DNA of 64,000 bases from Escherichia coli. Its GTDB lineage: Bacteria > Pseudomonadota > Gammaproteobacteria > Enterobacterales > Enterobacteriaceae. The DNA is taken from assembly GCF_024700885.2 (NCBI RefSeq), contig NZ_CP117016.1; one strand, 5' to 3'. Shown here one piece after another: positions 1 through 64,000 of this stretch. The notes beneath the pieces were generated by a model that was given only the letters and a program-made list of their open reading frames with translations, had not been told where the DNA came from and searched no databases. The translations under genes were made by a program, and so were the position numbers. Every line of letters starts with the position of its first letter. Positions within the stretch are counted from its first letter, which is position 1.

Positions 1-467
1 GTCGCAGCACCCGCACCGTAGCGAGGGTTTGTAAAGCAGTTAGCGGTTCCCCACAGCAGCTTCACGCCGCTCTCTTCTTGCTTGCCTGCAAGGACATCAA
101 CCATTTGCGCAAAATTATTGATGTACTCTTTTAACGACGCGCCCTCAGGGGAAACATCCACATCGTGGAAGCAATAAAATGGCACATGTAACTTGTGGAA
201 AAACTCAAATGCGACATCTGCTTTACGCTTCGCCAACGCCAGTGCCTCACCAGGCTGCTGCCACGGACGATTAAACGCCCCCACACCAAACATGTCCGCC
301 CCGTTCCAGCAGAAGGTGTGCCAGTAGCAGGCGGCAAAACGCAAGTGCTCTTCCATACGCTTGCCCAACACCAGTTCGTCGGGATTATAGTGATGGAATG
401 CTAACGGGTTAGAGGATTTTGAGCCTTCATAACGAACGCGATCGAGCTGGTCAAAATAGGCTTGCAT
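1..467 (-). CDS. xylA: Xylose isomerase, N-terminal part (gene continues beyond window start)
   Basis: Reverse-strand translation from the ATG at 465-467 reads [52 protein letters not shown]..., recognised as the XylA N-terminus. Not in the ORF track because the ORF runs off the window edge. Divergent from xylF. Confidence 0.88.
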
Positions 468-832
468 ATTGAACTCCATAATCAGGTAATGCCGCGGGTG
501 ATGGATGATGTCGTAATATTGGGCACTCCCTTTCAGTTGCTCAATTATGTTATTTCACACTGCTATTGAGATAATTCACAAGTGTGCGCTCGCTCGCAAA
601 ATAAAATGGAATGAGGAAACTGGGTAATTCCTCGAAGAGAAAAATGCAATAAGTACAATTGCGCAACAAAAGTAAGATCTCTGTCATAAATCAAGAAATA
701 AACCAAAAATCGTAATCGAAAGATAAAAATCTGTAATTGTTTTCCCCTGTTTAGTTGCTAAAAATTGGTTACGTTTATCGCGGTGATTGTTACTTATTAA
801 AGCTGTCCTCTACCTACAGAAGGCCCTACACC
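468..832. promoter_or_regulatory. Divergent xylA/xylF promoter-operator region
   Basis: AT-rich 365-bp spacer between divergently oriented xylA and xylF. In E. coli this region is known to carry XylR and CRP sites; individual sites were not mapped here. Confidence 0.5.
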
Positions 833-1825
833 ATGAAAATAAAGAACATTCTACTCACCCTTTGCACCTCACTTCTGCTTACCAACGTTGCGGCACACGC
901 CAAAGAAGTCAAAATAGGTATGGCGATTGATGATCTCCGTCTTGAACGCTGGCAAAAAGATCGAGATATCTTTGTGAAAAAGGCAGAATCTCTCGGCGCG
1001 AAAGTATTTGTACAGTCTGCAAATGGCAATGAAGAAACACAAATGTCGCAGATTGAAAACATGATTAACCGGGGTGTCGATGTTCTTGTCATTATTCCGT
1101 ATAACGGTCAGGTATTAAGTAACGTTGTAAAAGAAGCCAAACAAGAAGGTATTAAAGTATTAGCTTACGACCGTATGATTAACGATGCGGATATCGATTT
1201 TTATATTTCTTTCGATAACGAAAAAGTCGGTGAATTGCAGGCAAAAGCCCTGGTCGATATTGTTCCGCAAGGTAATTACTTCCTGATGGGCGGCTCGCCG
1301 GTAGATAACAACGCCAAGCTGTTCCGCGCCGGGCAAATGAAAGTGTTAAAACCTTACGTTGATTCCGGAAAAATTAAAGTCGTTGGTGACCAATGGGTTG
1401 ATGGCTGGTTACCGGAAAACGCATTAAAAATTATGGAAAACGCGCTAACCGCCAATAACAACAAAATTGATGCTGTAGTTGCCTCAAACGATGCCACCGC
1501 AGGTGGGGCAATTCAGGCATTAAGTGCGCAAGGTTTATCAGGGAAAGTAGCAATTTCCGGCCAGGATGCGGATCTCGCAGGTATTAAACGTATTGCTGCC
1601 GGTACGCAAACTATGACGGTGTATAAACCTATTACATTGTTGGCAAATACTGCCGCAGAAATTGCCGTTGAGTTGGGCAATGGTCAGGAACCAAAAGCAG
1701 ATACCACACTGAATAATGGTCTGAAAGATGTTCCCTCCCGCCTGCTGACACCGATCGATGTGAATAAAAACAACATCAAAGATACGGTAGTTAAAGACGG
1801 ATTCCACAAAGAGAGCGAGCTGTAA
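833..1825 (+). CDS. xylF: D-xylose ABC transporter periplasmic binding protein
   Basis: ORF-track protein from internal Met 27 (MKIKNILLTLCTSLLLTNVAAHA..., signal peptide); 330 aa. Track start at 755 rejected as an upstream extension. Confidence 0.93.
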   Translation: MKIKNILLTLCTSLLLTNVAAHAKEVKIGMAIDDLRLERWQKDRDIFVKKAESLGAKVFVQSANGNEETQMSQIENMINRGVDVLVIIPYNGQVLSNVVKEAKQEGIKVLAYDRMINDADIDFYISFDNEKVGELQAKALVDIVPQGNYFLMGGSPVDNNAKLFRAGQMKVLKPYVDSGKIKVVGDQWVDGWLPENALKIMENALTANNNKIDAVVASNDATAGGAIQALSAQGLSGKVAISGQDADLAGIKRIAAGTQTMTVYKPITLLANTAAEIAVELGNGQEPKADTTLNNGLKDVPSRLLTPIDVNKNNIKDTVVKDGFHKESEL

Positions 1826-1830
1826 GCGTT

Positions 1831-1855
1831 ACGCCCCGGCGCAGAGCGGGGGCGT
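1831..1855 (+). terminator. GC-rich hairpin between xylF and xylG (possible partial terminator or attenuator)
   Basis: acgccccggcgcagagcgggggcgt forms an 8-9 bp GC stem directly after the xylF stop. Weak T tract. Confidence 0.35.
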
Positions 1856-1902
1856 GATTTCTCTCCATGCCGCGTGAATGAATTGGCTTAGGTGGAGTCG
1901 TT

Positions 1903-3444
1903 ATGCCTTATCTACTTGAAATGAAGAACATTACCAAAACCTTCGGCAGTGTGAAGGCGATTGATAACGTCAGCTTGCGGTTGAATGCTGGCGAAATCGT
2001 CTCACTCTGTGGGGAAAATGGGTCTGGTAAATCAACGCTGATGAAAGTGCTGTGTGGTATTTATCCCCATGGCTCCTACGAAGGCGAAATTATTTTTGCG
2101 GGAGAAGAGATTCAGGCGAGTCACATCCGCGATACCGAACGCAAAGGTATCGCCATCATTCACCAGGAATTGGCCCTGGTGAAAGAATTGACCGTGCTGG
2201 AAAATATCTTCCTGGGTAACGAAATAACCCACAATGGCATTATGGATTATGATCTGATGACGCTACGCTGTCAGAAGCTGCTCGCACAGGTCAGTTTATC
2301 CATTTCACCTGATACCCGCGTTGGCGATTTAGGGCTTGGGCAACAACAACTGGTTGAAATTGCCAAGGCACTTAATAAACAGGTGCGCTTGTTAATTCTC
2401 GATGAACCGACAGCCTCATTAACTGAGCAGGAAACGTCGGTTTTACTGGATATTATTCGCGATCTACAACAGCACGGTATCGCCTGTATTTATATTTCGC
2501 ACAAACTCAACGAAGTCAAAGCGATTTCCGATACGATTTGCGTTATTCGCGACGGTCAGCACATTGGTACGCATAATGCTGCCGGAATGAGTGAAGACGA
2601 TATTATCACCATGATGGTCGGACGAGAGTTAACCGCGCTTTACCCTAATGAACCACATACCACCGGAGATGAAATATTACGTATTGAACATCTGACGGCA
2701 TGGCATCCGGTTAATCGTCATATTAAACGAGTTAATGATGTCTCGTTTTCCCTGAAACGTGGCGAAATACTGGGTATTGCCGGACTCGTTGGTGCCGGAC
2801 GTACCGAGACCATTCAGTGCCTGTTTGGCGTGTGGCCCGGACAATGGGAAGGAAAAATTTATATTGATGGCAAACAGGTAGATATTCGTAACTGTCAGCA
2901 AGCCATCGCCCAGGGGATTGCGATGGTACCCGAAGACAGAAAGCGCGACGGCATCGTTCCGGTAATGGCAGTTGGTAAAAATATTACCCTCGCCGCACTC
3001 AATAAATTTACCGGCGGTATTAGCCAGCTTGATGACGCGGCAGAGCAAAAATGTATTCTGGAATCAATCCAGCAACTCAAAGTTAAAACGTCGTCCCCCG
3101 ACCTTGCTATTGGACGTTTGAGCGGCGGCAATCAGCAAAAAGCGATCCTCGCTCGCTGTCTGTTACTTAACCCGCGCATCCTCATTCTTGATGAACCTAC
3201 CAGGGGTATCGATATTGGCGCGAAATACGAGATCTACAAATTAATTAACCAACTCGTCCAGCAGGGTATTGCCGTTATTGTCATCTCTTCCGAATTACCT
3301 GAAGTGCTCGGCCTTAGCGATCGTGTACTGGTGATGCATGAAGGGAAACTAAAAGCCAACCTGATAAATCATAACCTGACTCAGGAGCAGGTGATGGAAG
3401 CCGCATTGAGGAGCGAACATCATGTCGAAAAGCAATCCGTCTGA
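1903..3444 (+). CDS. xylG: D-xylose ABC transporter ATP-binding protein
   Basis: 513 aa with two ABC cassettes (Walker [10 protein letters not shown] and a second GLVGAGRTE); position after xylF. Confidence 0.93.
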
Positions 3445-4603
3445 AGTGAAATTGGCCGTACCGACATCCGGTGGCTTTTCCGGGCTGAAGTCACTGAATT
3501 TGCAGGTCTTCGTGATGATTGCAGCTATCATCGCAATCATGCTGTTCTTTACCTGGACCACCGATGGTGCCTACTTAAGCGCTCGTAACGTCTCCAACCT
3601 GTTACGCCAGACCGCGATTACCGGCATCCTCGCGGTAGGAATGGTGTTCGTCATAATTTCTGCTGAAATTGACCTTTCCGTCGGCTCAATGATGGGGCTG
3701 TTAGGTGGCGTCGCGGCGATTTGTGACGTCTGGCTAGGCTGGCCTTTGCCACTTACCATCATTGTGACTTTGGTTCTGGGACTGCTTCTCGGTGCCTGGA
3801 ACGGATGGTGGGTCGCGTACCGTAAAGTCCCTTCATTTATTGTCACCCTCGCGGGCATGTTGGCATTTCGCGGCATACTCATTGGCATCACCAACGGCAC
3901 GACTGTATCCCCCACCAGCGCCGCGATGTCACAAATTGGGCAAAGCTATCTACCTGCCAGCACCGGCTTCATCATTGGCGCGCTTGGCTTAATGGCTTTT
4001 GTTGGCTGGCAATGGCGCGGAAGAATGCGCCGTCAGGCTTTGGGTTTGCAGTCTCCGGCCTCTACCGCAGTTGTCGGTCGCCAGTCATTAACGGCGATTA
4101 TCGTCTTAGGCGCAATCTGGCTGTTGAACGATTACCGTGGCGTTCCCACTCCTGTTCTGCTGCTGACGTTGCTGTTACTCGGCGGAATGTTTATGGCAAC
4201 GCGGACGGCATTTGGACGACGCATTTATGCCATCGGCGGCAATCTGGAAGCAGCACGGCTCTCCGGGATTAACGTTGAACGCACCAAACTTGCCGTGTTC
4301 GCAATTAACGGATTAATGGTAGCCATCGCCGGATTAATCCTCAGTTCTCGACTTGGCGCTGGTTCACCTTCTGCGGGGAATATCGCCGAGCTGGACGCAA
4401 TTGCAGCATGCGTGATTGGCGGCACCAGTCTGGCTGGCGGTGTCGGGAGCGTGGCTGGAGCGGTAATGGGGGCATTCATCATGGCTTCACTGGATAACGG
4501 CATGAGTATGATGGATGTACCGACCTTCTGGCAGTATATCGTTAAAGGTGCGATTCTGTTGCTGGCAGTATGGATGGACTCCGCAACCAAACGCCGTTCT
4601 TGA
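3422..4603 (+). CDS. xylH: D-xylose ABC transporter permease
   Basis: 393-aa hydrophobic polytopic protein; overlaps the xylG stop; operon position. Confidence 0.93.
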
Positions 4604-4680
4604 TTTTGATAAAAATTTTCTCAAAGCCGGTAATGTATTACCGGTTTTGAGTTTTTGCATGATTCAGCAGGAAAAGAACC

Positions 4681-5859
4681 ATGTTTACTAAACGTCACCG
4701 CATCACATTACTGTTCAATGCCAATAAAGCCTATGACCGGCAGGTAGTAGAAGGCGTAGGGGAATATTTACAGGCGTCACAATCGGAATGGGATATTTTC
4801 ATTGAAGAAGATTTCCGCGCCCGCATTGATAAAATCAAGGACTGGTTAGGAGATGGCGTCATTGCCGACTTCGACGACAAACAAATCGAGCAAGCGCTAG
4901 CTGATGTCGACGTCCCCATTGTTGGGGTTGGTGGCTCGTATCACCTTGCCGAAAGTTACCCACCCGTTCATTACATTGCCACCGATAACTATGCGCTGGT
5001 TGAAAGCGCATTTTTGCATTTAAAAGAGAAAGGCGTTAACCGCTTTGCTTTTTATGGTCTTCCGGAATCAAGCGGTAAACGTTGGGCCACTGAACGCGAA
5101 TATACATTTCGTCAGCTTGTCGCCGAAGAAAAGTATCGCGGAGTGGTTTATCAGGGGTTAGAAACCGCGCCAGAGAACTGGCAACACGCGCAAAATCGGC
5201 TGGCAGACTGGCTACAAACGCTGCCACCGCAAACCGGGATTATTGCCGTTACTGACGCCCGGGCGCGGCATATTCTGCAAGTATGTGAACATCTACACAT
5301 TCCCGTACCGGAAAAATTATGCGTGATTGGCATCGATAACGAAGAACTGACCCGCTATCTGTCGCGTGTCGCCCTTTCTTCGGTCGCTCAGGGCGCGCGG
5401 CAAATGGGCTATCAGGCGGCAAAACTGTTGCATCGATTATTAGATAAAGAAGAAATGCCGCTACAGCGGATTTTGGTCCCTCCAGTTCGCGTCATTGAAC
5501 GGCGCTCAACAGATTACCGCTCGCTGACCGATCCCGCCGTTATTCAGGCCATGCATTACATTCGTAATCACGCCTGTAAAGGGATTAAAGTGGATCAGGT
5601 ACTCGATGCGGTCGGGATCTCGCGCTCCAATCTTGAGAAGCGTTTTAAAGAAGAAGTGGGCGAAACCATCCATGCCATGATTCATGCCGAGAAGTTGGAG
5701 AAAGCGCGAAGTCTGCTGATTTCAACCACCTTGTCGATCAATGAGATATCGCAAATGTGCGGTTATCCATCGCTGCAATATTTCTACTCTGTTTTTAAAA
5801 AAGCATATGACACGACGCCAAAAGAGTATCGCGATGTAAATAGCGAGGTCATGTTGTAG
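4681..5859 (+). CDS. xylR: Xylose operon transcriptional activator (AraC family, periplasmic-binding-like N-domain)
   Basis: 392 aa; C-terminal AraC-type helix-turn-helix (…ISQMCGYPSLQYFYSVFKKAYDTTPKEYR); synteny. Confidence 0.93.
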   Translation: MFTKRHRITLLFNANKAYDRQVVEGVGEYLQASQSEWDIFIEEDFRARIDKIKDWLGDGVIADFDDKQIEQALADVDVPIVGVGGSYHLAESYPPVHYIATDNYALVESAFLHLKEKGVNRFAFYGLPESSGKRWATEREYTFRQLVAEEKYRGVVYQGLETAPENWQHAQNRLADWLQTLPPQTGIIAVTDARARHILQVCEHLHIPVPEKLCVIGIDNEELTRYLSRVALSSVAQGARQMGYQAAKLLHRLLDKEEMPLQRILVPPVRVIERRSTDYRSLTDPAVIQAMHYIRNHACKGIKVDQVLDAVGISRSNLEKRFKEEVGETIHAMIHAEKLEKARSLLISTTLSINEISQMCGYPSLQYFYSVFKKAYDTTPKEYRDVNSEVML

Positions 5860-5875
5860 CGATGATGAGAATTGT

Positions 5876-5955
5876 CGGCGTCGCATCAGGTAACTCAGCA
5901 CAACCACCTGATGCGAGCAAAAGCCTTATCCGACTGACAAGTCGGATAAGGCTCG
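5876..5955. repeat. REP-type palindromic units between convergent xylR and bax
   Basis: Two imperfect palindromes (gcatcagg…cctgatgc and agccttatccgac…gtcggataaggct) typical of enterobacterial REP elements. Confidence 0.55.
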
Positions 5956-5966
5956 AGGAAATGCAA

Positions 5967-6791
5967 TTACATATGCGCCGCGATTAACCGTTGGTTATCC
6001 TGGTACATTGCGAACAGGTAGTTGTTATAACTCTTCCCTTTGGTCGAGTAGCCCTTCAGCTTGTGAATCATCGCTGTGGCAGTCACTTCCTGATCCGCTT
6101 TACGCAGCTGTGCACGCGATTTACGGAACGAAGAGTAAGCCGGGTGCGTATTCAGGTTAGTGACATAGGCGCTCACCGATTCTTTGACAGAACTAAACTG
6201 TGAGTACCCTTTCACTTTACCCGGCGCATTGGTACAACGTCCTTTCATGCATTTCATGCCGAACAGATTGTTGTTGTTGCGCGCCAGCTTTGACGTTCCC
6301 CAACCGCTTTCTGCTGCAGCCATCGTCGCCACCATACTGGTAGGGATAATGTCTACGCGTTCAAGCAAGGTATTCCACGGGATTTTTCGCGTATTACCAG
6401 ACCACTTCACCTTGTAGCGTTTGGCGATGTCTTTCAGACGCGCACGCTCAGCAGGTGACCATTGGCCCTGATACTGTTTTGAAATCAGCCAGTTACGTTC
6501 CGCAGTAATGGCCGCATTTTGGCTGGTAATGTAAGGCATTACAGTCCGGAGAAACGCCTTTTTCCTTGGTGTTCCGGAAGGGTATTTTCGCAAATCAGGA
6601 AGTGAACTACTCTTTGCACTATTGCGAGAATACTCTTGTTTACTGCTTACCTGTTTATTACTAGCTTTAGTTAAGTGGGACTTTTGACTCGCTGTTGTTG
6701 TGTGCGTCTTCGCTAACACCTCACTCGAAAACACCAGAGTGAGTAACATAAGAATCATCGCCCCATATCGTCGTATGGGAGTCAAAATCAT
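5967..6791 (-). CDS. bax: Bax protein (putative glucosaminidase-like, signal peptide)
   Basis: 274-aa ORF on the minus strand with an N-terminal hydrophobic leader; position between xylR and malS. Confidence 0.8.
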   Translation of the reverse strand: MILTPIRRYGAMILMLLTLVFSSEVLAKTHTTTASQKSHLTKASNKQVSSKQEYSRNSAKSSSLPDLRKYPSGTPRKKAFLRTVMPYITSQNAAITAERNWLISKQYQGQWSPAERARLKDIAKRYKVKWSGNTRKIPWNTLLERVDIIPTSMVATMAAAESGWGTSKLARNNNNLFGMKCMKGRCTNAPGKVKGYSQFSSVKESVSAYVTNLNTHPAYSSFRKSRAQLRKADQEVTATAMIHKLKGYSTKGKSYNNYLFAMYQDNQRLIAAHM

Positions 6792-7110
6792 CAGGTCTCC
6801 TGGTCGGATTTAATCATTCCAACACCTTATATTTTTCACAAATTTGAGAGTTGAATCTCAAATCATATCAAAAATAGCTGTCAAGAGCACCCCAAGGAAT
6901 AGTCCAAATCTGAAACTATGTCACGAGTTAACGATTCAGATTGGCGCTAAATCGCAGAAAATGTGGGGTTTATCGCAAAATTCAGCCGTTTTTTGCGCGC
7001 GATCGCTCACCCTTGCTTCTCATCCTGTGGACTTACCGCTCAGGGATGAGTTTTGTCTGGCTTATCGCTGGCAAACTGTCTGAAATCGCAGCAATAAGGA
7101 CTCATCCGCC

Positions 7111-9141
7111 ATGAAACTCGCCGCCTGTTTTCTGACACTCCTTCCTGGCTTCGCCGTTGCCGCCAGCTGGACTTCTCCGGGGTTTCCCGCCTTTAGCGAA
7201 CAGGGGACGGGAACATTTGTCAGCCACGCGCAGTTGCCCAAAGGTACGCGTCCACTAACGCTAAATTTTGACCAACAGTGCTGGCAGCCTGCGGATGCGA
7301 TAAAACTCAATCAGATGCTTTCCCTGCAACCTTGTAGCAACACGCCACCTCAATGGCGATTGTTCAGGGACGGCGAATATACGCTGCAACTAGACACCCG
7401 CTCCGGTACACCAACATTGATGATTTCCATCCAGAACGCCGTCGAACCGGTAGCAAGCCTGGTCCGTGAATGCCCGAAATGGGATGGATTACCGCTCACA
7501 CTGGATGTTAGCGCCACTTTTCCGGAGGGAGCCGCCGTCCGGGATTATTACAGCCAGCAAATTGCGATAGTGAAGAACGGTCAAATAACGTTACAACCCG
7601 CTGCCACCAGCAACGGTTTACTCCTGCTGGAACGGGCAGAAACTGACGCCTCCGCCCCTTTCGACTGGCATAACGCCACGGTTTACTTTGTGCTGACAGA
7701 TCGTTTCGAAAACGGCGATCCCAGTAATGACCAGAGTTACGGACGTCATAAAGACGGTATGGCAGAAATTGGCACTTTTCACGGCGGCGATTTACGCGGC
7801 CTGACCAACAAACTGGATTACCTCCAGCAGCTGGGCGTCAATGCTTTATGGATAAGTGCCCCATTTGAGCAAATTCACGGCTGGGTCGGCGGCGGTACAA
7901 AAGGTGATTTCCCGCATTATGCCTATCATGGTTATTACACCCAGGACTGGACGAACCTTGATGCCAATATGGGCAGCGAAGCCGATCTACGGACGCTGGT
8001 TGATAGCGCGCATCAGCGCGGTATTCGTATTCTCTTTGATGTCGTGATGAACCACACCGGCTATGCCACACTGGCGGATATGCAGGAGTATCAGTTTGGC
8101 GCGTTATATCTTTCTGGTGACGAAGTGAAAAAAACGTTGGGGGAACGCTGGAGCGACTGGAAACCTGCCGCCGGGCAAACCTGGCATAGCTTTAACGATT
8201 ACATTAATTTCAGCGACAAAACAGGCTGGGATAAATGGTGGGGAAAAAACTGGATCAGAACCGATATCGGCGATTACGACAATCCGGGATTTGACGATCT
8301 CACTATGTCGCTGGCCTTTTTGCCGGATATCAAAACCGAATCAACTACCGCTTCAGGTCTGCCGGTGTTCTATAAAAACAAAACGAATACCCACGCTAAA
8401 GTCATCGACGGTTTTACCCCTCGCGATTACTTAACCCACTGGTTAAGTCAGTGGGTTCGCGACTATGGGATTGATGGTTTTCGGGTCGATACCGCCAAAC
8501 ATGTTGAGTTGCCCGCCTGGCAGCAACTGAAAACCGAAGCCAGCGCCGCACTTCGCGAATGGAAAAAAGCTAACCCCGACAAAACATTAGATGACAAACC
8601 GTTCTGGATGACCGGTGAAGCCTGGGGCCACGGCGTGATGCAAAGTGACTACTATCGCCACGGCTTCGATGCGATGATCAATTTCGATTATCAGGAGCAG
8701 GCGGCTAAAGCAGTCGATTGTCTGGCGCAGATGGATACTACCTGGCAGAAAATGGCGGAGAAATTGCAGGATTTCAACGTGTTGAGCTACCTCTCGTCGC
8801 ATGATACCCGCCTGTTCCGTGAAGGGGGCGACAAAGCAGCAGAGTTATTATTATTAGCGCCAGGCGCGGTACAAATCTTTTATGGTGATGAATCCTCGCG
8901 TCCGTTCGGCCCCACCGGTTCGGATCCGCTGCAAGGTACGCGTTCGGATATGAACTGGCAGGATGTTAGCGGTAAATCTGCCGCCAGCGTCGCGCACTGG
9001 CAGAAAATCAGCCAGTTCCGCGCCCGCCATCCCGCAATTGGCGAGGGCAAACAAACGACACTTTCGCTGAAGCAGGGCTACGGCTTTGTTCGTGAGCATG
9101 GCGACGATAAAGTGCTGGTCATCTGGGCTGGGCAACAGTGA
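7111..9141 (+). CDS. malS: Periplasmic alpha-amylase
   Basis: 676 aa with signal peptide and GH13 motifs (GIRILFDVVMNHTG, GFRVDTAKHV); synteny. Confidence 0.93.
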   Translation: MKLAACFLTLLPGFAVAASWTSPGFPAFSEQGTGTFVSHAQLPKGTRPLTLNFDQQCWQPADAIKLNQMLSLQPCSNTPPQWRLFRDGEYTLQLDTRSGTPTLMISIQNAVEPVASLVRECPKWDGLPLTLDVSATFPEGAAVRDYYSQQIAIVKNGQITLQPAATSNGLLLLERAETDASAPFDWHNATVYFVLTDRFENGDPSNDQSYGRHKDGMAEIGTFHGGDLRGLTNKLDYLQQLGVNALWISAPFEQIHGWVGGGTKGDFPHYAYHGYYTQDWTNLDANMGSEADLRTLVDSAHQRGIRILFDVVMNHTGYATLADMQEYQFGALYLSGDEVKKTLGERWSDWKPAAGQTWHSFNDYINFSDKTGWDKWWGKNWIRTDIGDYDNPGFDDLTMSLAFLPDIKTESTTASGLPVFYKNKTNTHAKVIDGFTPRDYLTHWLSQWVRDYGIDGFRVDTAKHVELPAWQQLKTEASAALREWKKANPDKTLDDKPFWMTGEAWGHGVMQSDYYRHGFDAMINFDYQEQAAKAVDCLAQMDTTWQKMAEKLQDFNVLSYLSSHDTRLFREGGDKAAELLLLAPGAVQIFYGDESSRPFGPTGSDPLQGTRSDMNWQDVSGKSAASVAHWQKISQFRARHPAIGEGKQTTLSLKQGYGFVREHGDDKVLVIWAGQQ

Positions 9142-9318
9142 CTTTTCCGGCTTCCCGTTCGTCAGTACCTCGGGAAGCCGCCAACCAGGATAAAATGTCA
9201 GCTCTAATCAGCGTTGCAGGATAAAGCACCGCTCCCTCTTCAACAGAGCGATTTGCACCCCAGCAAATGTAGCGTTATTGTTACCTTCCTTGCTACAGAG
9301 TTCGACAGATATCCCGCT

Positions 9319-10572
9319 ATGACATTCTCCCTTTTTGGTGACAAATTTACCCGCCACTCCGGCATTACGCTGCTGATGGAAGATCTGAACGACGGTTTAC
9401 GCACGCCTGGCGCGATTATGCTCGGCGGCGGTAATCCAGCGCAGATCCCGGAAATGCAGGACTACTTCCAGACGCTACTGACCGACATGCTGGAAAGTGG
9501 CAAAGCGACTGATGCACTGTGCAATTACGACGGTCCACAGGGGAAAACGGAGCTACTCACACTGCTTGCCGGAATGCTGCGCGAGAAGTTGGGTTGGGAT
9601 ATCGAACCACAGAATATTGCACTAACAAACGGCAGCCAGAGCGCGTTTTTCTACTTATTTAATCTGTTTGCCGGACGCCGTGCCGATGGTCGGGTCAAAA
9701 AAGTGCTGTTCCCGCTGGCACCTGAATATATTGGCTACGCTGACGCCGGACTGGAAGAAGATCTGTTTGTCTCTGCGCGTCCGAATATTGAACTGCTGCC
9801 GGAAGGCCAGTTTAAATATCACGTCGATTTCGAACATCTGCGCATTGGCGAAGAGACGGGGATGATTTGCGTCTCGCGACCGACGAACCCAACAGGTAAT
9901 GTGATAACCGATGAAGAGTTGCTGAAGCTGGATGCGCTGGCGAATCAGCACGGGATCCCGCTGGTGATTGATAACGCCTATGGCGTCCCGTTCCCGGGCA
10001 TCATCTTTAGCGAAGCGCGCCCGCTGTGGAATCCGAATATCGTGCTATGCATGAGCCTTTCCAAGCTAGGTCTGCCAGGTTCGCGCTGCGGCATTATCAT
10101 CGCCAATGAAAAAATCATCACCGCCATCACTAATATGAACGGCATTATCAGTCTCGCGCCTGGCGGCATTGGTCCGGCGATAATGTGTGAAATGATTAAG
10201 CGTAACGATCTGCTGCGCCTGTCAGAAACGGTCATCAAGCCGTTCTATTACCAGCGTGTTCAGGAGACTATCGCCATCATTCGCCGCTATTTACCGGAAG
10301 ATCGCTGCCTGATTCATAAACCCGAAGGAGCCATTTTCCTCTGGCTATGGTTTAAAGATTTGCCAATTACCACCGAGCAGCTTTATCTGCGTCTGAAGGC
10401 GCGCGGCGTGCTGATGGTGCCGGGCCACAACTTCTTCCCAGGGCTGGATAAACCGTGGCCGCATACGCATCAATGTATGCGCATGAACTACGTACCGGAG
10501 CCGGATAAAATTGAAGCAGGGGTGAAGATTCTGGCGGAAGAGATTGAACGCGCCTGGGCTGAAAGTCATTAA
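9319..10572 (+). CDS. avtA: Valine-pyruvate aminotransferase
   Basis: 417 aa from internal Met 36 of the track ORF (MTFSLFGDKFTRHSGITLLMEDL…); PLP-aminotransferase lysine context (…SLSKLGLPGSRCG…). Confidence 0.9.
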   Translation: MTFSLFGDKFTRHSGITLLMEDLNDGLRTPGAIMLGGGNPAQIPEMQDYFQTLLTDMLESGKATDALCNYDGPQGKTELLTLLAGMLREKLGWDIEPQNIALTNGSQSAFFYLFNLFAGRRADGRVKKVLFPLAPEYIGYADAGLEEDLFVSARPNIELLPEGQFKYHVDFEHLRIGEETGMICVSRPTNPTGNVITDEELLKLDALANQHGIPLVIDNAYGVPFPGIIFSEARPLWNPNIVLCMSLSKLGLPGSRCGIIIANEKIITAITNMNGIISLAPGGIGPAIMCEMIKRNDLLRLSETVIKPFYYQRVQETIAIIRRYLPEDRCLIHKPEGAIFLWLWFKDLPITTEQLYLRLKARGVLMVPGHNFFPGLDKPWPHTHQCMRMNYVPEPDKIEAGVKILAEEIERAWAESH

Positions 10573-10577
10573 AAATT

Positions 10578-10676
10578 GCCTGATGCGCTACGCTTATCAG
10601 GCCTACATGATTTCTGCAATATATTGAATTTGGAAAAATTTGTAGGCCGGATAAGGCGTTTAAGCCGCATCCGGCA
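10578..10676. repeat. REP elements downstream of avtA
   Basis: gcctgatgcgctacgcttatcaggcctaca and tgtaggccggataaggcgtttaagccgcatccggca are classic REP palindromes. Confidence 0.6.
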
Positions 10677-10723
10677 TAAACAAAGCGCACTATTCCTGCG
10701 TTAAAAAACGCCGGAAAAACGTT

Positions 10724-11197
10724 TCAAACAGGCTGTTGTCGTAGCCGATTTCGCTGCACTTTCTCAACATCCATACACTGCAACGCCTTTGTCGGGCAGG
10801 CTTCAACACAGGCCGGCCCTGTCGCCCGATGCCAGCAGAGATCGCACTTAATCGCCCTCGCCTTTGTACGCGATGAAACGACCTCCATTGCACCAAATGG
10901 ACACGCCAGCATGCAGCTTTTACAGCCAATACAACGTGATTGTTCAACGAAAATATGCCCATGTTCGCGGCGAATAGCGTCTACAGGGCAGACATTCGCG
11001 CACGGCGCATCTTCACACTGATGGCAGGCTACTGCCGTGGTCCAGGTGTGGTCTTTAATAACACGGATACGGGAAATAAACTCGTCTGGTGACAACGCAG
11101 CGCAATCCTGATTCTCCTGATGCGACACTGCGCAAGCCACTTCACAGGTACGGCAACCGATACATTTCGTCGCATCCGCAATAATAAACCGGTTCAT
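10724..11197 (-). CDS. ysaA: 4Fe-4S ferredoxin-type protein
   Basis: Multiple CxxCxxCxxxCP cluster motifs (CIGCRTCEVAC, CIGCKSCMLACP); about 157 aa from MNRFIIAD. Confidence 0.85.
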   Translation of the reverse strand: MNRFIIADATKCIGCRTCEVACAVSHQENQDCAALSPDEFISRIRVIKDHTWTTAVACHQCEDAPCANVCPVDAIRREHGHIFVEQSRCIGCKSCMLACPFGAMEVVSSRTKARAIKCDLCWHRATGPACVEACPTKALQCMDVEKVQRNRLRQQPV

Positions 11198-11298
11198 GAT
11201 CACTCCTTTGCACTAAAACAGCAGAGTGCCAGAGAGCGCGTCTCTACTGCTTTGATCCAACGAAGGAAATGTTAAAGTTTTGGCACTTGTCCAAAGCG

Positions 11299-12147
11299 TT
11301 ATGTGATCGCGCCCTGGTCGTCCCTGACAGTAAATCCCAGTTCATTAGAAATAGCCTGCGCGGTTTCACGCAGTGGTTTCAGGAGATTTTTCTCCCCCAC
11401 CTGTTTCAGACGTGATGTCGAAAGCGAAATCGACACGGCGTACGGCACCCGCCCATGAATATCAAACACCGGAACAGCAATACAGGAGACGCCGAGTTCG
11501 TTTTCTTCTCTGTCCATCGCCGCTCCGCTTTCACGAATGTGCGCCAGTTCGTCGAACATCGCGGGCAGCTCGGTAATGGTATTGCGGGTTAACGGCTGGA
11601 TCTCATTCTGATGGCTTTTCCAGTATGACTTCACGTAGTCCGGGTGACCAAACGCCATGTAGATCTTGCCCATTGCGGAACAGTAGAGCGGCATATGCTG
11701 GCCTATATAGGCACGGGTTCGCAGCATCCCAGTTGTGGGTTCCAGCTTATAAATCAAAATAGCGTGATCGTCTTCGCGGCTGGAGAAGTTAATGGTTTCA
11801 CCAGTGGCGATGTTCAGTGCCTCAAGATGCGGAGCGGCGATATGAATGATATTCAGCGAAGACAGCGCCTTCTGCCCGACGGCAATAAATTTGGTAGTCA
11901 GGCGGTAACTCCCTGCGGCGGGCGCGGTGGTCACATAGCCGCAGGACTGTAATCCCTGCAATAAGCGATGGACGGTACTCTTATTTAAACCAGCCAGTTC
12001 CGAAAGATGCGCCAACGGACAACCGTTTGGATAGTTGCTCAAAATCTCAATCAGCATCAACCCGCGAAACAGACTCTGGCTTCCGGCTGGACGCTCTTTT
12101 TCCTGCGCCATCTCGTTCTCTTTTTTTCCCATCACTTCTTTCCCCAT
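11299..12147 (-). CDS. yiaJ: IclR-family transcriptional repressor of the yiaK-sgbE operon
   Basis: 282 aa; N-terminal HTH (…LSELAGLNKSTVHRLLQGL…); divergent from yiaK. Confidence 0.9.
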   Translation of the reverse strand: MGKEVMGKKENEMAQEKERPAGSQSLFRGLMLIEILSNYPNGCPLAHLSELAGLNKSTVHRLLQGLQSCGYVTTAPAAGSYRLTTKFIAVGQKALSSLNIIHIAAPHLEALNIATGETINFSSREDDHAILIYKLEPTTGMLRTRAYIGQHMPLYCSAMGKIYMAFGHPDYVKSYWKSHQNEIQPLTRNTITELPAMFDELAHIRESGAAMDREENELGVSCIAVPVFDIHGRVPYAVSISLSTSRLKQVGEKNLLKPLRETAQAISNELGFTVRDDQGAIT

Positions 12148-12347
12148 TTTGTCGCGTCCTGATGGTAGCGCAAAGTGTGTCGTAGTTCACGATCTCGACA
12201 GATAATTTATAACCACTTGATTTTTAAGTTTTTTGAAATTCATCAATCAGATTGCTTTGTTAAAAAGCGATCGATATATTTGAAATTAGATTTCGCATAT
12301 TGAAATTTTAAGCCAAAAAAGCGATCAAAAAAACAAGGAAGCCAGGG
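12148..12347. promoter_or_regulatory. yiaJ/yiaK divergent promoter region
   Basis: AT-rich 200-bp spacer with repeated tgaaatt/ttgaaat motifs upstream of yiaK. Operator positions not mapped. Confidence 0.4.
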
Positions 12348-13346
12348 ATGAAAGTGACATTTGAGCAGTTAAAAGCAGCCTTTAATCGAGTCTTAATTTC
12401 ACGCGGCGTTGACAGCGAAACGGCTGATGCCTGTGCCGAAATGTTCGCCCGCACCACCGAATCCGGCGTTTATTCTCACGGCGTCAACCGTTTCCCTCGT
12501 TTCATTCAACAACTGGAAAACGGCGATATCATTCCCGATGCCCAACCCAAACGTATAACCAGCCTCGGCGCAATTGAACAGTGGGACGCTCAGCGTTCGA
12601 TCGGTAACCTGACAGCGAAAAAGATGATGGATCGCGCCATTGAACTGGCTGCCGATCACGGTATTGGTCTGGTGGCACTACGTAATGCCAACCACTGGAT
12701 GCGCGGCGGCAGCTACGGCTGGCAGGCGGCGGAAAAAGGCTATATTGGCATTTGCTGGACCAACTCCATCGCCGTAATGCCGCCGTGGGGCGCAAAAGAG
12801 TGTCGCATCGGCACCAACCCGCTGATCGTCGCCATTCCTTCTACCCCAATCACCATGGTCGATATGTCGATGTCGATGTTCTCTTACGGCATGTTAGAAG
12901 TTAACCGTCTGGCAGGTCGTCAGCTCCCGGTTGATGGTGGCTTTGATGATGAGGGCAATTTGACCAAAGAACCTGGCGTTATCGAGAAGAATCGCCGCAT
13001 TTTGCCGATGGGCTACTGGAAAGGTTCTGGCATGTCGATTGTGCTGGATATGATCGCCACTCTCCTTTCCGACGGCGCATCGGTTGCCGAAGTCACCCAG
13101 GACAACAGCGACGAATACGGCGTTTCGCAAATCTTTATCGCCATCGAAGTGGATAAATTGATCGACGGCCCCACCCGCGATGCAAAGCTGCAACGCATCA
13201 TGGATTACGTTACTACCGCTGAACGCGCTGACGAAAACCAGGCCATCCGCTTACCCGGCCACGAATTTACTACCCTGCTGGCCGAAAACCGCCGTAACGG
13301 CATCACCGTTGATGACAGCGTGTGGGCCAAAATCCAGGCGTTATGA
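12348..13346 (+). CDS. yiaK: 2,3-diketo-L-gulonate reductase
   Basis: 332 aa; Ldh_2-type dehydrogenase; first gene of the yiaK-sgbE operon. Confidence 0.9.
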
Positions 13347-13354
13347 GGAGATAA

Positions 13355-13825
<471 letters not shown>

Positions 13826-13942
13826 TCGAATAATCGTCTACGCCAGAACGCCTGGGTAATGTTATTGCTCTAACTATATTAATAATTTAGGTTGCTGCAC
13901 ATGTAACTTGAATTATGACAAACATAGCCTCAAGGAATAGCT

Positions 13943-14416
13943 ATGAAAAAAATACTTGAAGCAATACTGGCGATTAATCTCGCCGTACTTTCCTGTATTG
14001 TGTTTATAAACATTATTTTAAGATATGGTTTTCAGACAAGCATTTTATCTGTAGATGAATTGTCACGTTATTTATTTGTCTGGTTAACATTTATTGGCGC
14101 GATTGTGGCTTTTATGGATAACGCCCACGTTCAGGTCACCTTTCTGGTGGAGAAACTCTCCCCCGCATGGCAGCGACGAGTCGCTCTGGTTACCCATTCC
14201 TTAATCTTATTTATTTGTGGCGCACTGGCCTGGGGCGCAACGCTAAAAACAATTCAGGACTGGAGCGATTATTCACCGATCCTCGGTTTGCCCATCGGCC
14301 TGATGTATGCCGCTTGTCTGCCCACCAGCCTCGTTATCGCATTCTTTGAACTGCGTCATTTATATCAACTCATCACGCGTAGCAATTCTCTAACGTCGCC
14401 ACCGCAAGGAGCTTAA
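13943..14416 (+). CDS. yiaM: TRAP transporter small permease
   Basis: 157-aa hydrophobic protein immediately before the large permease. Confidence 0.88.
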
Positions 14417-14418
14417 TC

Positions 14419-15696
14419 ATGGCTGTGCTGATTTTTCTGGGCTGTCTGTTGGGTGGTATTGCTATCGGTTTGCCTATTGCCTGGGCACTTTTGTTGTGCG
14501 GGGCGGCGTTAATGTTCTGGCTGGATATGTTTGATGTCCAGATCATGGCACAAACGCTGGTGAACGGAGCCGACAGTTTCTCCCTGCTGGCGATACCGTT
14601 CTTTGTGCTGGCGGGTGAAATTATGAATGCGGGCGGCTTGTCGAAACGCATTGTTGACCTGCCGATGAAACTGGTGGGGCATAAACCTGGCGGGCTGGGC
14701 TACGTCGGCGTGCTGGCGGCTATGATTATGGCAAGCCTTTCCGGTTCTGCCGTTGCAGATACCGCCGCCGTCGCCGCGTTACTGGTGCCGATGATGCGCA
14801 GCGCTAACTACCCGGTCAACCGTGCTGCGGGGCTGATTGCCTCTGGCGGGATTATCGCGCCAATTATTCCTCCTTCCATTCCGTTTATTATCTTCGGCGT
14901 TTCCAGCGGATTATCCATCAGTAAGCTGTTTATGGCGGGCATTGCCCCTGGCATGATGATGGGTGCAACGCTGATGCTTACCTGGTGGTGGCAGGCCAGT
15001 CGCCTTAATTTACCCCGCCAGCAAAAAGCAACGATGCAGGAAATCTGGCACTCTTTTGTCTCCGGTATCTGGGCGCTGTTTCTTCCAGTCATCATTATTG
15101 GCGGGTTTCGCTCCGGTCTGTTTACCCCTACCGAAGCCGGGGCCGTTGCTGCTTTCTATGCGCTGTTTGTCGCCACAGTTATTTACCGTGAAATGACCTT
15201 CGCCACACTTTGGCATGTGCTCATTGGCGCAGCGAAAACGACCTCAGTGGTGATGTTTCTGGTGGCCTCGGCACAAGTTTCCGCCTGGCTGATCACCATT
15301 GCTGAACTGCCGATGATGGTTTCTGATTTACTGCAACCGCTGGTCGATTCACCGCGTCTGCTGTTTATCGTCATTATGGTGGCTATCCTGATTGTCGGCA
15401 TGGTCATGGATTTAACGCCGACGGTATTAATTCTTACCCCGGTATTAATGCCTTTAGTTAAAGAGGCAGGAATCGATCCGATTTATTTCGGTGTCATGTT
15501 TATCATTAACTGCTCAATCGGCTTAATTACACCGCCTATCGGTAATGTGCTTAACGTTATTTCAGGGGTGGCAAAACTCAAATTCGATGATGCAGTCAGA
15601 GGCGTTTTCCCTTACGTCCTGGTTTTATATTCATTATTAGTCGTATTTGTTTTTATTCCCGATCTCATCATCCTCCCTTTGAAATGGATTAATTAA
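14419..15696 (+). CDS. yiaN: TRAP transporter large permease
   Basis: 425-aa polytopic membrane protein (DctM-like). Confidence 0.9.
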   Translation: MAVLIFLGCLLGGIAIGLPIAWALLLCGAALMFWLDMFDVQIMAQTLVNGADSFSLLAIPFFVLAGEIMNAGGLSKRIVDLPMKLVGHKPGGLGYVGVLAAMIMASLSGSAVADTAAVAALLVPMMRSANYPVNRAAGLIASGGIIAPIIPPSIPFIIFGVSSGLSISKLFMAGIAPGMMMGATLMLTWWWQASRLNLPRQQKATMQEIWHSFVSGIWALFLPVIIIGGFRSGLFTPTEAGAVAAFYALFVATVIYREMTFATLWHVLIGAAKTTSVVMFLVASAQVSAWLITIAELPMMVSDLLQPLVDSPRLLFIVIMVAILIVGMVMDLTPTVLILTPVLMPLVKEAGIDPIYFGVMFIINCSIGLITPPIGNVLNVISGVAKLKFDDAVRGVFPYVLVLYSLLVVFVFIPDLIILPLKWIN

Positions 15697-15708
15697 AAGG
15701 AAAATATT

Positions 15709-16695
15709 ATGAAATTACGCTCTGTAACCTACGCATTATTCATTGCTGGCCTGGCTGCATTTAGTACATCTTCAATGGCGGCGCAGTCTTTACGTTTCGG
15801 TTATGAAACCTCACAAACCGACTCGCAACATATTGCGGCGAAAAAATTCAATGATTTATTGCAGGAGAGAACCAAAGGCGAGCTGAAATTAAAACTGTTC
15901 CCGGACAGCACTCTCGGTAACGCGCAGGCGATGATCAGCGGCGTACGTGGCGGCACCATCGATATGGAAATGTCCGGCTCGAATAACTTTGCCGGGTTAT
16001 CACCAGTGATGAACTTGCTTGATGTCCCTTTCCTGTTCCGCGATACCGCTCACGCGCATAAAACGCTCGACGGCAAAGTCGGTGATGATTTGAAAGCCTC
16101 ACTTGAAGGTAAAGGACTGAAAGTACTTGCCTACTGGGAAAACGGCTGGCGCGATGTCACCAACTCCCGCGCACCAGTTAAAACCCCCGCAGACCTGAAA
16201 GGGTTGAAAATCCGCACCAACAATAGCCCGATGAATATCGCCGCATTCAAAGTCTTTGGCGCTAACCCGATCCCGATGCCGTTTGCCGAAGTCTATACCG
16301 GGCTGGAAACGCGCACTATCGACGCTCAGGAACACCCGATCAACGTCGTCTGGTCAGCAAAATTTTTCGAAGTACAGAAGTACCTTTCTCTGACGCACCA
16401 CGCCTATTCGCCACTTCTGGTGGTGATCAACAAAGCGAAGTTTGACGGCTTAACCCCGGAGTTCCAGCAGGCGCTGATCTCATCTGCGCAGGAAGCGGGT
16501 AACTACCAGCGCAAACTGGTTGCCGAAGATCAGCAAAAAATCATCGACGGCATGAAAGAAGCGGGCGTGGAAGTCATCACCGATCTCGACCGCAAAGCCT
16601 TTAGCGACGCACTGGGGAATCAGGTTCGCGACATGTTTGTTAAAGATGTGCCGCAGGGAGCTGATCTGCTGAAAGCCGTGGATGAGGTGCAATAA
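15709..16695 (+). CDS. yiaO: TRAP transporter periplasmic solute-binding protein
   Basis: 328 aa with signal peptide; DctP-like. Confidence 0.9.
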   Translation: MKLRSVTYALFIAGLAAFSTSSMAAQSLRFGYETSQTDSQHIAAKKFNDLLQERTKGELKLKLFPDSTLGNAQAMISGVRGGTIDMEMSGSNNFAGLSPVMNLLDVPFLFRDTAHAHKTLDGKVGDDLKASLEGKGLKVLAYWENGWRDVTNSRAPVKTPADLKGLKIRTNNSPMNIAAFKVFGANPIPMPFAEVYTGLETRTIDAQEHPINVVWSAKFFEVQKYLSLTHHAYSPLLVVINKAKFDGLTPEFQQALISSAQEAGNYQRKLVAEDQQKIIDGMKEAGVEVITDLDRKAFSDALGNQVRDMFVKDVPQGADLLKAVDEVQ

Positions 16696-16698
16696 ACC

Positions 16699-18195
16699 AT
16701 GACGCAATACTGGCTGGGGTTAGATTGTGGCGGTAGCTGGCTGAAAGCCGGGCTGTATGACCGCGAAGGCCGGGAGGCAGGCGTGCAACGCCTGCCGCTG
16801 TGCACATTAAGCCCGCAGCCAGGCTGGGCAGAGCGCGATATGGCAGAACTGTGGCAATGCTGCATGGCTGTCATTCGCGCCCTGCTTACCCATTCCGGCG
16901 TTAGCGGGGAACAAATTGTCGGTATCGGCATCTCCGCACAGGGAAAGGGCTTGTTTTTGCTGGATAAAAACGACAAGCCGCTCGGTAACGCCATTTTGTC
17001 CTCGGATCGCCGGGCGATGGAAATCGTTCATCGCTGGCAGGAAGATGGCATCCCGGAAAAACTCTACCCGCTGACCCGACAAACCTTGTGGACCGGGCAT
17101 CCGGTGTCGCTGTTACGCTGGCTGAAAGAGCACGAACCGGAACGCTACGCGCAAATTGGCTGCGTGATGATGACGCACGACTACCTGCGCTGGTGTTTAA
17201 CCGGCGTCAAAGGTTGCGAAGAGAGCAATATTTCTGAGTCCAATCTCTACAACATGAGTCTTGGGGAATATGACCCGTGCCTCACCGACTGGCTTGGGAT
17301 CGCTGAAATCAACCACGCCCTGCCGCCTGTTGTCGGATCTGCCGAAATCTGCGGGGAGATCACCGCTCAGACAGCCGCACTGACCGGTCTGAAAGCGGGT
17401 ACGCCCGTTGTCGGCGGCCTGTTTGATGTGGTTTCCACCGCACTCTGTGCCGGGATCGAAGACGAATTTACCCTTAATGCGGTGATGGGCACCTGGGCGG
17501 TGACCAGCGGAATAACCCGTGGTTTACGTGACGGTGAAGCGCATCCGTATGTCTATGGTCGCTACGTTAACGATGGTCAATTTATCGTTCACGAAGCCAG
17601 CCCCACCTCTTCCGGCAACCTCGAATGGTTTACCGCACAGTGGGGAGAAATCTCGTTTGATGAGATTAACCAGGCCGTTGCCAGCTTGCCAAAGGCCGGG
17701 GGCGATCTCTTTTTCCTGCCGTTCCTGTACGGCAGCAACGCCGGACTCGAGATGACCAGCGGTTTCTACGGGATGCAGGCCATTCACACCCGCGCACACC
17801 TGTTGCAGGCCATTTATGAAGGGGTGGTATTCAGCCATATGACCCATCTCAACCGGATGCGCGAACGTTTTACTGATGTGCACACCCTGCGCGTCACTGG
17901 CGGCCCGGCGCATTCCGATGTCTGGATGCAAATGCTGGCGGACGTCAGCGGGCTGCGTATCGAACTGCCGCAGGTGGAAGAAACCGGCTGTTTTGGCGCG
18001 GCGCTTGCCGCCCGCGTCGGCACCGGGGTTTATCGCGATTTCAGCGAAGCCCAACGTGATTTACAGCACCCAGTACGCACCCTGCTGCCGGATATGACCG
18101 CACATCAGCTTTACCAACAAAAATACCAACGCTATCAGCATCTCATTGCCGCACTTCAGGGCTTTCACGCCCGCATCAAGGAGCACACATTATGA
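16699..18195 (+). CDS. lyxK: L-xylulose/3-keto-L-gulonate kinase
   Basis: 498 aa; FGGY sugar kinase; operon position. Confidence 0.9.
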   Translation: MTQYWLGLDCGGSWLKAGLYDREGREAGVQRLPLCTLSPQPGWAERDMAELWQCCMAVIRALLTHSGVSGEQIVGIGISAQGKGLFLLDKNDKPLGNAILSSDRRAMEIVHRWQEDGIPEKLYPLTRQTLWTGHPVSLLRWLKEHEPERYAQIGCVMMTHDYLRWCLTGVKGCEESNISESNLYNMSLGEYDPCLTDWLGIAEINHALPPVVGSAEICGEITAQTAALTGLKAGTPVVGGLFDVVSTALCAGIEDEFTLNAVMGTWAVTSGITRGLRDGEAHPYVYGRYVNDGQFIVHEASPTSSGNLEWFTAQWGEISFDEINQAVASLPKAGGDLFFLPFLYGSNAGLEMTSGFYGMQAIHTRAHLLQAIYEGVVFSHMTHLNRMRERFTDVHTLRVTGGPAHSDVWMQMLADVSGLRIELPQVEETGCFGAALAARVGTGVYRDFSEAQRDLQHPVRTLLPDMTAHQLYQQKYQRYQHLIAALQGFHARIKEHTL

Positions 18196-18854
18196 GCCGA
18201 CCACTTCTGCAACTGGCCCTCGACCACTCATCACTTGAAGCCGCGCAGCGCGACGTGATGCTGTTAAAAGACAGCGTCGATATCGTCGAAGCGGGCACTA
18301 TTCTCTGTTTAAACGAAGGGCTTGGCGCGGTGAAAGCCTTGCGCGAACAGTGCCCGGATAAAATCATCGTTGCCGACTGGAAGGTCGCCGACGCGGGTGA
18401 AACGCTCGTGCAACAGGCATTTGGCGCAGGCGCTAACTGGATGACCATCATCTGCGCCGCGCCGCTCGCGACGGTGGAAAAAGGCCACGCCATGGCGCAA
18501 CGCTGCGGTGGTGAAATTCAGATAGAACTGTTCGGCAACTGGACGCTGGACGACGCCCGCGACTGGCATCGTATTGGCGTGCGGCAGGCCATTTATCATC
18601 GCGGTCGTGACGCGCAAGCCAGCGGGCAACAGTGGTGCGAAGCCGATCTGGCACGTATGAAGGCGCTTTCCGATATCGGCCTTGAGCTTTCCATTACCGG
18701 CGGGATTACCCCTGCTGACCTGCCGCTGTTTAAAGATATCCGCGTGAAAGCGTTTATTGCCGGGCGGGCGCTGGCAGGCGCAGCAAATCCGGCGCAGGTG
18801 GCTGGCGATTTCCATGCGCAAATCGACGCTATCTGGGGAGGCGCGCGTGCGTAA
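18192..18854 (+). CDS. sgbH: 3-keto-L-gulonate-6-phosphate decarboxylase
   Basis: 220 aa; overlaps the lyxK stop. Confidence 0.9.
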
Positions 18855-19707
18855 TCATCCGTTAGGTATTTATGAAAAAGCGCTGGCGAAAGATCTCTCC
18901 TGGCCTGAGCGGCTGGTGCTGGCGAAAAGCTGCGGTTTTGATTTTGTCGAAATGTCGGTGGATGAAACCGACGAACGTTTGTCACGCCTTGACTGGAACG
19001 CCGCACAACGTGCTTCACTGGTCACTGCGATGATCGAAACGGGTGTTGCCATTCCGTCAATGTGCCTGTCCGCACATCGTCGCTTTCCCTTTGGCAGCCG
19101 GGACGAGGCGGTGCGCGAACGGGCGCGGAAAATCATGAGTAAAGCGATTCGCCTGGCGCGCGATCTCGGCATTCGCACCATTCAACTGGCGGGTTATGAC
19201 GTCTATTACGAAGACCACGACGAAGGCACCCGGCAACGTTTTGCTGAAGGGCTGGCGTGGGCGGTCGAACAGGCGGCGGCATCACAAGTAATGCTGGCGG
19301 TGGAGATTATGGATACCGCGTTTATGAACTCCATCAGCAAATGGAAAAAATGGGACGAGATGCTCGCCTCGCCGTGGTTCACCGTCTACCCGGACGTCGG
19401 CAACCTCAGCGCCTGGGGCAATGATGTTTCCGCCGAACTGAAACTGGGCATTGACCGTATTGCCGCAATCCACCTGAAAGACACCCGGCCAGTGACCGAG
19501 CAAAGCCCCGGACAGTTCCGTGATGTGCCGTTTGGCGAAGGCTGCGTCGATTTCGTTGGCATCTTCAAAACGCTGCATGAACTGAACTATCGCGGTTCTT
19601 TCCTGATTGAGATGTGGACCGAAAAAGCCAAAGAGCCGGTGCTGGAGATTATTCAGGCGCGGCGCTGGATTGAAGCGCGTATGCAGGAGGCTGGATTTAT
19701 ATGTTAG
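18847..19707 (+). CDS. sgbU: L-xylulose-5-phosphate 3-epimerase
   Basis: 286 aa from an in-frame GTG at 18847 ([15 protein letters not shown]…), 8 nt overlap with sgbH. Track start at 18757 rejected as an extension through sgbH. Confidence 0.85.
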
Positions 19708-20396
19708 AGCAACTGAAAGCCGACGTGCTGGCGGCAAATCTGGCACTTCCCGCTCACCATCTGGTGACGTTCACCTGGGGCAATGTCAGCGCGGTAGACG
19801 AAACGCGGCAATGGATGGTAATCAAACCTTCCGGCGTCGAGTACGACGTGATGACTGCCGACGATATGGTGGTGGTTGAGATAGCCAGCGGTAAGGGGGT
19901 GGAAGGCAGCAAAAAGCCCTCGTCCGACACGCCAACGCATCTGGCGCTCTACCGTCGCTATGCCGAAATCGGTGGCATTGTGCATACCCACTCGCGCCAC
20001 GCGACCATCTGGTCACAGGCCGGGCTGGATCTCCCCGCCTGGGGCACCACGCACGCCGATTACTTCTATGGAGCCATCCCCTGCACGCGCCTGATGACCG
20101 CAGAAGAGATCAACGGCGAGTATGAATACCAGACTGGCGAAGTGATCATTGAAACCCTCGAAGAACGCGGCAGGAGTCCAGCGCAAATCCCGGCGGTTCT
20201 GGTACATTCTCACGGCCCGTTCGCCTGGGGTAAAAACGCCGCCGATGCGGTGCATAATGCCGTAGTGCTGGAAGAGTGCGCCTATATGGGCCTGTTCTCG
20301 CGCCAGCTTGCGCCGCAACTCCCTGCGATGCAAAACGAACTGTTGGATAAGCACTACCTGCGTAAGCATGGGGCCAATGCCTATTACGGGCAGTAA
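19701..20396 (+). CDS. sgbE: L-ribulose-5-phosphate 4-epimerase
   Basis: 231 aa; class II aldolase/epimerase; overlaps the sgbU stop. Confidence 0.9.
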
Positions 20397-20427
20397 TCCC
20401 TCACGCCGGGGCTTCATTGCCCCGGCA

Positions 20428-21243
20428 CTACGAATTGATATGTTCCTTGCTGTAACGTCGCTTCCACGCAGCTGGCGTTAAACCGGTGTGTTTGCGAAAA
20501 ATCTGCCGGAAATAGCCAACGTCATTAAACCCACACAACGCCGCCACTTCCGTGAGCGATCGCGCTTCGCTAATTAACAGCTTTTCGGCTTCGCGCACTC
20601 GCTGGCGATGGATTGCTTCTGTTAACGTCAGATGAAACACCCGCCGATAGACGCGCCCAAGATAATCGGCATTGCAGTACAGCTCGCGGGCTAAAAGCGC
20701 CGTGGAAAGCGGGCGATGATATTGCGTGCGGATCAGTTTCTGCGCTTTCCAGGCAAGCGTGGTACCTGCGGCATCGGCCTGTTCATCAAGACGCGCGTCA
20801 CGGGTGAGTTGCTGCAAAATCAGCAGCACAATAAACTCCAGCGCCGGAGTGCGTTGATGCTTTTCCTGTTCGCTTAAGAACTGGCGAAACAGGGCCACCA
20901 GCGCCTGCGGATCGGCAACCTTCGTTTGTTGCGGCACGCTAAGATGAGTGAGCCAGCGCGGGTCGCTATCCGGCGCTTTAACCTCAAAATGCAGCCAGTA
21001 AAATTTGAGATCGGCGGGAAAATCCTCTACCCCAACATGCTGTCGGTTCGGCCAGAGTAATAAACTCTCTCCCGCATCGACCAGAAATATCCGCTCTTCT
21101 TCCTGAATCGTTAATCGACCTTTTTCGACAAAGATAATTTCCCATGACTCCAGCCGCCTTGCCGGATGCCTCCCTACGCCACGGGAAATAAATAATCCAC
21201 CATTTTGCACTTTAATCGGTAACGTCATGGATAATTCGAGCAT
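20428..21243 (-). CDS. AraC-family transcriptional regulator (accessory)
   Basis: 271 aa; C-terminal AraC HTH (…LTEVAALCGFNDVGYFRQIFRKHTGLTPAAWKRR); N-terminal cupin-like sugar-sensing half. True start may be Met 6. Confidence 0.8.
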   Translation of the reverse strand: MLELSMTLPIKVQNGGLFISRGVGRHPARRLESWEIIFVEKGRLTIQEEERIFLVDAGESLLLWPNRQHVGVEDFPADLKFYWLHFEVKAPDSDPRWLTHLSVPQQTKVADPQALVALFRQFLSEQEKHQRTPALEFIVLLILQQLTRDARLDEQADAAGTTLAWKAQKLIRTQYHRPLSTALLARELYCNADYLGRVYRRVFHLTLTEAIHRQRVREAEKLLISEARSLTEVAALCGFNDVGYFRQIFRKHTGLTPAAWKRRYSKEHINS

Positions 21244-21289
21244 TGATATGTAATTTCCCGCTTATTCATTAATGATTAAACACATTACC

Positions 21290-21308
21290 TTTTGATTATT
21301 AATCAAAA
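21290..21308. promoter_or_regulatory. Perfect 9-1-9 palindrome in the divergent AraC/transporter promoter region
   Basis: TTTTGATTA-T-TAATCAAAA read directly from the sequence; candidate operator. Confidence 0.3.
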
Positions 21309-21468
21309 ACATTAATTTCACCTGATCCATTTCACACTTTTAAATTCAGGTCGGAATCGTCACCTTTTTTTACTCTTTTCTCGCCTTGTTGATATTCCCG
21401 TTCACGGCAGAATTAATCATGTCATTGCAATAAAACTAAAAATTGCTCCCTATTCACGAGGAATATCT

Positions 21469-22869
21469 ATGACCTCTACACCGATTACTACCGCTGATAT
21501 CGCTAAAGGTAAAATTGACGATGCGTTATCTGTACGGGAAAAAATAGGCTACGGCCTGGGTGACGCAGGCGGCACCGTAATAACTTGCCTGATCATGAAC
21601 TTTCTCACCTTTTTCTACACCGACGTTTTTGGCTTAACTCCGGCGCTGGTCGGCACGCTGTTTATTGCACTGCGCGTGTTTGATGCCATCTCCGACCCGG
21701 TGATGGGCGTCATTGCCGACCGGACGCAAAGTCGCTGGGGGCGCTTTCGTCCGTGGCAGTTATGGATTGCCATTCCCATCGGCATTATCGGCATCCTGAC
21801 GTTCACCGTGCCAGATGCCAGCATGGGAGTAAAAATCGCCTGGGCGTTCGGCACTTACCTGCTCCTTTCAGTCGGTTATACCGCCATCAACGTGCCGTAC
21901 TGCGCGCTGATCAACACCATGACCACCCGCCACAATGAAGTGATCTCCTGCCAGTCCTGGCGATTCGTTCTCTGCGGCGTAGCGGGATTTCTGGTTTCGG
22001 TTGGCCTGCCGTGGATGGTGGATCTCTTCGGTCAGGGTAATGCCGCGCGCGGCTATCAACTGGGCGTCGGCGTATTGTGCGCCATCGCTGTGGTGATGTT
22101 CCTGTGCTGTTTCTTCTGGGTTCGTGAACGGGTACCACTCTCCACAATGGGGAAATTTACCCTGCGCGAACATCTTGCCGGGCTGCGAAACAACGACCAA
22201 CTGCTGCTGATGCTGGTCATGTCTTTCCTGCTGATTAACGTCTTTAACATTCGCGGCGGTGGGTATATGTACTTCATTACCTACGTCTTACAAGGCAGTA
22301 CGGGCTACACGTCGCTGTTCTTCACCATGGTCACCTTCGCCTCCATTATCGGCTCGGTGATTGTCAGCCCGTTAACGCGACGTTTCGATACCGTCAAAAT
22401 TTACTACTACACCAACCTGCTCCTCGCCGCGCTGGCGGTGTTGATGTGGTTCCTGCCTTCTGGCCCGGCTTATCAAACGCTGTGGCTGGCGGTGATCCTC
22501 GGTAATGGCGTGATTCTTGGCTTCACATTGCCATTGCACTTCTCATTGATGGCCTTTGCCGATGACTACGGCGAGTGGAAAACCCGCGTACGTTCTTCCG
22601 GCATGAACTTCGCCTTCAATCTGTTTTTCATCAAACTGGCCTGGGCCTCCAGCGCCGGGATCATCAGCCTGCTGTTTATTTTTGTCGCCTACCAGCCAGG
22701 CGTGGAAAACCAGACCACCAGTTCGCTTGGCGGGATCACGGCGATGGAAACATTACTGCCTGCGCTATTCCACCTGCTGCTGGCAGGGGCGATCCGCTTT
22801 TGCAAACTCAATAACCCTATGATGTCACGCATTGCTACCGACCTGCGTCAGCGTCATGTACAGCCTTAA
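21469..22869 (+). CDS. GPH-family (glycoside-pentoside-hexuronide) cation symporter
   Basis: 466-aa 12-TM-like protein with the GPH/MelB-like signature near the N-terminus (…GYGLGDAGG…[13 protein letters not shown]…). Confidence 0.8.
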
Positions 22870-22879
22870 GGAGCACAAG

Positions 22880-24844
22880 ATGAACATTTCGGAAGTCGAT
22901 CTGCATAAACTGACGGTCAGCGATCCGTTCCTCGGTCAGTACCAACAACTGGTCCGCGATGTGGTGATTCCTTATCAGTGGGACGCCTTGAACGATCGTA
23001 TCCCAGAAGCGGAACCCAGCCATGCGATTGAAAACTTTCGCATTGCCGCAGGACTGCAAGACGGTGAATTTTACGGGATGGTGTTTCAGGACAGCGACGT
23101 CGCCAAATGGCTGGAAGCGGTAGCCTGGTCGCTGTGCCAGAAGCCGGATGCCGAACTGGAAAAAACCGCTGACGAGGTAATCGAACTGGTCGCTTCCGCC
23201 CAGTGCGAAGATGGCTATCTCAATACTTACTTTACGGTAAAAGCGCCCGAAGAACGCTGGAGCAATCTGGCGGAGTGTCATGAACTTTACTGCGCCGGTC
23301 ATCTGATTGAAGCCGGAGTCGCCTTCTTCCAGGCCACGGGAAAACGGCGCTTGCTGGAAGTGGTTTGCCGTCTGGCCGATCATATCGACAGCGTATTTGG
23401 TCCAGGTGAAAGTAAGTTACACGGTTATCCTGGTCACCCGGAAATTGAACTGGCACTAATGCGCCTGTATGAAGTGACCGAAGAGCCGCGCTACCTGGCG
23501 CTGACAAACTATTTTGTCGAACAGCGTGGTGCGCAACCGCACTATTACGACCAGGAATATGAAAAGCGCGGGCAGACCTCGCACTGGCACACCTACGGCC
23601 CGGCGTGGATGGTGAAAGATAAAGCCTACAGCCAGGCGCATTTGCCCATCGCACAGCAACAAACCGCCATCGGACATGCAGTACGCTTTGTATATCTGAT
23701 GACTGGCGTCGCACATCTGGCGCGTTTAAGTCACGATGAAAGCAAGCGTCAGGACTGCCTGCGGCTGTGGAACAATATGGCCCAGCGTCAGTTATATATT
23801 ACCGGCGGCATTGGCTCACAAAGCAGCGGCGAAGCGTTCAGCAGCGATTACGATCTGCCGAATGACACGGTATACGCTGAAAGCTGCGCCTCCATCGGCC
23901 TGATGATGTTTGCCCGGCGAATGCTGGAAATGGAAGGCGACAGTCAATATGCCGATGTGATGGAGCGCGCGCTGTACAACACTGTGCTCGGCGGCATGGC
24001 ACTGGATGGCAAACATTTCTTCTATGTGAATCCGCTGGAAGTACATCCAAAATCGCTGAAATTCAACCATATCTACGATCACGTTAAGCCGATCCGCCAG
24101 CGTTGGTTTGGTTGCGCTTGTTGTCCGCCAAATATCGCCCGCGTGCTAACCTCGATTGGTCATTATCTCTACACGCCGCGTGAAGATGCGTTGTATATCA
24201 ACATCTACGCAGGAAACAGCATGGAAGTGCCGGTAGAAAATGGCACGCTGCGCCTGCGGGTTAGCGGAAACTATCCGTGGCAGGAGCAGGTGACGATTGC
24301 GGTTGAATCGCCCCAGCCGGTGCGTCATACGCTGGCTTTACGTCTGCCGGACTGGTGCACACAGCCGCAGATCATATTGAATGGGGAAGAGGTCGAGCAG
24401 GATATTCGTAAAGGGTATTTGCACATTACCCGCGAATGGCAGGAGGGCGATATGCTGAATCTGACTTTGCCGATGCCGGTACGCCGCGTTTACGGTAACC
24501 CGCTGGTGCGTCACGTCGCCGGAAAAGTGGCGATTCAGCGCGGCCCACTGGTGTATTGCCTGGAACACGCCGACAACGGCGAGTCACTGCATAACCTGTG
24601 GCTGCCCGCCGATGCGCCATTTACGACATTTGAAGGTAATGGATTGTTCCGCCATAAGATCTTAATCCAGGCTCCGGGTTACCGGTATGAACAGAGCAAT
24701 CCAGAGCAGCAACCGCTGTGGCATTACGACAGCGCGCCAGCCAAACGCCAGCCGCAAACCCTGACCTTTATCCCGTGGTTTAGCTGGGCCAACCGGGGTG
24801 AAGGCGAAATGCGGATCTGGGTGAATGAGGAAACCAGCGCATGA
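22880..24844 (+). CDS. Glycoside hydrolase family 127-like (DUF1680, beta-L-arabinofuranosidase-type)
   Basis: 654 aa from MNISEV with an aaggag RBS; Cys-rich motif FGCACCPPNIARV and the HELYCAGHLIE region are characteristic of GH127. Family assignment from memory. Confidence 0.75.
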   Translation: MNISEVDLHKLTVSDPFLGQYQQLVRDVVIPYQWDALNDRIPEAEPSHAIENFRIAAGLQDGEFYGMVFQDSDVAKWLEAVAWSLCQKPDAELEKTADEVIELVASAQCEDGYLNTYFTVKAPEERWSNLAECHELYCAGHLIEAGVAFFQATGKRRLLEVVCRLADHIDSVFGPGESKLHGYPGHPEIELALMRLYEVTEEPRYLALTNYFVEQRGAQPHYYDQEYEKRGQTSHWHTYGPAWMVKDKAYSQAHLPIAQQQTAIGHAVRFVYLMTGVAHLARLSHDESKRQDCLRLWNNMAQRQLYITGGIGSQSSGEAFSSDYDLPNDTVYAESCASIGLMMFARRMLEMEGDSQYADVMERALYNTVLGGMALDGKHFFYVNPLEVHPKSLKFNHIYDHVKPIRQRWFGCACCPPNIARVLTSIGHYLYTPREDALYINIYAGNSMEVPVENGTLRLRVSGNYPWQEQVTIAVESPQPVRHTLALRLPDWCTQPQIILNGEEVEQDIRKGYLHITREWQEGDMLNLTLPMPVRRVYGNPLVRHVAGKVAIQRGPLVYCLEHADNGESLHNLWLPADAPFTTFEGNGLFRHKILIQAPGYRYEQSNPEQQPLWHYDSAPAKRQPQTLTFIPWFSWANRGEGEMRIWVNEETSA

Positions 24845-24915
24845 TGCGACGCTTAACGCGTCTTATCAGTATCAACATATCGGTGCGGTTGCCCGCCAAC
24901 CATCGAAACGCGAGA

Positions 24916-25326
24916 TTAAACGCCCGGCAATACACGCCGGGCAGCTTCCGCCAGAAACGCACTTCTGTTGGCATAGTCTGGGTTATTGCGCACGTAGGTA
25001 TCAATCTTGTTCAGTAATCTTTTTGGCATCGTAATATTGATACGTTCAGCCCGACCTTCGAACTGATTCATATTGATATCCACCAGCAACCATTGCCCGC
25101 CAATAAAGTCCTGCGCACGCTGGACCAGATGTGTTTCCACAGAGCCTGGAAGCGGCAACTCTTCATTCATCTCGCATAAGGTTTCGAAGTGCGCGACCAG
25201 TGCACTTCGCGCATCCTGGAAAGCGTAGTCCAGCGTATCACCAGCAAAATAACAGCCTGGAACATCAGGGAAAAAACCGCTGGCGCTGCCGTCAGGATCA
25301 CTGTGGATATAGGCGGGATAAAACAT
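24916..25326 (-). CDS. hicB: HicB-family antitoxin
   Basis: 136 aa; HicB-like N-domain plus C-terminal ribbon-helix-helix-like segment (RINITMPKRLLNKID…RSAFLAEAARR); 16 bp after hicA. Confidence 0.7.
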   Translation of the reverse strand: MFYPAYIHSDPDGSASGFFPDVPGCYFAGDTLDYAFQDARSALVAHFETLCEMNEELPLPGSVETHLVQRAQDFIGGQWLLVDINMNQFEGRAERINITMPKRLLNKIDTYVRNNPDYANRSAFLAEAARRVLPGV

Positions 25327-25342
25327 ATTGCCTCCTGAAATT

Positions 25343-25528
25343 TTAAAATGTTAAACCAGCCTGACGCCCAATTTGCGCCAGCGTACCGGGCTTAATATCT
25401 TTTTTAGGGTGCGGAACCGTCACCAGACCCGGATGAACAGGGTGGCGGAACTGATGACGACTGCCACGGGTTCGAATATGTTCCCAGCCATGCTGCTTCA
25501 GGATGGCGATCACGTCTGCACTTTTCAC
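25343..25528 (-). CDS. hicA: HicA-family mRNA interferase toxin
   Basis: 61 aa; HicA/YcfA-like (…HGWEHIRTRGSRHQFRHPVHPGLVTVPHPKKDIKPGTLAQIGRQAGL). Confidence 0.7.
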   Translation of the reverse strand: MKSADVIAILKQHGWEHIRTRGSRHQFRHPVHPGLVTVPHPKKDIKPGTLAQIGRQAGLTF

Positions 25529-26000
25529 ATCCCTGCCCTTCCATGATTATACACACGATACACACACAATTAGCGATAACAATCACGATAGCGCGATTTA
25601 TATGGGCCGTCAGGGGGATAAAGTTGACTCAGGAATGCCGCTCGGAAGAAGAATAACGGTGTGCAGTAATTGGTAGAAAATATGCGAGGATGCTCGCAAT
25701 TTACATATAACTCATAGTATTAGGTGTTAAAAAATCTGTATTAGATTATCCATGCGATATCGAAGCTAGTCTTGCTATAGCTCCAACTCGTATTCATTGA
25801 ACGTTTAAAACAACCAATAAAAGACACTGTTTTATTTTCTTGATAAATATCAAGTTTGTTTCACCATTGTATTTACAATGTGCAAACATTATTTTTTGTG
25901 TGTTATACATTAACTATGACCAATGATAAAGCGTTAATATATAAATATTTTCTATATTTTTATCAAACGCATTTTTATTAAATATATATAAGGAGTTATA

Positions 26001-27080
26001 ATGTCTATGGAGTTTATAGATAAGCTGAATTCATTATCCGCAAAAATAAAACAACAAGCCGGAGTCATTGAAACGGAGGAAGCTACCAAAAATGCTTTCG
26101 TAATGCCGTTCATTAACAATGTGTTAGGTTATGATGTCTTTGATCCTACCGAAGTTATCCCAGAGTTTGTATGCGATATTGGAACGAAGAAAGGTGAAAG
26201 GATTGACTATGCAATCTTAAAAAATAGCGAGGTTCAGATTCTCATTGAATGCAAAAAAATTGGCGATCCTCTAAATATAAATCATGCTTCACAGCTTTTT
26301 CGATACTTTCATGTAACAAATGCAAGAATATCTATTCTAACCAATGGACAAGTTTATAAATTTTTTACTGATTTAGAAGCACCTAATAAAATGGATGAAA
26401 AACCATTTCTTGAGATAGATCTACTTGACTTAGACGAAACAGTTGTTCCCGAGATAAAGAAGCTTACTAAATCAGCATTTGATTTGGAATCAATAATTAA
26501 TGCTGCAGGTGAATTAAAATATGTTAGTTTAATTAAAAAAGTTCTCCATGCACAAATGAATAATCCTGAAGAGGATTTTGTAAAATTCTTTGCAGCAAGA
26601 ATTTATGAAGGTATGTTAACACAAAAGGTAAAAGATACGTTTGCAAAATTAACAAAGAAAGCTGCCAATCAATATATTAACTCTCAAATAAACGAAAGAT
26701 TGAAATCGGCAATAGGTGGTGGGTCATTATCTGTAATTGATTCGAATTCACACAATGAGGAAGTTGAATGTATTAATAAAGAAGAAACCGATATTGCCAC
26801 TACTATGGAGGAACTTGAAGGATTTCATATTGTTAAAGCTATAGTTCGCGTAGTGCTTGATGCACCACGAATAGTCCACAGAGATACAAAAAGCTATTTT
26901 GGTATACTTGTAGATGACAATAATCGAAAGCCACTCTGTAGATTACATTTCAATCGAAATCAAAAATATATTGGTTTATTTGACTTAGAGAAAAACGAAA
27001 CCCGCCATCCTATTGAATCTCTCGATGATATTTATTCTTTCAGCGATGAGTTGAAAGCGACTGCCGCTTTATACAACTAA
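26001..27080 (+). CDS. Orphan HsdR-N-like PD-(D/E)xK nuclease-domain protein (candidate defence gene)
   Basis: 359 aa; aaggag RBS 5 nt upstream; N-terminal region carries D69 (RIDYAIL) and E83-x-K85 (ILIECKK) in the arrangement of type I restriction enzyme R-subunit N-terminal domains. Strongly AT-rich gene and upstream region. C-terminal about 100 aa of unknown function. Confidence 0.7.
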   Translation: MSMEFIDKLNSLSAKIKQQAGVIETEEATKNAFVMPFINNVLGYDVFDPTEVIPEFVCDIGTKKGERIDYAILKNSEVQILIECKKIGDPLNINHASQLFRYFHVTNARISILTNGQVYKFFTDLEAPNKMDEKPFLEIDLLDLDETVVPEIKKLTKSAFDLESIINAAGELKYVSLIKKVLHAQMNNPEEDFVKFFAARIYEGMLTQKVKDTFAKLTKKAANQYINSQINERLKSAIGGGSLSVIDSNSHNEEVECINKEETDIATTMEELEGFHIVKAIVRVVLDAPRIVHRDTKSYFGILVDDNNRKPLCRLHFNRNQKYIGLFDLEKNETRHPIESLDDIYSFSDELKATAALYN

Positions 27081-27083
27081 AAC

Positions 27084-27116
27084 AAAGGCAGACAACTATT
27101 AACGTTGCCTGCCTTT
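27084..27116. terminator. Bidirectional hairpin terminator between the nuclease-like gene and aldB
   Basis: aaaggcagacaa…ttgcctgccttt inverted repeat in the 40-bp convergent spacer. Confidence 0.5.
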
Positions 27117-27120
27117 CACA

Positions 27121-28659
27121 TCAGAACAGCCCCAACGGTTTATCCGAGTAGCTCACCAGCAGGCACTTGGTTTGCTGGTAATGCTCAAGCATCATTTTGT
27201 GGGTTTCGCGGCCAATGCCTGATTGTTTGTAGCCACCAAACGCCGCATGTGCCGGGTAAGCGTGATAACAGTTGGTCCACACGCGCCCGGCCTGAATGCC
27301 GCGCCCCATCTTATAGGCCAGATTACCGTTGCGGCTCCAGACACCCGCGCCCAGGCCATATTTCGTGTCGTTCGCCAGCTCCAGCGCTTCTTCCATCGTT
27401 TTGAAGGTGGTCACCGCCAGCACCGGGCCAAAAATCTCCTCCTGGAACACGCGCATATTATTCTGACCAAACAGAATCGTCGGTTCGAGGTAGTAGCCGT
27501 CTTTCAGTTCGCCTTCCAGCAGCTTGCGCCGCCCGCCGGTGAGCACATCAGCGCCTTCTTTTTTACCGATATCAATGTAATTGAGGATGGTTTCCAGTTG
27601 CCCGTGCGAAACCTGCGCTCCCATTTGCGTCACGCTGTCGAGTGGGTTACCGCTACGAATGCTTTCGACACGGCGGATGGCGCGTTCCATAAAGCGTTCG
27701 TAGATAGACTCCTGTACTAAAGCACGGCTTGGACAGGTGCAAACTTCGCCCTGGTTAAAGGCAAACAGTGCAAAGCCTTCCAGCGCTTTATCGAAAAAGG
27801 CATCTTCTTCATCCATCACATCAGCAAAGAAGATATTTGGCGATTTGCCGCCCAGCTCCAGGGTTACCGGAATAATGTTTTGCGTAGCGTATTGCATAAT
27901 TTGTTGGCCCACTTCCGTTGAGCCGGTAAACGCCACTTTAGCGATGCGTTTCGAGGTCGCCAGATATTCGCCAATTTCCCCACCTGCACCGTTGACCACG
28001 TTCACCACGCCTGGCGGCAGTAAATCACCGACGATTTCCATTAGCAGCAGTACAGAAAGCGGGGTAAGACGTGCGGGTTTCAGCACCACACAGTTGCCCG
28101 CCGCCAGCGCGGGGGCCATTTTCCAGCTCGCCATCAGCAGCGGGAAGTTCCACGGAATAATCTGCCCCACCACGCCTAACGGTTCGTGGAAGTGATAAGC
28201 CACGGTTTCGCTATCCACTTCACTAATACCGCCTTCCTGCGCCCGAATACACGAGGCGAAATAGCGGAAATGGTCAATCGCCAGCGGCACATCGGCAGCA
28301 CTGGTTTCGCGAATGGGTTTGCCGTTATCCCAGGTTTCAGCGGTCGCTAACAGTTCGAGGTTCTGCTCCATCCGATCGGCGATCTTAAACAGAATCGCCG
28401 CGCGCTCCTGCACCGAAGTATGCGCCCATTTATCTTTCACTTTGTGCGCAGCATCCAGCGCCAGATCGATGTCTCGTTTGCCCGAAGACGCCACTTCGCA
28501 CAGCAGCTGCCCGGTCACCGGCGTCAGGTTCTGGTAATACTCGCCGTCGGCAGGGGCTACCCACTCGCCGCCGATAAAGTTGTCATAACGGGCTTTTAAC
28601 TTAAGAGGAAAACCATACTCGCCGGGCTTAATCTGTGCTGAAGGGGGATTATTGGTCAT
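27121..28659 (-). CDS. aldB: Aldehyde dehydrogenase B
   Basis: 512 aa from [17 protein letters not shown]…; ALDH catalytic motifs (…ELGGKSP…, …[12 protein letters not shown]…). Track ORF has a 30-codon upstream extension, rejected. Confidence 0.9.
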
Positions 28660-28784
28660 GATCGTCTCCTTGCGGTGTGAGGTATAACAAGGGTAGACGT
28701 GGCTGGCGAAATCTTCGCCAACTGGTGATAGCTTTACGACGGCTATCACGAATTTACGGGCAAGGATTACAGAGATAACTAAAA

Positions 28785-28844
28785 CTCTCTCAAAAATCGC
28801 AAATTTTGAGAGAGTTTAAAAAATGGCTGACAATTAGCCAGCCA
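28785..28844 (-). terminator. Tandem hairpins downstream of yiaY
   Basis: ctctctcaaaa…ttttgagagag and tggctg…cagcca inverted repeats between the yiaY stop and the aldB start. Confidence 0.4.
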
Positions 28845-28859
28845 TTGGGGGAATGATGA

Positions 28860-30011
28860 TTACATCGCAGCGCGATAAATCGCCACAATTTCTTCGTGAG
28901 TTGCCTGAATCGGGTTAGTAAACCCACACGCATCTTTCAGGGCATTGGTGGCCAGTACCGCGAAATCCTCTTCTTTCACGTTCAGGTCACGCAGGCCTGC
29001 CGGGATATTCACTTTCTTCGCCAGTTCACGGATGGCATTGATGCACGCTTCTGCGCCTTCCGCGTCATTTTTGCCTGTCACGTTCACGCCCATAGCAGCA
29101 GCACAGTCACGCAGACGCGCAGCGGCGACTTTGCTGTTGAATACCTGAACATGCGGCAGCAGAACGGCGTTACATACACCGTGCGGCAGATTGTAGAAAC
29201 CGCCCAGCTGGTGCGCCATCGCATGAACATAACCCAGAGAAGCGTTGTTGAATGCCATGCCAGCGAGGAACTGGGCATAAGCCATTGCTTCACGCGCTTT
29301 AGCATTGCTGCCATTTTCAACGGCTAACGGCAGGTTTTCGGCAATCATGGTCACCGCTTTCAATGCACAAGCGTCAGTGATCGGCGTGGCAGCAATAGAA
29401 ACATACGCTTCGATAGCGTGCGTTAAGGCATCCATACCCGTTGCGGCGGTCAGTGACTGCGGCATACCAATCATCAGAGAGGAGTCATTGACAGAAAGCA
29501 ACGGAGTGACATGTTTATCAACAATCGCCATTTTGATATGACGCGCTTCGTCAGTGATGATGCAGAAACGGGTCATTTCAGAGGCCGTACCCGCCGTGGT
29601 GTTGATGGCGATCATCGGCAGCTGCGGTTTTGCAGAGCGGTCAACGCCTTCGTAATCGCGAATATCGCCGCCATTGGCTGCCACCAGCGCAATACCTTTT
29701 GCGCAGTCGTGCGGAGAACCACCGCCTAAGGAGATCACGCTATCGCAATTATTTTCTTTAAGTAATTTCAAACCTGCAGCGACGTTTTCCGTGGTGGGGT
29801 TAGGTTGGGTGCCATCATAAATAACGCTAAAAATATTGCGTTCTTCCAGTGCTTTTTGCACATCACCCGCCATACCCAATTTCGTTAACATATTGTCAGT
29901 GACAATTAAGGTACGGGTAAATCCATAATCTGCCATCATATTCATTGCATCATTCAATGAATCAGCACCAATAACATTCACGGAAGGAATAAAAAAGGTT
30001 GAAGCTGCCAT
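28860..30011 (-). CDS. yiaY: Iron-containing alcohol dehydrogenase
   Basis: 383 aa; Fe-ADH family (GGGSPHD-type motif present as …[12 protein letters not shown]…). Confidence 0.9.
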
Positions 30012-30109
30012 AACACACTCCTGAAAGTGTAAAAAAGGGCGGGCAGCTTACTGAGGATTTTCATTCGAAAATATGATCAGTATTATTGTTTATCAAAATT
30101 AATCTAATA

Positions 30110-30147
30110 AAAAGCACATTGTATTCATTAAACAATGTGCTTTTTTT
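30110..30147. terminator. Rho-independent terminator downstream of selB (bidirectional form)
   Basis: aaaagcacattgt-attcattaa-acaatgtgcttttttt: 9-bp stem flanked by A and T runs. Confidence 0.55.
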
Positions 30148-30200
30148 AAATTCATAAGAATTTTGTATTAATTTATTTTAAAACTTAATTAATCATTTCC

Positions 30201-32045
30201 TTATTTTTCCGGAAATAATAATGCGTCGCGCAATAAATGATCATTTCCCCGACGACGCGTAAAACCAATGCGGTCAAAATATTCCAGAATTTGAATTGCC
30301 AGTTTTCGACCAACACCTAAACGATCGCGGAAATCCGCCGCGCAGGTTGAACCACATTCCTGATCGAGATCGCGGATCATATTGGCAAATTCGACAATCC
30401 GATCGTTACGGTAATAACGATCTTTAACGATCGCCGTAATTATCCCCTGCTGGGCCGCCTGGCGTAGAGTCAGGCGCATTGCCTGCTCGTCGGTTCCCGT
30501 CTCTTTTGCCAGGTCTCGCACCCACCACGGTTCGTCACCAAACAGCGGCTCTGCTTTTTGCCAGATGGCCTGCTGCTCTTCGCTGAAGCCCGCTTTGTGA
30601 TCCGGCAGATGCAGCCAGCCGTGATGACTGAGGATGTCGCCGCTTTCGCGCATCTTTTCAATCAGCAACAGTACCAGCGCTTCATCTTCCATTGGCAACG
30701 CCATACGTCGCAGACGTTCGCGCCCAGGACCAGGTTCATCGCGATGTTGCTCATGATAAGTCGCTAATGTGTCGAGAATTTTCCGCTGCCAGCGAGCGGC
30801 AACCGGCGCATTCAACAAGCTATAACCAGCCTGAATATAGCCAGGCTGTTGCAGCAGTTCGCGCATCCCTTCGCCGTTGAGCTGCCGTGCCCAGGCGAAA
30901 TCCGCAAGGTTAACCGCTCCGCGTTCCAGATGAACAGATAACGCATCGGCATCGCTCTGCGCCCGTGCAAGAGACGCCAGCCATTGCAGATATTCCGGCT
31001 TACGCTTACCGCGACGCGGCGGGTTAAGCATCACCACACGCGCCCCCGCCAGCGTGTTGCGGGCCGAGATATCGCGCAGCACTAAGCGATCGTTATCCGC
31101 CAGCCACAGCGGCGTGTCGAACACCAGCTCGGCAAGGTTATCTTCCAGCAGCGAAACGCGTCCCGTAACGTGGCTGGCGGCGTGGTGAATATGCAGCGGC
31201 TGCCACTGGGTCAGCGGTGTATGGGTTTGAAGCTCGACAATCACCCGTGTGAACGGCTCCGGCGGCGCATCGGCAAGCAGCCAGTCGCCACGGTTAATCT
31301 GCTCTTTTTCCGCATCACCCGCGATGTTAAGCGCGATACGCTGCCCGGCATGGGCAGTTTCTGTTGGCTGATTTTGCGCATGTAGCGCACGCACGCGCAT
31401 CGGTTTATTTACACCAGTCAGCCAGAGTGAATCGCCTACCTTCACTTCCCCGCTTAACGCCGTACCGGTGACGACCAGCCCGGCACCTTTTACGGTAAAT
31501 GCACGGTCGATCGCGAGGCGGAAACTATGTTGGCTGGCGTGTTCGCGTTCTGGTAACTGAAGCAGATGCTCGCGCAGGGCATCAATTCCCCGACCTTCGG
31601 TTGCTGCGGTGATAAACAGTTTTGCCTCAGCAAAACCGTATTCCCGTAGCACCTCCTTTACCTGGCGTTCAACCTCATCAACACGCGCTTCGTCCACGCG
31701 ATCGGCTTTGGTCAGCGCCACTGTCAGCATCGGATTACCGGTCAGCTGCAAAATCGCCAGATGCTCACGGGTCTGTGCCATCACGCCGTCATCGCACGCC
31801 ACCACCAACAGCGCGTGATCGATACCACCAACGCCCGCCAGCATGTTGGAAAGAAACTTTTCATGACCGGGTACGTCGATAAAACCAGGCACGCGACCAT
31901 CCGGCTGCGGCCAGTAGGCATAGCCGAGATCGATAGTCATGCCGCGCTTTTTTTCTTCCGGCAGACGATCGGCATTTACGCCAGTAATCGCCTGCAATAA
32001 GGTTGTTTTGCCGTGGTCAACGTGTCCGGCAGTCGCAATAATCAT
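30201..32045 (-). CDS. selB: Selenocysteine-specific elongation factor
   Basis: 614 aa; N-terminal GTPase ([18 protein letters not shown]); overlaps selA by 4 nt. Confidence 0.95.
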
Positions 32046-33433
32046 TTCAACAACATCTCCAAAAACCGTTGCTCATCTTCAAGGCAGCGTAAATCCAGCC
32101 ACAATCGTCCGTCATAAATACGACCAATCACCGGCACTGGCAATTCACGCCAGCGGGCGGCTAATGACTCAAGGTGGCTACCGCGTCCATCATGGGGTGT
32201 AAACGTTAATGCCGCACTCGGCAGGCGATCAACCGGCAGCGAACCACTGCCAATCTGCGAAAGACATGGCATAACCTGTACCGCAAACTCCGCGCCGTAA
32301 TGTGTGGCAAGGGGGGCCTGTAAACGTTGTGCCTGGATTTGAATGACCTCTGCGCTGCGGGTAAGCAGACGCAGGGTCGGTAATTTTTCACTCAGCGCCT
32401 CAGGGTGTAAATAAAGACGCAGCGTGGCTTCCAGCGCCGCGAGGGTCATTTTATCCGCGCGTAATGCACGCTTCAGTGGATGGCTTTGCAGGCGGGCGAT
32501 CATCTCTTTTTTACCAACAATAATTCCAGCCTGCGGCCCGCCTAACAACTTGTCGCCGGAGAAGCTCACCAGACTGACGCCCGCCGCAATCAACTCCTGC
32601 GGCATTGGCTCTTTCGGCAAACCGAACTGGCTAAGATCGACCAGCGAGCCACTGCCTAAATCAGTCACTACGGGAACATCCAGCTCTTTGCCGAGCGCCA
32701 CCAGTTCCGCTTCATCTATCGCTTTGGTGAATCCCTGAATGCTGTAGTTACTGGTGTGTACTTTCATCAACAGCGCGGTATTTTCATTCACCGCCTGACG
32801 ATAATCATTAGCGTGCGTGCGGTTGGTGGTCCCCACTTCGTGTAGGGTGCAGCCTGCCTGACGCATGACATCAGGAATACGAAACGCGCCGCCAATCTCC
32901 ACCAGTTCGCCGCGAGAAACCACCACCTCTTTCCCGCTGGCAGTGGCCGCCAACATCAATAACACCGCCGCCGCATTGTTATTAACGATACAGGCATCTT
33001 CCGCTCCCGTAATGCGGCACAGCAGCTGCGCCAGCGCCCGATCGCGATGTCCGCGTCCGGCGTCGTCCAGATCGTACTCGAGGGTCACTGGCGAACGCAT
33101 AGCCTGCGCAACGGCTTCCACCGCGGCTTCTGCCTGTAAAGCTCGCCCAAGATTGGTATGCAGCACGGTTCCCGTCAGGTTGATCACCGGACGCAGCGCG
33201 CTCTGCGCCTCCTTCGTCAGTCGGGCATCGACTTCTTGCGCCCAGTTTTCACACCATGCGGGCAGCGTCTGGCTGTCACGAATCACTTCTCGCGCTTCGT
33301 CAAGCATCTGACGCAGCAATTCCACTACGCGGGTGTGGCCATAAGTATCACGCAAAGAAAGGAAGGAGCTATCGCGCAATAAGCGATCAATAGCCGGAAG
33401 TTGACTATAGAGGGAACGCGTTTCGGTTGTCAT
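32042..33433 (-). CDS. selA: L-seryl-tRNA(Sec) selenium transferase
   Basis: 463 aa; PLP lysine context (…[13 protein letters not shown]…). Confidence 0.95.
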
Positions 33434-33530
33434 AGGAAACCTGGCTGATCAAGGCCCTCTCACACGGAGAAGGGCGTTTAACATAACCACGGATTGTAAC
33501 GTGAGATGGGTCAGGAGGACATATCGCGCA

Positions 33531-34139
33531 TCAAGCCTTTGGCGGTTCGGTGCGAGCAAAACTTTCGCGGCTAAACAGGTTTTCGACCAGTTTGACTAAG
33601 TGTGGGCGGTCGACACACCAGCCTGGCGCAACGCGGCGGAAATTGAGATATCCGACGGCACAGGCAATGGCGATAGTCGCCAGATTGACCGTATCGGTTT
33701 TGAGCGTGCCATCGACCAGATATCCTTCCAGCACATCCAGACTGCGGTTGATTTTCTCCCGCTGGCGTAACAATTCATCTTCAGACTGCTGCGCCGCCGG
33801 ACGCGCCTGTTCACGCACCGATACCAGCCCGGCATCCATAATGCCATCCGCCAGCGCCTCAATTTTGCGCACCCGCAACGACTCCAGCGGATCGCGCGGC
33901 AACATCGCCGGAGCGACATTCATTAATTCAATATATTCAGCGATGATCGGCGAATCAAACCAACATTCGCCCTCTTCGGTCACCAGCACCGGCACTTTCC
34001 CTAACGGGTTAAATTGCGCCACGCCGTTGTCCGCGTTATAGGGCAGTTCATTAATAAATTCGAAAGTTATGCCCTTTTCTAACAACAGAATAGAAAGTTT
34101 GCGTACAAACGGGCTGGTGTAGCTACCGACGAGTTTCAT
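33531..34139 (-). CDS. yibF: Glutathione S-transferase-like protein
   Basis: 202 aa; GST N- and C-domain pattern; position between selA and rhsA. Confidence 0.88.
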
Positions 34140-34367
34140 GCCGAGTCCTTTGTGCGAGGAAAAATATCAGTATGGCCTGGTGATGGGAAAAAGGGCAGAA
34201 AATGTTGATGGTTTGTTACTTCCCAATAAATCACATATTTATCATGGTGATATAAATATTTTCCTAATTGTTCTTATCTGACAGATATCTCACTTAAGGC
34301 TTTCTTATAAATCTGTAGGGTTTCGCCTGTCAGCAGACAAATAACCCGATAAAACAAGGATGAGCAG

Positions 34368-37300
34368 ATGAGCGGAAAACCGGCGGCGCGTCAGGGCGAC
34401 ATGACGCAGTATGGCGGTAGCATTGTTCAGGGTTCAGCCGGGGTACGTATTGGTGCCCCCACCGGCGTGGCCTGTTCGGTGTGCCCCGGCGGGGTGACGT
34501 CCGGCCATCCGGTCAATCCGCTGCTCGGTGCGAAGGTCCTTCCCGGCGAAACCGACCTTGCCCTGCCCGGCCCGCTGCCGTTCATCCTCTCCCGCACCTA
34601 CAGCAGTTACCGGACAAAAACGCCCGCGCCGGTGGGGAGCCTCGGCCCCGGCTGGAAAATGCCCGCGGATATCCGCTTACAGCTGCGCGATAACACACTG
34701 ATACTCAGTGATAACGGCGGCAGGAGCCTGTATTTTGAGCACCTGTTTCCCGGTGAGGACGGTTACAGCCGCAGCGAGTCACTCTGGCTGGTGCGCGGCG
34801 GCGTGGCGAAACTGGATGAAGGTCACCGGCTGGCCGCACTCTGGCAGGCACTGCCGGAAGAGCTTCGCCTGAGTCCGCATCGTTATCTGGCGACGAACAG
34901 TCCGCAGGGGCCGTGGTGGGTACTCGGCTGGTGTGAGCAGGTGCCGGAGGCGGATGAGGTGCTGCCCGCGCCGCTGCCGCCGTACCGGGTACTGACCGGG
35001 CTGGTGGACCGCTTCGGGCGCACACAGACGTTTCACCGTGAGGCTGGCGGCGAAATCACCGGCGTGACGGATGGCGCAGGCCGTCACTTCCGGCTGGTAC
35101 TGACCACGCAGGCGCAGCGGGCAGAAGAAGCCCGGCAGCAGGCCATTTCCGGCGGGACGGAACCGTCCGCTTTTCCTGATACCCTGCCGGGTTACACCGA
35201 ATATGGCCGGGACAACGGCATCCGTCTGTCTGCCGTGTGGCTGACACACGACCCGGAATATCCGGACAACCTGCCAGCCGCGCCGCTGGTACGCTATGGC
35301 TGGACGCCGCGTGGCGAACTGGCGGCGGTGTATGACCGCAGCAATACACAGGTGCGCAGCTTTACTTACGATGATAAATACCGGGGCCGGATGGTGGCGC
35401 ACCGTCACACGGGCCGACCGGAAATCCGTTACCGTTACGACAGTGACGGGCGGGTGACAGAACAGCTAAACCCGGCGGGCTTAAGCTACACGTATCAGTA
35501 TGAGAAAGACCGCATCACCATCACCGACAGCCTGGACCGCCGTGAAGTCCTGCACACGCAGGGCGAAGGCGGGCTGAAGCGGGTGGTGAAAAAGGAACAC
35601 GCGGACGGCAGCGTCATGCAGAGTCAGTTTGACGCGGTGGGCAGGCTTAAGGCACAGACGGATGCCGCAGGCCGGACGACTGAGTACAGCCCGGATGTGG
35701 TGACGGGACTCATCACGCGCATCACCACACCGGATGGCAGGGCATCGGCATTTTACTATAACCACCACAACCAGTTAACGTCAGCCACCGGGACTGACGG
35801 GCTGGAGTTGCGCCGGGAATATGATGAATCCGGCCGTCTGATTCAGGAAACCGCACACAACGGCGATATCACCCGCTACCGTTATGATAATCCACACAGT
35901 GACTTACCCTGCGCAACGGAAGATGCCACCGGCAGCCGGAAAACCATGACATGGAGCCGTTACGGTCAGTTGCTGACCGTCACTGACTGTTCCGGTTATG
36001 TAACCCGTTATGACCATGACCGTTTTGGTCAGGTGACGGCGGTGCACCGCGAGGAAGGGCTGAGTCAGTACCGCGCATACGACAGCCGTGGACAGTTAAT
36101 TGCGGTGAAAGACACGCAGGGCCATGAAACGCGGTATGAATACAACGCCGCCGGTGACCTGACCGCCGTCATTGCCCCGGACGGCAGCAGAAACGGGACA
36201 CAGTACGATGCGTGGGGAAAGGCCATCCGTACCACGCAGGGCGGTCTGACGCGCAGTATGGAATACGATGCTGCCGGACGGGTCATCCGCCTGACCAGTG
36301 AAAACGGCAGCCACACCACCTTCCGTTACGATGTACTTGACCGGCTGATACAGGAAACCGGCTTTGACGGCCGCACACAGCGTTATCACCACGACCTGAC
36401 CGGCAAACTTATCCGCAGCGAGGATGAGGGGCTGGTCACCCACTGGCACTATGACGAAGCAGACCGCATCACGCACCGCACCGTGAAGGGTGAACCGGCA
36501 GAGCAGTGGCAGTATGATGAACGCGGCTGGCTGACACAAATCAGCCATCTCAGCGAAGGCCACCGGGTGACGGTGCATTACGGGTATGATGAGAAAGGCC
36601 GCCTGACCGGTGAGCGCCAGACGGTGCATCACCCGCAGACGGAAGCACTGCTCTGGCAGCATGAAACCAGACACGCTTACAACGCGCAGGGACTGGCGAA
36701 CCGCTGTATACCGGACAGCCTGCCCGCCGTGGAATGGCTGACTTACGGCAGCGGCTGGCTGGCAGGCATGAAACTCGGCGACACACCGCTGGTGGAGTAT
36801 ACCCGCGACCGCCTGCACCGGGAAACGCTGCGCAGCTTCGGCCGTTATGAACTCACCACCGCTTATACCTCTGCCGGGCAGTTACAGAGCCAGCACCTGA
36901 ACAGCCTGCAGTATGACCGCGATTACACCTGGAACGACAACGGCGAACTCATCCGCATCAGCAGCCCGCGACAGACCCGGAGTTACAGCTACAGCGACTC
37001 CGGCAGGCTGACCGGCGTCCACACCACCACCTCAAATCTGGATATCCGCATCCCGTATGCCACGGACCCGGCAGGCAACCGCCTGCCCGACCCGGAGCTG
37101 CACCCGGACATCACCCTCAGCATGTGGCCGGATAACCGTATCGCCCGTGACGCGCACTATCTTTACCGGTATGACCGTCACGGCAGACTGACGGAGAAAA
37201 CCGACCTCATCCCGGAAGGGGTTATCCGCACGGACGATGAGCGGACTCACCAGTACCATTACGACAGTCAGCACCGGCTGGTGCACTACACGCGGACACA

Positions 37301-38555
37301 ATATGCAGAGCCGCTGGTCGAAAGTCGCTATCTTTACGACCCGCTGGGCCGCAGGGTGGCAAAACGGGTATGGCGGCGTGAACGGGACCTGACGGGCTGG
37401 ATGTCGCTGTCACGGAAACCGGAAGTGACCTGGTACGGCTGGGACGGCGACCGGCTGACCACGATACAGAACGACAGAACCCGCATCCAGACGGTTTATC
37501 AGCCGGGGAGCTTCACGCCACTCATCAGAGTTGAAACCGCCACCGGTGAGCTGGCGAAAACGCAGCGCCGCAGCCTGGCGGATGCGCTTCAGCAGTCCGG
37601 CGGCGAAGACGGTGGCAGTGTGGTGTTCCCGCCGGTGCTGGTGCAGATGCTCGACCGGCTGGAAAGTGAAATCCTGGCTGACCGGGTGAGTGAGGAAAGC
37701 CGCCGCTGGCTGGCATCGTGCGGCCTGACGGTGGAGCAGATACAAAACCAGATGGACCCGGTGTACACGCCGGCGCGAAAAATCCACCTGTACCACTGCG
37801 ACCATCGCGGCCTGCCGCTGGCGCTTGTCAGCACGGAAGGGGCAACAGAATGGTGCGCAGAATACGATGAATGGGGCAACCTGCTGAATGAAGAGAACCC
37901 GCACCAGCTGCAGCAGCTCATCCGCCTGCCGGGTCAGCAGTATGATGAGGAGTCAGGCCTGTATTACAACCGCCACCGCTATTATGACCCGCTGCAGGGG
38001 CGGTATATCACTCAGGATCCGATTGGGCTGAAGGGGGGATGGAATTTTTATCAGTATCCGTTAAATCCGGTTCAGTATATAGATTCAATGGGACTGGCAT
38101 CTAAATATGGACACTTAAATAATGGCGGATATGGAGCGAGACCCAACAAACCGCCTACGCCCGATCCAAGTAAGTTGCCAGACATAGCGAAACAATTAAG
38201 ACTGCCATATCCTATTGACCAGGCCAGTAGTGCGCCTAATGTTTTCAAAACATTCTTCAGAGCATTAAGTCCTTACGATTACACACTGTATTGCAGGAAG
38301 TGGGTAAAACCCAATCTGACTTGTACGCCGCAGGATGATCCCCAGTATCCAGGGATGGAGACAAAGACAGCAAGTGATTACCTGCCACAGACAACTTGGC
38401 CAACAACTCAATTACCACCAGGATATACTTGTGCAGAACCCTATTTATTCCCAGACATTAATAAACCCGATGGGCCAGCAACAGCAGGGATAGATGATTT
38501 GGGTGAAATTTTAGCTAAAATGAAACAGAGAACATCGAGAGGAATAAGAAAATGA
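34368..38555 (+). CDS. rhsA: Rhs-family polymorphic toxin (RhsA locus) with a divergent C-terminal toxin domain
   Basis: 1395 aa; N-terminal PAAR-like region, long YD-repeat core (…YRYD…, …YDxxGR…), the core-end motif …[31 protein letters not shown]…, then an AT-rich, compositionally distinct C-terminal tip of about 155 aa. Confidence 0.9.
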
Positions 38556-39121
38556 AAAGAGCTTTGTTCTTTTTGCTGATGATATTCGTTAGTTTTGGTG
38601 TTATAGCTAATTGCGAAACACAAGCTAAAGATCAAGATTGCTTTACCATTTTCACTAAGGGTACTATTTTTTCCGCGTTTCCTGTCTTAAATAATAAAAC
38701 CATGTGGAGATGGTATCAGAATGAGGACATAGGTGAGTATTATTGGCAAACAGAGCTTGGTATATGTAAAAATAACAAATTCACACCAAGCGGGGCGAGA
38801 CTCTTAATTCTCGTCGGATCACTACGCCTTAATGAAAATCATGCAACCAAAGGAACGTTGCAGGAGTTGCTAAATACAGCAGAAAAAACGGCGTTTCTCG
38901 GCGATCGGTTTAGAAGTTATATAAGAGCGGGTATCTATCAAAAAAAGAGCAGTGATCCAGCTCAGTTGTTGGCAGTCCTTGATAATTCAATCATGGTTAA
39001 ATATTTTAAAGATGAGAAGCCAACTTATGCTCGAATGACAGCACATCTCCCGAACAAAGATGAGTCTTACGAATGTTTAACAAAAGTACAGCATGAACTG
39101 CTTCGTAGTGAAGAAAAATAA
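38552..39121 (+). CDS. Putative cognate immunity protein of the rhsA C-terminal toxin
   Basis: 189 aa; start overlaps the rhsA stop (ATGA); AT-rich; N-terminal hydrophobic leader ([19 protein letters not shown]) suggests export. Role inferred from position only. Confidence 0.5.
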
Positions 39122-39289
39122 AATCTCTTCCTGAGAAAATAAATTAACTATTCGAAAAAATATGTTCTTAATGGGTATCCAGGAACACCAGAAGGTCGAT
39201 TTGGAAAAATGGATTCCGATGGTAAGAATATCATATATTCTGAATGTAATGTTTTACCCACAACTTTTGAGATTCGATAGGTGTAGAGC

Positions 39290-39637
39290 ATGAGAAACTC
39301 ACTAATATTACTTATTATGATATTGTTTACAATATCACACTCAGTATTTGGAAAAGAAAATTCAGCGGAAATTTTAGTAAATAGTCGTGAAATGGCTTTG
39401 GAATTATCATATGTTTATATTAAATATATATACGGGAAAGAAAAAGCAGAATTTCAGAAACCATATAGTATTACAGATGACAATAATTGTTGGAAAATCG
39501 AGGGAAAACAACCGAAGACGTTAGGAGGAAATTTTACAATACTAATAGCGAAAAAAGATGGGCAAGCGTTGGATGTAATACACAAAATAATCCACTGTTC
39601 AGACGATTCAAATATTTTACCAAGGTGTGTTTCGTAA
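39290..39637 (+). CDS. Small secreted immunity-like protein
   Basis: 115 aa; signal-peptide-like N-terminus; paralogous to the frameshifted ORF at 41240-41507. Confidence 0.45.
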   Translation: MRNSLILLIMILFTISHSVFGKENSAEILVNSREMALELSYVYIKYIYGKEKAEFQKPYSITDDNNCWKIEGKQPKTLGGNFTILIAKKDGQALDVIHKIIHCSDDSNILPRCVS

Positions 39638-39799
39638 CTATTTTGTGTACAATATGACTCTACATATCGACGAAAAAACCACTTGATTTGACAGGAACAC
39701 ATTCAAAAAAATTTCTTTTTCATTTCAGGAGCGATTTTCATCTGTTACTTGAAGTATCTGTGAGATTAAGTGACTCCCCCTAACGTCGTACTAAATAGT

Positions 39800-40100
39800 A
39801 ATTACTGGCCATACCGGGAGCAGTATTCGGCGCTTCCCACATGCAGCAGAATAACCGCATCAGCGAAGATGTATTGTATTTTTACTATCACAATGTGTAC
39901 GGACGGTTTATGGAAAAGAATGAACATTAGATACGCGATGCGGCGGCAGGTTACACGGTTATCACTACGATAGCCAATACTGGCTGGTGCATTACCGCCG
40001 TGAACAATAGGACGCCGTACTGCTGGAAATTTCTTACCTTTATGACTCCCCGCGCCGCCGTATTGGGAAACGGGAAGCAATCAAGATGAGGCTGATATAA
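39800..40100 (+). pseudogene. Degraded Rhs core remnant 1
   Basis: Translates in pieces to …QNNRISEDVLYFYYHNVYGRFMEKNEH*… and …HYDSQYWLVHYRREQ*…YLYDSPRRRIGKREAIK…, alignable to rhsA residues …[26 protein letters not shown]…[13 protein letters not shown]…[13 protein letters not shown]…; in-frame stops. Confidence 0.55.
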
Positions 40101-40297
40101 TGTGCGGAATGCCTGAGTATTTTTAGAATAGGGGGGTAATATGTTTGATAGAATATATCTTGGTGATCGAGCAATAAAAAATTGAATTTGATTTATGGAG
40201 TAAACAAATTAGAATTCAGGTTAATTTAATCTCAAGGATAGCCTATGGTACAACAGAATGGAATTTTTATGATAATGAAGACTTAGAAGATGGTTAT

Positions 40298-40540
40298 TTG
40301 GTATTTTCAGATGTTAGTTTCTTCAATATAACTCCTAATGGCTCTATTCCAGATGATTATATAATTTCAATAATTACAGATAATGTCAATGTTGAATATT
40401 TTGAATCAACTATAGTTGCTGTTGGTCAAATTCGAAACACAAATGTTGGTGACATTGATAATATTGGTGAATGTCAAATTTTCATCAGGTATAAAGACAG
40501 CTGGATTGAGAATAAACTCAAAGAAAAAATAATTGAATAA
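40298..40540 (+). CDS. Hypothetical small protein (TTG start in track)
   Basis: 80-aa ORF in the AT-rich spacer after Rhs remnant 1; no recognisable motif. Confidence 0.25.
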   Translation: MVFSDVSFFNITPNGSIPDDYIISIITDNVNVEYFESTIVAVGQIRNTNVGDIDNIGECQIFIRYKDSWIENKLKEKIIE

Positions 40541-40639
40541 CCATGTTATGTATAGACATTTTAGATGGAACGAACCAGAGGAAGGCATGCCTCCGACTTG
40601 GGTTATATGGGCACGGAGTTTTAGTGTAGTGAACTCAAC

Positions 40640-40710
40640 GACGCAAACCGAATAACCTGCCGCTGGCGCTTATCAGCACGTAAGGGACAACAGCGTAGTA
40701 CGTAGAATAA
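40640..40710 (+). pseudogene. Degraded Rhs core remnant 2
   Basis: cctgccgctggcgcttatcagcacgtaagggacaacag… matches the rhsA core segment cctgccgctggcgcttgtcagcacggaaggggcaacag… at about 37810. Confidence 0.45.
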
Positions 40711-40792
40711 TCCTACCCACGTAGTATGGACACAGGCCTAAGCGAGGTTCTGGTTTTCAAATTTTTCGGGAGTTAGATGATTGGAGGAACAG

Positions 40793-41158
40793 ATGATAAG
40801 AATCGCATTTTTAATAACCAATAAATTTCTTGAGATAGATAGTACCACTCTTGCTGGATATGATTTTAGCGGGATGAATCTACATCGTGCCACCCTCAAT
40901 GGTTATTGTCTTGATGGGGCGAAATTTGAAAAAACTCATTTAAGAAATGTAATGATTCAACATACATCAACTAGAAATGCTGTCTTTCGCAATGCGGCTC
41001 TGATGAATGCTATTCTGAATAACTCAGATTTCACTGGAAGTGATTGTAGTAATTCAAGGTCAATAGGTGAAAATTTTAAAGCAATAGATAATCATGGGAA
41101 AGATATAATAAATGGAAAAGGATTGCCTAATGTTTGCAAAATACATGACAACGTATAA
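40793..41158 (+). CDS. Pentapeptide-repeat protein
   Basis: About 121 aa from MIRIAF (ggagga RBS); tandem pentapeptide-like repeats (…ATLNGYCLDGAKFEKTHLRNVMIQHTSTRNAVFRNAALMNAILNNSDFTGSDCSNS…). Confidence 0.5.
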   Translation: MIRIAFLITNKFLEIDSTTLAGYDFSGMNLHRATLNGYCLDGAKFEKTHLRNVMIQHTSTRNAVFRNAALMNAILNNSDFTGSDCSNSRSIGENFKAIDNHGKDIINGKGLPNVCKIHDNV

Positions 41159-41239
41159 GAAAATATTATTCAGAACCTATGTGATTGTATCTTTATTTTT
41201 ACATACAACACATGGGCGCAGTGTAATAATATTATTATA

Positions 41240-41507
41240 ATGCGCAAGTATGAAAGTGAGGGGAAATACACCGTTAGAAATTTGGTCAAAAATAAAGCTA
41301 TAGCATTGGAATTAGCTGAGATGTATGTTAAAAATCGTTATGGACATGATGCCGAAGAAGAAAAAAAAACCATACAAAATCATGGAATTACCAACAAGTT
41401 GGATTGTTGAAGGCACCATTGAATCAGACCAAATTGCTGGTAGGGTTTTTATTATAGAAATAGGCAAAAATGACGGGAGAATTCTAAATTTTGGCCACGG
41501 AAAATAA
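41240..41507 (+). pseudogene. Frameshifted paralog of the 39290-39637 immunity-like gene
   Basis: Frame 1 from ATG 41240 reads MRKYESEGKYTVRNLVKNKAIALELAEMYVKNRYGHDAEEEKK, then an A9 homopolymer (41361-41369) shifts the frame into the track ORF 41325-41507 (…PYKIMELPTSWIVEGT…GKNDGRILNFGHGK). Removing one A restores an intact reading frame of about 88 codons. Confidence 0.5.
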
Positions 41508-41611
41508 GTATGTAAGGATAAACAAACATCGTGTGTGCTGATGGCAGAGTAGGTGGAGGACTCCAGACAGTCAAACGATAGAAAAAGATAGTCTTTATGG
41601 AGGTTCCTGCA

Positions 41612-42454
41612 ATGTCGAATACATACCAGAAAAGAAAGGCAAGTAAAGAGTATGGTTTATACAATCAATGTAAGAAACTAAATGATGATGAATTATTTCG
41701 CTTACTTGATAATCGCAATTCATTGAAAAGGATTTCATCTGCCAGAGTATTGCAGCTAAGAGGTGGGCAAGACGCTGTTAGATTGGCAATTGAATTCTGC
41801 GCTGACAAAAATTATATCCGTAGAGATATAGGAGCATTTATACTCGGGCAAATAAAAGTTTGCAAAAAATGCGAAGATAGCGTTTTTAATATTTTAAAAA
41901 AGATGGCACTGAATGATAAAAGTGCTTGCGTTCGAGCTACAGCAATCGAGTCAACTGCTCAGCGATGCAAGAAAAACCCAATTTATTCACCTAAAATAGT
42001 AGAACAATCTCAAATTACTGCTTTTGATAAATCGGCTAATGTCAGACGTGCTACGGCATTTGCTATTTCTGTTATCAATGATAAAGAAACAATTCCACTA
42101 TTGATTAATCTGTTAAAAGATCCAAATGGAGATGTCAGAAACTGGGCCGCATTTGCAATAAATATCAATAAATATGATAATAGTGATATTAGGGATTATT
42201 TTGTGGAGATGCTTCAGGATAAAAATGAGGAAGTCCGTATTGAAGCAATAATCGGACTTTCCTACAGAAAAGATAAAAGGGTTTTATCTGTTTTATGCGA
42301 TGAGTTAAAAAAAAATACTGTTTATGATGATATCATTGAAGCTGCGGGTGAATTAGGTGATAAAACGCTACTTCCTGTTTTAGATACTATGTTGTACAAG
42401 TTTGATGACAATGAAATTATAACTTCCGTTATTGATAAGCTGAAGCGTTCATAG
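41612..42454 (+). CDS. yibA: HEAT-repeat protein YibA
   Basis: 280 aa from MSNTYQKRKASKEYGLYNQ…; recognised as the K-12 rhsA-adjacent YibA. Track start is 5 codons upstream. Confidence 0.85.
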   Translation: MSNTYQKRKASKEYGLYNQCKKLNDDELFRLLDNRNSLKRISSARVLQLRGGQDAVRLAIEFCADKNYIRRDIGAFILGQIKVCKKCEDSVFNILKKMALNDKSACVRATAIESTAQRCKKNPIYSPKIVEQSQITAFDKSANVRRATAFAISVINDKETIPLLINLLKDPNGDVRNWAAFAININKYDNSDIRDYFVEMLQDKNEEVRIEAIIGLSYRKDKRVLSVLCDELKKNTVYDDIIEAAGELGDKTLLPVLDTMLYKFDDNEIITSVIDKLKRS

Positions 42455-42495
42455 CGTGAGTTGCCTATGCACAGTGAGGTATTCCCGCCGGCACG

Positions 42496-43305
42496 GTGCA
42501 GATGCTCGACCGGCTGGAAAGTGAAATCCTGGCTGACCGGGTGAGTGAGGAAAGCCGACGCTGGCTGGCATCGTGCGGCCTGACGGTGGCGCAGATGCAA
42601 AACCAGATGGACCCGGTGTACACGCCGGCGCGAAAAATCCACCTGTACCACTGCGACCATCGCGGCCTGCCGCTGGTGCTTATCAGCACGGAAGGGGCAA
42701 CAGAATGGTGCGCAGAATACGATGAGTGGGGCAACCTGCTGAATGAAGAGAACCCGCACCAGCTGCAGGGGCGGTATATCACTCAGGATCCGATTGGACT
42801 GAAGGGGGGATGGAATTTTTATCAGTATCCGTTGAATCCGATAACTGATATTGACCCGTTGGGATTAGCGACCTGTTTATACAGCATAACTTTAGGTATG
42901 CTTTCATGCGTTTCAGATACGCCAAGTGATGATAATTCTTATGGTGTGCTTACTATTTCAGTCGCCTCTGGTAATAATGGTAATAATATGCAATGTAAAA
43001 ATAATCCTGGTTGTACACACTTACAAAATAGAGGCCCAATACCTCCAGGGGTATGGAGCTGGAATGTTAATGGTCCTGGAGCAACTAATAGAAAACCTAA
43101 TGGTATACGTTTAGTACCGTCAGCAAATACAGAAACGTATAATCGTGATGGATTTTTAACACATAGTTGTTTAAACGCTTTTGGTCCATCTTTAGGACCT
43201 CGATTCTGTTCCGAGGGTTGTATAACTGGTTCATCTAATGACATGCAAAAATTAAATGAGCTAATATTTTCAGAGCCAGATAGCACATTAACAGTGACGG
43301 ACTAG
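42496..43305 (+). CDS. yibJ: Orphan Rhs C-terminal fragment with Cys/Gly-rich toxin-like tip
   Basis: 269-aa ORF; its first about 100 aa match the end of the rhsA core (…[16 protein letters not shown]…[18 protein letters not shown]), with a 28-codon deletion spanning [12 protein letters not shown]. Symbol from position. Confidence 0.65.
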
Positions 43306-43309
43306 AAAT

Positions 43310-43705
43310 ATGGCAAGGTTATTAACAATTGTGCTTTTTTTCTCTATTTCTGCGAATGCAGTTACTGTAAACCAATTTCAGAGAGAGTTGGATTTGGCAG
43401 ACAAGGCAATATTATGGGCACTAATATCAGCCAGTACCCAAGAGGGACGAAAAGCGTGTTCACTTAGCTATTTTTCATGTAAAGCCGCAGAGGCTGAACT
43501 CGGACTGGCATATATGGCTGCTAATGATAACAAGGCATTTCTCACATCCTTATCTAGAATAATGATGTACAAAATAGATGCTGGACTTTCCGAATCCTAT
43601 ACATGCTATTTATTAAGCAAGGGAAAGATCATAAGACCATATCTGAAGAATCTAAATCCACACCAACTTGTCGCTGATTGCATTGAAACTGTAAATAAAA
43701 GATAA
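43310..43705 (+). CDS. yibG: Small secreted protein, putative immunity partner of the yibJ fragment
   Basis: 131 aa; signal-peptide-like N-terminus (MARLLTIVLFFSISANA); 4 bp after yibJ. Symbol assigned by position only. Confidence 0.4.
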   Translation: MARLLTIVLFFSISANAVTVNQFQRELDLADKAILWALISASTQEGRKACSLSYFSCKAAEAELGLAYMAANDNKAFLTSLSRIMMYKIDAGLSESYTCYLLSKGKIIRPYLKNLNPHQLVADCIETVNKR

Positions 43706-44283
43706 AAATAAAAAAATCATTGATATAGATTCAGTTAATATTTGCAATGATAATAAAAATATAAATTGGAGAGTTAATAGTACTATTGTAGCCATTGATG
43801 ATTCTATAAAATGCATCGATGAATAATAACTTAATTATATTTAAAAATATATTAATGACTCACTCTCCAGGAGTTTTTTAACTTAGTGTTATAATGAATA
43901 CGATAATTAAAAGTGAAGAGAAAAATAGTTGTATACATATATTACATGAACCTACATTGTGATCTATAAATTAAATATTTTTAAATGTGACTGTCATCCT
44001 TCAGATAATAAAGCCATCATCGCAATAGATGGAAAAGCACTCCTGCTCTTTTTTGATTAGAGCCGTGGCAGAGGAACAACTCATATCATCATTGCGATCT
44101 CGACAATGTATGGTCTGATCCTTCGGCAGATCAAGACGGATAAAAAATCCAATGAGTTCACACTCATCCCGAACTTCTTAACATAATGGATATTAACGAA
44201 AAATCATCGCAGCCAATGAAGTAATATGCAAAAATAATTAGTCCTTACAGGGAGCAAAGTTCCATAATCTCCCCCTTCCCTAC

Positions 44284-45420
44284 TCAATGATCCAAATAAA
44301 GATAATGCATCCAACTGGTCATTCTCAGCAGCACCTTCCGCATCACCGAAACATGGCTGAAATGGTCGGAGTAAACTGCCACCTGGGCGTAGATGCCGTC
44401 GGGTAAGGCATCGATATCAGCGTTAGGGTCCAGTTCAATGGTTCCCAGCACACCGTCCGTGCCGGGCACGACCGTTAATGATTGCAATACCCCCTGCGCC
44501 TGATAAGAACCGCCTGGCACGACAGGTAAAATACTGGTCAGTTTGCCGTGGAACACCTGCCCAGGTAGCGCGTTAAACACCACTTCCGCATCATCGCCGG
44601 GTTTCAGACGTAACAGCGAGTTTTGCCGAAATTGGGCGACAATTTGCCGTTTTTGCTCGGGGATGAAAACCATCACCGGACGCAACGGCAAGGCAGCTGC
44701 GTATGTACCTGGGCGGATCAGTACCTGAGTAACGTAGCCATTGCTCGGCGCGCGAATGACAGTCTGCTCAAGGTTATATTTTGCTTCAGTAAGTTGCGCT
44801 CTTAAGCTCACAATCTGCGATTGCTCGCCGTTAACCATACTATCGAGCTGGCTCTGGATCTGCGCCTGCTCCGCCACCGAGCCTTTCACCAGCGCATCCT
44901 GCGCGAGGAAATTTTGCCGCGCATCGTCGATGTCACGTTCCGAGAACGGATTCACCGCCGCCTGGCTGCCTTTCAGATAACGTTGATAATTATTAAACAG
45001 ACGGTCGCGCTCCGCTGAAACCTGGGTGGTGTTGGCCTGCGCTTCAGTGAGCTGCGCGCGCAGCGTCTTTATATTATGCGTCGCCGTCATCAGGTCAGCC
45101 TGAAGTCTGTCAACTCGCGCCTGGTAACGAACCGGGTCGAGCTTAAAAAGCACCTCGCCCTTTTGAATAAGCTGATTATTCTTGTCAGTGACTTCAGTAA
45201 CAATTCCCGTCACCTGTGGCGTGATGGGGATCGCAATCACTGCCTTTTGCGCGGTAAAAGTGTAAGGGTGGTTGTAGTTCATCAACAAAATCAAACCACT
45301 CACCAGAAACACGCCTCCCAGCGCCGCCGTCGCCAGCGTCCACTGATTTACCGGAATGCGGAAGATTTTAAAGACCGCCCACGCCAGCGCCACGTAAGTT
45401 AAAACAATCAATAGATCCAT
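44284..45420 (-). CDS. yibH: HlyD-family membrane fusion protein
   Basis: 378 aa; N-terminal TM segment, coiled-coil region, biotinyl/lipoyl-like hairpin. Confidence 0.88.
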
Positions 45421-45422
45421 AT

Positions 45423-45785
45423 TTAGATCTCCGGGAACGTGGAATAGTCAGTCTTTTTCTCGGCGGCGAGTTGATGCTCCAGCCGGGAAATTCGGTCAGA
45501 AAGTGCGGCGATTTCCGGGTCAGCCGCTTTCTCCTGCGACGCAACATGTGACTGCATACCCCAGCCACGCTCCGGTTGATAGAGCGTCGCCCAGATCCAC
45601 AGAAACGGCCAGATAACATGCAGAGTAAACAGGCTCACCCAGCCCGCCGTATGAATAGCGTCGGCATGGGGATGGTTGCGCTTTTTGGCAATCAGATAAG
45701 GGATGTCATGTATCGCGATGATTCCATAAAAAATCACCAGAAAGACGAAGATCAGCACTCCCAACGCGAAATAGTTTAGAAACAT
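45423..45785 (-). CDS. yibI: DUF3302-type small inner membrane protein
   Basis: 120 aa; two hydrophobic segments; immediately upstream of yibH on the minus strand. Confidence 0.82.
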
Positions 45786-46321
45786 ATCTGCCTCGGATTC
45801 ACGTTTATCGGTGTTGTTTTTTGGCTGGCAGCCAGAAGGGAGTCAGGCTGATATTTTGACAATAATTCGGGTTCGCGATTCTCGCCATAACACCAAAGAA
45901 TAATTTTTAGAGGTGATGAGTTGCTTAGTTACATAACGATTTTATGACGAAGGCATAACATGCTGCAGATCACATCAGGTGAACGCCGTAAGAAAATATC
46001 TTGTGATTCAGATCACAAAGATTCAACAAACTAACAAAACAAAAATGTGACATTACTCACATTTAAATGCCATTTTTAGCGAAAATCGCCGCCTTGTTGC
46101 TTTTTTACACAGTCGTTTTGTGATGAGCATCACGTCAATTACCTCTCTACCCCCTATATTTATGTGACTGATATCACACAAAAGGCCGTCGACTGGACAG
46201 TTAACCGATTCAGTGCCAGATTTCGCAGTATCTACAAGGTCCGGCTACCTCTGCCGCCACATTAACAAAAAACCTCGGGCTTCCAGCCTGCGCGACAGCA
46301 AACATAAGAAGGGGTGTTTTT
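45786..46321. promoter_or_regulatory. mtlA upstream regulatory region
   Basis: 536-bp non-coding region before mtlA. The mtl operon promoter is known to be CRP- and MtlR-regulated; sites not mapped here. Confidence 0.45.
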
Positions 46322-48235
46322 ATGTCATCCGATATTAAGATCAAAGTGCAAAGCTTTGGTCGTTTCCTCAGCAACATGGTGATGCCAAATATCGGCGCGT
46401 TTATCGCGTGGGGTATCATCACCGCGTTATTTATTCCAACAGGGTGGTTACCGAACGAAACGCTGGCGAAGCTGGTCGGGCCAATGATCACTTATCTCCT
46501 GCCGCTGCTGATCGGTTATACCGGTGGTAAGCTGGTAGGCGGCGAACGTGGCGGTGTAGTCGGTGCCATCACCACCATGGGCGTTATCGTCGGCGCAGAT
46601 ATGCCAATGTTCCTTGGTTCTATGATTGCAGGTCCGCTGGGCGGCTGGTGCATTAAGCACTTCGACCGCTGGGTAGACGGTAAGATCAAATCCGGTTTTG
46701 AGATGCTGGTGAATAACTTCTCCGCAGGCATCATCGGGATGATCCTCGCTATTCTGGCATTCCTCGGCATTGGCCCGATTGTTGAAGCCCTGTCCAAAAT
46801 GCTGGCTGCGGGCGTTAACTTCATGGTTGTCCATGACATGCTGCCGCTGGCGTCTATCTTTGTTGAACCGGCGAAAATCCTGTTCCTCAACAACGCCATT
46901 AACCACGGTATCTTCTCGCCGCTGGGTATTCAGCAGTCCCATGAACTGGGTAAATCCATCTTCTTCCTGATTGAAGCTAACCCAGGTCCGGGTATGGGCG
47001 TGCTGCTGGCGTACATGTTCTTTGGTCGTGGTAGCGCTAAACAGTCTGCGGGCGGTGCGGCAATCATCCACTTCCTGGGCGGTATCCACGAAATCTACTT
47101 CCCGTATGTGCTGATGAATCCGCGTCTGATTCTGGCCGTTATCCTCGGTGGTATGACTGGCGTGTTCACGCTGACTATCCTGGGCGGTGGTCTGGTTTCT
47201 CCGGCATCTCCGGGTTCTATCCTTGCTGTACTGGCGATGACACCAAAAGGTGCTTATTTCGCTAACATCGCGGGTGTGTGTGCGGCGATGGCTGTCTCCT
47301 TCGTTGTCTCTGCTATTTTGCTGAAAACCAGCAAAGTGAAAGAAGAAGATGATATTGAAGCAGCAACTCGTCGTATGCAGGACATGAAAGCTGAGTCTAA
47401 AGGTGCGTCTCCGCTGTCTGCGGGCGATGTGACTAACGACCTGAGCCACGTACGTAAAATCATCGTTGCCTGTGATGCCGGTATGGGTTCCAGTGCAATG
47501 GGCGCAGGCGTGCTGCGTAAGAAAATTCAGGATGCAGGTCTGTCGCAGATTTCTGTTACTAACAGCGCGATCAACAACCTGCCGCCAGATGTGGACCTGG
47601 TCATCACTCACCGTGACCTGACCGAACGCGCTATGCGCCAGGTTCCGCAGGCACAGCATATTTCGCTGACCAACTTCCTCGACAGCGGCTTGTACACCAG
47701 CCTGACCGAACGTCTGGTTGCTGCCCAGCGCCATACTGAAAACGAAGTGAAAGTGAAAGACAGTCTGAAAGACAGCTTTGACGATTCCAATGCTAACCTG
47801 TTCAAGCTAGGCGCGGAGAACATCTTCCTCGGTCGCAAAGCGGCCACCAAAGAAGAAGCGATTCGTTTTGCTGGCGAGCAACTGGTGAAAGGCGGTTACG
47901 TTGAGCCGGAATACGTTCAGGCGATGCTGGATCGTGAAAAACTGACCCCGACTTATCTGGGTGAGTCTATCGCGGTGCCACACGGTACGGTTGAAGCGAA
48001 AGATCGCGTACTGAAAACGGGCGTGGTGTTCTGCCAGTACCCGGAAGGCGTGCGCTTCGGTGAAGAAGAAGATGACATTGCCCGTCTGGTGATTGGTATT
48101 GCTGCCCGTAACAACGAGCACATTCAGGTTATCACCAGCCTGACCAATGCACTGGATGATGAATCCGTCATCGAGCGTCTGGCACACACCACCAGCGTGG
48201 ATGAAGTGCTGGAACTGCTGGCAGGTCGTAAGTAA
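46322..48235 (+). CDS. mtlA: PTS mannitol-specific EIICBA component
   Basis: 637 aa; membrane EIIC domain plus EIIB (…[14 protein letters not shown]…) and EIIA (…[10 protein letters not shown]…) domains. Confidence 0.95.
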
Positions 48236-48239
48236 TCCA

Positions 48240-48310
48240 ATCCTACCCTCTCCTCACGGAGAGGGTTTGGGTGAGGGAAAAGCCTCACCCCAGCCCTCTC
48301 GGGTAAAAAC
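48240..48310. repeat. Intergenic palindromic repeat units between mtlA and mtlD
   Basis: ccctctcc-tcac-ggagaggg and gggtgagg…cctcaccc hairpins. Confidence 0.5.
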
Positions 48311-48329
48311 ATTGATGAAGGTTAATACT

Positions 48330-49478
48330 ATGAAAGCATTACATTTTGGCGCAGGTAATATCGGTCGTGGCTTTATCGGTAAACTGCTGGCAGACGCGGG
48401 TATCCAACTGACGTTTGCCGATGTCAATCAGGTGGTACTTGATGCCCTGAATGCCCGTCATAGCTATCAGGTTCATGTGGTCGGTGAAACCGAGCAGGTA
48501 GATACCGTTTCCGGCGTCAATGCCGTCAGCAGCATTGGTGATGATGTCGTTGATCTGATTGCTCAGGTTGATTTAGTCACTACCGCCGTTGGTCCGGTTG
48601 TGCTGGAACGTATTGCTCCGGCAATCGCCAAAGGGCTGGTGAAACGTAAAGAACAAGGTAATGAATCCCCGCTGAACATTATCGCCTGTGAAAACATGGT
48701 ACGCGGCACCACGCAGCTGAAAGGCCATGTGATGAACGCCCTGCCGGAAGATGCCAAAGCGTGGGTAGAAGAACACGTTGGCTTTGTCGATTCCGCCGTT
48801 GACCGCATCGTGCCGCCTTCGGCTTCTGCAACCAACGATCCGCTGGAAGTGACGGTAGAAACATTCAGCGAATGGATTGTTGATAAAACCCAGTTCAAAG
48901 GCGCGCTGCCGAACATCCCAGGAATGGAGTTAACCGACAACCTGATGGCATTTGTCGAACGTAAACTCTTCACCCTGAATACAGGTCATGCTATAACCGC
49001 GTACCTCGGAAAACTGGCCGGTCATCAGACCATTCGTGACGCTATTCTCGACGAGAAAATCCGCGCGGTGGTAAAAGGTGCGATGGAAGAAAGTGGTGCA
49101 GTATTGATCAAGCGCTACGGCTTTGACGCAGACAAACATGCGGCGTACATCCGGAAAATCCTCGGTCGTTTCGAGAACCCGTATCTGAAAGATGATGTAG
49201 AGCGCGTAGGCCGTCAGCCGCTGCGTAAACTGAGTGCTGGCGACCGTCTGATCAAGCCACTGCTCGGAACGCTGGAATATGGTCTGCCACATAAAAACCT
49301 GATTGAAGGTATTGCCGCTGCAATGCACTTCCGCAGTGAAGATGATCCGCAGGCTCAGGAACTGGCAGCACTGATCGCTGACAAAGGTCCGCAGGCGGCG
49401 CTGGCACAGATTTCCGGTCTTGATGCCAACAGCGAGGTTGTATCCGAGGCGGTAACCGCTTATAAAGCAATGCAATAA
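48330..49478 (+). CDS. mtlD: Mannitol-1-phosphate 5-dehydrogenase
   Basis: 382 aa from [17 protein letters not shown] (Rossmann GxGxxG). The 61-codon upstream extension in the track runs through the repeat units and is rejected. Confidence 0.93.
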
Positions 49479-50065
49479 TGGTGGACCAGGCGCAGGATAC
49501 CCTGCGCCCGAATAACAGATTGTCAGATATGCAGGCAACAATGGAACAAACCCAGGCCTTTGAAAACCGTGTGCTTGAGCGTCTGAATGCTGGCAAAACC
49601 GTGCGAAGCTTTCTGATCACCGCCGTCGAGCTTTTGACCGAGGCGGTAAATCTTCTGGTGCTTCAGGTATTCCGCAAAGACGATTACGCGGTGAAGTATG
49701 CTGTAGAACCGTTACTCGACGGCGACGGTCCGCTGGGCGATCTTTCTGTGCGTTTAAAACTCATTTACGGGTTGGGCGTCATTAACCGCCAGGAATACGA
49801 AGATGCGGAACTGCTGATGGCATTGCGTGAAGAGCTAAATCACGACGGCAACGAGTACGCGTTTACCGACGACGAAATCCTTGGACCCTTTGGTGAACTG
49901 CATTGCGTGGCGGCGTTACCACCGCCGCCACAGTTTGAACCTGCAGACTCCAGTTTGTATGCAATGCAAATTCAGCGTTACCAACAGGCTGTGCGATCAA
50001 CAATGGTCCTTTCACTGACAGAGCTGATTTCCAAAATCAGCTTAAAAAAAGCCTTCCAAAAGTAA
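49478..50065 (+). CDS. mtlR: Mannitol operon repressor
   Basis: 195 aa; ATG overlaps the mtlD stop by 1 nt. Confidence 0.9.
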   Translation: MVDQAQDTLRPNNRLSDMQATMEQTQAFENRVLERLNAGKTVRSFLITAVELLTEAVNLLVLQVFRKDDYAVKYAVEPLLDGDGPLGDLSVRLKLIYGLGVINRQEYEDAELLMALREELNHDGNEYAFTDDEILGPFGELHCVAALPPPPQFEPADSSLYAMQIQRYQQAVRSTMVLSLTELISKISLKKAFQK

Positions 50066-50076
50066 GCAACGTCTGC

Positions 50077-50286
50077 TTACTGCCCCTCTACCTGCTTCGG
50101 CCGATAAAGCCGACGATAATACTCCAGACGTTGTAGATATAACGGCACGCTTTCATCAGGTATTCCGGACGGAATCGCGTTACGGGGAGGTAGTTTTTTC
50201 AGATACTCCCGGAACGCCTGGCTCGATGCCATGAAATCTACGGCTTTATCGATAAGAAGCGGAACGTTTTCACCTAATTTGCCCAT
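50077..50286 (-). CDS. yibT: Small protein YibT
   Basis: 69-aa minus-strand ORF convergent with mtlR; position. Confidence 0.65.
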
Positions 50287-50569
50287 GATGATATCTCCGT
50301 ATTACCCCGCGCCGGGAATGCGCGGCCGCCAATTTTAGTTTAGATCCCGGTATAAATGACATTAAGGAAAACGTGCTCAATCCTCAATAATCATCCGTTT
50401 CTATTAACTATCTTTTTTCTTTAAATTTCTTAATTAATCAATAAATTGCGTAGTTTTTAAGCATGTTAATGTTTACGTTATAGAACTATTGCAATGTCAT
50501 CAGTTGTGAACAAAGCACCTGGTCGCGCATACTAGGGGCTATAAATTTATCTTTATCAGAAGCCATCAC

Positions 50570-50932
50570 ATGAAAGAAGTCGAAAAAAACGAAATCAAAC
50601 GTCTCAGCGATCGTCTGGACGCCATCCGCCACCAGCAGGCCGATCTGTCGCTGGTTGAAGCCGCAGACAAATATGCTGAACTGGAAAAAGAGAAAGCCAC
50701 TCTGGAAGCAGAAATTGCTCGCCTGCGCGAAGTTCACAGCCAGAAACTCAGTAAGGAAGCACAGAAGCTGATGAAGATGCCGTTCCAGCGCGCGATTACT
50801 AAAAAAGAGCAAGCTGATATGGGCAAACTGAAGAAGAGCGTTCGCGGACTGGTCGTTGTGCACCCAATGACCGCGCTGGGCCGCGAAATGGGCCTACAAG
50901 AGATGACAGGGTTCTCTAAGACTGCGTTTTAA
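50570..50932 (+). CDS. yibL: DUF2810-type ribosome-associated protein
   Basis: 120 aa; highly charged, coiled-coil-like. Confidence 0.82.
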
Positions 50933-51490
50933 GTTCCTTTCTCGTCGCTGTAATTACAGCCACTCACGATTTACTCGCTCCTGCTGGCACATGCAGGGGC
51001 CTGTTTTAGCGATCGAATATTTATAACGTTCTTAACATTATATATTCAACTCCACCTACACTTCTGAGCGCTCGGAGCAGGCTAAATTCTGAAAATCCGG
51101 TACAAATTAAAGAATGATGTATCAATATTAACAATGAATTGCCGCATATCAATGCTTGAAACATAATTAATTATTTAAATTTTTCTATCAGCATCGCAAA
51201 CTTCGCAATAAAACATCACTCAACTGAATATTTACCTTTCCCTGCCCTGGGCCTTTATCCGGTGAAACATTTGACATTGATTGACACCGATCATTAAAAT
51301 CCGCGCGATTAATATTATTGGCTACAAACCGAAATTGTTTGACACTTAATAACATATTCGCACAACCAATTAATACAAAAATTCTCTAACAAATTTATTT
51401 GTCGGATATGCTCCACTCTAATCATTCATAAAAAAAATGATTGTGCCGTAATTATCAACTGTATCGGGATTATGAAAAGGAATTCATCCT

Positions 51491-52174
51491 ATGAACCTAA
51501 AGAAAACACTGTTAAGCGTGTTAATAATAGTGCCTCTCTGCTTATTGGCAGGGTGTGACTATATTGAAAAAGCGAGTAAGGTCGACGACCTCGTTACACA
51601 GCAAGAGTTGCAAAAAAGCAAAATTGAGGCGCTTGAGAAACAACAGGAACTCGATAAGCGAAAGATAGAACATTTTGAAAAACAACAAACTACTATCATA
51701 AATAGTACCAAGACGCTCGCTGGCGTGGTGAAAGCGGTTAAAGACAAACAGGACGAATTTGTCTTTACAGAATTTAACCCGGCACAAACACAATACTTCA
51801 TTCTAAATAACGGTTCTGTCGGTTTGGCAGGTCGGGTGCTGGCTATTGATGCGGTTGAAAACGGCAGCGTTATTCGTATTTCACTAGTCAATCTATTAAG
51901 CGTTCCCGTATCAAATATTGGCTTTCATGCGACATGGGGCAATGAAAGACCCACCGATGCCAAAGCTCTGGCGAAGTGGCAACAATTACTTTTCAACACC
52001 ACCATGAATTCCACTCTGCAATTAATGCCTGGTCAATGGCAAGACATTAATCTGACATTAAAAGGCGTTTCGCCTAATAACCTGAAGTATCTGAAGTTGT
52101 CCATCAATATGGCAAATCTCCAGTTCGACACTGTTCAATCTGCTGAAACTCGGCAGCGAAAAAACAAAAAATAA
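51491..52174 (+). CDS. Lipoprotein with N-terminal coiled-coil segment
   Basis: 227 aa; lipobox LLAGC after the signal peptide; repeated KQQEL/EKQQ heptad-like segment; AT-rich context; immediately upstream of the autotransporter. Confidence 0.6.
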   Translation: MNLKKTLLSVLIIVPLCLLAGCDYIEKASKVDDLVTQQELQKSKIEALEKQQELDKRKIEHFEKQQTTIINSTKTLAGVVKAVKDKQDEFVFTEFNPAQTQYFILNNGSVGLAGRVLAIDAVENGSVIRISLVNLLSVPVSNIGFHATWGNERPTDAKALAKWQQLLFNTTMNSTLQLMPGQWQDINLTLKGVSPNNLKYLKLSINMANLQFDTVQSAETRQRKNKK

Positions 52175-52217
52175 ATGCAGCTTCTGCGCTTATATCAAGG
52201 AATAGAGAGCATCAATA

Positions 52218-55200
52218 ATGAACAAAATTTTTAAAGTTATCTGGAATCCAGCGACGGGCAGTTACAGCGTTGCCAGCGAAACGGCGAAGAGCCGTGGCAA
52301 AAAGAGCGGACGCAGTAAGCTGTTAATTTCTGCGCTGGTTGCGGGTGGGCTGTTGTCGTCGTTTGGGGCAAGTGCAGATAATTACACTGGGCAGCCAACT
52401 GATTATGGCGATGGCTCAGCAGGTGACGGCTGGGTTGCTATCGGTAAAGGTTCAAAAGCAAATACCTTTATAAACACAAGTGGCGCGAGTACAGCTTTAG
52501 GTTATGACGCGATAGCCGAAGGTGAGTACAGCTCTGCCATCGGGTCAAAAACCCTCGCAAGTGGTGGAGCATCCATGGCGTTTGGGGTTAGTGCAAAAGC
52601 ATTAGGTGACAGAAGTGTCGCGCTGGGTGCATCTTCAACAGCAACTGGCGATCGTTCGATGGCTCTTGGTCGTTACGCAAAGACGAACGGTTTTACATCT
52701 CTTGCTGTTGGGGACTCCTCCCTTGCCGATGGTGAAAAAACTATTGCGTTAGGAAATACGGCTAAAGCTTACGAAATTATGAGCATCGCCCTCGGTGATA
52801 ATGCCAATGCGTCAAAAGAATATTCAATGGCGCTGGGTGCAAGTAGCGCCGCATCTGCGGCTAACGCGATTGCAGTAGGCCGCAACAGTGCTGCTGCTGG
52901 CGTAGACAGCCTCGCATTAGGTAGACAATCACTTGCCAGTGCAGCGAACGCCATTACGATTGGTGCTGAAAGCGAAGCCGCTGAAAATGCGACGGCTGTA
53001 GGTACTAAAGCGAAAGCTCGAGGCAAAAACAGTCTTGCATTAGGTGCAAACAGTGATTCAACAGGTGAAGGTTCTGTTGCCCTGGGATATACAGCAGCGG
53101 CTGCTGGCGCAAGTGCTCTTGCCTTGGGGCAAAATGCGCAAGCATCAAACACAAACACCATTGCATTAGGCCAGAACAGCAGCGCATCAACCGCAAATGC
53201 TATTGCGATCGGTACAGGAAGTTCTGCGGTTGGATCAAACAGTCTTGCATTGGGAAGTTCATCTTCTGCAGGAGGGAATAATTCCGTCGCGATTGGTGCA
53301 AGCTCTACTGCAGATGAAGACAACGTTGTGTCGGTCGGCTCAGGGTCAGCACAGCGTCGCATCGTCAATATGGCGGCAGGTGAAATCTCAACAGACAGTA
53401 AAGAAGCCATTAACGGTTCACAACTTTACGCCATTAGTCGGTCGGTAGCAGACAGGCTGGGAGGCGGAGCAGATGTAGCCAGTAACGGAACAATAAAGGG
53501 GATGTCTTATAAACTGAAGAAAAGGGATTTCAATAACGTTGGTGAAGCACTCCAGTACCTTGACAATGAAACTCTGCACTGGGACTCAGCTAAAGGGGCT
53601 TTCAGCGCCAGTTATATTGTTAAAAATGCTGATGGAACGATTGCCAGTACCGTAGCAGAAAACAAAATCATCAATGTAAAAGATGGCGATATTTCGGCTA
53701 CCAGTAAAGACGCCATTAACGGCTCTCAGCTGAAAACCACCAACGATAACGTAGCGACCAACACCACCAATATCACCAACCTGACTGATTCCGTTGGCGA
53801 CCTTAAAGACGATGCCCTGCTGTGGAATGGCACCGCATTCAGCGCCGCTCACGGTACCGATGCCACCAGCAAAATCACCAACGTCAAAGACGGTGACCTG
53901 ACGGCTGGCAGCACTGACGCGGTAAACGGCTCTCAGCTCAAAACCACTAACGATGCCGTGGCAGCCAACACCACCAATATCGCCACGAACACCACCAACA
54001 TCACCAACCTGACTGACGCTGTTGACAGTCTCGGTGATGACTCTCTGCTGTGGAACGCTACTGCGGGGGCATTCAGTGCCGCGCACGGTACTGATGCCAC
54101 CAGCAAAATCACTAACGTCAAAGACGGTGACCTGACGGCTGGCAGCACTGACGCGGTTAACGGCTCTCAGCTCAAAACCACTAACGATGCCGTGGCAGCC
54201 AACACCACCAATATCGCCACGAACACCACCAACATCACCAACCTGACTGACGCTGTTGACAGTCTCGGTGATGACTCTCTGCTGTGGAATGATGCAGCGA
54301 AAGCATTCAGCGCCGCGCACGGTACTGATGCCACCAGCAAAATCACCAACGTCAAAGACGGTGACCTGACGGCTGGCAGCACTGACGCGGTTAACGGCTC
54401 TCAGCTAAAAACCACTAACGATGCCGTGACAGCCAACACCACCAATATCGCCACTAACACCACCAACATCACCAACCTGACTGACGCTGTTGACAGTCTC
54501 GGTGATGACTCTCTGCTGTGGAACGCTACTGCGGGGGCATTCAGCGCCGCGCACGGTACTGATGCCACCAGCAAAATCACTAACGTCAAAGACGGTGACC
54601 TGACGGCTGGCAGCACTGACGCGGTTAACGGCTCTCAGCTCAAAACCACTAACGATGCTGTGGCAGCCAACACCACCAATATCGCCACGAACACCACCAA
54701 CATCACCAACCTGACTGACGCTGTTGACAGTCTCGGTGACGATTCCCTGCTGTGGAACGCTACGGCGGGGGCATTCAGTGCCGCACACGGTACTGATGCC
54801 ACCAGCAAAATCACTAACGTCAAAGACGGTGACCTGACGGCTGGCAGCACTGACGCGGTTAACGGCTCTCAGCTCAAAACCACCAACGATAATGTGGCAA
54901 CCAACACCACCAATATCGCCACGAATACCACCAACATCACCAACCTGACTGACGCTGTTGACAGTCTCGGTGACGATTCCCTGCTGTGGAACGCTACGGC
55001 GGGGGCATTCAGTGCCGCACACTGTACTGATGCCACCAGCAAAATCACTAACGTCAAAGACGGTGACCTGACGGCTGGCAGCACTGACGCGGTTAACGGC
55101 TCTCAGCTCAAAACCACCAACGATAATGTGGCAACCAACACCACCAATATCGCCACGAATACCACCAACATCACCAACCTGACTGACGCTGTTGACAGTC

Positions 55201-57947
55201 TCGGTGATGACTCTCTGCTGTGGAACGCTACGGCGGGTGCATTCAGTGCCAAACACGGCACCAACGGTACTGACAGCAAAATCACCAACTTACTGGCAGG
55301 CACTGTATCCTCTGATAGCACTGACGCCATTAATGGCTCACAACTTTATGGCTTAGCTGATTCATTTACGTCATACCTTGGCGGTGGTGCTGATATCAGT
55401 GATGCGGGTGTATTAACCGGGCCAACCTACACTATTGGTGGTACTGACTACAATAACGTCGGTGATGCTCTGGCTGCCATTAACACGTCATTTAGCACAT
55501 CACTCGGTGATGCCCTACTCTGGGATGCGACCGCCAAGGGCGGTGACGGTGCGTTTAGCGCCGGTCGCGGAAAAGATAACACGGCCAGCATCATTACTAA
55601 TGTTGCAGACGGTGCAATTTCCTCTACCAGCAGCGACGCTATTAACGGCTCACAGCTCTATGACACCAGCAAGTACATTGCCGATACTCTGGGTGGTGAC
55701 GCAGAAGTCAATGCTGACGGCACAATCACCGCACCGACTTATGCCATCGCTGGCGGCAGTTACAGCAACGTCGGTGACGCGCTGGAAGCGATCGATACCA
55801 CGCTGGATGACGCTCTGTTGTGGGATGCAACAGCCAATGATGGCAATGGTGCATTTAGCGCCGCTCACGGAAAAGATAAAACAGCCAGTGTAATCACTAA
55901 CGTCGCTAACGGTGCAATCTCTGCCACCAGCAGCGATGCCATTAACGGTTCACAACTGTATACCACCAACAAGTACATTGCCGATGCCCTGGGTGGTGAC
56001 GCAGAAGTTAACGCTGATGGTTCTATTACTGCGCCGACTTACACCATTGCAAATGCCGAGTACAACAACGTCGGTGACGCCCTGGATGCGCTCGACGATA
56101 ACGCTCTGCTGTGGGATGCAACAGCCAATGACGGCGCAGGTGCCTACAACGCCAGCCATGACGGCAAGGCCAGCATCATCACAAATGTTGCTGATGGTAA
56201 CATTGGCGAAGGCAGCACTGACGCCATCAACGGTTCTCAGCTGTTTAACACCAATATGCTGATCCAGCAGAACAGCGAAATCATCAATCAGCTTGCCGGT
56301 AACACCAGCGAAACCTACATCGAAGATAACGGTGCGGGCATTAACTATGTACGTACCAACGACAACGGCTTAGCGTTCAACGATGCCAGCGCTTCAGGTA
56401 TTGGCGCTACGGCTGTGGGTTATAACGCTGTCGCCTCAGGCGAAAGCAGCGTAGCCATTGGTCAAGGTAGCAGCAGCTCCGTTGATACGGGTATCGCCCT
56501 GGGTAGCAGTTCCGTTTCCAGCCGTGTAATAGTTAAAGGTTCTCGTGACACCAGCGTGTCGGAAGAAGGTGTTGTGATTGGTTATGACACCACGGATGGC
56601 GAACTACTTGGTGCGTTGTCTATTGGTGATGACGGTAAATATCGTCAAATCATCAACGTAGCCGATGGTTCCGAAGCCCATGACGCCGTTACGGTTCGCC
56701 AGTTGCAAAATGCCATTGGTGCAGTCGCTACCACGCCGACCAAATACTTCCACGCTAACTCAACAGCTGAAGATTCACTGGCTGTCGGTGAAGACTCGCT
56801 GGCAATGGGTGCGAAAACCATTGTTAATGGTGATGCAGGGATCGGTATTGGCCTGAACACTCTGGTGTTAACTGATGCAATCAACGGTATTGCTATCGGT
56901 AGCAACGCGAGTGCAAATCATGCAAACAGTATTGCGATGGGTAGTGGTTCCCAGACCACCCGTGGTGCGCAGACTGACTACACCGCCTACAACATGGACG
57001 CGCCGCAGAATTCTGTCGGTGAATTCTCTGTCGGCAGCGAAGACGGTCAACGTCAGATCACCAACGTCGCGGCTGGTTCAGCGGATACCGATGCGGTTAA
57101 CGTAGGTCAGTTGAAAGTCACTGATGAGCGCGTAGCGCAAAATACCCAGAGCATTACTAACCTGAACAATCAGGTGACGAATCTGGATACTCGCGTTACC
57201 AATATCGAAAACGGCATTGGCGATATCGTAACCACCGGTAGCACCAAATACTTCAAGACCAACACCGATGGCGTAGATGCCAACGCGCAGGGTAAAGATA
57301 GTGTTGCGATTGGTTCTGGTTCCATTGCTGCCGCTGACAACAGCGTCGCGCTGGGTACCGGTTCCGTGGCCAACGAAGAAAACACCATCTCTGTGGGTTC
57401 TTCTACCAACCAGCGTCGTATCACCAACGTTGCTGCAGGTGTTAATGCCACCGATGCGGTTAACGTTTCGCAGCTGAAGTCTTCTGAGGCAGGCGGCGTT
57501 CGTTACGACACCAAAGCTGATGGTTCTATAGACTACAGCAACATCACTCTCGGTGGTGGTAATGGCGGTACGACTCGCATCAACAACGTCTCCGCTGGCG
57601 TCAACAACAACGACGCAGTGAACTATGCGCAGCTGAAGCAAAGCGTGCAGGAAACGAAGCAATATACCGATCAGCGGATGGTTGAGATGGATAACAAACT
57701 GTCCAAAACCGAAAGCAAGTTGAGCGGTGGTATCGCTTCTGCAATGGCAATGACCGGTCTGCCGCAGGCTTACACTCCAGGTGCCAGCATGGCCTCTATT
57801 GGTGGCGGTACTTACAATGGTGAATCGGCTGTTGCTTTAGGTGTGTCGATGGTGAGCGCCAATGGTCGTTGGGTCTACAAATTACAAGGTAGTACCAATA
57901 GCCAGGGTGAATACTCCGCCGCGCTCGGTGCCGGTATTCAGTGGTAA
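52218..57947 (+). CDS. upaG: Trimeric autotransporter adhesin (UpaG/EhaG-like)
   Basis: 1909 aa; extended signal peptide ([21 protein letters not shown]…); many head/neck repeats with INGSQL and NVAAG motifs; C-terminal YadA-type anchor ending …[13 protein letters not shown]. Symbol from recalled location beside lldP; exact allele not determinable. Confidence 0.85.
53845..55260 (+). repeat. In-frame 234-bp tandem repeat array (about 6 units) inside the adhesin gene
   Basis: The 60-mer acgtcaaagacggtgacctgacggctggcagcactgacgcggt(a/t)aacggctctcagctca recurs at 53881, 54115, 54349, 54583, 54817 and 55051, a spacing of exactly 234 bp; each unit encodes a 78-aa repeat. Confidence 0.9.
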
Positions 57948-58244
57948 TGATCCATTAACTTAGTGTGACTAAGGGCAATTCTCTGATGAGGATTGCCCTT
58001 TTCTTTACCAGACATCTCCCTCCACCAAGAATTGGCCCTACCAATTCTTCGCTTATCTGACCTCTGGTTCACAATTCCCCAATTAAAACTCACATCAATG
58101 TTGCCAATGCATAACATTTAGTTAACCATTCATTGTCATTATCCCTACACAACACAATTGGCAGTACCACTTTTACACAACGTGTGACAAGGAGATGAGC
58201 ATCAGACTCATTACACGATGTGCGTGGACTCCAGGAGACCTGCA

Positions 58245-59900
58245 ATGAATCTCTGGCAACAAAACTACGATCCCGCCGGGAATATCTGGCTTTCCAGTCT
58301 GATAGCATCGCTTCCCATCCTGTTTTTCTTCTTTGCGCTGATTAAGCTCAAACTCAAAGGTTATGTCGCCGCCTCATGGACGGTGGCAATCGCCCTTGCC
58401 GTGGCTTTGCTGTTCTATAAAATGCCGGTCGCTAACGCGCTGGCCTCGGTGATTTATGGCTTCTTCTACGGTTTGTGGCCCATCGCGTGGATCATTATTG
58501 CAGCGGTGTTCGTCTATAAGATCTCGGTGAAAACCGGGCAGTTTGACATCATCCGCTCGTCTATTCTTTCGATAACCCCTGACCAGCGCCTGCAAATGCT
58601 GATCGTCGGTTTCTGTTTCGGCGCTTTCCTTGAAGGAGCCGCAGGCTTTGGCGCACCGGTAGCAATTACCGCCGCATTGCTGGTCGGCCTGGGCTTTAAA
58701 CCGCTGTACGCCGCCGGGCTGTGCCTGATTGTTAACACCGCGCCAGTGGCATTTGGCGCGATGGGTATTCCGATTCTGGTCGCCGGGCAGGTAACAGGCA
58801 TCGACAGCTTTGAGATTGGTCAGATGGTGGGGCGTCAGCTGCCGTTTATGACCATTATCGTGCTGTTCTGGATCATGGCGATTATGGACGGTTGGCGCGG
58901 TATCAAAGAGACGTGGCCTGCGGTCGTGGTTGCAGGTGGTTCGTTTGCCATTGCTCAATACCTCAGCTCTAACTTCATTGGGCCGGAACTGCCAGACATT
59001 ATCTCTTCGCTGGTATCACTGCTCTGCCTGACGCTGTTCCTCAAACGCTGGCAACCAGTGCGCGTATTCCGCTTCGGTGACTTGGGGGCGTCACAGGTTG
59101 ATATGACGCTGGCTCACACCGGTTACACCGCAGGTCAGGTGCTTCGCGCCTGGACACCGTTCCTGTTCCTGACCGCCACCGTAACGCTGTGGAGTATTCC
59201 ACCGTTTAAAGCCCTGTTCGCTTCGGGTGGTGCGCTGTATGAATGGGTGATCAATATTCCGGTGCCGTACCTCGATAAACTGGTTGCCCGTATGCCGCCA
59301 GTGGTCAGCGAAGCGACAGCGTATGCCGCCGTGTTTAAGTTCGACTGGTTCTCTGCCACCGGTACCGCCATTCTTTTTGCTGCCCTGCTCTCGATTGTCT
59401 GGCTGAAGATGAAACCATCTGACGCTATCAGCACCTTCGGCAGCACGCTGAAAGAACTGGCTCTGCCTATCTACTCCATCGGTATGGTGCTGGCGTTCGC
59501 TTTTATCTCGAACTATTCCGGACTGTCATCAACGCTGGCGCTGGCACTGGCGCACACCGGCCATGCATTCACCTTCTTCTCGCCGTTCCTCGGCTGGCTT
59601 GGTGTCTTCCTGACCGGATCGGATACCTCATCTAACGCCCTGTTCGCCGCCCTGCAAGCCACTGCAGCACAACAAATTGGCGTTTCTGACCTATTGTTGG
59701 TTGCCGCCAACACCACCGGTGGTGTCACCGGTAAGATGATCTCTCCGCAATCTATCGCTATCGCCTGTGCGGCGGTAGGCCTGGTAGGCAAAGAGTCAGA
59801 TCTGTTCCGCTTTACCGTCAAACACAGCCTGATCTTCACCTGTATGGTGGGCGTGATCACCACGCTTCAGGCTTATGTCTTAACGTGGATGATTCCTTAA
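58245..59900 (+). CDS. lldP: L-lactate permease
   Basis: 551 aa from [18 protein letters not shown]…; polytopic membrane protein. Confidence 0.93.
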
Positions 59901-60676
59901 TGATTGTTTTACCCAGACGCCTGTCAGACGAGGTTGCCGATCGTGTGCGGGCGCTGATTGATGAAAAAAACCTGGAGGCGGGCATGAAGTTGCCCGCTGA
60001 ACGTCAACTGGCGATGCAACTCGGCGTATCGCGTAATTCACTGCGCGAGGCGCTGGCAAAACTGGTGAGCGAAGGCGTGCTGCTTAGTCGACGCGGCGGC
60101 GGGACGTTTATTCGCTGGCGTCATGACACATGGTCGGAGCAAAACATCGTCCAGCCGCTGAAAACGCTGATGGCCGATGATCCGGATTACAGTTTCGATA
60201 TTCTGGAAGCCCGCTACGCCATTGAAGCCAGCACCGCGTGGCATGCGGCAATGCGCGCCACACCAGGCGAAAAAGAGAAAATTCAGCTTTGCTTTGAAGC
60301 AACGCTAAGTGAAGACCCGGATCTCGCCTCACAAGCGGACGTTCGTTTTCATCTGGCGATTGCCGAAGCCTCACATAACATCGTGCTGCTGCAAACCATG
60401 CGCGGTTTCTTCGATGTCCTGCAATCCTCTGTGAAGCATAGCCGCCAGCGGATGTATCTGGTACCCCCGGTTTTTTCACAGCTGACCGAACAACATCAGG
60501 CAGTCATTGACGCCATTTTTGCCGGTGATGCTGACGGGGCGCGTAAAGCAATGATGGCGCACCTTAGCTTTGTTCACACCACCATGAAACGATTCGATGA
60601 AGATCAAGCTCGCCATGCACGCATTACCCGCCTGCCTGGTGACCATAATGAGCATTCGAGGGAGAAAAACGCATGA
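59900..60676 (+). CDS. lldR: GntR/FadR-family L-lactate regulator
   Basis: 258 aa from [17 protein letters not shown]…; ATG overlaps the lldP stop by 1 nt; N-terminal GntR HTH. Confidence 0.88.
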
Positions 60677-61863
60677 TTATTTCCGCAGCCAGCGATTATC
60701 GCGCCGCAGCACAACGCATTCTGCCGCCGTTCCTGTTCCACTATATGGATGGGGGTGCATATTCTGAATACACGCTGCGCCGCAACGTGGATGATTTGTC
60801 AGAAGTGGCGCTGCGCCAGCGTATTCTGAAAAACATGTCTGACTTAAGCCTGGAAACGACGCTGTTTAATGAGAAATTGTCGATGCCGGTGGCGCTGGCT
60901 CCGGTGGGTTTGTGTGGCATGTATGCGCGTCGTGGCGAAGTTCAGGCTGCCAAAGCGGCGGATGCGCATGGTATTCCGTTTACTCTCTCGACGGTTTCCG
61001 TTTGCCCGATTGAAGAAGTCGCTCCAGCTATCAAACGTCCGATGTGGTTCCAGCTTTATGTGCTGCGCGATCGCGGCTTTATGCGTAACGCGCTGGAGCG
61101 AGCAAAAGCAGCGGGTTGTTCGACGCTGGTTTTCACCGTGGATATGCCGACACCGGGCGCACGTTACCGTGATGCACATTCTGGGATGAGCGGCCCGAAC
61201 GCGGCAATGCGCCGCTATTTGCAGGCGGTGACGCATCCGCAATGGGCGTGGGATGTGGGCCTGAACGGTCGTCCACATGATTTAGGTAATATTTCGGCTT
61301 ACCTCGGCAAACCGACCGGACTGGAAGATTACATCGGCTGGCTGGGGAATAACTTCGATCCGTCCATCTCATGGAAAGACCTTGAGTGGATCCGCGATTT
61401 CTGGGATGGCCCGATGGTGATCAAAGGGATCCTCGATCCGGAAGATGCGCGCGATGCAGTACGTTTTGGTGCTGATGGGATTGTGGTTTCTAACCACGGT
61501 GGCCGCCAGCTGGACGGTGTACTCTCTTCCGCTCGTGCATTGCCCGCTATTGCGGATGCGGTGAAAGGTGATATTGCCATTCTGGCAGATAGCGGGATTC
61601 GTAACGGGCTTGATGTCGTGCGTATGATTGCGCTCGGTGCCGACACCGTACTGCTGGGTCGTGCTTTCCTGTATGCGCTGGCAACAGCGGGCCAGGCGGG
61701 CGTGGCAAATCTGCTTAATCTAATCGAAAAAGAGATGAAAGTGGCAATGACGCTGACTGGCGCGAAATCGATTAGCGAAATTACGCAAGATTCGCTGGTG
61801 CAGGGGCTGGGTAAAGAATTGCCTGCGGCACTAGCTCCGATGGCGAAAGGGAATGCAGCTTAA
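60673..61863 (+). CDS. lldD: FMN-dependent L-lactate dehydrogenase
   Basis: 396 aa; alpha-hydroxy-acid oxidase family (…SNHGGRQLD…). Confidence 0.95.
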
Positions 61864-61886
61864 GGGTTAGACGAATATCTGCTATC

Positions 61887-61909
61887 CTGCCCCCGCACTA
61901 AGGGGGCAG
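61887..61909 (+). terminator. GC hairpin between lldD and trmL, overlapping the trmL ribosome-binding region
   Basis: ctgccccc-gcactaa-gggggcag ends 2 nt before the trmL ATG. Confidence 0.35.
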
Positions 61910-61910
61910 T

Positions 61911-62384
61911 ATGCTAAACATCGTACTTTACGAACCAGAAATTCCGCCAAATACTGGCAACATCATCCGTCTTTGCGCTAATACCGGCTTTCGTCTGCAT
62001 ATCATCGAACCAATGGGATTTGCCTGGGACGATAAGCGCCTGCGCCGCGCGGGGCTGGACTATCACGAGTTTACCGCCGTTACGCGTCATCATGACTATC
62101 GCGCGTTCCTCGAAGCAGAAAATCCCCAGCGCCTGTTTGCCCTCACCACGAAAGGTACGCCTGCTCACAGCGCCGTAAGCTATCAGGATGGCGATTATCT
62201 GATGTTCGGCCCGGAAACACGCGGCCTGCCAGCAAGCATTCTTGATGCCCTGCCCGCTGAACAAAAAATTCGCATTCCAATGGTGCCGGACAGCCGCAGC
62301 ATGAACCTGTCCAATGCGGTGTCGGTCGTGGTGTATGAAGCCTGGCGGCAGCTGGGATATCCGGGAGCGGTGTTGAGAGATTAG
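61911..62384 (+). CDS. trmL: tRNA (cytidine/uridine-2'-O)-methyltransferase (SpoU/TrmL)
   Basis: 157 aa; SPOUT methyltransferase motifs (…[11 protein letters not shown]…); position. Confidence 0.9.
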
Positions 62385-62391
62385 TTACTGT

Positions 62392-62423
62392 ATGCCGGAT
62401 AGATGATTACATCGCATCCGGCA
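62392..62423. repeat. REP-type palindrome between convergent trmL and cysE
   Basis: tgccggat…atccggca inverted repeat. Confidence 0.5.
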
Positions 62424-62436
62424 CAATCACAGGACG

Positions 62437-63258
62437 TCAGATCCCATCCCCATATTCAAACGTATGGTTAATACCGTTGAAATGCTGATCCATATCCATT
62501 GACGGTTTATCGCTATCCGGCTTGCCGACAATGCGTGCCGGAACGCCAGCGGCGGTGGTATGCGGCGGCACCGGTTGCAGCACCACGGAACCTGCGCCAA
62601 TCTTCGCGCCGCGCCCAACTTCAATATTGCCGAGGATTTTCGCGCCCGCGCCAATCATCACACCTTCACGAATTTTCGGATGACGGTCGCCACCAGATTT
62701 ACCCGTACCGCCAAGCGTCACAGATTGCAGAATCGATACGTCGTTTTCAATCACCGCCGTTTCACCGACGACGATGCCCGTCGCATGGTCAAGCATGATA
62801 CCGCGGCCAATTTTTGCTGCCGGGTGAATATCAACCTGGAACGTCACAGAAACCTGGTTTTGCAGAAAGATTGCCAGTGCGCGGCGGCCCTGATTCCACA
62901 GCCAGTGACCGATACGATAGGCCTGCAAGGCATGAAAACCTTTCAGATATAACAATGGCGTCGAATATTTATCGACTGCCGGGTCGCGGGTACGCACCGC
63001 CTGAATATCACAGGCCGCAGAGGCGATCATTTCCGGGTCGGCGGCGTAGGCTTCTTCCACCACTTCGCGGATAGCAATGGCAGGCATAATTGGCGATGAC
63101 AGCTTGTTCGCCAGCATGTAGCTCAGTGCACTGCCCAGGTTTTCGTGCTTGAGTAGCGTCGCGTGGTAAAAACTGGCCAGCATTGGCTCACAGTCCGCCA
63201 GGGTTCTGGCTTCAGCTTTAATATTGTTCCAGACAATTTCCAGTTCTTCACACGACAT
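62437..63258 (-). CDS. cysE: Serine O-acetyltransferase
   Basis: 273 aa; left-handed beta-helix hexapeptide repeats near the C-terminus; N-terminus MSCEELEIVWNNIKAEAR. Confidence 0.95.
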   Translation of the reverse strand: MSCEELEIVWNNIKAEARTLADCEPMLASFYHATLLKHENLGSALSYMLANKLSSPIMPAIAIREVVEEAYAADPEMIASAACDIQAVRTRDPAVDKYSTPLLYLKGFHALQAYRIGHWLWNQGRRALAIFLQNQVSVTFQVDIHPAAKIGRGIMLDHATGIVVGETAVIENDVSILQSVTLGGTGKSGGDRHPKIREGVMIGAGAKILGNIEVGRGAKIGAGSVVLQPVPPHTTAAGVPARIVGKPDSDKPSMDMDQHFNGINHTFEYGDGI

Positions 63259-63336
63259 TGCTTACTCCACACGATGAGATAATGACCGGCCCGTTCTGCG
63301 CGGGCCGGGTCATAGCGGTAACAAAGTTCCCTGGGA

Positions 63337-64000
63337 TTAGTGGCTGCTGCGCTCGTCCTTGCGTGCACGACCTAATAACGTCAATGCTGCCTCGCGCGCG
63401 TTTTTTCCGCAATATAATACTTGATAAATTTCCTCGGTTATTGGCATTTCAACGCCGAAGCGATGCGCCAGTTCGCGGACTTCTTTCGTATTGCGGTAGC
63501 CTTCAACCACCTGACCAATCTTCTCCTGCGCGCTTTGTACATCCATGCCCTGACCGAGCATCATGCCAAAACGGCGGTTACGCGACTGGTTGTCGGTACA
63601 GGTCAGCACCAAATCGCCCAGCCCCGCCATGCCCATAAAGGTGGCAGGATCGGCCCCCAGCGCCGCACCAAGACGCGACATTTCAGCCAGCCCACGGGTG
63701 ATCAGCGCCGTACGCGCATTCGCACCAAAACCGATACCGTCGGACATCCCCGCGCCAATGGCGATGACGTTTTTCACCGCGCCGCCAAGCTGCACGCCAA
63801 TGAAATCCGGGTTGCTGTAAACGCGGAAACTTTTGCCGCAGTGCAGCAGCTGCTGGAGATCATCGGCAAAGGTCTGGTCGGTCGAGGCCAGCGAAATAGC
63901 CGTCGGTAAACCTGCCGCCAGTTCTTTCGCAAACGTTGGGCCAGAGATAACCGCCAGCGGAATTTGATCGCCTAACGCCTCACGCGCCACGTCCTGCAAC
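63337..64000 (-). CDS. gpsA: NAD(P)H-dependent glycerol-3-phosphate dehydrogenase, C-terminal part (gene continues beyond window end)
   Basis: Minus-strand ORF open to the window edge; stop at 63337; C-terminal GpsA sequence (…[52 protein letters not shown]). Confidence 0.9.

Follow-up and report, generated by a model that had tools for sequence, protein, structure and literature searches.

An Escherichia coli rhsA locus raises the question of what a displaced toxin module becomes when the end of the rhsA core recurs ahead of it, and what follows when that second copy has lost 28 codons in frame. Both features lie in a 64,000-nucleotide stretch of one strand (GCF_024700885.2, NZ_CP117016.1), referred to here as the window. 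Taken whole, this is very probably a main-plus-orphan rhsA locus with a recombinable repeat, in which the orphan is decaying through what would, in the simplest case, be a slippage deletion.

This is the polymorphic-toxin locus rhsA of E. coli, and it shows the standard main-plus-orphan (C-terminal displacement) layout, a known architecture. The window is identical to strain MLI114 across selA-yibF-rhsA-...-yibH-mtlA, and its two toxin units comprise the following features.

34368-38555, plus strand: full-length rhsA, 1395 aa (ORF; PGAP 'RHS element core protein' in MLI114)
38076-38555, plus strand: current rhsA toxin tip, of the type of the silent rhsC-locus orphan beside ybfC in K-12
38552-39121, plus strand: YbfC-like protein, 189 aa, with a signal-like N-terminus (ORF; ybfC in matching genomes)
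42496-43305, plus strand: orphan ORF with a GTG start, 269 aa, comprising a core fragment lacking 28 codons, both DPxGL motifs and a Tlde1-like tip
42847-43305, plus strand: Tlde1-like tip of the orphan
43310-43826, plus strand: Imm57 immunity gene of the orphan tip (Pfam Imm57, 151.7 bits, profile positions 2-100 of 100)

The 1395-aa rhsA ORF runs from an N-terminal region through a GC-rich YD-repeat core (61-64% GC) and a core-end motif to an AT-rich C-terminal tip; profile searches match it to NF041261 RHS_core and to TIGR03696 over positions 1-76 of 76, as expected of a full-length rhs gene whose core ends in the Rhs-associated core domain ahead of a variable tip. The second unit, at 42472-43305, joins 3' core sequence to a different tip and is followed at 43310 by its own immunity gene. 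Base composition follows the same divisions, with core sequence at 60-64% GC against 29-44% in the tips and the orphan core fragment forming a 60% island in AT-rich surroundings. Domains detected in the locus are RHS_core, TIGR03696, Tlde1_dom, Imm57, HEAT and NTF2. In the C-terminal displacement model (Jackson et al. 2009, PMC2935791), dissociated tips each keep a core fragment of variable length, as is seen here. One toxin tip sits on full-length rhsA; older tip and immunity modules would have been displaced downstream, each with a 3' core piece, and the direct repeat would be the piece kept ahead of the most distal, oldest module, the Tlde1-like tip with Imm57.

The direct repeat is real and far above chance. 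The rhsA core end at 37616-38075 is present again, as about 375 bases, at 42472-42846 (MAFFT alignment), in the following parts.

37616-37906, plus strand: copy 1, left arm, 5' of the deletion point (aligns with 42472-42761)
37907-37990, plus strand: 84-bp segment of 28 codons, in the main copy only (MAFFT)
37991-38075, plus strand: copy 1, right arm, opening with a 24-residue stretch and ending where the tips diverge
42472-42761, plus strand: copy 2, left arm, orphan core fragment (repeat search, MAFFT, 60% GC)
42762-42768, plus strand: GCTGCAG microhomology at the deletion junction
42762-42846, plus strand: copy 2, right arm, encoding an 11-residue stretch and, further on, NPIT (MAFFT)

Homology extends from 37616/42472, close to which lies a 1-bp indel, to about 38075/42846, with a clean 84-column gap between the arms of the downstream copy. 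A repeat search recovers the arms as two pairs, 37640-37913 with 42495-42768 (274 nt, 98%) and 37987-38098 with 42758-42869 (112 nt, 86%). Over the ungapped left pair the orphan and main cores are near-identical (6 mismatches; perfect blocks of 63, 31, 79, 43 and 42 nt), and 37991-38069 differs from 42762-42840 by 2 mismatches in 79 nt (97%; perfect blocks of 36 and 35 nt). The sequence-only reading had placed the repeat at 37627-38070 and 42479-42840, bracketing 4.4 kb that included the current toxin and immunity genes; nucleotide homology bears it out, its coordinates miss the actual edges by no more than about 10 bp, and the AT-rich interval between the two copies (38076-42471) measures 4,396 bp. 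Beyond the current tip and YbfC-like gene, this interval holds the following cargo.

39290-39637, plus strand: orphan NTF2-fold immunity gene with no adjacent toxin (Pfam Imm-NTF2-2, 65 bits)
40181-40540, plus strand: DUF6258 family gene (Pfam DUF6258, 69.9 bits; PGAP annotation)
40656-40709, plus strand: third rhs core remnant, 54 bp, 85% identical to 37811-37864 (repeat search)
40702-40771: IS3-family end fragment abutting the 54-bp remnant (IS3-family matches at query positions 2627-2696)
40781-41507, plus strand: decayed cargo, a pentapeptide-repeat pseudogene and a frameshifted NTF2-fold immunity gene (Pfam Pentapeptide; PGAP pseudogene flags)
41597-42454, plus strand: yibA, a HEAT-repeat protein (Pfam HEAT_2; collinear with K-12 6567-7775)

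Over 1,088 bp the current tip region shows 95.8% identity to K-12 733963-735051, which bears the annotation 'ybfC | RHS repeat-associated core domain-containing protein', and profile searches find no Pfam or NCBIfam domain in the tip. From its position, the YbfC-like gene is presumed to confer immunity to it. According to PMC3150448, which cites Vlazny and Hill 1995, yibA neutralises K-12 RhsA-CT; here yibA stands without a toxin, and of the K-12 rhsA 3' end no more than about 32 bp is left upstream (41560-41591). The tiny third core remnant at 40656-40709 did not figure in the sequence-only reading.

The deletion falls in the conserved C-terminal plug and autoprotease domain. A stretch of 45 residues in the main copy corresponds to 17 in the orphan; exactly the 28 residues that had been listed as lost are absent, and DPIGL is kept. 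The loss had further been described as removing the first DP-containing segment of the core-end motif: YYDPLQ is indeed gone, but the two canonical DPxGL protease motifs do not include it. The aspartyl protease domain of Rhs proteins forms their C-terminal plug and carries a pair of DPxGL motifs spaced by 17 residues (PMC8636562, PMC8765631); by the motif definition cleavage would follow the second (PMC8636562). Compared with the plug and autoprotease of this family (TIGR03696; P. protegens RhsA, P. laumondii Rhs1, Tse5, Tse15), the main copy has the whole domain, and both copies keep the two motifs with their catalytic aspartates, DPIGL followed after 17 residues by DSMGL (main) or DPLGL (orphan). 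The orphan lacks the complete 76-position domain, matching TIGR03696 only over positions 42-76 of 76 (35.3 bits, against 83.9 bits for the complete main copy). The missing codons thus appear to represent about half of the Rhs-associated core domain, which corresponds to the plug. The 84-bp segment aligns with the most conserved stretch of the solved Rhs proteins Tse5 and Tse15, and a 22-residue stretch of Tse5 has no equivalent in the orphan.

Beyond the core fragment, the orphan tip is a putative peptidoglycan-targeting Tlde1-like toxin. The ORF matches Pfam RHS (54 bits) and, marginally, Tlde1_dom (32.8 bits against a cutoff of 30.1). Toxins of this type, L,D-transpeptidase-like T6SS effectors with periplasmic immunity, target peptidoglycan within the periplasm and carry the catalytic motif HXX14-17-(S/T)HGCh (PMC9638812); L,D-carboxypeptidase/transpeptidase activity, neutralised by the cognate immunity protein, would be expected of a family member. 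Within a 22-residue stretch of the tip, His is followed after 15 residues by SEGCI, with the Cys present and Glu in place of His before Gly-Cys. The Pfam domain, the PGAP label 'tlde1 domain-containing protein', the His-15 residues-S-x-G-C-hydrophobic order and a signal-peptide-like immunity protein are shared with Tlde1 T6SS effectors (PMC9638812); unlike in those free-standing effectors, the domain here is joined to an Rhs core end, and its immunity family is Imm57 rather than Tldi1. The downstream gene had been called yibJ. Its position and a core fragment collinear with that of K-12 yibJ fit the name, but its tip is Tlde1-like and paired with Imm57, and in K-12 this module corresponds to a third, degraded orphan that follows yibG rather than to yibJ/yibG.

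In this lineage the orphan appears to be decaying through two lesions, the 84-bp in-frame deletion and a separate 5-bp deletion in the immunity gene. Alignment with the EC26, XH990 and DSM alleles places the latter at about 43692/43693; PGAP labels the gene 'frameshifted', and the ORF stops at 43705, giving 131 aa against 173 aa when intact. The shortened protein has a signal-peptide-like N-terminus and fully retains the Pfam Imm57 domain, so immunity may persist. The Tlde1 tip ORF is still intact in the window, with dN/dS of about 0.2 across alleles from only 15 substitutions, suggesting that the module has not been dead for long. Other orphan copies (DSM, PS10-3) have a stop codon or an active-site change, and the K-12 copy is heavily degraded.

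The K-12 rhsA locus (rhsA-yibA-yibJ-yibG-distal remnant) occupies the same chromosomal site, between yibF and yibH, and shares the GC-rich core and AT-rich tips, yibA, an orphan core fragment after yibA, and the distal Tlde1/Imm57 module. It differs in that the full-length gene here bears not the K-12 RhsA tip but the ybfC-adjacent type of the K-12 rhsC locus, an extra 3.5-kb cargo array separates rhsA from yibA, the yibJ tip and yibG are missing, the Tlde1 tip is intact rather than degraded, and 84 bp are deleted from the orphan core end.

Can the repeat exchange tips, as the sequence-only reading proposed? The mechanism is established (PMC3967940, PMC2935791). Salmonella Typhimurium LT2 has a core 3'-end direct repeat that flanks the main tip and immunity gene, as here, and its orphan is activated by main-by-orphan recombination over 522 bp of 95% identity; the delivery core gains the orphan tip in the exchange, and the main immunity gene is lost (Koskiniemi et al. 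2014, PMC3967940). A natural case, involving the intact allele in a sister lineage, is found in E. coli. EC26 carries rhsA with an RhsC-type tip, ybfB, an orphan (1,065 bp of core joined to Tlde1) and Imm57, in that order, whereas in Ec73552 Tlde1 sits on rhsA itself and Imm57 follows. The two strains share 99.88-99.93% identity in the flanks, the sole difference is a 1,867-bp main-by-orphan deletion, and the crossover lies within a 926-bp interval in which main and orphan cores are identical. The Tlde1 tip also sits directly on a full-length core in PE164, E105, F2_81, 2013C-4282 and PI24. Tip swapping at the rhsA locus, with this Tlde1 tip placed on full-length rhsA, thus appears real. The recombined arrangement is found in none of the 35 genomes that bear the deletion, and the deleted junction occurs on a full-length core in none of 5,426 complete E. 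coli genomes.

In the strain studied here, recombination between the cores would follow the mechanism shown elsewhere: a RecA-type exchange involving the main core end and its orphan counterpart would place the orphan tip on rhsA, with the loss of 4.8 kb. The repeat is 274 + 79 bp at 97-98% against the 522 bp at 95% of LT2 and, unlike the latter, is interrupted by the in-frame deletion, so that 28 conserved residues would be missing from most products; here the immunity gene of the orphan is also shortened. Of about 353 bp of usable homology, 274 bp lie upstream of the deletion and 79 bp in the downstream arm, and most crossovers would therefore import the deletion into rhsA. An estimated 85% would do so, an 85:15 split calculated for this analysis on the assumption of a 25-bp minimal processing segment. 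The commonest crossovers would build an rhsA lacking part of the plug, a chimera likely to be defective in cocoon closure or tip release, and rare ones in the 79-bp arm would yield an intact chimera.

The deleted junction occurs in 35 of the 5,426 complete genomes as one BLAST piece at 99.6-100% identity, and the yibA-orphan-Tlde1-Imm57 arrangement with the extra 84-85 bp occurs in more than 25 others, including XH990, Santai and DSM 103246; the deletion thus appears derived and lineage-restricted. GCTGCAG, a 7-bp direct repeat, stands at both edges of the 84-bp segment, so that the gap can be shifted by up to 7 bp, and the loss would most simply have arisen by replication slippage between these repeats.

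An unlikely alternative treats the gap as a scar of the recombination that built the locus, an out-of-register GCTGCAG join between a yibJ-type orphan core, brought in with the cargo-yibA array, and a resident distal Tlde1 orphan, with loss of the yibJ tip and yibG. Window positions 36001-42768 match the strain E1 rhsB locus collinearly at 98.0%, the alignment stopping exactly at the junction (42768), and the E1 array continues to an intact core end, a yibJ-type tip and a sel1/yibG gene. From 42758 the closest relative becomes EC26 (98.1-98.8%), with XH990 and PE164 at only about 94.5-94.9%, and K-12 shows the presumed precursor order, yibA-yibJ-yibG-Tlde1 remnant-Imm57. Since its flanks have different relatives, E1 on the left and EC26 on the right, the junction could be an out-of-register recombination joint. 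However, SNPs in the orphan core do not single out E1 (4 differences, against 3-4 for DSM and XH990), the switch of relatives can be placed only between alignment columns 288 and 420 rather than at the junction itself, and homologous recombination in register would be much preferred to a join through 7 bp of microhomology. Intact yibA-orphan-Tlde1 alleles in many genomes also provide a simple ancestor for slippage, the preferred origin.

It is very unlikely that the orphan, instead of lying silent as a spare tip, is an autonomously expressed toxin-antitoxin-like module in which the deletion matters by removing an internal promoter. Salmonella rhs orphans are reported to be driven by such a promoter, P2, and its published 108-bp sequence (PMC7043789) is homologous, at 73%, to window 37923-38030. 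Its hexamers, TTGACG and TACAAT spaced by 17 nt (a placement read from the published sequence for this analysis), align with 37942-37947 and 37965-37970, both inside the 84 bp that the orphan lacks. The E. coli equivalents are weak, however, at ATGATG (3/6) and TACAAC (4/6, without the final T), and fail the promoter scan; the core end upstream of the tip thus appears to offer no functional -35/-10 pair, and the homologous hexamers are deleted in the orphan. The scan finds no promoter-like enrichment around the orphan, its sites not exceeding the shuffled expectation, and the ORF has no convincing Shine-Dalgarno sequence. Tlde1-type toxins, moreover, act in the periplasm (PMC9638812) and the orphan ORF has no signal peptide, so that cytoplasmic expression should be harmless and could not addict the cell.

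That repeat and deletion are assembly or annotation artefacts, as the general assembly risk of repeats and the PGAP label 'frameshifted' on the orphan might suggest, is effectively refuted by the same junction in 35 independent complete genomes that differ in host and country, by the in-frame, cleanly microhomology-bounded form of the deletion, and by intact alleles that assemble normally in other genomes.

Repeat and deletion are thus real but ordinary, known in kind, and the orphan is a decaying module. A highly improbable extension holds that, rather than reflecting neutral decay, the deletion was selected as a 'disarming' lesion, in which the P2 homologue is lost and the commonest crossovers yield a dead Rhs. 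If true, this would explain the unrecombined arrangement in all 35 genomes; the lost P2 homologue would silence autonomous expression of the orphan tip and Imm57, and disarming would shield a lineage with damaged Imm57 from self-intoxication by an activated Tlde1 tip.

The rhsA locus of the window, set in the gene order selB-selA-yibF, rhsA locus, yibH-yibI-mtlA, exemplifies the familiar main/orphan architecture of Rhs elements at its founding locus. Its GC pattern is the classic Rhs signature, with 61-64% in the core, 29-44% in the cargo, and an island of 60% over the orphan core fragment. Positions 37400-43800 are 100% identical to strain MLI114 and about 30 other complete genomes. The locus contains the following features.

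34368-38555: rhsA, 1395-aa open reading frame
Cargo: YbfC-like protein, 189 aa, with a signal-like N-terminus
Cargo: NTF2-fold immunity gene (domain scan)
Cargo: DUF6258 gene (domain scan)
Cargo: pentapeptide-repeat pseudogene (domain scan)
Cargo: second NTF2 gene, frameshifted (domain scan)
40656-40709: 54-bp remnant of a third rhs core copy, adjoining an IS3-family end fragment
Cargo: yibA, HEAT repeats
42496-43305: orphan open reading frame, GTG start, 269 aa, Pfam RHS and Tlde1
Directly after the orphan: Imm57 gene (151.7 bits)

Repeat search and MAFFT alignment place a second copy of the rhsA 3′ core downstream, in the orphan, where it is joined to a Tlde1-like tip (the variable C-terminal toxin end of an Rhs protein). 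The left arm of the repeat pairs 37616-37906 with 42472-42761 and includes an ungapped stretch of 274 nt with 6 mismatches; the right arm pairs 37991-38069 with 42762-42840 (2 mismatches in 79 nt), and past 38069 and 42840 the main and orphan tips differ. The 84 bp at 37907-37990 are unpaired in the downstream copy, with GCTGCAG present on each edge. At the protein level, the orphan is short of exactly 28 residues and keeps the 11-residue stretch that follows them. The 40-mer across the deleted junction is GAACCCGCACCAGCTGCAGGGGCGGTATATCACTCAGGAT, and this junction lies more than 290 bp from the nearest sequence unique to the full-length core. A sequence-only reading had described a direct repeat of the rhsA core end, an in-frame loss of 28 codons in the orphan, and 4.4 kb of bracketed cargo (here 4,396 bp). 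That observation is confirmed in every particular, its repeat coordinates being right to within about 10 bp, while the interpretation placed on it is partly supported.

The main core end matches RHS_core and all 76 positions of the Rhs-associated core domain (TIGR03696, 83.9 bits). The orphan matches TIGR03696 at positions 42-76 only (35.3 bits), and its Tlde1 domain match is marginal (32.8 bits against a Pfam cutoff of 30.1). The name yibJ, given to the orphan in the sequence-only reading, suits its position rather than its content. In K-12 (MC4100 record), rhsA is followed by yibA, yibJ (a core fragment with its own tip), the SEL1-like yibG, and then a distal remnant, made up of another short core fragment, whose Tlde1-like tip is degraded, and a frameshifted Imm57, before yibH. 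The orphan core fragment of the window runs collinear with the core fragment of K-12 yibA-yibJ (96.1%), whereas its tip and immunity gene correspond to the K-12 distal remnant (about 90-91%) rather than to the yibJ tip with yibG.

The cargo has a history of its own. The current rhsA tip and its YbfC-like neighbour share 95.8% identity with a silent orphan beside ybfC at the K-12 rhsC locus; neither the tip nor the YbfC-like protein matched a family in Pfam or NCBIfam. The second protease motif of this tip (38076-38555) is DSMGL, not DPxGL. The 21-residue N-terminus of the protein presumed to confer immunity resembles that of a secreted protein or lipoprotein, which hints that the tip may have a periplasmic target. 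The IS3-family end fragment at 40702-40771 (62-70 bp, 92.9-98.1% to plasmid and chromosomal IS3/IS2 copies) directly abuts the 54-bp core remnant, which suggests that a former orphan was truncated by IS activity. According to Vlazny and Hill (1995), as cited in PMC3150448, yibA neutralises the K-12 RhsA tip. Here yibA stands without its toxin, with about 32 bp of the K-12 rhsA 3′ end left upstream, and could protect against K-12-type RhsA attackers. This orphan immunity gene is intact in the window (41560-42454); in XH990, Santai, and DSM 103246 it is disrupted by a frameshift or stop codon. Elsewhere in the window, according to the MLI114 annotation, the toxin-antitoxin pair hicA/hicB and a solitary gene labelled "type I restriction endonuclease" lie at 24916-27080, flanked by aldB and the gene of a GH127 glycoside hydrolase. 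A 5.7-kb gene for a YadA-like trimeric autotransporter adhesin occupies 52218-57947, with lldP on one side and a DUF3251 gene on the other.

The spread of the deletion was delimited with four purpose-built BLAST queries, searched in 5,426 complete E. coli genomes. A 1,301-bp junction-spanning query has a single-piece match in exactly 35 genomes, at 99.6-100%. Those that rank next (XH990, Santai, DSM 103246, and more than 20 others among the matches listed) match at 97.0-97.1% in two pieces spanning 1,384-1,386 bp, and thus have the 84 bp. Coverage of at least 80% is reached in 93 genomes by the native junction-plus-tip query and in 59 by its synthetic undeleted counterpart, counts that agree with some 34-35 alleles being deleted and 59 intact. 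In the allele alignment, the gap appears in the window sequence alone. The deletion is therefore derived and confined to one lineage. Members of the lineage, MLI114 and PCN033 among them, were isolated on several continents, the sources being humans, dogs, chickens, mink, and water. In a protein database search with the orphan open reading frame, aimed at full-length Rhs proteins with the deleted junction, the 120 matches listed were proteins of at most 470 aa; the exact deleted orphan (P0001, 267 aa) represents 181 member sequences.

Recombination between the main and orphan copies had been proposed on the expectation that recombined strains exist, and for the intact allele they do. A synthetic recombinant query, joining the core upstream of the repeat to the left arm, deleted junction, Tlde1 tip, and Imm57, is fully covered in several genomes, always in at least two pieces. 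Since the query match measures 1,946 bp but spans 2,021-2,030 bp in the five best genomes (Ec73552, 2013C-4282, PE164, E105, and F2_81), the core end of these genomes is undeleted; PI24, lower in the list, has the same span. Three-piece matches (O157:H7, IAI1, and many more) were rejected as recombinants and represent K-12-like arrays. The clearest case is a pair of strains. In EC26, rhsA has a tip of the RhsC type and is followed by ybfB, by an orphan in which the Tlde1 tip is fused to 1,065 bp of core, and by Imm57; Ec73552 carries rhsA::Tlde1-Imm57. For each flanking gene that both records list, the protein accession is identical, flanking DNA identity is 99.88% and 99.93%, and the genomes differ by 1,867 bp. 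The Ec73552 gene passes from the EC26 main register to the orphan register within a 926-bp interval in which the two EC26 cores are identical. The pair records a main-by-orphan recombination, or its exact reverse, between near-isogenic strains at the same locus and with the same tip. DSM 103246 and Santai/XH990 form a second displacement pair, and PE164 has rhsA::Tlde1-Imm57-yibH without any orphan. For the deleted allele, the expectation has so far failed: the deleted junction on a full-length core was found by BLAST in none of the 5,426 genomes, and the recombined arrangement in 0 of the 35 genomes of the deletion lineage.

In PE164 (L002, 9696-10216), the Tlde1 tip sits on full-length rhsA, yet Imm57 has an early frameshift (a T8 to T7 run near codon 11), a lesion shared with K-12 (L004, 9544-10065); In PE164, either the toxin lacks functional immunity, or the system is inactive, or the homopolymer was misread in sequencing. 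Some strains hold a second Tlde1/Imm57 orphan copy at the rhsB locus with its core end intact, as in PS10-3 (L007, 4772-10217), where the catalytic-motif serine is altered (SEGC to FEGC).

In Salmonella, an orphan Rhs toxin is activated by main-by-orphan recombination over 522 bp at 95% identity (PMC3967940). Because this recombination removes the main immunity gene, the recombinant was recovered after locus duplication (PMC3967940). A displacement model accounts for downstream tip arrays with core fragments (PMC2935791). In the window, by contrast, the homology is split by the deletion, with perfect blocks of 63, 31, 79, 43, and 42 nt in the left arm and 36 and 35 nt in the right. Assuming a minimal processing segment of about 25 nt (our own assumption, from the classical E. 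coli literature), roughly 138 productive registers are calculated on the left and 23 on the right, so that an estimated 85% or so of crossovers would bring the deletion into rhsA and about 15% would leave it intact. The 28 residues lie within the C-terminal plug and align to the most conserved stretch of Tse5 (22 residues) and its Tse15 equivalent, both solved Rhs proteins. Without some 30% of its plug, an Rhs protein would presumably be impaired in closure or in release of the tip. The orphan keeps the two canonical DPxGL motifs, which hold the catalytic aspartates and are separated by 17 residues; the lost YYDPLQ is neither of these.

The simplest origin of the deletion is slippage between the 7-bp repeats 84 bp apart, since intact yibA-orphan-Tlde1 alleles exist. 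A rather improbable alternative is that the gap is an out-of-register recombination joint formed during assembly of the locus. In its favour, window 36001-42768 is collinear at 98.0% with the rhsB locus of strain E1, where the array leads on to a core end that is intact, then to a tip of the yibJ type and a sel1/yibG gene, and from 42758 on the closest relative is EC26 (98.1-98.8%). Core-fragment SNPs, with few informative sites, place the switch of relative only within about 130 columns that include the deletion. The cargo array, yibA, and orphan core fragment (window 38076-41560 against L010 3926-10688) are 98% collinear with E1 rhsB; about 235 other genomes hold most of this stretch at 95-99% identity, the location having been checked for E1. 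Arrays of several tip genes evidently pass as a block from one rhs locus to another.

The 108-bp printed sequence of the Salmonella P2 internal rhs promoter (PMC7043789) has 73% homology to window 37923-38030, and its hexamers, by our reading, align to 37942-37947 (ATGATG) and 37965-37970 (TACAAC), both within the missing 84 bp. A regulatory role for the deletion is unlikely, because the E. coli hexamers are weak and a periplasm-acting Tlde1-type toxin without a signal peptide would be ill suited to cytoplasmic addiction (PMC9638812).

In one lineage, decay of the orphan has set in. Loss of 5 bp in an AAATA repeat shortens Imm57 from 173 to 131 aa with its Pfam domain kept, the orphan has no convincing ribosome-binding site, and a scan around it for a promoter of its own gave 12 promoter-like sites against 11.0 expected. 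In other lineages the same module is damaged differently: the DSM tip has a stop codon, PS10-3 has FEGC in place of SEGC, and the K-12 copy has many indels. Against complete decay, the tip open reading frame of the window is intact; dN/dS between the two allele groups of the tip is about 0.2 (9 synonymous and 6 non-synonymous changes).

The rhsA locus is a clean textbook case of how an Rhs toxin repertoire is stored and reshuffled. K-12, E1, XH990/Santai, DSM 103246, EC26, Ec73552, and PE164 make up a natural displacement and collapse series for one tip at one locus, including a near-isogenic pair separated by main-by-orphan recombination only. Current understanding is otherwise unchanged; what is new in particular is that the core end of the orphan has, in one lineage only, an in-frame deletion placed so that most recombination would import it. 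The worth of an orphan as a spare hinges on the integrity of its short core fragment as well as its tip, and the deleted chimera might serve as a natural mutant to gauge how much C-terminal plug an Rhs cocoon requires.

Follow-up and report, generated by a model that had tools for sequence, protein, structure and literature searches.

Probable decay of two Imm-NTF2-2 immunity genes in an Escherichia coli rhsA array, and a late nine-adenine run

A small gene that is split by a frameshift in a homopolymer may be phase-variable, a recent pseudogene or a sequencing artefact. Such a gene lies in the window analysed here, a 64-kb stretch of DNA that identity across 50 kb assigns to E. coli MLI114, at its rhsA locus. 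An earlier note on this DNA had named all three options for the gene, and had pointed to a related gene upstream of it. We asked what the two genes are and which option applies. It is very probable, in our judgement, that both are orphan immunity genes left by the replacement of Rhs toxin tips, that the second was dead before its run of nine adenines (A9) arose, and that neither a switch nor an assembly error is involved. The Rhs context of the locus, and the toxin stubs beside both genes, had been missed in the earlier note. The features are as follows.

34368..38555, + strand: main Rhs toxin gene, an ORF of 1395 aa (RefSeq 'RHS element core protein')
38552..39121, + strand: YbfC-like gene, an ORF of 189 aa with an N-terminal signal peptide
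39143..39280, + strand: Tox-JAB-2 (DUF4329) Rhs toxin stub, made up of the final 45 codons, INYSKKYVLNGYPGTPEGRFGKMDSDGKNIIYSECNVLPTTFEIR, and the stop
39290..39637, + strand: copy 1, an orphan Imm-NTF2-2 immunity gene (PF15631) of 115 aa with an intact signal peptide
39841..40073, + strand: frameshifted Rhs core relic, found by tblastn with the main Rhs protein as two pieces in different frames (E 2.4e-10)
40181..40540, + strand: DUF6258 gene (RefSeq annotation; Pfam PF19772, 5e-18)
40656-40709, + strand: Rhs core-end relic (blastn against K-12 rhsB, 54 nt at 89%)
about 40706-40771, + strand: fragment of ~62-66 nt matching IS3-annotated sequence of other genomes
40781..41071, + strand: truncated pentapeptide-repeat ORF, with weak NCBIfam pentapeptide matches below cut-offs
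41072..41158, + strand: stub of an RhsB-type Tox-JAB-2 (DUF4329) toxin, the last 28 codons, NFKAIDNHGKDIINGKGLPNVCKIHDNV, and the stop
41130..41507, + strand: copy 2, a yhhH pseudogene (RefSeq 'NTF2 fold immunity protein, frameshifted'), aligned with K-12 and other alleles
41240..41410, + strand: first half-ORF of copy 2, starting at the internal Met40 codon of yhhH
41361..41369, + strand: the A9 run, a derived homopolymer with a +1 insertion and one of two A9 runs in the window
41612..42454, + strand: yibA, an intact HEAT-repeat protein gene (RefSeq, NCBIfam)
42473-42873, + strand: frameshifted Rhs core-end fragment (RefSeq; Pfam RHS; tblastn)
42898-43305, + strand: Tlde1 toxin tip (RefSeq; Pfam Tlde1_dom)
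43310-43826, + strand: frameshifted Imm57 gene (RefSeq; Pfam Imm57)

The product of copy 1 (39290-39637, 115 aa) and that of copy 2 with its frame repaired (88 aa) share 38% identity over 72 aa (BLASTP E 2e-13), which bears out the resemblance that the earlier note saw between the products of 39290-39637 and 41240-41507. Each independently matches Pfam PF15631, Imm-NTF2-2, known as the YbbC/YhhH family in NCBI naming: copy 1 at 1.1e-17 over model positions 1-67 of 68, and repaired copy 2 at 1.1e-21 over positions 1-68 of 68. No NCBIfam model matches either copy. Because the BLASTP score and the two PF15631 matches put this likeness far beyond chance, the copies are, judged by their sequences, paralogues, and the earlier suggestion that they encode immunity proteins agrees with their family. 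In Zhang et al. 2012 (PMC3482391), Tox-JAB-2 (DUF4329) has Imm-NTF2-2 for its immunity partner, and the conserved residues are listed as 'Y, W'. Y48 and W68 (copy 1 numbering) are present in both copies, invariant in one alignment and at least 90% conserved in another, of 91 sequences. A hydrophobic N-terminus was found in 83 of 93 full-length family representatives (89%). We took an in-frame export signal as a family criterion of our own, outside the published definition; copy 1 has one and copy 2 does not.

The Imm-NTF2-2 products are predicted to fold as a small alpha+beta roll of the cystatin, PepSY or NTF2-like kind. The AF2 model of copy 1 has a pLDDT of 87.7 overall and of 54-66 within its tail, and a sequence search with YhhH at E <= 1 returned no homologue of solved structure. 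A word-indexed protein search with copy 1 found close E. coli relatives only, the wider family being visible only through a profile search of representatives. The literature on YhhH, YbbC and DUF4329 yielded computational mentions, plus one Tn-seq paper, and no functional test of the pair; the Tn-seq paper remarks on H-NS/StpA binding over ybbC. Since the family is mostly exported and the predicted fold resembles cystatin and PepSY-type inhibitors, Tox-JAB-2 toxins may have their site of action in the periplasm and not be nucleases of the cytoplasm, an implication that is possibly worth more than the locus itself.

Both copies sit among the remains of other Rhs modules. Rhs loci swap their toxic tip by recombination, and the former tip, together with its immunity gene, is displaced downstream, where the toxin is deleted and the remainder decays. 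The main Rhs toxin has a YD-repeat core, with NCBIfam RHS_core and Rhs_assc_core matches reaching the DPxGL motif, and a 152-aa C-terminal tip for which a Pfam search gave no recognised family. The start of the YbfC-like gene (38552) overlaps the Rhs stop, so this gene is presumed, purely from its position, to be the cognate immunity gene of the main tip; it has no family match in Pfam or NCBIfam, and corresponds to 'protein YbfC' at the rhsC locus of O157 and E. coli B. The array that follows lies downstream of this full-length rhs gene and is co-oriented with it, contains Rhs core-end pieces lacking their N-termini (39841-40073, 40656-40709 and 42473-42873), and has a G+C content of 28-50% across 38300-44300 against about 60% in the Rhs core. 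Within it the DUF6258 gene, which no NCBIfam model matches, is probably another orphan immunity gene, going by context only. The truncated pentapeptide-repeat ORF, where RefSeq has partial pseudogenes, is fused in frame to the toxin stub next downstream, and the Rhs fragment, Tlde1 tip and Imm57 gene at 42473..43826 are a further orphan module. Promoter-like sites did not exceed chance (12 found, 13.3 expected) and no terminators were found, which makes these scans uninformative.

Each copy follows a Tox-JAB-2 stub, of 45 and 28 codons, and it is on this ground that we regard both as orphan immunity genes. For copy 1, homology to an intact Rhs-DUF4329 gene of another E. coli locus (L013) begins at 39143, the stub having 91% DNA identity with the 3' end of that gene; the tail motif of the stub also aligns with the K-12 RhsB tip. 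An 84%-identical, 100-aa homologue of copy 1 lies 9 nt after the intact Rhs-DUF4329 gene in L013 and in L014, and an intact DUF4329 toxin is likewise paired with Imm-NTF2-2 in two metagenome contigs (L018, L019). For copy 2, homology with the K-12 rhsB-yhhH region begins only at 41072, so that 87 nt of toxin are left; the K-12 RhsB tip is itself DUF4329 (Pfam, 2e-38). Both copies thus adjoin a stub homologous to the 3' end of an intact DUF4329 gene, and with the same spacing.

The earlier note described damage in the second gene only. Copy 1 has its signal peptide and its domain intact, but it is not pristine. In alignment, a 2-nt deletion is seen at 39579/39580, four codons ahead of the original stop; through it the ancestral end (THTK and stop) gives way to a tail of 19 aa, IHKIIHCSDDSNILPRCVS, and the protein gains 15 aa. 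In O157:H7 the same orphan is interrupted by a nonsense codon (position 29), and in E. coli B its ATG has become ACG. Copy 1 is the better preserved of the two, yet appears to be drifting too, since different lineages carry different lesions.

Copy 2 differs from intact yhhH by four lesions. Two are deletions, one of 4 nt at 41191/41192, by which the signal peptide loses its frame, and one of 3 nt, in frame, at 41236/41237. The other two are the G-to-A substitution (position 41364) from which the homopolymer arose, and one additional A that makes it A9. The 4-nt deletion leaves codons 1-21 out of frame, and for this reason copy 2 is a pseudogene of the Imm-NTF2-2 family and not a working member. 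The earlier note allowed a signal peptide to the first copy alone; this needs amending, as copy 2 keeps the coding remnant of one, out of frame, at 41130-41191. The leader ORF so shifted ends in a stop that overlaps the ATG at 41240 (TAATG), and this ATG lacks a Shine-Dalgarno sequence. With A9, the ORF that it opens ends at 41410 and the remainder lies in the +1 frame to 41507; with A8 (or A11) a single ORF of 88 aa results, which confirms that the gene is split within A9 at 41361-41369. The −4 and +1 changes sum to −3, so the signal-peptide and C-terminal frames coincide in the A9 form, but compensation between them was rejected because a stop lies between the two at 41238-41240. We also rejected programmed frameshifting or an RNA element: reading through A9 would take a +1 shift, nothing backs one, and a scan of 38500-44300 gave zero Rfam matches.

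The order of these lesions can be read from other genomes. The site exists in the population as A5, (GAA)4, (GAA)5, A8 and A9, and the intact yhhH of ~2,700 genomes has A5 only. Bounded by GATGCCG and CCATAC, the interval is CAGAAGAAGAAAAA in K-12 and 15.TR.026 and AAGAAGAAGAAAAA in two strains, and it holds one extra GAA in PCN033. A8 was found in 22 genomes and A9 in two (MLI114 and E700025), together ~24 of 5,426; four of the 22 A8 genomes were read base by base, all four being A8, and the others were assigned by identical alignment signatures. A 111-nt probe spanning both deletions matched at 95% or more in 271 genomes and at ~84% in 2,655 K-12-like genomes, and all 271 genomes with the copy 2 allele have the same −4/−3 configuration. 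Among the 5,426 genomes, six weak or partial matches at 90-95% being set aside, no undeleted allele of the window type turned up whose signal peptide was intact. RefSeq calls the copy 2 allele frameshifted in nine of nine records inspected, including six without A9 (A8 and A5 forms). The shared deletions precede A9, and of the options first named, 'recent pseudogene' was the right one. The dN/dS between the copy 2 allele and K-12 yhhH is 0.28, on which basis the allele would have diverged while functional and died recently; the deleted clade itself contains just 2 synonymous and 3 non-synonymous changes.

Could the run nevertheless act as a switch, with slipped-strand mispairing turning an immunity gene on at A8 and off at A9 within a population? 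Runs of 8-9 adenines are prone to slippage, and tract length does differ among close relatives: strains 1190 and E700025 are identical across 6.3 kb except in the A-run, with MLI114 one further SNP away, so that A8 (22 genomes) and A9 (two) coexist among strains that are near-identical over this distance. The A8 ORF spans the entire Imm-NTF2-2 domain, and the TAATG overlap could permit termination-reinitiation at ATG 41240. Against this, the tract arose by the G-to-A change in a small clade, passing from A5 to A8 to A9, and strains do not share it as a conserved part of the gene, the functional gene having A5 only. No tract length yields a complete protein: the supposed 'on' allele, A8, still lacks its signal peptide through the 4-nt deletion, in a family that is predominantly exported, is called frameshifted by RefSeq, and none of the 271 genomes has an intact 'on' form. 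There is no Shine-Dalgarno sequence, promoter-like sites occur at chance frequency, copy 2 no longer has its cognate toxin gene, and the modules around it have decayed as well. The window's other A9 run, in frame in yibA at 42307-42315, has a lone −1 change in strain 19KM1831, which resembles plain mutation or error and not a designed switch. We find phase variation very hard to credit here. Instability at the site, in the A8/A9 change and in GAA copy number, is real, with no functional consequence visible. Alleles without A9 may still be translated at a low level into a protein lacking the signal. A related proposal is that, in the A5 and A8 strains, the 88-aa form does work as an immunity protein, in the cytoplasm and with no signal peptide, A9 being its first truly inactivating mutation. 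That the ORF covers the whole domain, the dN/dS of 0.28 against K-12, and the possible coupling of translation through the TAATG overlap speak for it. The dN/dS, however, mostly reflects divergence older than the deletion, given how few changes the deleted clade contains, 89% of family representatives are exported, no ribosome-binding site is present, and the cysteine-rich RhsB tip together with exported immunity proteins reads as action outside the cytoplasm. This proposal, too, is highly unlikely.

The remaining alternative is that an error of sequencing or assembly produced the ninth A and that the true state is A8, as in the relatives. The long reads were Nanopore R9.4.1, which is prone to homopolymer miscalls (PMC10198576), A8 outnumbers A9 by 22 to two among related genomes, and the lone −1 of 19KM1831 in the other A9 run is an error-like difference. 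But polishing of the MLI114 assembly employed medaka first and Polypolish with Illumina MiSeq reads second (PMC10198576), and E700025, from Pakistan and an unrelated project, has an identical A9. All frameshifted genes in 50 kb sit inside rhs debris, no housekeeping gene being broken, and the window's other A9 and A8 runs agree with other genomes. An artefact, which the earlier note had also offered, is accordingly unlikely. The least credible of the ideas considered is that the 88-aa ORF is translated through TAATG reinitiation, as a cytoplasmic or moonlighting immunity protein, with A8/A9 as an accidental on/off switch worked by replication or RNA-polymerase slippage; if true, this would be a contingency locus caught at birth in E. 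coli.

The preferred reading, decay of orphan immunity genes, has four steps for copy 2. Its toxin was lost nearly entirely, as the stub shows. One TTTG unit then disappeared from the signal-peptide region, so that export was uncoupled from the domain, after which the G-to-A change merged AAGAAAAA into A8. A8 finally gained one A in MLI114 and in one other genome, a change seen in both and probably due to replication slippage. Because the earlier lesions had already inactivated copy 2, A9 is a late and selectively irrelevant mutation in a dead gene. RefSeq already lists copy 2 among pseudogenes, as an NTF2-fold immunity gene with a frameshift, and earlier work has described both the family and Rhs orphan arrays. 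By itself the locus matters little. It is a clean worked example of the stepwise decay of displaced toxin-immunity modules, in which a point mutation creates a homopolymer that then slips, and its lesson is that a frameshift in an A-run alone is no evidence of phase variation.

The array resembles the orphan rhs/cdi modules of polymorphic toxin systems (Zhang et al. 2012, PMC3482391): it is co-oriented and lies 3' of a full-length rhs gene, it is made up of core-end fragments, tips and immunity genes, and it shares their low G+C (30-40% against 60% in the core) and their mosaicism between loci. It differs from them in being unusually eroded, with two toxins present only as stubs and with frameshifts in the immunity genes copy 2 and Imm57 as well as in two of the Rhs fragments. 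Measured against the E. coli pairs of Rhs-DUF4329 and a 100-aa Imm-NTF2-2 protein, copy 1 and its stub have 91% DNA identity and share the 9-nt spacer and the signal peptide, whereas the toxin in the window is deleted except for its last 45 codons and the C-terminus of copy 1 is altered and extended by the 2-nt deletion. Copy 2 belongs to the same gene lineage as K-12 YhhH (b3483, the gene after rhsB), with ~90% DNA identity across the gene, the 29-nt overlap with the toxin end and the downstream junction to yibA-like sequence in common. Unlike YhhH, it lies at the rhsA and not the rhsB locus, retains only 87 nt of its toxin partner, and carries the 4-nt and 3-nt deletions, ten amino-acid changes, the derived A-run and the +1 insertion. 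Homopolymer-driven phase-variable (contingency) genes have been described in Neisseria, Haemophilus and Campylobacter, and what copy 2 shares with them is a coding mononucleotide run that differs by one among close strains. In copy 2, however, the run arose recently, as a side effect of a point mutation, and is not conserved, no allele encodes a complete protein, and the toxin partner is gone.

The two small proteins paired in the earlier note, the 115-aa product of copy 1 (39290-39637) and the 88-aa product of copy 2 once its frame is repaired, are indeed related, sharing 38% identity over 72 residues (E 2e-13). Both match Pfam PF15631, the immunity family Imm-NTF2-2 (1.1e-17 for copy 1 and 1.1e-21 for repaired copy 2). 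The break in copy 2 is also as described: at the run of nine adenines (A9, 41361-41369) the ORF from ATG 41240 loses its frame and stops at 41410, with the remainder in the +1 frame to 41507, while eight adenines (A8) give a single 88-aa ORF. In RefSeq, 41130-41507 is already entered as a pseudogene, an NTF2-fold immunity gene with a frameshift.

Both copies are placed in the rhsA locus, flanked by yibF and yibH/mtlA, and 50 kb of the chromosome of E. coli MLI114 (NZ_CP117013.1; human stool, Mali) is identical to the window. The ~6 kb 3' of the Rhs gene have a G+C content of 28-50%, versus ~60% in the Rhs core, and appear in RefSeq as a series of small genes and pseudogenes, which also includes a DUF6258 gene, yibA, and a Tlde1 tip with a frameshifted Imm57 gene.

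Features of the rhsA locus
34368-38555, full-length Rhs gene, upstream of the low-G+C stretch
39290-39637, copy 1, Imm-NTF2-2 gene
39841-40073, Rhs core relic
40656-40709, Rhs core relic (core end)
41130-41507, copy 2, yhhH pseudogene
42473-42873, Rhs core relic

We next considered the toxin partners. Imm-NTF2-2 was defined as the immunity partner of the Tox-JAB-2 (DUF4329) toxins at Rhs tips (Zhang et al. 2012, PMC3482391). By descent, copy 2 is a yhhH gene (~90% DNA identity to yhhH). In K-12, and in ~2,700 of 5,426 complete E. coli genomes searched, yhhH lies 3' of rhsB, whose K-12 product has a DUF4329 tip (Pfam, 2e-38). In the window, rhsB-yhhH homology starts only at 41072, so that the toxin remainder is its last 28 codons, joined in frame to a truncated pentapeptide-repeat ORF. 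A homologue of copy 1 (100 aa, 84% identical) is found 9 nt 3' of an intact Rhs-DUF4329 gene in other E. coli assemblies (L013 and L014). Because this module matches the window (91% DNA identity) only from 39143 on, just the last 45 toxin codons are kept here (39143-39280). The motif of this stub, YxGTPxGxFxxxDxxGK, also aligns to the RhsB tail, and recurs in two metagenome contigs in which an Rhs toxin with a DUF4329-like tip has a 4-nt overlap with an Imm-NTF2-2 gene. Given the toxin stubs beside them, both copies are orphan immunity genes, within a displaced-module array of the kind typical of Rhs loci.

The first description of Imm-NTF2-2 confined it to E. coli, but the family is not restricted to that species, with 1,163 representatives (50% identity level) at E <= 1e-3. 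Since 83 of 93 full-length representatives have a hydrophobic N-terminus, the export signal probably matters for the family; a loose lipobox pattern (cysteine) is present in 27 of the 93. The predicted fold of copy 1 is nearest to cystatin and PepSY inhibitor folds. With immunity proteins exported and toxin tips rich in cysteine, a periplasmic site of action seems likelier for Tox-JAB-2 toxins than the role of cytoplasmic nuclease predicted in 2012.

Alignment to intact yhhH revealed four lesions in copy 2.

Lesions of copy 2 relative to intact yhhH
41191/41192, one TTTG unit lost, within the signal-peptide region
41236/41237, 3-nt in-frame deletion
41364, G-to-A substitution
41361-41369, one extra A in the A9 run

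Because of the 4-nt deletion, codons 1-21 (41130-41191) are no longer read in the frame of the domain. Thus, the earlier statement that only the first copy has a signal peptide needs correcting: copy 2 has the codons for one, out of frame. ATG 41240 is the internal Met40 codon of yhhH, and no Shine-Dalgarno sequence precedes it. A 111-nt probe across both deletions matched 271 genomes at >=95%, which therefore share the deleted form; in 2,655 genomes it matched at ~84%, these having an intact gene of the K-12 kind. All deleted alleles inspected, A9-free ones included, are called frameshifted by RefSeq. With a dN/dS of 0.28 between the window allele and K-12 yhhH, copy 2 diverged while constrained and was inactivated recently. 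A9 is the last of several lesions in this orphan immunity gene, and probably arose by slippage.

To follow the run itself, we compared the sequence between GATGCCG and CCATAC among alleles.

Allele states of the A-run
A5, intact gene: CAGAAGAAGAAAAA; K-12-like alleles and the 97.9%-identity deleted allele (15.TR.026 inspected)
A5, C-to-A variant reading as four GAA codons: AAGAAGAAGAAAAA; alignment signature in 7 genomes, two of them inspected
GAA unit added in frame (+3 nt): AAGAAGAAGAAGAAAAA; four genomes including PCN033
A8: AAGAAGAAAAAAAA; 22-genome class, seen in all 4 genomes inspected (UK dog, Japanese patient, US chicken, US lake)
A9: AAGAAGAAAAAAAAA; MLI114 and E700025 (Pakistan) only

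From these states, the homopolymer arose recently as the by-product of a single base change in a GAA-rich stretch, and the rare A9 derives from it by +1. Across the surrounding 6.3 kb, the run is the sole difference between E700025 (A9) and strain 1190 (A8), and MLI114 has one SNP more (38811) relative to both. The extra GAA unit of four genomes, PCN033 among them, corresponds to window 41355-41369; the site is therefore slippage-prone in triplets as well as single bases.

The earlier note had left three readings open, of which the recent pseudogene stands. That the ninth A is a sequencing or assembly artefact is very unlikely: for MLI114, a Trycycler assembly of Nanopore reads was polished with medaka, then with Polypolish and Illumina MiSeq reads (PMC10198576); the same A9 occurs in the independent genome E700025; and all pseudogenes in the surrounding 50 kb lie within rhs debris, with zero housekeeping genes frameshifted. 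Even if the true run were A8, copy 2 is a pseudogene. Phase variation through the run would fit its length polymorphism among relatives, but is otherwise not supported, as the tract is not conserved, no allele of the lineage encodes a complete exported protein, the toxin partner is lost, and promoter-like sites are no commoner than chance.

The -4 and +1 shifts sum to -3, but the ORF is not restored, since translation would meet a stop between them (41238-41240). This stop ends a frameshifted 36-aa leader ORF (41130-41240) and overlaps the internal ATG as TAATG (41237-41242), an arrangement that can couple translation and is here probably coincidental. Through this overlap, reinitiation could yield a signal-less 88-aa protein in A9-free strains, which is unlikely to be functional. 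A second A9 run (42307-42315) lies in frame inside intact yibA; strain 19KM1831 has A8 there, and its yibA is flagged as frameshifted by RefSeq. Both A9 runs of this AT-rich region thus differ by one base in some assembly.

Copy 1 is also altered: 2 nt are deleted at 39579/39580, so that a 19-aa tail (IHKIIHCSDDSNILPRCVS) stands in place of the ancestral ...THTK* end. The AlphaFold model has low confidence (pLDDT 54-66) over residues 101-115, which make up most of this tail. In 15.TR.026 the orphan shares this deletion near the 3' end; in O157:H7 (L011 7001-7560) its codon 29 has become the stop TAA, and in E. coli B (L012 7001-7560) a change of ATG to ACG removes its start. That separate lineages have acquired lesions independently argues for relaxed selection on this orphan. 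As its signal peptide and domain are intact in this strain, copy 1 may retain residual protective function.

Pfam and NCBIfam gave no family for either the main Rhs protein's 152-aa tip or the following YbfC-like 189-aa protein, which has a signal peptide (38097-39121 region), and we read the two as a putative uncharacterised toxin-immunity pair. The block from Rhs tip through ybfC and copy 1 to the DUF6258 gene occupies rhsA in the window. In 15.TR.026 its site is rhsB (nikR to yhhJ), and both O157:H7 and E. coli B have it at rhsC (ybfA to ybgA); in its rhsA and rhsB settings it extends via the yhhH pseudogene to yibA (window 38097-42454). Judged from these arrangements, modules have evidently moved about between Rhs loci. 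Between the core-end relic and the truncated pentapeptide-repeat ORF is an IS3-like fragment of ~62-66 nt (~40706-40771), probably a rearrangement scar; in well over a thousand E. coli genomes, the sequence it matches carries IS3-family transposase annotation. The pentapeptide-repeat sequence and last 28 Tox-JAB-2 codons form an unbroken 125-aa chimeric ORF (40781-41158), treated by RefSeq as two partial pseudogenes. A frameshift breaks the Imm57 gene (43310-43826) 3' of the orphan Tlde1 (L,D-transpeptidase-like) tip, both in the window and in all related genomes inspected.

Altogether, the A9 observation holds but is an ordinary one, a late mutation, probably by slippage, in an orphan immunity gene inactivated earlier, and the YbbC/YhhH (Imm-NTF2-2) family, its Tox-JAB-2 pairing and Rhs orphan arrays are already described.

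Follow-up and report, generated by a model that had tools for sequence, protein, structure and literature searches.

Two degraded stretches of Rhs core sequence lie behind the full-length rhs gene in a 64,000-nt stretch of Escherichia coli DNA (the window), and both are very probably non-functional relics of repeated tip replacement, followed by deletions and the insertion of an IS element. The first (remnant 1; 39810..40073, + strand) is a decayed internal piece, 264 nt long, of a Salmonella/Citrobacter-type Rhs core, and the second (remnant 2; 40656..40709, + strand) is the 54-nt beginning of an orphan core fragment of E. coli type (LPLALIST...). Both show homology to the conserved shell region of the Rhs/YD-repeat core (PF05593, PF03527, PF25023). 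An initial annotation had proposed two such stretches, interrupted by stops and frame breaks. Both exist and give extended alignments to intact Rhs sequences rather than short chance matches, although the first starts at 39810, not 39800, and the second is limited to 54 nt that end at an IS3 scar. The accompanying view of them as fossils of displaced cassettes holds in that degraded cores sit in an array of orphans; the toxin and immunity pairing that it assigned in detail does not.

The order selB-selA-yibF, rhs, cassette array and yibH-yibI-mtlA identifies the E. coli rhsA locus. In the list of open reading frames, the resident rhs gene (34368..38555, +) encodes 1395 aa, with the core reaching to about 38092 and the tip occupying 38093-38555. 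Up to 38092 it is 96% identical to K-12 rhsA; its tip is of the type borne by the orphan ybfO in K-12 and BL21, and the block 37050-40709 shares 96.9% identity with the rhsC-locus orphan and ybfC of BL21. The next gene encodes a YbfC-like protein of 189 aa (38552..39121, +) that found no match in a Pfam scan and, from its position alone, is presumed to be the cognate immunity protein of the attached resident tip. It is followed by an orphan immunity gene of the Imm-NTF2-2 type that lacks an upstream toxin (39290..39637, +; PF15631, E 7e-18), which occurs in the same context in 847 genomes. Depending on the strain, the same array is found at the rhsA, rhsB or rhsC position.

Remnant 1 corresponds to aa 51-137 of the Salmonella houtenae protein P0084 and to approximately aa 905-1000 of the resident core, and has to be read in three frame segments (two frameshifts) with stops at 39927-39929 and 40011-40013. 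In tblastn searches against 39650-41250, aa 919-946 of the resident protein matched 39841-39924 (39% identity) and aa 959-1000 matched 39948-40073 (57%, with an in-frame stop), giving a sum E-value of 6.7e-11 for the segments; a further tblastn comparison gave an E-value of 2.7e-20. The peptide YLYDSPRRRIGKR, encoded at 40036-40074, stands opposite a 13-residue stretch of the core. At the nucleotide level, 39810-40074 aligns over 267 nt with an rhs gene of Salmonella houtenae at 76.4% identity (E 3.5e-55), compared with about 57-65% to the resident core, with which the longest exact shared run is 11 nt. The nearest relative thus stands 23.6% away and only approximates the likely donor lineage. 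Searched exhaustively with phmmer, 1.8 billion proteins yielded 51 non-self matches at E<=1e-3; PF03527 (RHS) was present in seven of the eight that were scanned, and the eighth carried only PF05954 (Phage_GPD). A word-indexed protein search with the stitched peptide retrieved only ORF calls from the same spot.

Remnant 1 has decayed strongly from GC towards AT. Its GC content is 49%, against 30-38% in the flanks, and both remnants form local GC peaks within an AT-rich tract. Among 60 mismatches, 44 are changes from G/C to A/T on the remnant side, as are 24 of the 30 changes assignable to the remnant lineage, which amount to a lineage-specific change of at least 11.6% (30/259 sites). The shortness of remnant 2 and the 39-57% protein identity of remnant 1 to the resident core might point to a chance or compositional match in ordinary intergenic sequence. 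The E-values for both remnants, the 51 phmmer matches with their RHS domains, the GC peaks and the colinear continuation of remnant 2 into a full orphan in other strains argue so strongly against this that its probability is practically negligible.

No ORF continuous with the remaining core contains remnant 1, which ends at core aa ~1000; the hyperconserved core end PxxxxDPxGL, located near aa 1235 in the resident protein, is absent. Remnant 1 is present at >=95% identity in 845 of 5,426 complete E. coli genomes, and none of the 5,426 contains a more intact version in the range of about 65% to 95% identity. BL21 and O157:H7 are among the carriers, and in no carrier is the remnant annotated. 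The rhsC and rhsA loci of K-12 lack both remnants.

Directly at the end of remnant 1 lies an Rhs toxin gene, represented by its last 58 nt (19 codons and the stop; 40069..40126, +), which are covered by a 96.6% alignment to positions 5528-6169 of the ETEC4070 locus (L003), where the intact toxin CDS occupies 4683-5585 and its tip about 5050-5585. The two share a 6-nt microhomology, AACGGG, at 40069-40074. Past remnant 1 the toxin is limited to its last 19 codons, with no in-frame CT domain. Downstream follows a gene of the DUF6258 family (40141..40540, +; PF19772, delimited by alignment to ETEC4070), frameshifted in the A-run at 40176-40181 (A6, where the intact gene has A8) and running into a premature stop at 40183-40185. 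Copies next to the toxin have A8; all five toxin-less copies that were read have A7 or A6. The copy in the window scores 47.8 bits against PF19772 (cutoff 25) and covers only profile positions 44-104 of 136, compared with 91.4 bits and positions 9-96 for the 130-aa ETEC4070 protein. PGAP calls the truncated gene as a 100-aa protein with a non-ATG start. The ORF 40298-40540, which the initial annotation had given as a small ORF following a remnant, is the 3′ part of this longer frameshifted gene. DUF6258 is a family that the literature does not mention; here it is presumably the immunity partner of the deleted toxin.

The toxin is intact in 58 genomes, upstream of a DUF6258 gene and sometimes on a full-length Rhs protein (for example in OkiPb01700 or FDAARGOS_946), and every intact E. 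coli copy inspected is carried by an E. coli-type core. Elsewhere its relatives are found on RHS or PT-HINT carriers. The DUF6258 gene belongs to the toxin of the stub, to which remnant 1 was joined by deletion, and not demonstrably to remnant 1. The proposal that each remnant is followed by its own small immunity ORF fails here, as remnant 1 is an internal piece with neither hyperconserved end nor tip.

It is possible, if somewhat unlikely, that remnant 1 and the deleted toxin come from the same gene, the toxin/DUF6258 cassette having entered E. coli on a Salmonella/Citrobacter-type core fragment and remnant 1 being the donor's own core. One deletion within that gene, reaching from core aa ~1000 to a point 19 codons short of the stop, would then have disarmed the cassette. 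This reading fits the exact coincidence of the remnant 1 end with the start of the toxin stub at the microhomology, for which one deletion suffices, and the joint occurrence of remnant 1 (about 845 genomes) with the DUF6258 region (843 genomes). However, the intact toxin copies on E. coli-type cores argue against it, as do the unrelated tips borne by the nearest protein relatives of remnant 1 in Salmonella and Citrobacter. The tip relatives retrieved from Rahnella, Diaphorobacter and metagenomes are fragments that end before the informative core region and are too short to reveal the core type. Divergence also separates the two parts: the adjoining 40069-40709 is only 3.4% divergent from its intact counterpart in ETEC4070, against a lineage-specific change of at least 11.6% in remnant 1, which suggests that the junction arose after remnant 1 had already aged.

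We tentatively suggest, as an unlikely reading, that remnant 1 is the footprint of a cross-genus import, in which a tip cassette on a Salmonella/Citrobacter-type core fragment was joined illegitimately into a clade-I array; the imported core fragment may have been too divergent for homologous exchange.

A 115-nt spacer (40541..40655, +) separates the DUF6258 gene from remnant 2. It is shared with BL21 and ETEC4070 at 93-96% identity, and in other strains, too, it precedes the second orphan core fragment. Searches by tblastn with several Rhs proteins found nothing in it and it has no recognisable coding similarity. The segment 40541-40760 had been considered as a group II intron or other structured element; it consists of the shared spacer and an IS3 end, and a permissive Rfam scan of 38500-44300 found no RNA family.

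Remnant 2 matches nt 3444-3497 of the resident core (aa 1148-1166) with 85% identity over 54 nt (E 9e-13) and a longest exact run of 16 nt, and falls within the PF03527 'RHS protein' motif region. It contains three in-frame stops in 54 nt, is truncated at its 3′ end and stops at core aa ~1166, with no hyperconserved end after it. Together with the spacer it runs, at 93-97% identity, into complete orphan rhs fragments of other strains. This orphan exists in three states: intact in porcine ETEC strains (the ETEC4070 state, 19 genomes), cut in BL21 by ISEc1/H-rpt, and cut in the window by IS3. The intact version is accompanied by a tip of 154 aa and a DUF3887-like protein.

The cut is marked by a 62-nt scar of the right end of IS3 with its terminal inverted repeat (40710..40771, - strand), the rest of the element being deleted. 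Positions 40710-40763 (54 nt) share 98% identity with the right terminus of an IS3 copy that has its transposase on the opposite strand; orfA/orfB and the second terminal repeat are absent from the remaining sequence of about 62 nt.

Beyond the scar lies a chimeric ORF (40781..41158, +). Its 5′ part encodes pentapeptide repeats (PF00805, E 6.6e-9) with an ATG at 40793 behind GGAGG, and it closes with 28 codons (41072-41158) from the 3′ end of an RhsB-type toxin gene, so that the C-terminus NFKAIDNHGKDIINGKGLPNVCKIHDNV aligns with that of RhsB. The similarity extends over 41072-41958, which is 91% identical to K-12 rhsB-yhhH-yibA'. No intact relative of the pentapeptide part was found in the E. 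coli genomes at about >=65% nucleotide identity or from a 5.8-billion-protein index, and comparison with plasmids gave just repeat-level matches of 32-33%. This ORF had been proposed as the immunity partner of remnant 2, an assignment we reject: an IS3 end fragment lies between them, the ORF is a chimera ending in toxin codons, and it never adjoins the tip of remnant 2 in intact copies.

The RhsB-type stub overlaps a YhhH-like Imm-NTF2-2 immunity gene (41130..41509, +; PF15631, E 4e-15). This gene is frameshifted and appears in the ORF list as 41240-41410 and 41325-41507; its PCN033 counterpart is labelled a frameshifted pseudogene by PGAP. The next unit (41560..42454, +; 96% identity to K-12, L008 5286-6494) combines the terminal 32 nt of the K-12-type RhsA tip with yibA, which is intact (41612-42454) and encodes a HEAT-repeat protein according to its Pfam matches and the K-12 annotation. 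From here on, the window is colinear with K-12 (41560-42768 and 42762-46000). The array holds three units of a toxin 3′ stub with an immunity gene (40069-40540, 41072-41509 and 41560-42454), and in two of the three the immunity gene is frameshifted. In all, the record amounts to six or more former cassettes, with a single IS3 scar, one deletion at a microhomology and a frameshift in each of two immunity genes.

The array also contains an undegraded orphan module, RHS-Tlde1/Imm57 (42496..43705, +; PF03527, PF10908, PF15596), in which a 3′ core fragment and the Tlde1 tip form a single 269-aa ORF (42496-43305; core homology over 42472-42868), followed by the Imm57 gene (43310-43705). Its presence further along the same array, and the finding that orphan core fragments act in this way in Salmonella Typhimurium (Koskiniemi et al. 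2014, PMC3967940), could suggest that the remnants are silent cassettes too, serving as homology handles for recombination of the main rhs gene with downstream modules. However, no toxin domain follows either remnant, any recombinant would inherit their stops and frameshifts, and their short and divergent homology to the resident core falls far below the 522 bp at 95% identity that re-arms the Salmonella gene. We consider such a role very improbable. Neither remnant is translatable into Rhs sequence or useful as a recombination handle, and we infer that no function remains in either.

Both displaced tips and core fragments lacking a tip have been described before. Jackson et al. (2009; PMC2935791) described the displacement model and core fragments without tips downstream of rhs genes, and Poole et al. 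(2011; PMC3150448) described orphan rhs-CT/rhsI modules. Like the relics of Jackson et al., those in the window are partial cores and tips that follow a full-length rhs gene; the fragments form GC peaks in a low-GC tract, and the same tips recur at different rhs loci. Their dissociated fragments were nearly identical to the upstream core; remnant 1, in contrast, resembles a Salmonella/Citrobacter sub-lineage far more than the core it accompanies, and is an internal piece lacking the hyperconserved end. E. coli clade I loci, which in that study were generally without dissociated tips, also contrast with the long array found here.

In position and origin the remnants resemble orphan rhs-CT/rhsI modules, whose textbook intact example in the window is RHS-Tlde1/Imm57, and their intact forms elsewhere in E. 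coli consist of a core fragment, a tip and a small gene. Of the two, remnant 2 has the expected 5′ similarity to the upstream core (85% over 54 nt), while remnant 1 is nearer to a Salmonella-type core (76%, against 57%). Unlike such modules, the remnant region has no toxin domains and one partner gene is frameshifted; the two stretches are the remains of orphan modules, not orphan modules themselves. The K-12 accessory pseudogenes (yibJ, yibS, yibW and yibU at rhsA; ybfO at rhsC) are likewise partial cores and tips at the same loci. The block containing remnants 1 and 2 is nevertheless missing from K-12, where H-rpt comes immediately after ybfC (rhsC locus) and yibA immediately after rhsA (rhsA locus). 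In the orphan immunity arrays that sequential effector displacement left in Vibrio cholerae T6SS clusters (PMC5361080), toxins have similarly been lost and downstream immunity genes kept in a row, although the carriers there are VgrG-linked effectors and not Rhs.

The junctions suggest the following history. The array behind the full-length rhs gene is a stack of old cassettes, in which the sequence of remnant 1 has become richer in A+T and its frame has been disrupted. A deletion at AACGGG would then have fused it to the last 58 nt of the Rhs toxin gene, removing the toxin and leaving its DUF6258 partner, which was presumably broken later by poly-A slippage. IS3 would have inserted into the E. 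coli-type core fragment of the orphan now seen as remnant 2, and a later deletion probably took out the bulk of IS3 together with the remaining orphan sequence and its partner genes. The same deletion would have brought in the unrelated pentapeptide-repeat fragment fused to the RhsB-type toxin stub.

The relic block, kept at >=95% identity in about 845 genomes, could have hitch-hiked with the neighbouring immunity genes, or may be under some constraint; the truncated DUF6258 product or the chimeric pentapeptide ORF may be made and active. On a further, rather unlikely reading, removal of the toxin with retention of its last 30-90 nt and the immunity gene, seen three times, would reflect selection to disarm cassettes, the toxin 3′ end being kept because the translation start of the immunity gene lies inside it. 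Since two of the three retained immunity genes are frameshifted, their retention looks more like slow decay than maintained protection.

As relics of a known kind these remnants are ordinary, and their value lies mainly in annotation and natural history; they do not change the understanding of the Rhs mechanism. RefSeq has no annotation for remnants 1 and 2 in most of their hundreds of carrier genomes, and the RhsB-toxin stub at 41072-41158 is mislabelled there as a 'pentapeptide protein fragment'. The junctions provide an unusually complete layered record of one rhs array. The occurrence of the toxin in 58 genomes and of its partner region in 843 indicates that toxin tips are lost quickly relative to adjoining genes. 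If a cross-genus import did give rise to remnant 1, tip acquisition would not be strictly limited to near-identical cores, contrary to the displacement model.

Two stretches that the initial annotation read as degraded Rhs core fossils, remnant 1 (39810–40073) and remnant 2 (40656–40709), are indeed core remnants: they are matched by tblastn, blastn and phmmer, and the quoted peptides lie where it had placed them. Its pairing of each fossil with a small downstream ORF as a displaced toxin/immunity module proved wrong. Both remnants form GC peaks (47–54%) within a tract of 29–38% GC, a signature used for finding dissociated core fragments (PMC2935791).

The window carries the rhsA locus of E. 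coli, with selB, selA and yibF upstream and yibH, yibI and mtlA downstream. On the plus strand, a 1395-aa ORF with an rhs core and a ybfO-type tip (34368–38555) is followed by a YbfC-like protein (38552–39121), an orphan Imm-NTF2-2 gene (39290–39637), remnant 1, a toxin stub with a broken DUF6258 gene (40069–40540), a spacer with remnant 2 (40541–40709), an inverted IS3 right end (40710–40771), a pentapeptide/RhsB-stub chimera with a broken YhhH-like gene (40781–41509), a K-12-type RhsA stub with an intact yibA (41560–42454), and an apparently intact orphan (42496–43705). Compared with K-12 rhsA, core identity is 96% as far as 38092; the K-12 tip is replaced by a 3.5-kb block (38093–41559) containing both remnants, and colinearity returns just 5′ of yibA, 32 nt ahead of the rhsA stop. 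The stretch 39650–41250 shows 100% identity with at least 25 complete E. coli chromosomes among those listed, including PCN033.

Several further features of the locus were observed. In the window the main rhs ORF reads without interruption, and its PCN033 counterpart (1719–5906 of that locus) is a RefSeq pseudogene with an internal stop; the two sequences also differ by 2 nt in length somewhere within 41250–41612, so that the window cannot be PCN033. The Imm-NTF2-2 gene is intact and has the same context in all 847 genomes carrying it, with neither a toxin gene nor a recognisable toxin stub in the upstream 39122–39289. In the last orphan, a 269-aa ORF joins the end of an RHS core to a Tlde1 domain and precedes an Imm57 gene; the module corresponds to the K-12 pseudogenes yibS, yibW, yibV and yibU. 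The K-12 yibJ-tip/yibG module is absent from the window, with the junction near 42762–42768. Upstream of yibH, 225 nt (43987–44211) with ~77% identity to ISAs1/H-rpt elements of other rhs loci are probably another IS relic.

Comparison of the window's own Rhs protein by tblastn placed residues 919–946 at 39841–39924 (39% identity) and residues 959–1000 at 39948–40073 (57% identity); the frame differs between the two, and there is an in-frame stop (sum E-value 6.7e-11). Searched exhaustively with phmmer against 1.8 billion representative proteins, the stitched remnant 1 peptide gave 51 non-self matches at E ≤ 1e-3; an RHS domain was found in seven of the eight scanned, the eighth matching Phage_GPD only. 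Where a protein has both, the remnant 1 match precedes the PF03527 motif by ~135–140 residues, which is also the spacing in the resident protein.

The closest proteins to remnant 1 are Rhs fragments of Salmonella enterica, S. bongori and Citrobacter amalonaticus. Against S. houtenae P0084, three frame segments (39815–39850, 39841–39948 and 39942–40073) align at 67%, 56% and 66% identity (sum E 2.7e-20). The S. houtenae lineage and remnant 1 have in common a short linker (ERQIRDGGG vs. EH*IRDAAA); the E. coli core carries 12 inserted residues at this site. That remnant 1 decayed from a copy of the resident core, the core of the window's 1395-aa protein, was considered and rejected: nucleotide identity is 57% to that core vs. 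76.4% to the S. houtenae rhs gene (39810–40074, over 267 nt), and the short linker is shared with the latter; between the two intact cores, identity is 65%. Clade I includes some rhs genes of Salmonella, S. bongori and Citrobacter that lie outside the E. coli cluster (PMC2935791), and remnant 1 may belong to that group. At 44 of 60 mismatches the Salmonella gene has G/C and remnant 1 A/T, 24 of the 30 remnant-branch changes polarised by the E. coli core are G/C to A/T, and GC content has gone from ~62% to 49%. These changes look like long neutral decay under AT-biased mutation. Remnant 1 is present at ≥95% identity in 845 of 5,426 complete E. coli genomes, annotated in none, and a more intact copy could not be detected among the 5,426.

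The DNA following remnant 1 has a counterpart in ETEC4070, whose rhsC locus harbours an intact orphan built from a core fragment of the E. coli type with a ~175-aa tip (4683–5585 of that locus), followed by a 130-aa DUF6258 protein. From 40069 onward the window is 96.6% identical to ETEC4070; the match begins 58 nt before the toxin stop codon (40124–40126), takes in DUF6258 and the spacer and extends into remnant 2, and 5′ of 40069 the two are unrelated. The transition is abrupt, with ...GGGAAACGGG/TG in the Salmonella-type core, ...GTCAACGGG/AAGC in the toxin and ...GGGAAACGGGAAGC in the window, and 6 nt (AACGGG, 40069–40074) are shared at the join. We infer that a microhomology-mediated deletion joined remnant 1 to the toxin stub.

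Among E. coli genomes, 58 have the toxin tip; several of them carry it at the end of a full-length "RHS element core protein" with DUF6258 directly next. In other bacteria, relatives (55–69%) are attached to RHS or PT-HINT carriers. The tip paired with DUF6258 is a genuine polymorphic-toxin domain, and from the position of DUF6258 we infer that it is the immunity gene. No mention of this family was found in the literature searched. The DUF6258 region is present in 843 genomes vs. 58 for the toxin; therefore, the toxin is missing from most carriers of its partner gene. The full-length DUF6258 gene begins at 40141; ORF 40298–40540, initially annotated as a small ORF in its own right, is its frameshifted 3′ part (80 codons), and the Pfam match in the window covers only profile positions 44–104. 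The A-run at 40176–40181 has 6 A in the window, leading to a stop at 40183–40185, vs. 8 A in the intact, toxin-accompanied ETEC4070 copy; BL21, 190693, O157:H7 SS52 and ST2747 have 7 A, also out of frame. Every toxin-less copy read is frameshifted, with A-run length differing between strains.

Remnant 2 matches core nt 3444–3497 at 85% identity (blastn, E 9e-13) and translates to LPLALIST*GTTA*YVE*. In ETEC4070, the sequence of 40541–40709 runs on through ...DPIGL into a 154-aa tip and then a DUF3887-like protein; this orphan is complete in just 19 genomes, for the most part porcine ETEC. In BL21 an ISEc1/H-rpt element cuts the core fragment slightly downstream of the cut in the window, which falls after ...GAATA (40708–40710). 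In the window, the following 54 nt have 98% identity to the inverted IS3 right terminus, extended by megablast to 40771 (a 62-nt scar). This IS3 end abuts the truncated fragment, and the remainder of the element is missing. IS3 would therefore have inserted into the core fragment of the orphan; most of the element, and all DNA as far as 40772, would have gone in a later deletion. The junction is found in ~272 genomes. The last 32 nt of remnant 2 (40678–40709), beside this junction, differ from the ETEC4070 copy at 7 positions (~78% identity), mostly by G-to-A or C-to-T changes, vs. ~97% identity over the preceding ~600 nt.

The pentapeptide ORF beyond the scar (40781–41158; PF00805, E 6.6e-9), with an ATG at 40793 after GGAGG, had been taken as remnant 2's partner. 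Its N-terminal ~97 aa are repeats, and its last 28 residues (NFKAIDNHGKDIINGKGLPNVCKIHDNV; 41072–41158) are the C-terminus of an RhsB-type toxin. Because of this C-terminus and the 91% identity from 41072 to K-12 rhsB-3′/yhhH/partial yibA, the ORF is a fusion made by deletion, and a role as immunity gene of remnant 2's orphan was rejected. The RefSeq label of 41072–41158 as a pentapeptide fragment is an artefact of this fusion. In the searches made, the pentapeptide part had no intact relative, and the YhhH-like immunity gene 3′ of the fusion is frameshifted.

We conclude that the remnants have no function, because neither is followed by a toxin, both are closed by stops, and exact matches to the resident core reach no more than 11 nt for remnant 1 and 16 nt for remnant 2. 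RecA-dependent recombination requires roughly 20–40 bp of exact homology, which is also in line with an absence of function. Re-arming of a Salmonella orphan used 522 bp at 95% identity (PMC3967940). Remnant 1 is conserved at ≥95% among carriers; since this equals the conservation of neighbouring unconstrained DNA (94.7–100% for the DUF6258 region), it would need no special explanation.

At the rhsB position of strain 190693, next to yhhJ/rbbA, the same array is present at 97.4% identity (window 34553–42768), and BL21 and O157:H7 have its first part at their rhsC position; alignment of 37050–40709 identifies the array start as the ybfO/ybfC orphan block of BL21. The ybfO-type tip is an orphan in K-12 and BL21 and attached to a full-length rhs in the window. 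Because a near-identical array lies at rhsB and its first part at rhsC, arrays move between rhs loci, in line with earlier description. Three units of this one array have lost the toxin and kept its last 58 (40069–40126), 87 (41072–41158) or 32 nt (41560–41591) and the next gene, which suggests that toxin-removing deletions tend to spare the region with that gene's start signals.

The pattern of tip displacement, dissociated tips and tipless core fragments is that described by Jackson et al. 2009 (PMC2935791), and it matches the orphan rhs-CT/rhsI modules of Poole et al. 2011 (PMC3150448). The origin of remnant 1 in a non-E. coli core sub-lineage is mildly unusual, as is the long array at this clade-I locus, since clade I loci of E. 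coli generally have no dissociated tips (PMC2935791). Neither point alters the mechanism, and decayed Rhs core relics are a kind of feature already known.

What the first reader, a model, noticed from the sequence alone, without database searches (positions are those of the whole stretch)
40793..41158. Pentapeptide-repeat protein embedded among Rhs orphan modules
A protein of about 121 aa made largely of pentapeptide-type repeats sits right after Rhs remnant 2. Pentapeptide-repeat proteins can mimic DNA and protect topoisomerases, so in this position it is a plausible immunity protein for a nucleic-acid-targeting Rhs tip that has since been lost, or a stand-alone anti-toxin.
Basis: inference. 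Interest (0 to 1): 0.4.

Follow-up and report, generated by a model that had tools for sequence, protein, structure and literature searches.

The report
Truncated Rhs immunity gene remnant
The 121-codon reading frame is real and pentapeptide-repeat, but it is a broken leftover: the first 60% of an antidote (immunity) gene of an E. coli Rhs toxin, welded by two deletions to an IS3 scrap on one side and to the tail of a different toxin on the other, so it is an ordinary scar in a toxin-gene junkyard that probably no longer protects.

Summary
The ORF (40793-41158, 121 aa) exists. Residues 17-96 form 16 pentapeptide units, and the model gives a four-coil right-handed beta-helix. It is a chimera.

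- **Source of the left part.** Window 40758-41075 is about 96% identical to an intact toxin/immunity pair at the rhsE locus of 144 of 5,426 complete E. coli genomes. It keeps the last 12 codons of that Rhs tip and the first 95 of 161 codons of the pentapeptide-repeat gene, which overlaps the toxin's stop codon.
- **Left edge.** A 66-bp IS3 end scrap.
- **Right edge.** A 7-bp microhomology joins the fragment in frame to the last 28 codons of an RhsB-type (DUF4329) tip. The frameshifted YhhH-like NTF2 immunity gene follows.

The same unannotated toxin domain (MDGNVIVxGNHR...DWGNR) sits directly upstream of this repeat-protein family on an Rhs fragment of unknown organism, on a CdiA-type protein in Achromobacter, and on a VENN-like fragment in Pseudomonas aeruginosa.

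The copy lacks the last 66 residues, including the near-invariant C-terminal motif, so it is most likely inactive. DNA mimicry and a nucleic-acid target are not supported. This is an ordinary orphan-module remnant. The parent toxin/immunity family appears undescribed in the libraries searched.

The parts
40657..40706 (+). Rhs core scrap (LPLALIST then a stop). It is the end of the left-hand orphan module (YbfC-like, NTF2, DUF6258, Rhs scrap), which is also found at the rhsC locus of BL21.
   Evidence: Read from the sequence. 93.5% identity to BL21-derivative DNA annotated 'RHS domain-containing protein', and the match stops at 40709 where IS3 begins.
40707..40772 (-). IS3 right-end scrap (66 bp, 94% identical to IS3). 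The outer terminus is at about 40707 and the element is cut off internally.
   Evidence: blastn against an E. coli IS3 copy, base-by-base comparison, and IS3 annotations under thousands of matches.
40758..40796 (+). Last 12 codons plus stop (QIFRELDDWRNR*) of the Rhs toxin tip whose immunity gene follows. Bases 40758-40772 are a stretch shared by IS3 and the tip (CAAATT[G/T]TTC[C/G]GGA) and form the left junction.
   Evidence: Alignment to strain 631 Rhs/PRP DNA and three-way comparison with IS3.
40783..40787 (+). Shine-Dalgarno-like GGAGG, 5 nt before the ATG. It lies inside the retained toxin 3' end.
   Evidence: Sequence. The parent locus has GGGGG at the same place.
40793..41075 (+). First 94-95 codons of the 161-codon pentapeptide-repeat immunity gene (N-terminal cap plus 16 pentapeptide units, four coils).
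   Evidence: 90.7% aa identity over residues 1-97 of WP_000618048.1, DNA alignment, family alignments, model.
41069..41075 (+). Right junction: the 7-bp microhomology AATTTTA (Asn-Phe codons), present in both parents.
   Evidence: Codon-level comparison of the window, family members and K-12 rhsB, plus DNA alignments.
41071..41158 (+). Last 28 codons plus stop of an RhsB-type (DUF4329) toxin tip, in frame with the fragment above.
   Evidence: 81% nt identity to the rhsB/yhhH junction in about 2,700 E. coli genomes, K-12 RhsB tail FKAIDNHGKEITNRKGLPNVCRVHGNM*, and the K-12 tip is DUF4329.
41130..41507 (+). YhhH-like NTF2-fold immunity gene (partner of the DUF4329 tip). It overlaps the ORF's 3' end and is frameshifted in this window.
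   Evidence: PGAP 'frameshifted' in identical DNA. Indels of 4, 3 and 1 nt relative to K-12 yhhH. K-12 YhhH is Imm-NTF2-2.
40793..41158 (+). The 121-codon chimeric ORF as a whole.
   Evidence: PGAP annotates it either as two pseudogene pieces or as one CDS, WP_019842716.1.

Best explanation
The ORF is a chimeric remnant left by rearrangements in the orphan-module array downstream of rhsA.

Its parent is the immunity gene of an Rhs toxin that is still intact at the rhsE locus (the yncG to pptA-yddH-nhoA interval) in other E. coli. There, a 161-aa pentapeptide-repeat protein is encoded with a 4-nt overlap on the toxin's stop codon. Inferred from the position and the conserved pairing, that protein binds and blocks the toxin tip in the producing cell.

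In this window only 318 bp of that module survive (40758-41075): 12 toxin codons and 95 immunity codons.
- Left side: the module was cut at a 15-nt stretch (13 of 15 identical) shared with the end of an IS3 copy.
- Right side: a 7-bp microhomology joined it in frame to the last 28 codons of a DUF4329 (RhsB-type) tip. The partner immunity gene of that tip is itself frameshifted here.

Shown: the homologies, both junctions, the truncation, and the pairing of parent toxin and repeat protein.

Inferred: the full-length protein is the immunity factor, and the 121-aa product no longer protects. The product has four coils, no C-terminal coils or cap, and a disordered foreign tail.
For: **Parent pair.** Rhs WP_001563834.1 (L034 2271-6482) and PRP WP_000618048.1 (6479-6964) are both intact. 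The pair is present at 99% identity or more in 144 of 5,426 complete genomes.

**Window against parent.** Homology starts at 40758 inside the toxin's last codons and ends at the AATTTTA junction. Amino-acid identity is 90.7% over residues 1-97.

**Foreign tail.** It is 81% identical in DNA to the K-12 rhsB end, and homology continues through yhhH to yibA. The K-12 tip is DUF4329 and YhhH is Imm-NTF2-2.

**IS3 scrap.**

**Toxin and repeat protein adjacent elsewhere**, diverging in parallel:
- L035, an Rhs fragment: 59% and 66% identity.
- P. aeruginosa, with a VENN-like pretoxin: 36% and 35%.
- Achromobacter, a Fil_haemagg protein of 808 aa whose toxin ends DWGNR*, with the repeat protein 36 nt downstream.

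**What was lost.** The near-invariant C-terminal positions T144, W146, F150, P152, G156 and A157 of the family are absent from the window ORF. The tail is modelled as disordered.

**Decay around and within.**
- A 1-nt insertion breaks the ORF in another assembly, L024.
- The neighbouring NTF2 gene is frameshifted.
- PGAP calls the ORF two pseudogene pieces.
- No promoter signal above chance.
Against: - The ORF is open, with a good ribosome-binding site, and near-identical in about 273 complete genomes. That fits either function or recent common descent.
- The N-terminal 90 residues are predicted to fold and keep the family's invariant motifs LHRA, LRN and ALMxA.
- Roughly half of the genomes with the fragment lack the full pair, so they could profit from a partly active orphan.
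- No experiment shows that the full-length protein is the immunity factor or where it contacts the toxin.
- Some family members sit outside toxin loci.
Confidence: 0.75

Rival explanations
1. A still-functional orphan 'mini-immunity' protein. The four N-terminal coils suffice to bind the Rhs tip, so carriers are protected from neighbours that deploy the rhsE-type toxin.
For: - The ORF is open, has GGAGG, and is near-identical in about 273 genomes.
- Residues 1-90 have a confident beta-helix model.
- The invariant N-terminal motifs are retained.
- About 130 genomes have the fragment without the full pair.
- Intact orphan copies without a toxin exist in Salmonella salamae, Intestinirhabdus alba and Escherichia whittamii, which shows that the family is kept as an orphan.
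Against: - 66 of 161 residues are missing, including the near-invariant T-x-W-P-x-x-F-x-P-x-x-x-G-A end.
- The foreign tail is disordered.
- A frameshifted allele exists.
- The upstream toxin gene that would drive expression is gone and replaced by an IS3 scrap, and no promoter stands out.
- The 142 genomes that have both copies do not need it.
- The in-frame fusion has a one-in-three chance expectation.
Confidence: 0.17
2. A stand-alone DNA-mimic pentapeptide-repeat protein (Qnr, MfpA, AlbG or McbG type) that shields gyrase or another nucleic-acid enzyme, unrelated to the Rhs array.
For: - The fold is shared with MfpA and QnrB1.
- Distant relatives sit in housekeeping contexts: pabB-yoaH, and fdhD/azlCD.
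Against: - NCBIfam Qnr and MfpA models score 17-19 bits for the ORF and 21-37 bits for full-length relatives, against cut-offs of 240-500.
- The ORF is about half the length of those proteins, and its pI is 8.5 rather than acidic.
- The closest relatives are tied to toxin tips.
- The cognate toxin is itself acidic (pI 4.8), which does not suggest a DNA-binding surface to be mimicked.
Confidence: 0.03
3. A type VI secretion accessory protein of the TagAB/TagB kind (pentapeptide proteins that work with DUF2169 near vgrG) rather than an immunity protein.
For: Pentapeptide proteins are known T6SS accessories (PMC3942780; reference to Kim et al. 2021). A weak tblastn match goes to a DUF2169 protein.
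Against: - No DUF2169 or vgrG gene within 8 kb on either side of identical DNA.
- The parent gene overlaps the 3' end of the toxin gene, which is the immunity position.
- The same pair occurs with CdiA-type proteins, which use type V secretion.
Confidence: 0.03

Closest known systems
Orphan rhs-CT/rhsI (and cdiA-CT/cdiI) modules downstream of full-length Rhs or CdiA genes (Poole et al. 2011; Koskiniemi et al. 2013, 2014; from my own knowledge)
   Same: It sits in an array of displaced tips and immunity genes after rhsA. It derives from a toxin/immunity pair that is intact at another rhs locus in other strains. It is flanked by insertion-sequence debris.
   Different: Classic orphans keep a piece of Rhs core, a whole tip and a whole immunity gene. 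Here only 12 toxin codons and 59% of the immunity gene remain, and the gene is fused to the tail of a second, unrelated tip.
RhsB / YhhH of E. coli K-12 (DUF4329 tip with Imm-NTF2-2 immunity)
   Same: The ORF's last 28 codons, its stop codon overlapping the next gene's start, and everything downstream to yibA are homologous to the K-12 rhsB-yhhH-HEAT region.
   Different: Only the extreme C-terminus of DUF4329 is present (about the last 14 of 116 profile positions), so there is no toxin. The NTF2 gene is frameshifted.
Pentapeptide-repeat proteins noted next to polymorphic toxins: YjbI-like genes beside GH-E Rhs nucleases (Jablonska et al. 2017, PMC5714182) and PRP-like Tsi6a / DYE20_11255 antitoxin (bioRxiv 10.64898/2026.07.13.738213)
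   Same: A small beta-helix repeat protein is encoded directly after a secreted toxin tip.
   Different: The partner toxin domain is different: MDGNVIVxGNHR...DWGNR, with no Pfam match. The 2012 catalogue of immunity families does not mention pentapeptide repeats in the text held. No sequence relationship to those proteins was tested.
Self-protection pentapeptide proteins McbG, AlbG, Qnr, MfpA (DNA mimics that protect gyrase; from my own knowledge, structures seen)
   Same: Right-handed quadrilateral beta-helix fold. They protect a cell against a toxic agent.
   Different: Those are about 180-220 aa acidic dimers acting on gyrase. This family is about 150-165 aa, the window copy is 121 aa and basic, and the family models are not met.
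T6SS accessory pentapeptide proteins TagAB/TagB (PMC3942780)
   Same: Pentapeptide repeats in an Rhs/T6SS-related neighbourhood.
   Different: No DUF2169 or vgrG nearby. The parent gene is in the immunity position and also accompanies CdiA-type toxins.

Membership tests
Pentapeptide repeat proteins (Pfam PF00805) | Tandem five-residue repeats that score above the family's gathering threshold | tested here: met
   35.8 bits against a cut-off of 20.2, E 5.7e-9. 16 units in residues 17-96.
Pentapeptide repeat proteins (Pfam PF00805) | Right-handed quadrilateral beta-helix, four units per coil | tested here: met
   AlphaFold2 pLDDT 74-90 for residues 1-90 with strands repeating every 20 residues. 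Foldseek PDB hits are all pentapeptide proteins, rmsd about 1 A over 65-72 residues. This is a prediction only.
The specific ~150-165-aa pentapeptide family (WP_000618048.1 and relatives) | Full length, with the C-terminal coils and the near-invariant T-x-W-P-x-x-F-x-P-x-x-x-G-A end | tested here: not met
   The window ORF departs from the family after F95. The nearly invariant columns T144, W146, F150, P152, G156 and A157 are absent.
Rhs/CdiA immunity genes | Gene lies immediately downstream of, or overlaps, the 3' end of the toxin gene | tested here: met
   In the parent the overlap is 4 nt. The window retains the same ATGA overlap with the last 12 toxin codons. In Achromobacter the gap is 36 nt, and in L035 the genes overlap.
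Rhs/CdiA immunity genes | Pairing with one toxin domain is conserved across taxa and delivery scaffolds, with parallel divergence | tested here: met
   Four pairs: E. coli Rhs; the L035 Rhs fragment, 59%/66%; P. aeruginosa, 36%/35%; Achromobacter Fil_haemagg. The sample is small.
Rhs/CdiA immunity genes | The protein neutralises its cognate toxin | not testable with these tools
   Needs co-expression or competition assays.
Qnr / MfpA topoisomerase-protecting pentapeptide proteins | Reaches the NCBIfam family cut-off | tested here: not met
   17-19 bits against cut-offs of 240-460 for the ORF. Full-length relatives score 21-37 bits.
Qnr / MfpA topoisomerase-protecting pentapeptide proteins | Acidic, DNA-like surface | tested here: not met
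   pI is 8.5 for the ORF, and 4.7-8.5 across the family. This is a whole-protein charge, not a surface calculation.
T6SS accessory pentapeptide proteins (TagAB/TagB) | Neighbouring DUF2169 and vgrG genes | tested here: not met
   None among the 17 annotated features within 8 kb on either side of identical DNA.
DUF4329 toxin tips (RhsB type) | Complete DUF4329 domain joined to an Rhs core | tested here: not met
   Only the last 28 codons are present. The K-12 tip matches profile positions 2-114 of 116.
ParB/sulfiredoxin-fold toxins (Tox-ParB), considered for the lost cognate tip | Significant profile or fold match to the ParB/Srx domain | tested here: inconclusive
   hhalign puts the GNHR motif in register with GERR of Spo0J and GCHR of sulfiredoxin, but probability is 0.3% and E is 0.2. 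There is no Pfam hit. The model has pLDDT 53 with no Foldseek match.

The most novel reading that the evidence does not exclude
The parent pair is a so far undescribed polymorphic-toxin family. It consists of a ~100-aa toxin domain (MDGNVIVxGNHR...DWGNR, with no Pfam or PDB match) carried by both Rhs and CdiA-type proteins, neutralised by a small pentapeptide-repeat beta-helix. On this reading the window's 121-aa chimera still works as a minimal orphan immunity protein, which would mean that the four N-terminal coils are the toxin-binding module. I rate the first half alone, a new toxin/immunity family, at about 0.75. The probability given here is for the whole statement, including activity of the truncated copy.
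Probability: 0.15. Interest if true: 0.55.

Novelty: new member of a known kind. Interest (0 to 1): 0.3.

Why it matters
For this window it matters little. The ORF is one more decayed piece in an Rhs orphan array, and annotation pipelines already flag it as pseudogene fragments.

Two things are of modest use:
- The locus gives a clean, base-resolved example of how such arrays are shuffled. Two microhomology junctions, one with an IS3 end, fuse parts of three different modules into one open frame that can be mistaken for a gene.
- Tracing the fragment to its parent exposes a toxin domain without any family assignment. It is consistently followed by a pentapeptide-repeat protein on both Rhs and CdiA scaffolds.

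The immunity catalogue checked here does not list pentapeptide-repeat proteins, so the pair would be a tractable case for asking how a beta-helix repeat protein blocks a toxin.

Tried and rejected
- **First protein search.** The word-indexed search returned only near-identical copies. The exhaustive search was swamped by giant repeat proteins and gave only three true relatives at 44-56% identity.
- **A conclusion I withdrew.** The contexts of those three relatives were fdhD/azlCD in Intestinirhabdus alba, pabB-yoaH in Escherichia whittamii, and a small-ORF island in Gilliamella. None had an Rhs match within 8 kb. I provisionally concluded that the family is not toxin-linked. The profile search then found closer relatives beside Rhs tips, so I withdrew that conclusion.
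- **IS3 cargo idea.** An IS3 scrap precedes the gene both here and in I. alba, so I considered that the gene is cargo of an IS3 derivative. I rejected this because the scraps are opposite ends of IS3, the gene has opposite orientation relative to them, and no second end was found.
- **RhsB tip containing repeats.** I considered this because PGAP names both pseudogene pieces 'pentapeptide'. I rejected it because the K-12 tip is DUF4329.
- **Substitution counts.** The truncated alleles differ by 7 non-synonymous and 1 synonymous change. I do not read this as relaxed selection, because the variant allele shares most of those states with the full-length gene. That points to old polymorphism or gene conversion.
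- **Fold of the cognate toxin.** The AlphaFold2 model from 3 sequences was poor. Foldseek, the PDB profile search and Pfam found nothing. The ParB/sulfiredoxin idea was not significant.
- **Signals and literature.** Promoter and terminator scans were not above chance. No paper in the held library names these proteins.

Full report
**Where the window is.** The region is the rhsA locus of E. coli: yibF, rhsA, a string of small genes, yibA, an Rhs remnant, then yibH, yibI and mtlA. DNA 100% identical to 40600-41300 is in strain PCN033 and many others.

- An ATG ORF runs from 40793 to 41158 (121 aa), with GGAGG five bases upstream.
- Pfam PF00805 is met: 35.8 bits against a cut-off of 20.2.
- Residues 17-96 parse into 16 pentapeptide units.
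- With an eight-sequence alignment, AlphaFold2 models residues 1-90 at pLDDT 74-90, with strand pairs recurring every 20 residues. Residues 91-121 fall below 50.
- The best Foldseek PDB matches are all pentapeptide-repeat proteins.

**The ORF is a chimera.** PGAP annotates the identical DNA as two pseudogene pieces, one 'missing C-terminus' and one 'missing N-terminus'. In another strain it annotates a single CDS.

The 3' end, from about 41071, is 81% identical to the rhsB/yhhH junction in some 2,700 E. coli genomes. K-12 RhsB ends ...GNFKAIDNHGKEITNRKGLPNVCRVHGNM*, and the window ORF ends ...ENFKAIDNHGKDIINGKGLPNVCKIHDNV*. Homology with K-12 continues through yhhH to the start of yibA. The yhhH-like gene in the window carries indels of 4, 3 and 1 nt and is frameshifted. 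The K-12 tip is DUF4329, and YhhH is an Imm-NTF2-2 protein.

**Finding the parent of the 5' part.** An exhaustive HMMER search found full-length relatives of 150-161 aa that align only to residues 1-96 of the ORF. Their contexts looked unrelated to toxins:
- Intestinirhabdus alba, between fdhD with a methyltransferase and azlCD.
- Escherichia whittamii and Escherichia sp. E1V33, after pabB-yoaH.
- Gilliamella, among small ORFs.

No Rhs match lay within 8 kb of any of them.

A profile search then recovered closer relatives. In Salmonella enterica subsp. salamae, a 165-aa copy (65% identity) follows a DUF4329/NTF2 pair. In E. coli, a 91-aa fragment turned out to be the C-terminal part of a copy lying directly after a long Rhs ORF.

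In 144 of 5,426 complete E. coli genomes this pair is intact. In strain 631, a 1403-aa Rhs protein (WP_001563834.1) is followed, with a 4-nt overlap, by a 161-aa pentapeptide-repeat protein (WP_000618048.1). The pair lies between yncG and pptA-yddH-nhoA. From my knowledge of the K-12 map, that interval is the rhsE locus.

**The junctions.**
- *Extent of homology.* Window-to-parent homology begins at 40758, inside the last codons of the toxin (QIFPELDDWGNR* in the parent, QIFRELDDWRNR* here). It runs through the ATGA overlap and the first 95 codons, and stops at AATTTTA, 41069-41075. Both parents have Asn-Phe codons at that spot.
- *Left junction.* To the left lies a 66-bp scrap of the right end of IS3 at 94% identity. 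IS3 and the toxin's 3' end share the stretch CAAATT[G/T]TTC[C/G]GGA, so the left junction also falls in a microhomology.
- *Further left.* An Rhs core scrap ends a module (YbfC-like, NTF2, DUF6258, Rhs scrap) that exists at the rhsC locus of BL21 derivatives. The similarity breaks off exactly where IS3 begins.
- *A second location.* The same IS3-PRP-tail block, 99.5% identical, sits at the rhsB locus in strain EC17CM6, while the DNA to its left is only about 90% identical. The block therefore moves between rhs loci by recombination.

**Is the parent an immunity gene?** Position says yes, and the pairing is conserved. The tip (143 residues after DPLGL) has no Pfam or PDB sequence match. Recognisable relatives of it precede relatives of the repeat protein in three other places:
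- An Rhs fragment of unknown organism, 59% and 66% identity, where the toxin carries a stop codon.
- A 2.6-kb P. aeruginosa record, 36% and 35% identity. The toxin follows a VENN-like motif and carries a stop codon.
- Achromobacter, where an 808-aa hemagglutinin-repeat protein ends ...MDGNVIIDGNHRYIAAKILG...DTGDWGNR* and the repeat protein starts 36 nt later.

Decayed toxins next to intact repeat proteins are what is expected of immunity genes. No experiment backs this, and four pairs are few.

**Is the window copy active?** Probably not.
- It lacks 66 of 161 residues, including the family's near-invariant C-terminal positions.
- Its foreign tail is modelled as disordered.
- An allele with a 1-nt insertion exists.
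- Its upstream toxin gene is replaced by IS debris, and no promoter stands out.
- Its neighbours are also decayed.

Against this, the frame is open and near-identical in about 273 genomes. The invariant N-terminal motifs are kept. About 130 genomes carry the fragment without the full pair: one search reports 417 places in 275 genomes, 144 of them with the full pair.

**What the toxin does is unknown.**
- The three-sequence model is poor (pLDDT 53), and Foldseek finds nothing.
- The GNHR motif resembles the ParB/sulfiredoxin signature. hhalign puts it in register but with probability 0.3%.
- The repeat proteins have pI from 4.7 to 8.5, and the E. coli tip has pI 4.8. That gives no support to DNA mimicry.
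- Qnr and MfpA family models are far from met.

**Comparison with the literature.**
- The 2012 catalogue of polymorphic-toxin immunity families does not mention pentapeptide repeats in the text held.
- Jablonska et al. 2017 noted YjbI-like pentapeptide genes beside GH-E Rhs nucleases without calling them immunity genes.
- A 2026 preprint describes a PRP-like immunity protein, Tsi6a.
- T6SS accessory pentapeptide proteins are a different matter.
- No paper in the held library names the proteins found here.

**Verdict.** The feature is an ordinary orphan-module remnant. The undescribed parent toxin/immunity family is the only part of wider interest.

Noticed in passing
L034 2271-6964 (E. coli strain 631); L037 3539-6447 (Achromobacter); L036 933-2342 (P. 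aeruginosa); L035: A ~100-aa toxin domain with the motif MDGNVI[IV]xGNHR and the ending DWGN[RK]* has no Pfam, NCBIfam-style or PDB sequence match. It occurs on Rhs and on CdiA-type proteins and is always followed by a small pentapeptide-repeat protein.
   Followed up: partly
L014 7889-7956 (Intestinirhabdus alba) and window 40707-40772: In two unrelated genomes the pentapeptide gene is preceded within 20-45 bp by a 66-69-bp scrap of an IS3 end that points into the gene. The scraps are opposite ends of IS3 (left end in I. alba, right end here). This may be coincidence or a recurrent IS3-mediated loss of the upstream toxin gene.
   Followed up: partly
window 41130-41507: The YhhH-like NTF2-fold immunity gene is broken by 4-nt, 3-nt and 1-nt indels relative to K-12 yhhH. 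The yibA gene after it (41597-42454) is intact. K-12 shows the reverse at its rhsB locus: yhhH intact and the HEAT-repeat gene broken.
   Followed up: partly
window 34368-39121: rhsA is an intact 1395-codon ORF here, whereas the PCN033 copy is annotated with an internal stop. Its 151-residue tip has no Pfam match. It is followed by a 189-aa YbfC-like protein with a hydrophobic N-terminus, which also has no family match.
   Followed up: partly
window 42496-43705: An Rhs remnant whose tip carries a Tlde1 (L,D-transpeptidase-like effector) domain is followed by an intact Imm57 gene. In PCN033 the Imm57 gene is annotated as frameshifted.
   Followed up: no
window 38552-40709 versus L020 (BL21 derivative, rhsC locus); L019 (EC17CM6, rhsB locus): The same orphan modules appear at the rhsA, rhsB and rhsC loci in different strains. 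The IS3-PRP-tail block is 99.5% identical between loci, while the adjoining DNA is about 90% identical. This indicates exchange of array segments between rhs loci.
   Followed up: partly
L029 7792-8276, L030 3428-3912, L031, L033: In several draft or metagenome assemblies the full-length rhsE-locus pentapeptide gene is itself split: by a 1-nt frameshift at codon 65 in L029 and L030, and by missing stretches near its 5' end in L031 and L033. These could be real decay or assembly errors.
   Followed up: no
L015 6814-8893 (Gilliamella MAG): The Gilliamella copy sits in a run of four small ORFs with no family match, between trpE and a PssA-like gene. This could be an orphan-immunity island, but nothing identifies the neighbours.
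   Followed up: partly

Follow-up and report, generated by a model that had tools for sequence, protein, structure and literature searches.

A probable SadB-type helper lipoprotein encoded next to a trimeric autotransporter adhesin gene between yibL and lldP in Escherichia coli

Introduction

Only two dedicated helpers of trimeric autotransporter adhesins (TAAs) are known, and SadB of Salmonella enterica is one of them. Grin et al. (J Biol Chem 289:7388, 2014; PMC3953254) described the lipoprotein gene directly upstream of a TAA gene in the mtl–lld interval of Salmonella, Shigella and Escherichia. E. coli K-12 lacks both genes through a deletion of about 5 kb, and the operons on either side are undamaged (PMC3953254). 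SadB was located to the inner membrane by sucrose gradient, and its tri-acyl anchor was identified by mass spectrometry (PMC3953254). The protein is a homotrimer whose coiled coil spans nine heptads and which carries three beta-sandwich domains (PMC3953254).

The surface amount and the protease resistance of the adhesin SadA both rise when SadB is co-expressed, in E. coli as well as in Salmonella (PMC3953254). SadA made without SadB is more protease-sensitive and stickier. On Western blots from Salmonella, total SadA is higher from sadBA than from sadA constructs. An independent study reported SadA-based display to be about 3-fold higher with SadB (PMC11054257). A direct SadB–SadA interaction was not demonstrated, as phage display was non-convergent and cross-linking and pulldown were negative; the mechanism was inferred by Grin et al. 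by analogy with the MATH domains of TRAF2 (PMC3953254).

The other helper is TpgA of Acinetobacter sp. Tol 5, which serves the TAA AtaA. According to a 2026 preprint survey, SadB and TpgA are the only TAA helpers described, and SadB homologues occur only in Enterobacterales. UpaG and EhaG are the corresponding adhesins of uropathogenic and enterohaemorrhagic E. coli, respectively. Truncated to its last 170 residues, UpaG forms trimers and assembles quickly in a K-12 strain. Literature searches returned no paper in which the E. coli orthologue of SadB was tested with UpaG or EhaG.

The present work concerns a lipoprotein gene in a stretch of 64,000 nucleotides of E. coli DNA (contig NZ_CP117016.1), hereafter the window. 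The helper link itself is already known, having been published in 2014 (Grin et al., PMC3953254), and the name has entered RefSeq; only the population counts and the allele mosaicism are new here. The current understanding is thus unchanged: the published system is confirmed, and population-level numbers are added to it.

Gene Organization

The genes run in the order mtlA-mtlD-mtlR-yibT-yibL-lipoprotein-TAA-lldP-lldR-lldD, and the features between yibL and lldP are collected in Table 1. The lipoprotein ORF starts with ATG, 5′ of which a purine-rich AAAGGA stretch is the likely ribosome-binding site. Over the length of the gene the sequence is 100% identical to that of strain 1190. Between the lipoprotein and adhesin genes the consensus scan gave no terminator-like site for the + strand, and a spacing of 43–44 bp recurs in O157, MS8324, E. 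fergusonii and Pseudocitrobacter. The hairpin behind yibL would isolate the cassette from yibL transcription.

Table 1. Positions of the features in and around the lipoprotein–adhesin cassette, numbered from the first letter of the window
Feature	Position	Strand	Evidence
Whole cassette: promoter region, probable sadB orthologue and TAA gene	50934..57968	+	K-12 homology ends 50933, resumes 57969
Terminator-like hairpin after yibL	50977..51000	+	Consensus scan
Best sigma-70-like promoter candidate, TTGACA-18-TAAAAT, 11/12 matches	51271..51300	+	Consensus scan; composition
Probable sadB orthologue, 227-aa predicted inner-membrane lipoprotein, probable helper of the downstream trimeric autotransporter	51491..52174	+	ORF; PDB 4C47 match; Foldseek; RefSeq name
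Signal peptide (residues 1–21) and lipobox LAGC, with Cys22 and the Asp23 inner-membrane retention signal	51491..51559	+	Sequence; 13 homologues
N-terminal coiled coil, residues 24–91, about 10 heptads, Gln-rich core positions	51560..51763	+	Heptad scan; AF2; SadB likeness
C-terminal beta-sandwich, MATH-like topology, residues 92–213	51764..52129	+	AF2 strands; Foldseek
43-bp spacer between lipoprotein and adhesin genes	52175..52217	+	Sequence; consensus scan
Trimeric autotransporter adhesin, 1909 aa, positional orthologue of UpaG, EhaG and SadA; presumed lipoprotein client	52218..57947	+	Pfam; RefSeq names
Strong terminator-like hairpin, 13 pairs and T-run, right after the adhesin stop; operon end	57971..58000	+	Consensus scan

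A sequence-only reading of the window had described a 227-aa lipoprotein with an LLAGC lipobox and a heptad-like stretch, 43 bp upstream of the adhesin gene and in the same orientation, at a place where K-12 has no such gene in its yibL–lldP junction. All of this holds. The ORF is real and carries Cys22 followed by Asp23; the heptads keep one continuous register and include a 14-residue duplication; the adhesin ORF starts on the same strand at the distance given; and in K-12 MG1655 yibL is directly followed by lldP.

The adhesin contains the Pfam domains ESPR, YadA_head, YadA_stalk and YadA_anchor, and is named 'YadA-like family protein' or 'EhaG' in RefSeq. Nucleotides 53835–55250 of its gene form a tandem repeat with a 234-bp (78-aa) unit, repeated 6.1 times with 96% identity; in one copy Gly is replaced by Cys, giving AAHCTDA in place of AAHGTDA. 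The length of the adhesin ranges from 1531 to 1909 aa across the loci examined.

The Lipoprotein

The signal peptide, counted to the lipobox cysteine, spans residues 1–22 and is made up of MNLKK, a hydrophobic core and the lipobox L19-A20-G21-C22, in which Cys22 is encoded by nt 51554–51556. The +2 residue, Asp23, is invariant in an alignment of 13 homologues, and Gly21-Cys22 is nearly so. In the same alignment the signal peptide and the coil vary far more than the C-terminal domain.

The heptad scan finds a single unbroken register over about residues 24–92, whose core positions are occupied by Ile, Leu, Phe or Gln. Inside the coil lies the duplication, ELQKSKIEALEKQQ / ELDKRKIEHFEKQQ, of which 10/14 residues are identical. 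Within the protein, variation between alleles is greatest in the coiled coil, with 44–100% identity; the C-domain is the conserved part, with 78–95%. The AF2 monomer model (mean pLDDT 76.8, and about 77–92 across most of the C-domain) consists of one long helix over residues 3–91, followed by a beta-sandwich with strands over residues 92–206.

Searches with family models place the protein poorly. A Pfam-A hmmscan at E≤0.01 and at E≤10 gave no relevant family, DUF3251 included. NCBIfam gave sub-threshold noise and a weak match of PRK11530, which we take to be the YajI model, to C-domain residues 117–203. Identical and related E. coli genes are labelled 'DUF3251 domain-containing protein' in RefSeq, and 'SadB/YajI family lipoprotein' in newer records; differing models or versions are the probable source of the discrepancy between the DUF3251 label and the Pfam result. 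For one homologue cluster (P0041) a precomputed PF18241 match is recorded.

Comparison with Known Systems

Against the PDB, phmmer gave one strong match, 4c47_A (E=2.6e-69), which aligns residues 23–227 to residues 3–207 without a gap. The lipoprotein and SadB share 109/205 residues (53%), identity being 45% over the coiled coil and 57% over the C-domain. Foldseek, run with the AF2 model, returned the three chains of 4C47, the trimeric lipoprotein SadB of Salmonella enterica, with E about 3e-21 to 3e-20 and TM up to 0.79, followed by YajI (2JWY) and then by eukaryotic SPOP MATH domains. The same similarity hierarchy of SadB, YajI and MATH was reported by Grin et al. (PMC3953254).

The likeness to SadB (STM3690; PDB 4C47) extends to the whole locus. 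Both genes occupy the mtl–lld position directly upstream of a TAA gene, with a spacer of 43 bp here and 44 bp in Salmonella sadBA. Both proteins fall in the same length class, have a lipobox with Cys22 and +2 Asp, a coil with a duplicated 14-residue 'K-I-x-x-L/F-E-K-Q-Q' motif, and the same beta-sandwich C-domain. They differ in sequence, being only 53% identical, and in that the partner SadA has 1461 aa, whereas the partner here has 1909 aa and is of the UpaG/EhaG type.

YajI of E. coli, a paralogue of uncharacterised function, has the same C-domain fold (Foldseek E=5.5e-5) and shares the RefSeq name 'SadB/YajI family'. However, its identity to the lipoprotein is only about 14%, and it is encoded at yajC-secDF / nrdR-ribDE-nusB, where there is no autotransporter operon. 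The gene in the window, located at yibL–lldP and adjoining a TAA gene, does not have the placement of yajI.

TpgA resembles the lipoprotein in being encoded beside its TAA and in promoting passenger display. Unlike the lipoprotein, it belongs to the outer-membrane/peptidoglycan side and is widespread in Gamma- and Betaproteobacteria. Pfam and NCBIfam detect no TpgA-type domains (BamE-like, with or without OmpA peptidoglycan-binding) in the lipoprotein.

The TRAF/MATH domains of TRAF2 and SPOP likewise join a trimeric coiled coil to a beta-sandwich with the same strand topology (Foldseek E ~1e-3 for SPOP), and offer a model for avidity-based binding of three unfolded chains. There is no detectable sequence similarity to them and no demonstrated common ancestry; what is shared is a working principle, not a family.

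Homology to SadB over the full mature protein, the lipobox with Asp23, the coiled coil, the beta-sandwich and the TAA-adjacent mtl–lld position are all present in the window. Very probably the gene is orthologous to sadB of Salmonella and opens a two-gene sadB–TAA operon between yibL and lldP, with a product that helps the adhesin.

Distribution among E. coli Genomes

The sequence-only reading had proposed to count how often the lipoprotein gene occurs together with the adhesin gene, and the counts bear out the association. In blastn searches of 5426 complete E. coli genomes, the lipoprotein gene was found in 4149, a 686-bp junction probe running from the lipoprotein 3′ end across the spacer into the adhesin 5′ end in 4150, and an adhesin anchor probe (the last 648 bp of the gene) in 4154. 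The matches are chromosomal and single-copy, save for a few genomes with a second match. Co-occurrence was inferred from the matching genome totals together with the junction probe; in the matches sampled, both genes lie under the junction match, decayed loci excepted.

The clean empty junction of K-12, covered to at least 80%, is found in 1262 of the 5426 genomes. Junction and empty site add up to 5412/5426, showing that the locus is essentially two-state.

Two decayed loci were encountered. In strain ET650 (L004, 5286–6312) IS1 truncates sadB and the adhesin ORF is intact; in strain OkiPb01695 (L003, 5615–9396) an internal deletion fuses the remnants of sadB and of the adhesin gene into pseudogenes.

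Ancestry of the Locus

Homology to K-12 ends one base past the yibL stop codon and resumes 22 bp past the stop codon of the adhesin gene. At its empty site K-12 has 95 bp, which are mostly the native adhesin–lldP spacer of other alleles, including a REP-like element. Since K-12 keeps the native spacer, it carries a plain deletion of the cassette. The possibility that these 95 bp are a foreign or REP-mediated replacement was considered and rejected on the same ground.

The same synteny, with the 43–44 bp spacer, occurs in E. fergusonii, Pseudocitrobacter vendiensis and P. corydidari, in line with the published taxonomic range. Because E. fergusonii, Pseudocitrobacter and Salmonella share this synteny, the sadB–TAA pair is best read as ancestral and lost as a unit, not as recently acquired.

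The sequence-only reading had assigned the two genes to an AT-rich block, and had thought them possibly co-acquired and functionally linked. The AT-richness stands for the upstream 558-bp intergenic region (35.7% GC) and for the lipoprotein gene (41.4%), but not for the adhesin gene, which has 52.3% GC against 50.4% for the window. Likewise the linkage stands but the acquisition does not, since the shared synteny and the K-12 spacer point to an ancestral pair that was lost together. A recent horizontal acquisition on an AT-rich island is rejected: the GC content of the adhesin gene is normal, the synteny crosses genera, and the AT-richness is confined to the promoter region and sadB.

The REP-like element (GCCGAGTAAGGTGTTCACGCCGCATCCGGCA) is present at the K-12 empty junction (L002, 6030–6124) and missing from the window strain (57948–57968). 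In MS8324 (L006, 13381–13470) and in EhaG-type strains, the stretch from the adhesin gene to lldP contains at least part of it.

Allelic Divergence

The cassette is hyper-divergent between E. coli lineages. In the comparison with EhaG-type strains its flanks are 95.6–97.5% identical, while within it the upstream region is unalignable and the 3′ part of the adhesin gene is about 81% identical. The boundaries of the divergent block coincide with the K-12 deletion endpoints, and the cassette is exchanged as a unit between E. coli lineages.

The lipoprotein gene shows 65–81% nucleotide identity to the EhaG-linked alleles, and the protein 66–67%. The latter is exceeded by the 74% identity to the lipoprotein of Pseudocitrobacter vendiensis. 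Divergence within the species that is larger than that to P. vendiensis suggests ancient alleles or inter-species exchange.

The two halves of sadB do not follow each other. The coiled coil is 100% identical and the C-domain 85% identical to those of MS8324, and the corresponding values for E. fergusonii are 44% and 95%. By these alignments sadB is a mosaic with a breakpoint near 51800, and the coil and the C-domain recombine independently.

Among seven loci, the SadB C-domain tends to track the ESPR region of the adjacent adhesin, a tendency that linkage alone fits equally well. As physical linkage can explain the tracking, no claim of co-evolution is made. That the C-domain is allele-matched, beyond linkage, to the ESPR-proximal N-terminal part of the adhesin encoded beside it, and that SadB is a client-specific chaperone, is unlikely; if it were so, natural chimeras could map the recognition determinant of SadB.

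Proposed Function

As read from its signal region, the lipoprotein would be exported by Sec and lipidated on Cys22, and the +2 Asp would keep it in the inner membrane, facing the periplasm. A homotrimer held together by the coil of about ten heptads may present three MATH-like beta-sandwich domains, in the way that was shown for SadB. Following Grin et al., the trimer would bind, weakly and transiently, three unfolded adhesin chains leaving the Sec translocon. The long repetitive passengers would be held together and in register, their export would be synchronised, and more correctly folded adhesin would reach the surface through the Bam-assembled 12-strand barrel. The lipoprotein would act as a helper, not as an essential factor.

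An enhancement of adhesin display by the lipoprotein is supported, by analogy with SadB. The sequence-only reading had suggested an export or surface-display accessory, and such a role has been shown for Salmonella SadB, which has 53% identity, the same architecture and the same position. The truncated UpaG trimerises in a K-12 strain, and K-12 MG1655 is without the gene; thus the lipoprotein would be at most a helper for the long passenger and would not be needed for trimerisation of the barrel.

Several observations weigh against the helper reading. No SadB–SadA contact was shown, the truncated UpaG assembles in K-12, and the adhesin ORF of ET650 is intact. The identity to the characterised SadB is only 53%, and 45% in the coil.

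Some of these observations would also agree with a lipoprotein that raises the level of the adhesin without any scaffolding of trimerisation or register, acting as a general periplasmic holdase, as an anti-degradation factor, or in cis on transcription, mRNA stability or translation. On the Salmonella Western blots, sadBA constructs gave more total SadA than sadA constructs did, the physical interaction of SadB and SadA went undetected, and the minimal UpaG barrel construct forms trimers when the lipoprotein is missing. Yet SadA made without SadB is qualitatively different, in its protease sensitivity and stickiness. Moreover, a pure cis effect leaves unexplained the conservation of the C-domain (78–95%) beside unalignable upstream DNA, the invariant +2 Asp, and a trimeric architecture that matches a trimeric client. 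We consider this alternative quite improbable.

There is hardly any likelihood that the lipoprotein has a function of its own unrelated to the adhesin, like YajI, and is a mere passenger in an indel-prone segment: the paralogue YajI is unlinked to any autotransporter and ET650 kept its adhesin ORF when the lipoprotein gene was disrupted, but the presence and absence of the lipoprotein gene match those of the adhesin gene almost perfectly, the 43–44 bp spacing is conserved across genera, and experiments show an effect of SadB on SadA.

The helper role would have a practical side. K-12 hosts used for UpaG, EhaG or surface-display work are without the helper, and co-expression of the lipoprotein may raise the yield, as that of SadB did for SadA.

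Other Features of the Region

The spacer between mtlA and mtlD varies in length, being 94 bp in the window, 229 bp in K-12 and 520 bp in MS8324. The MS8324 spacer holds four REP-like matches (L006, 4423–4751).

Upstream of yibH, at about 42491–43826 of the window (L001, 1–1336), the annotation of strain 1190 shows a Tlde1-domain gene together with an RHS fragment and an Imm57 immunity gene that is frameshifted, a set that looks like a degenerate toxin/immunity module.
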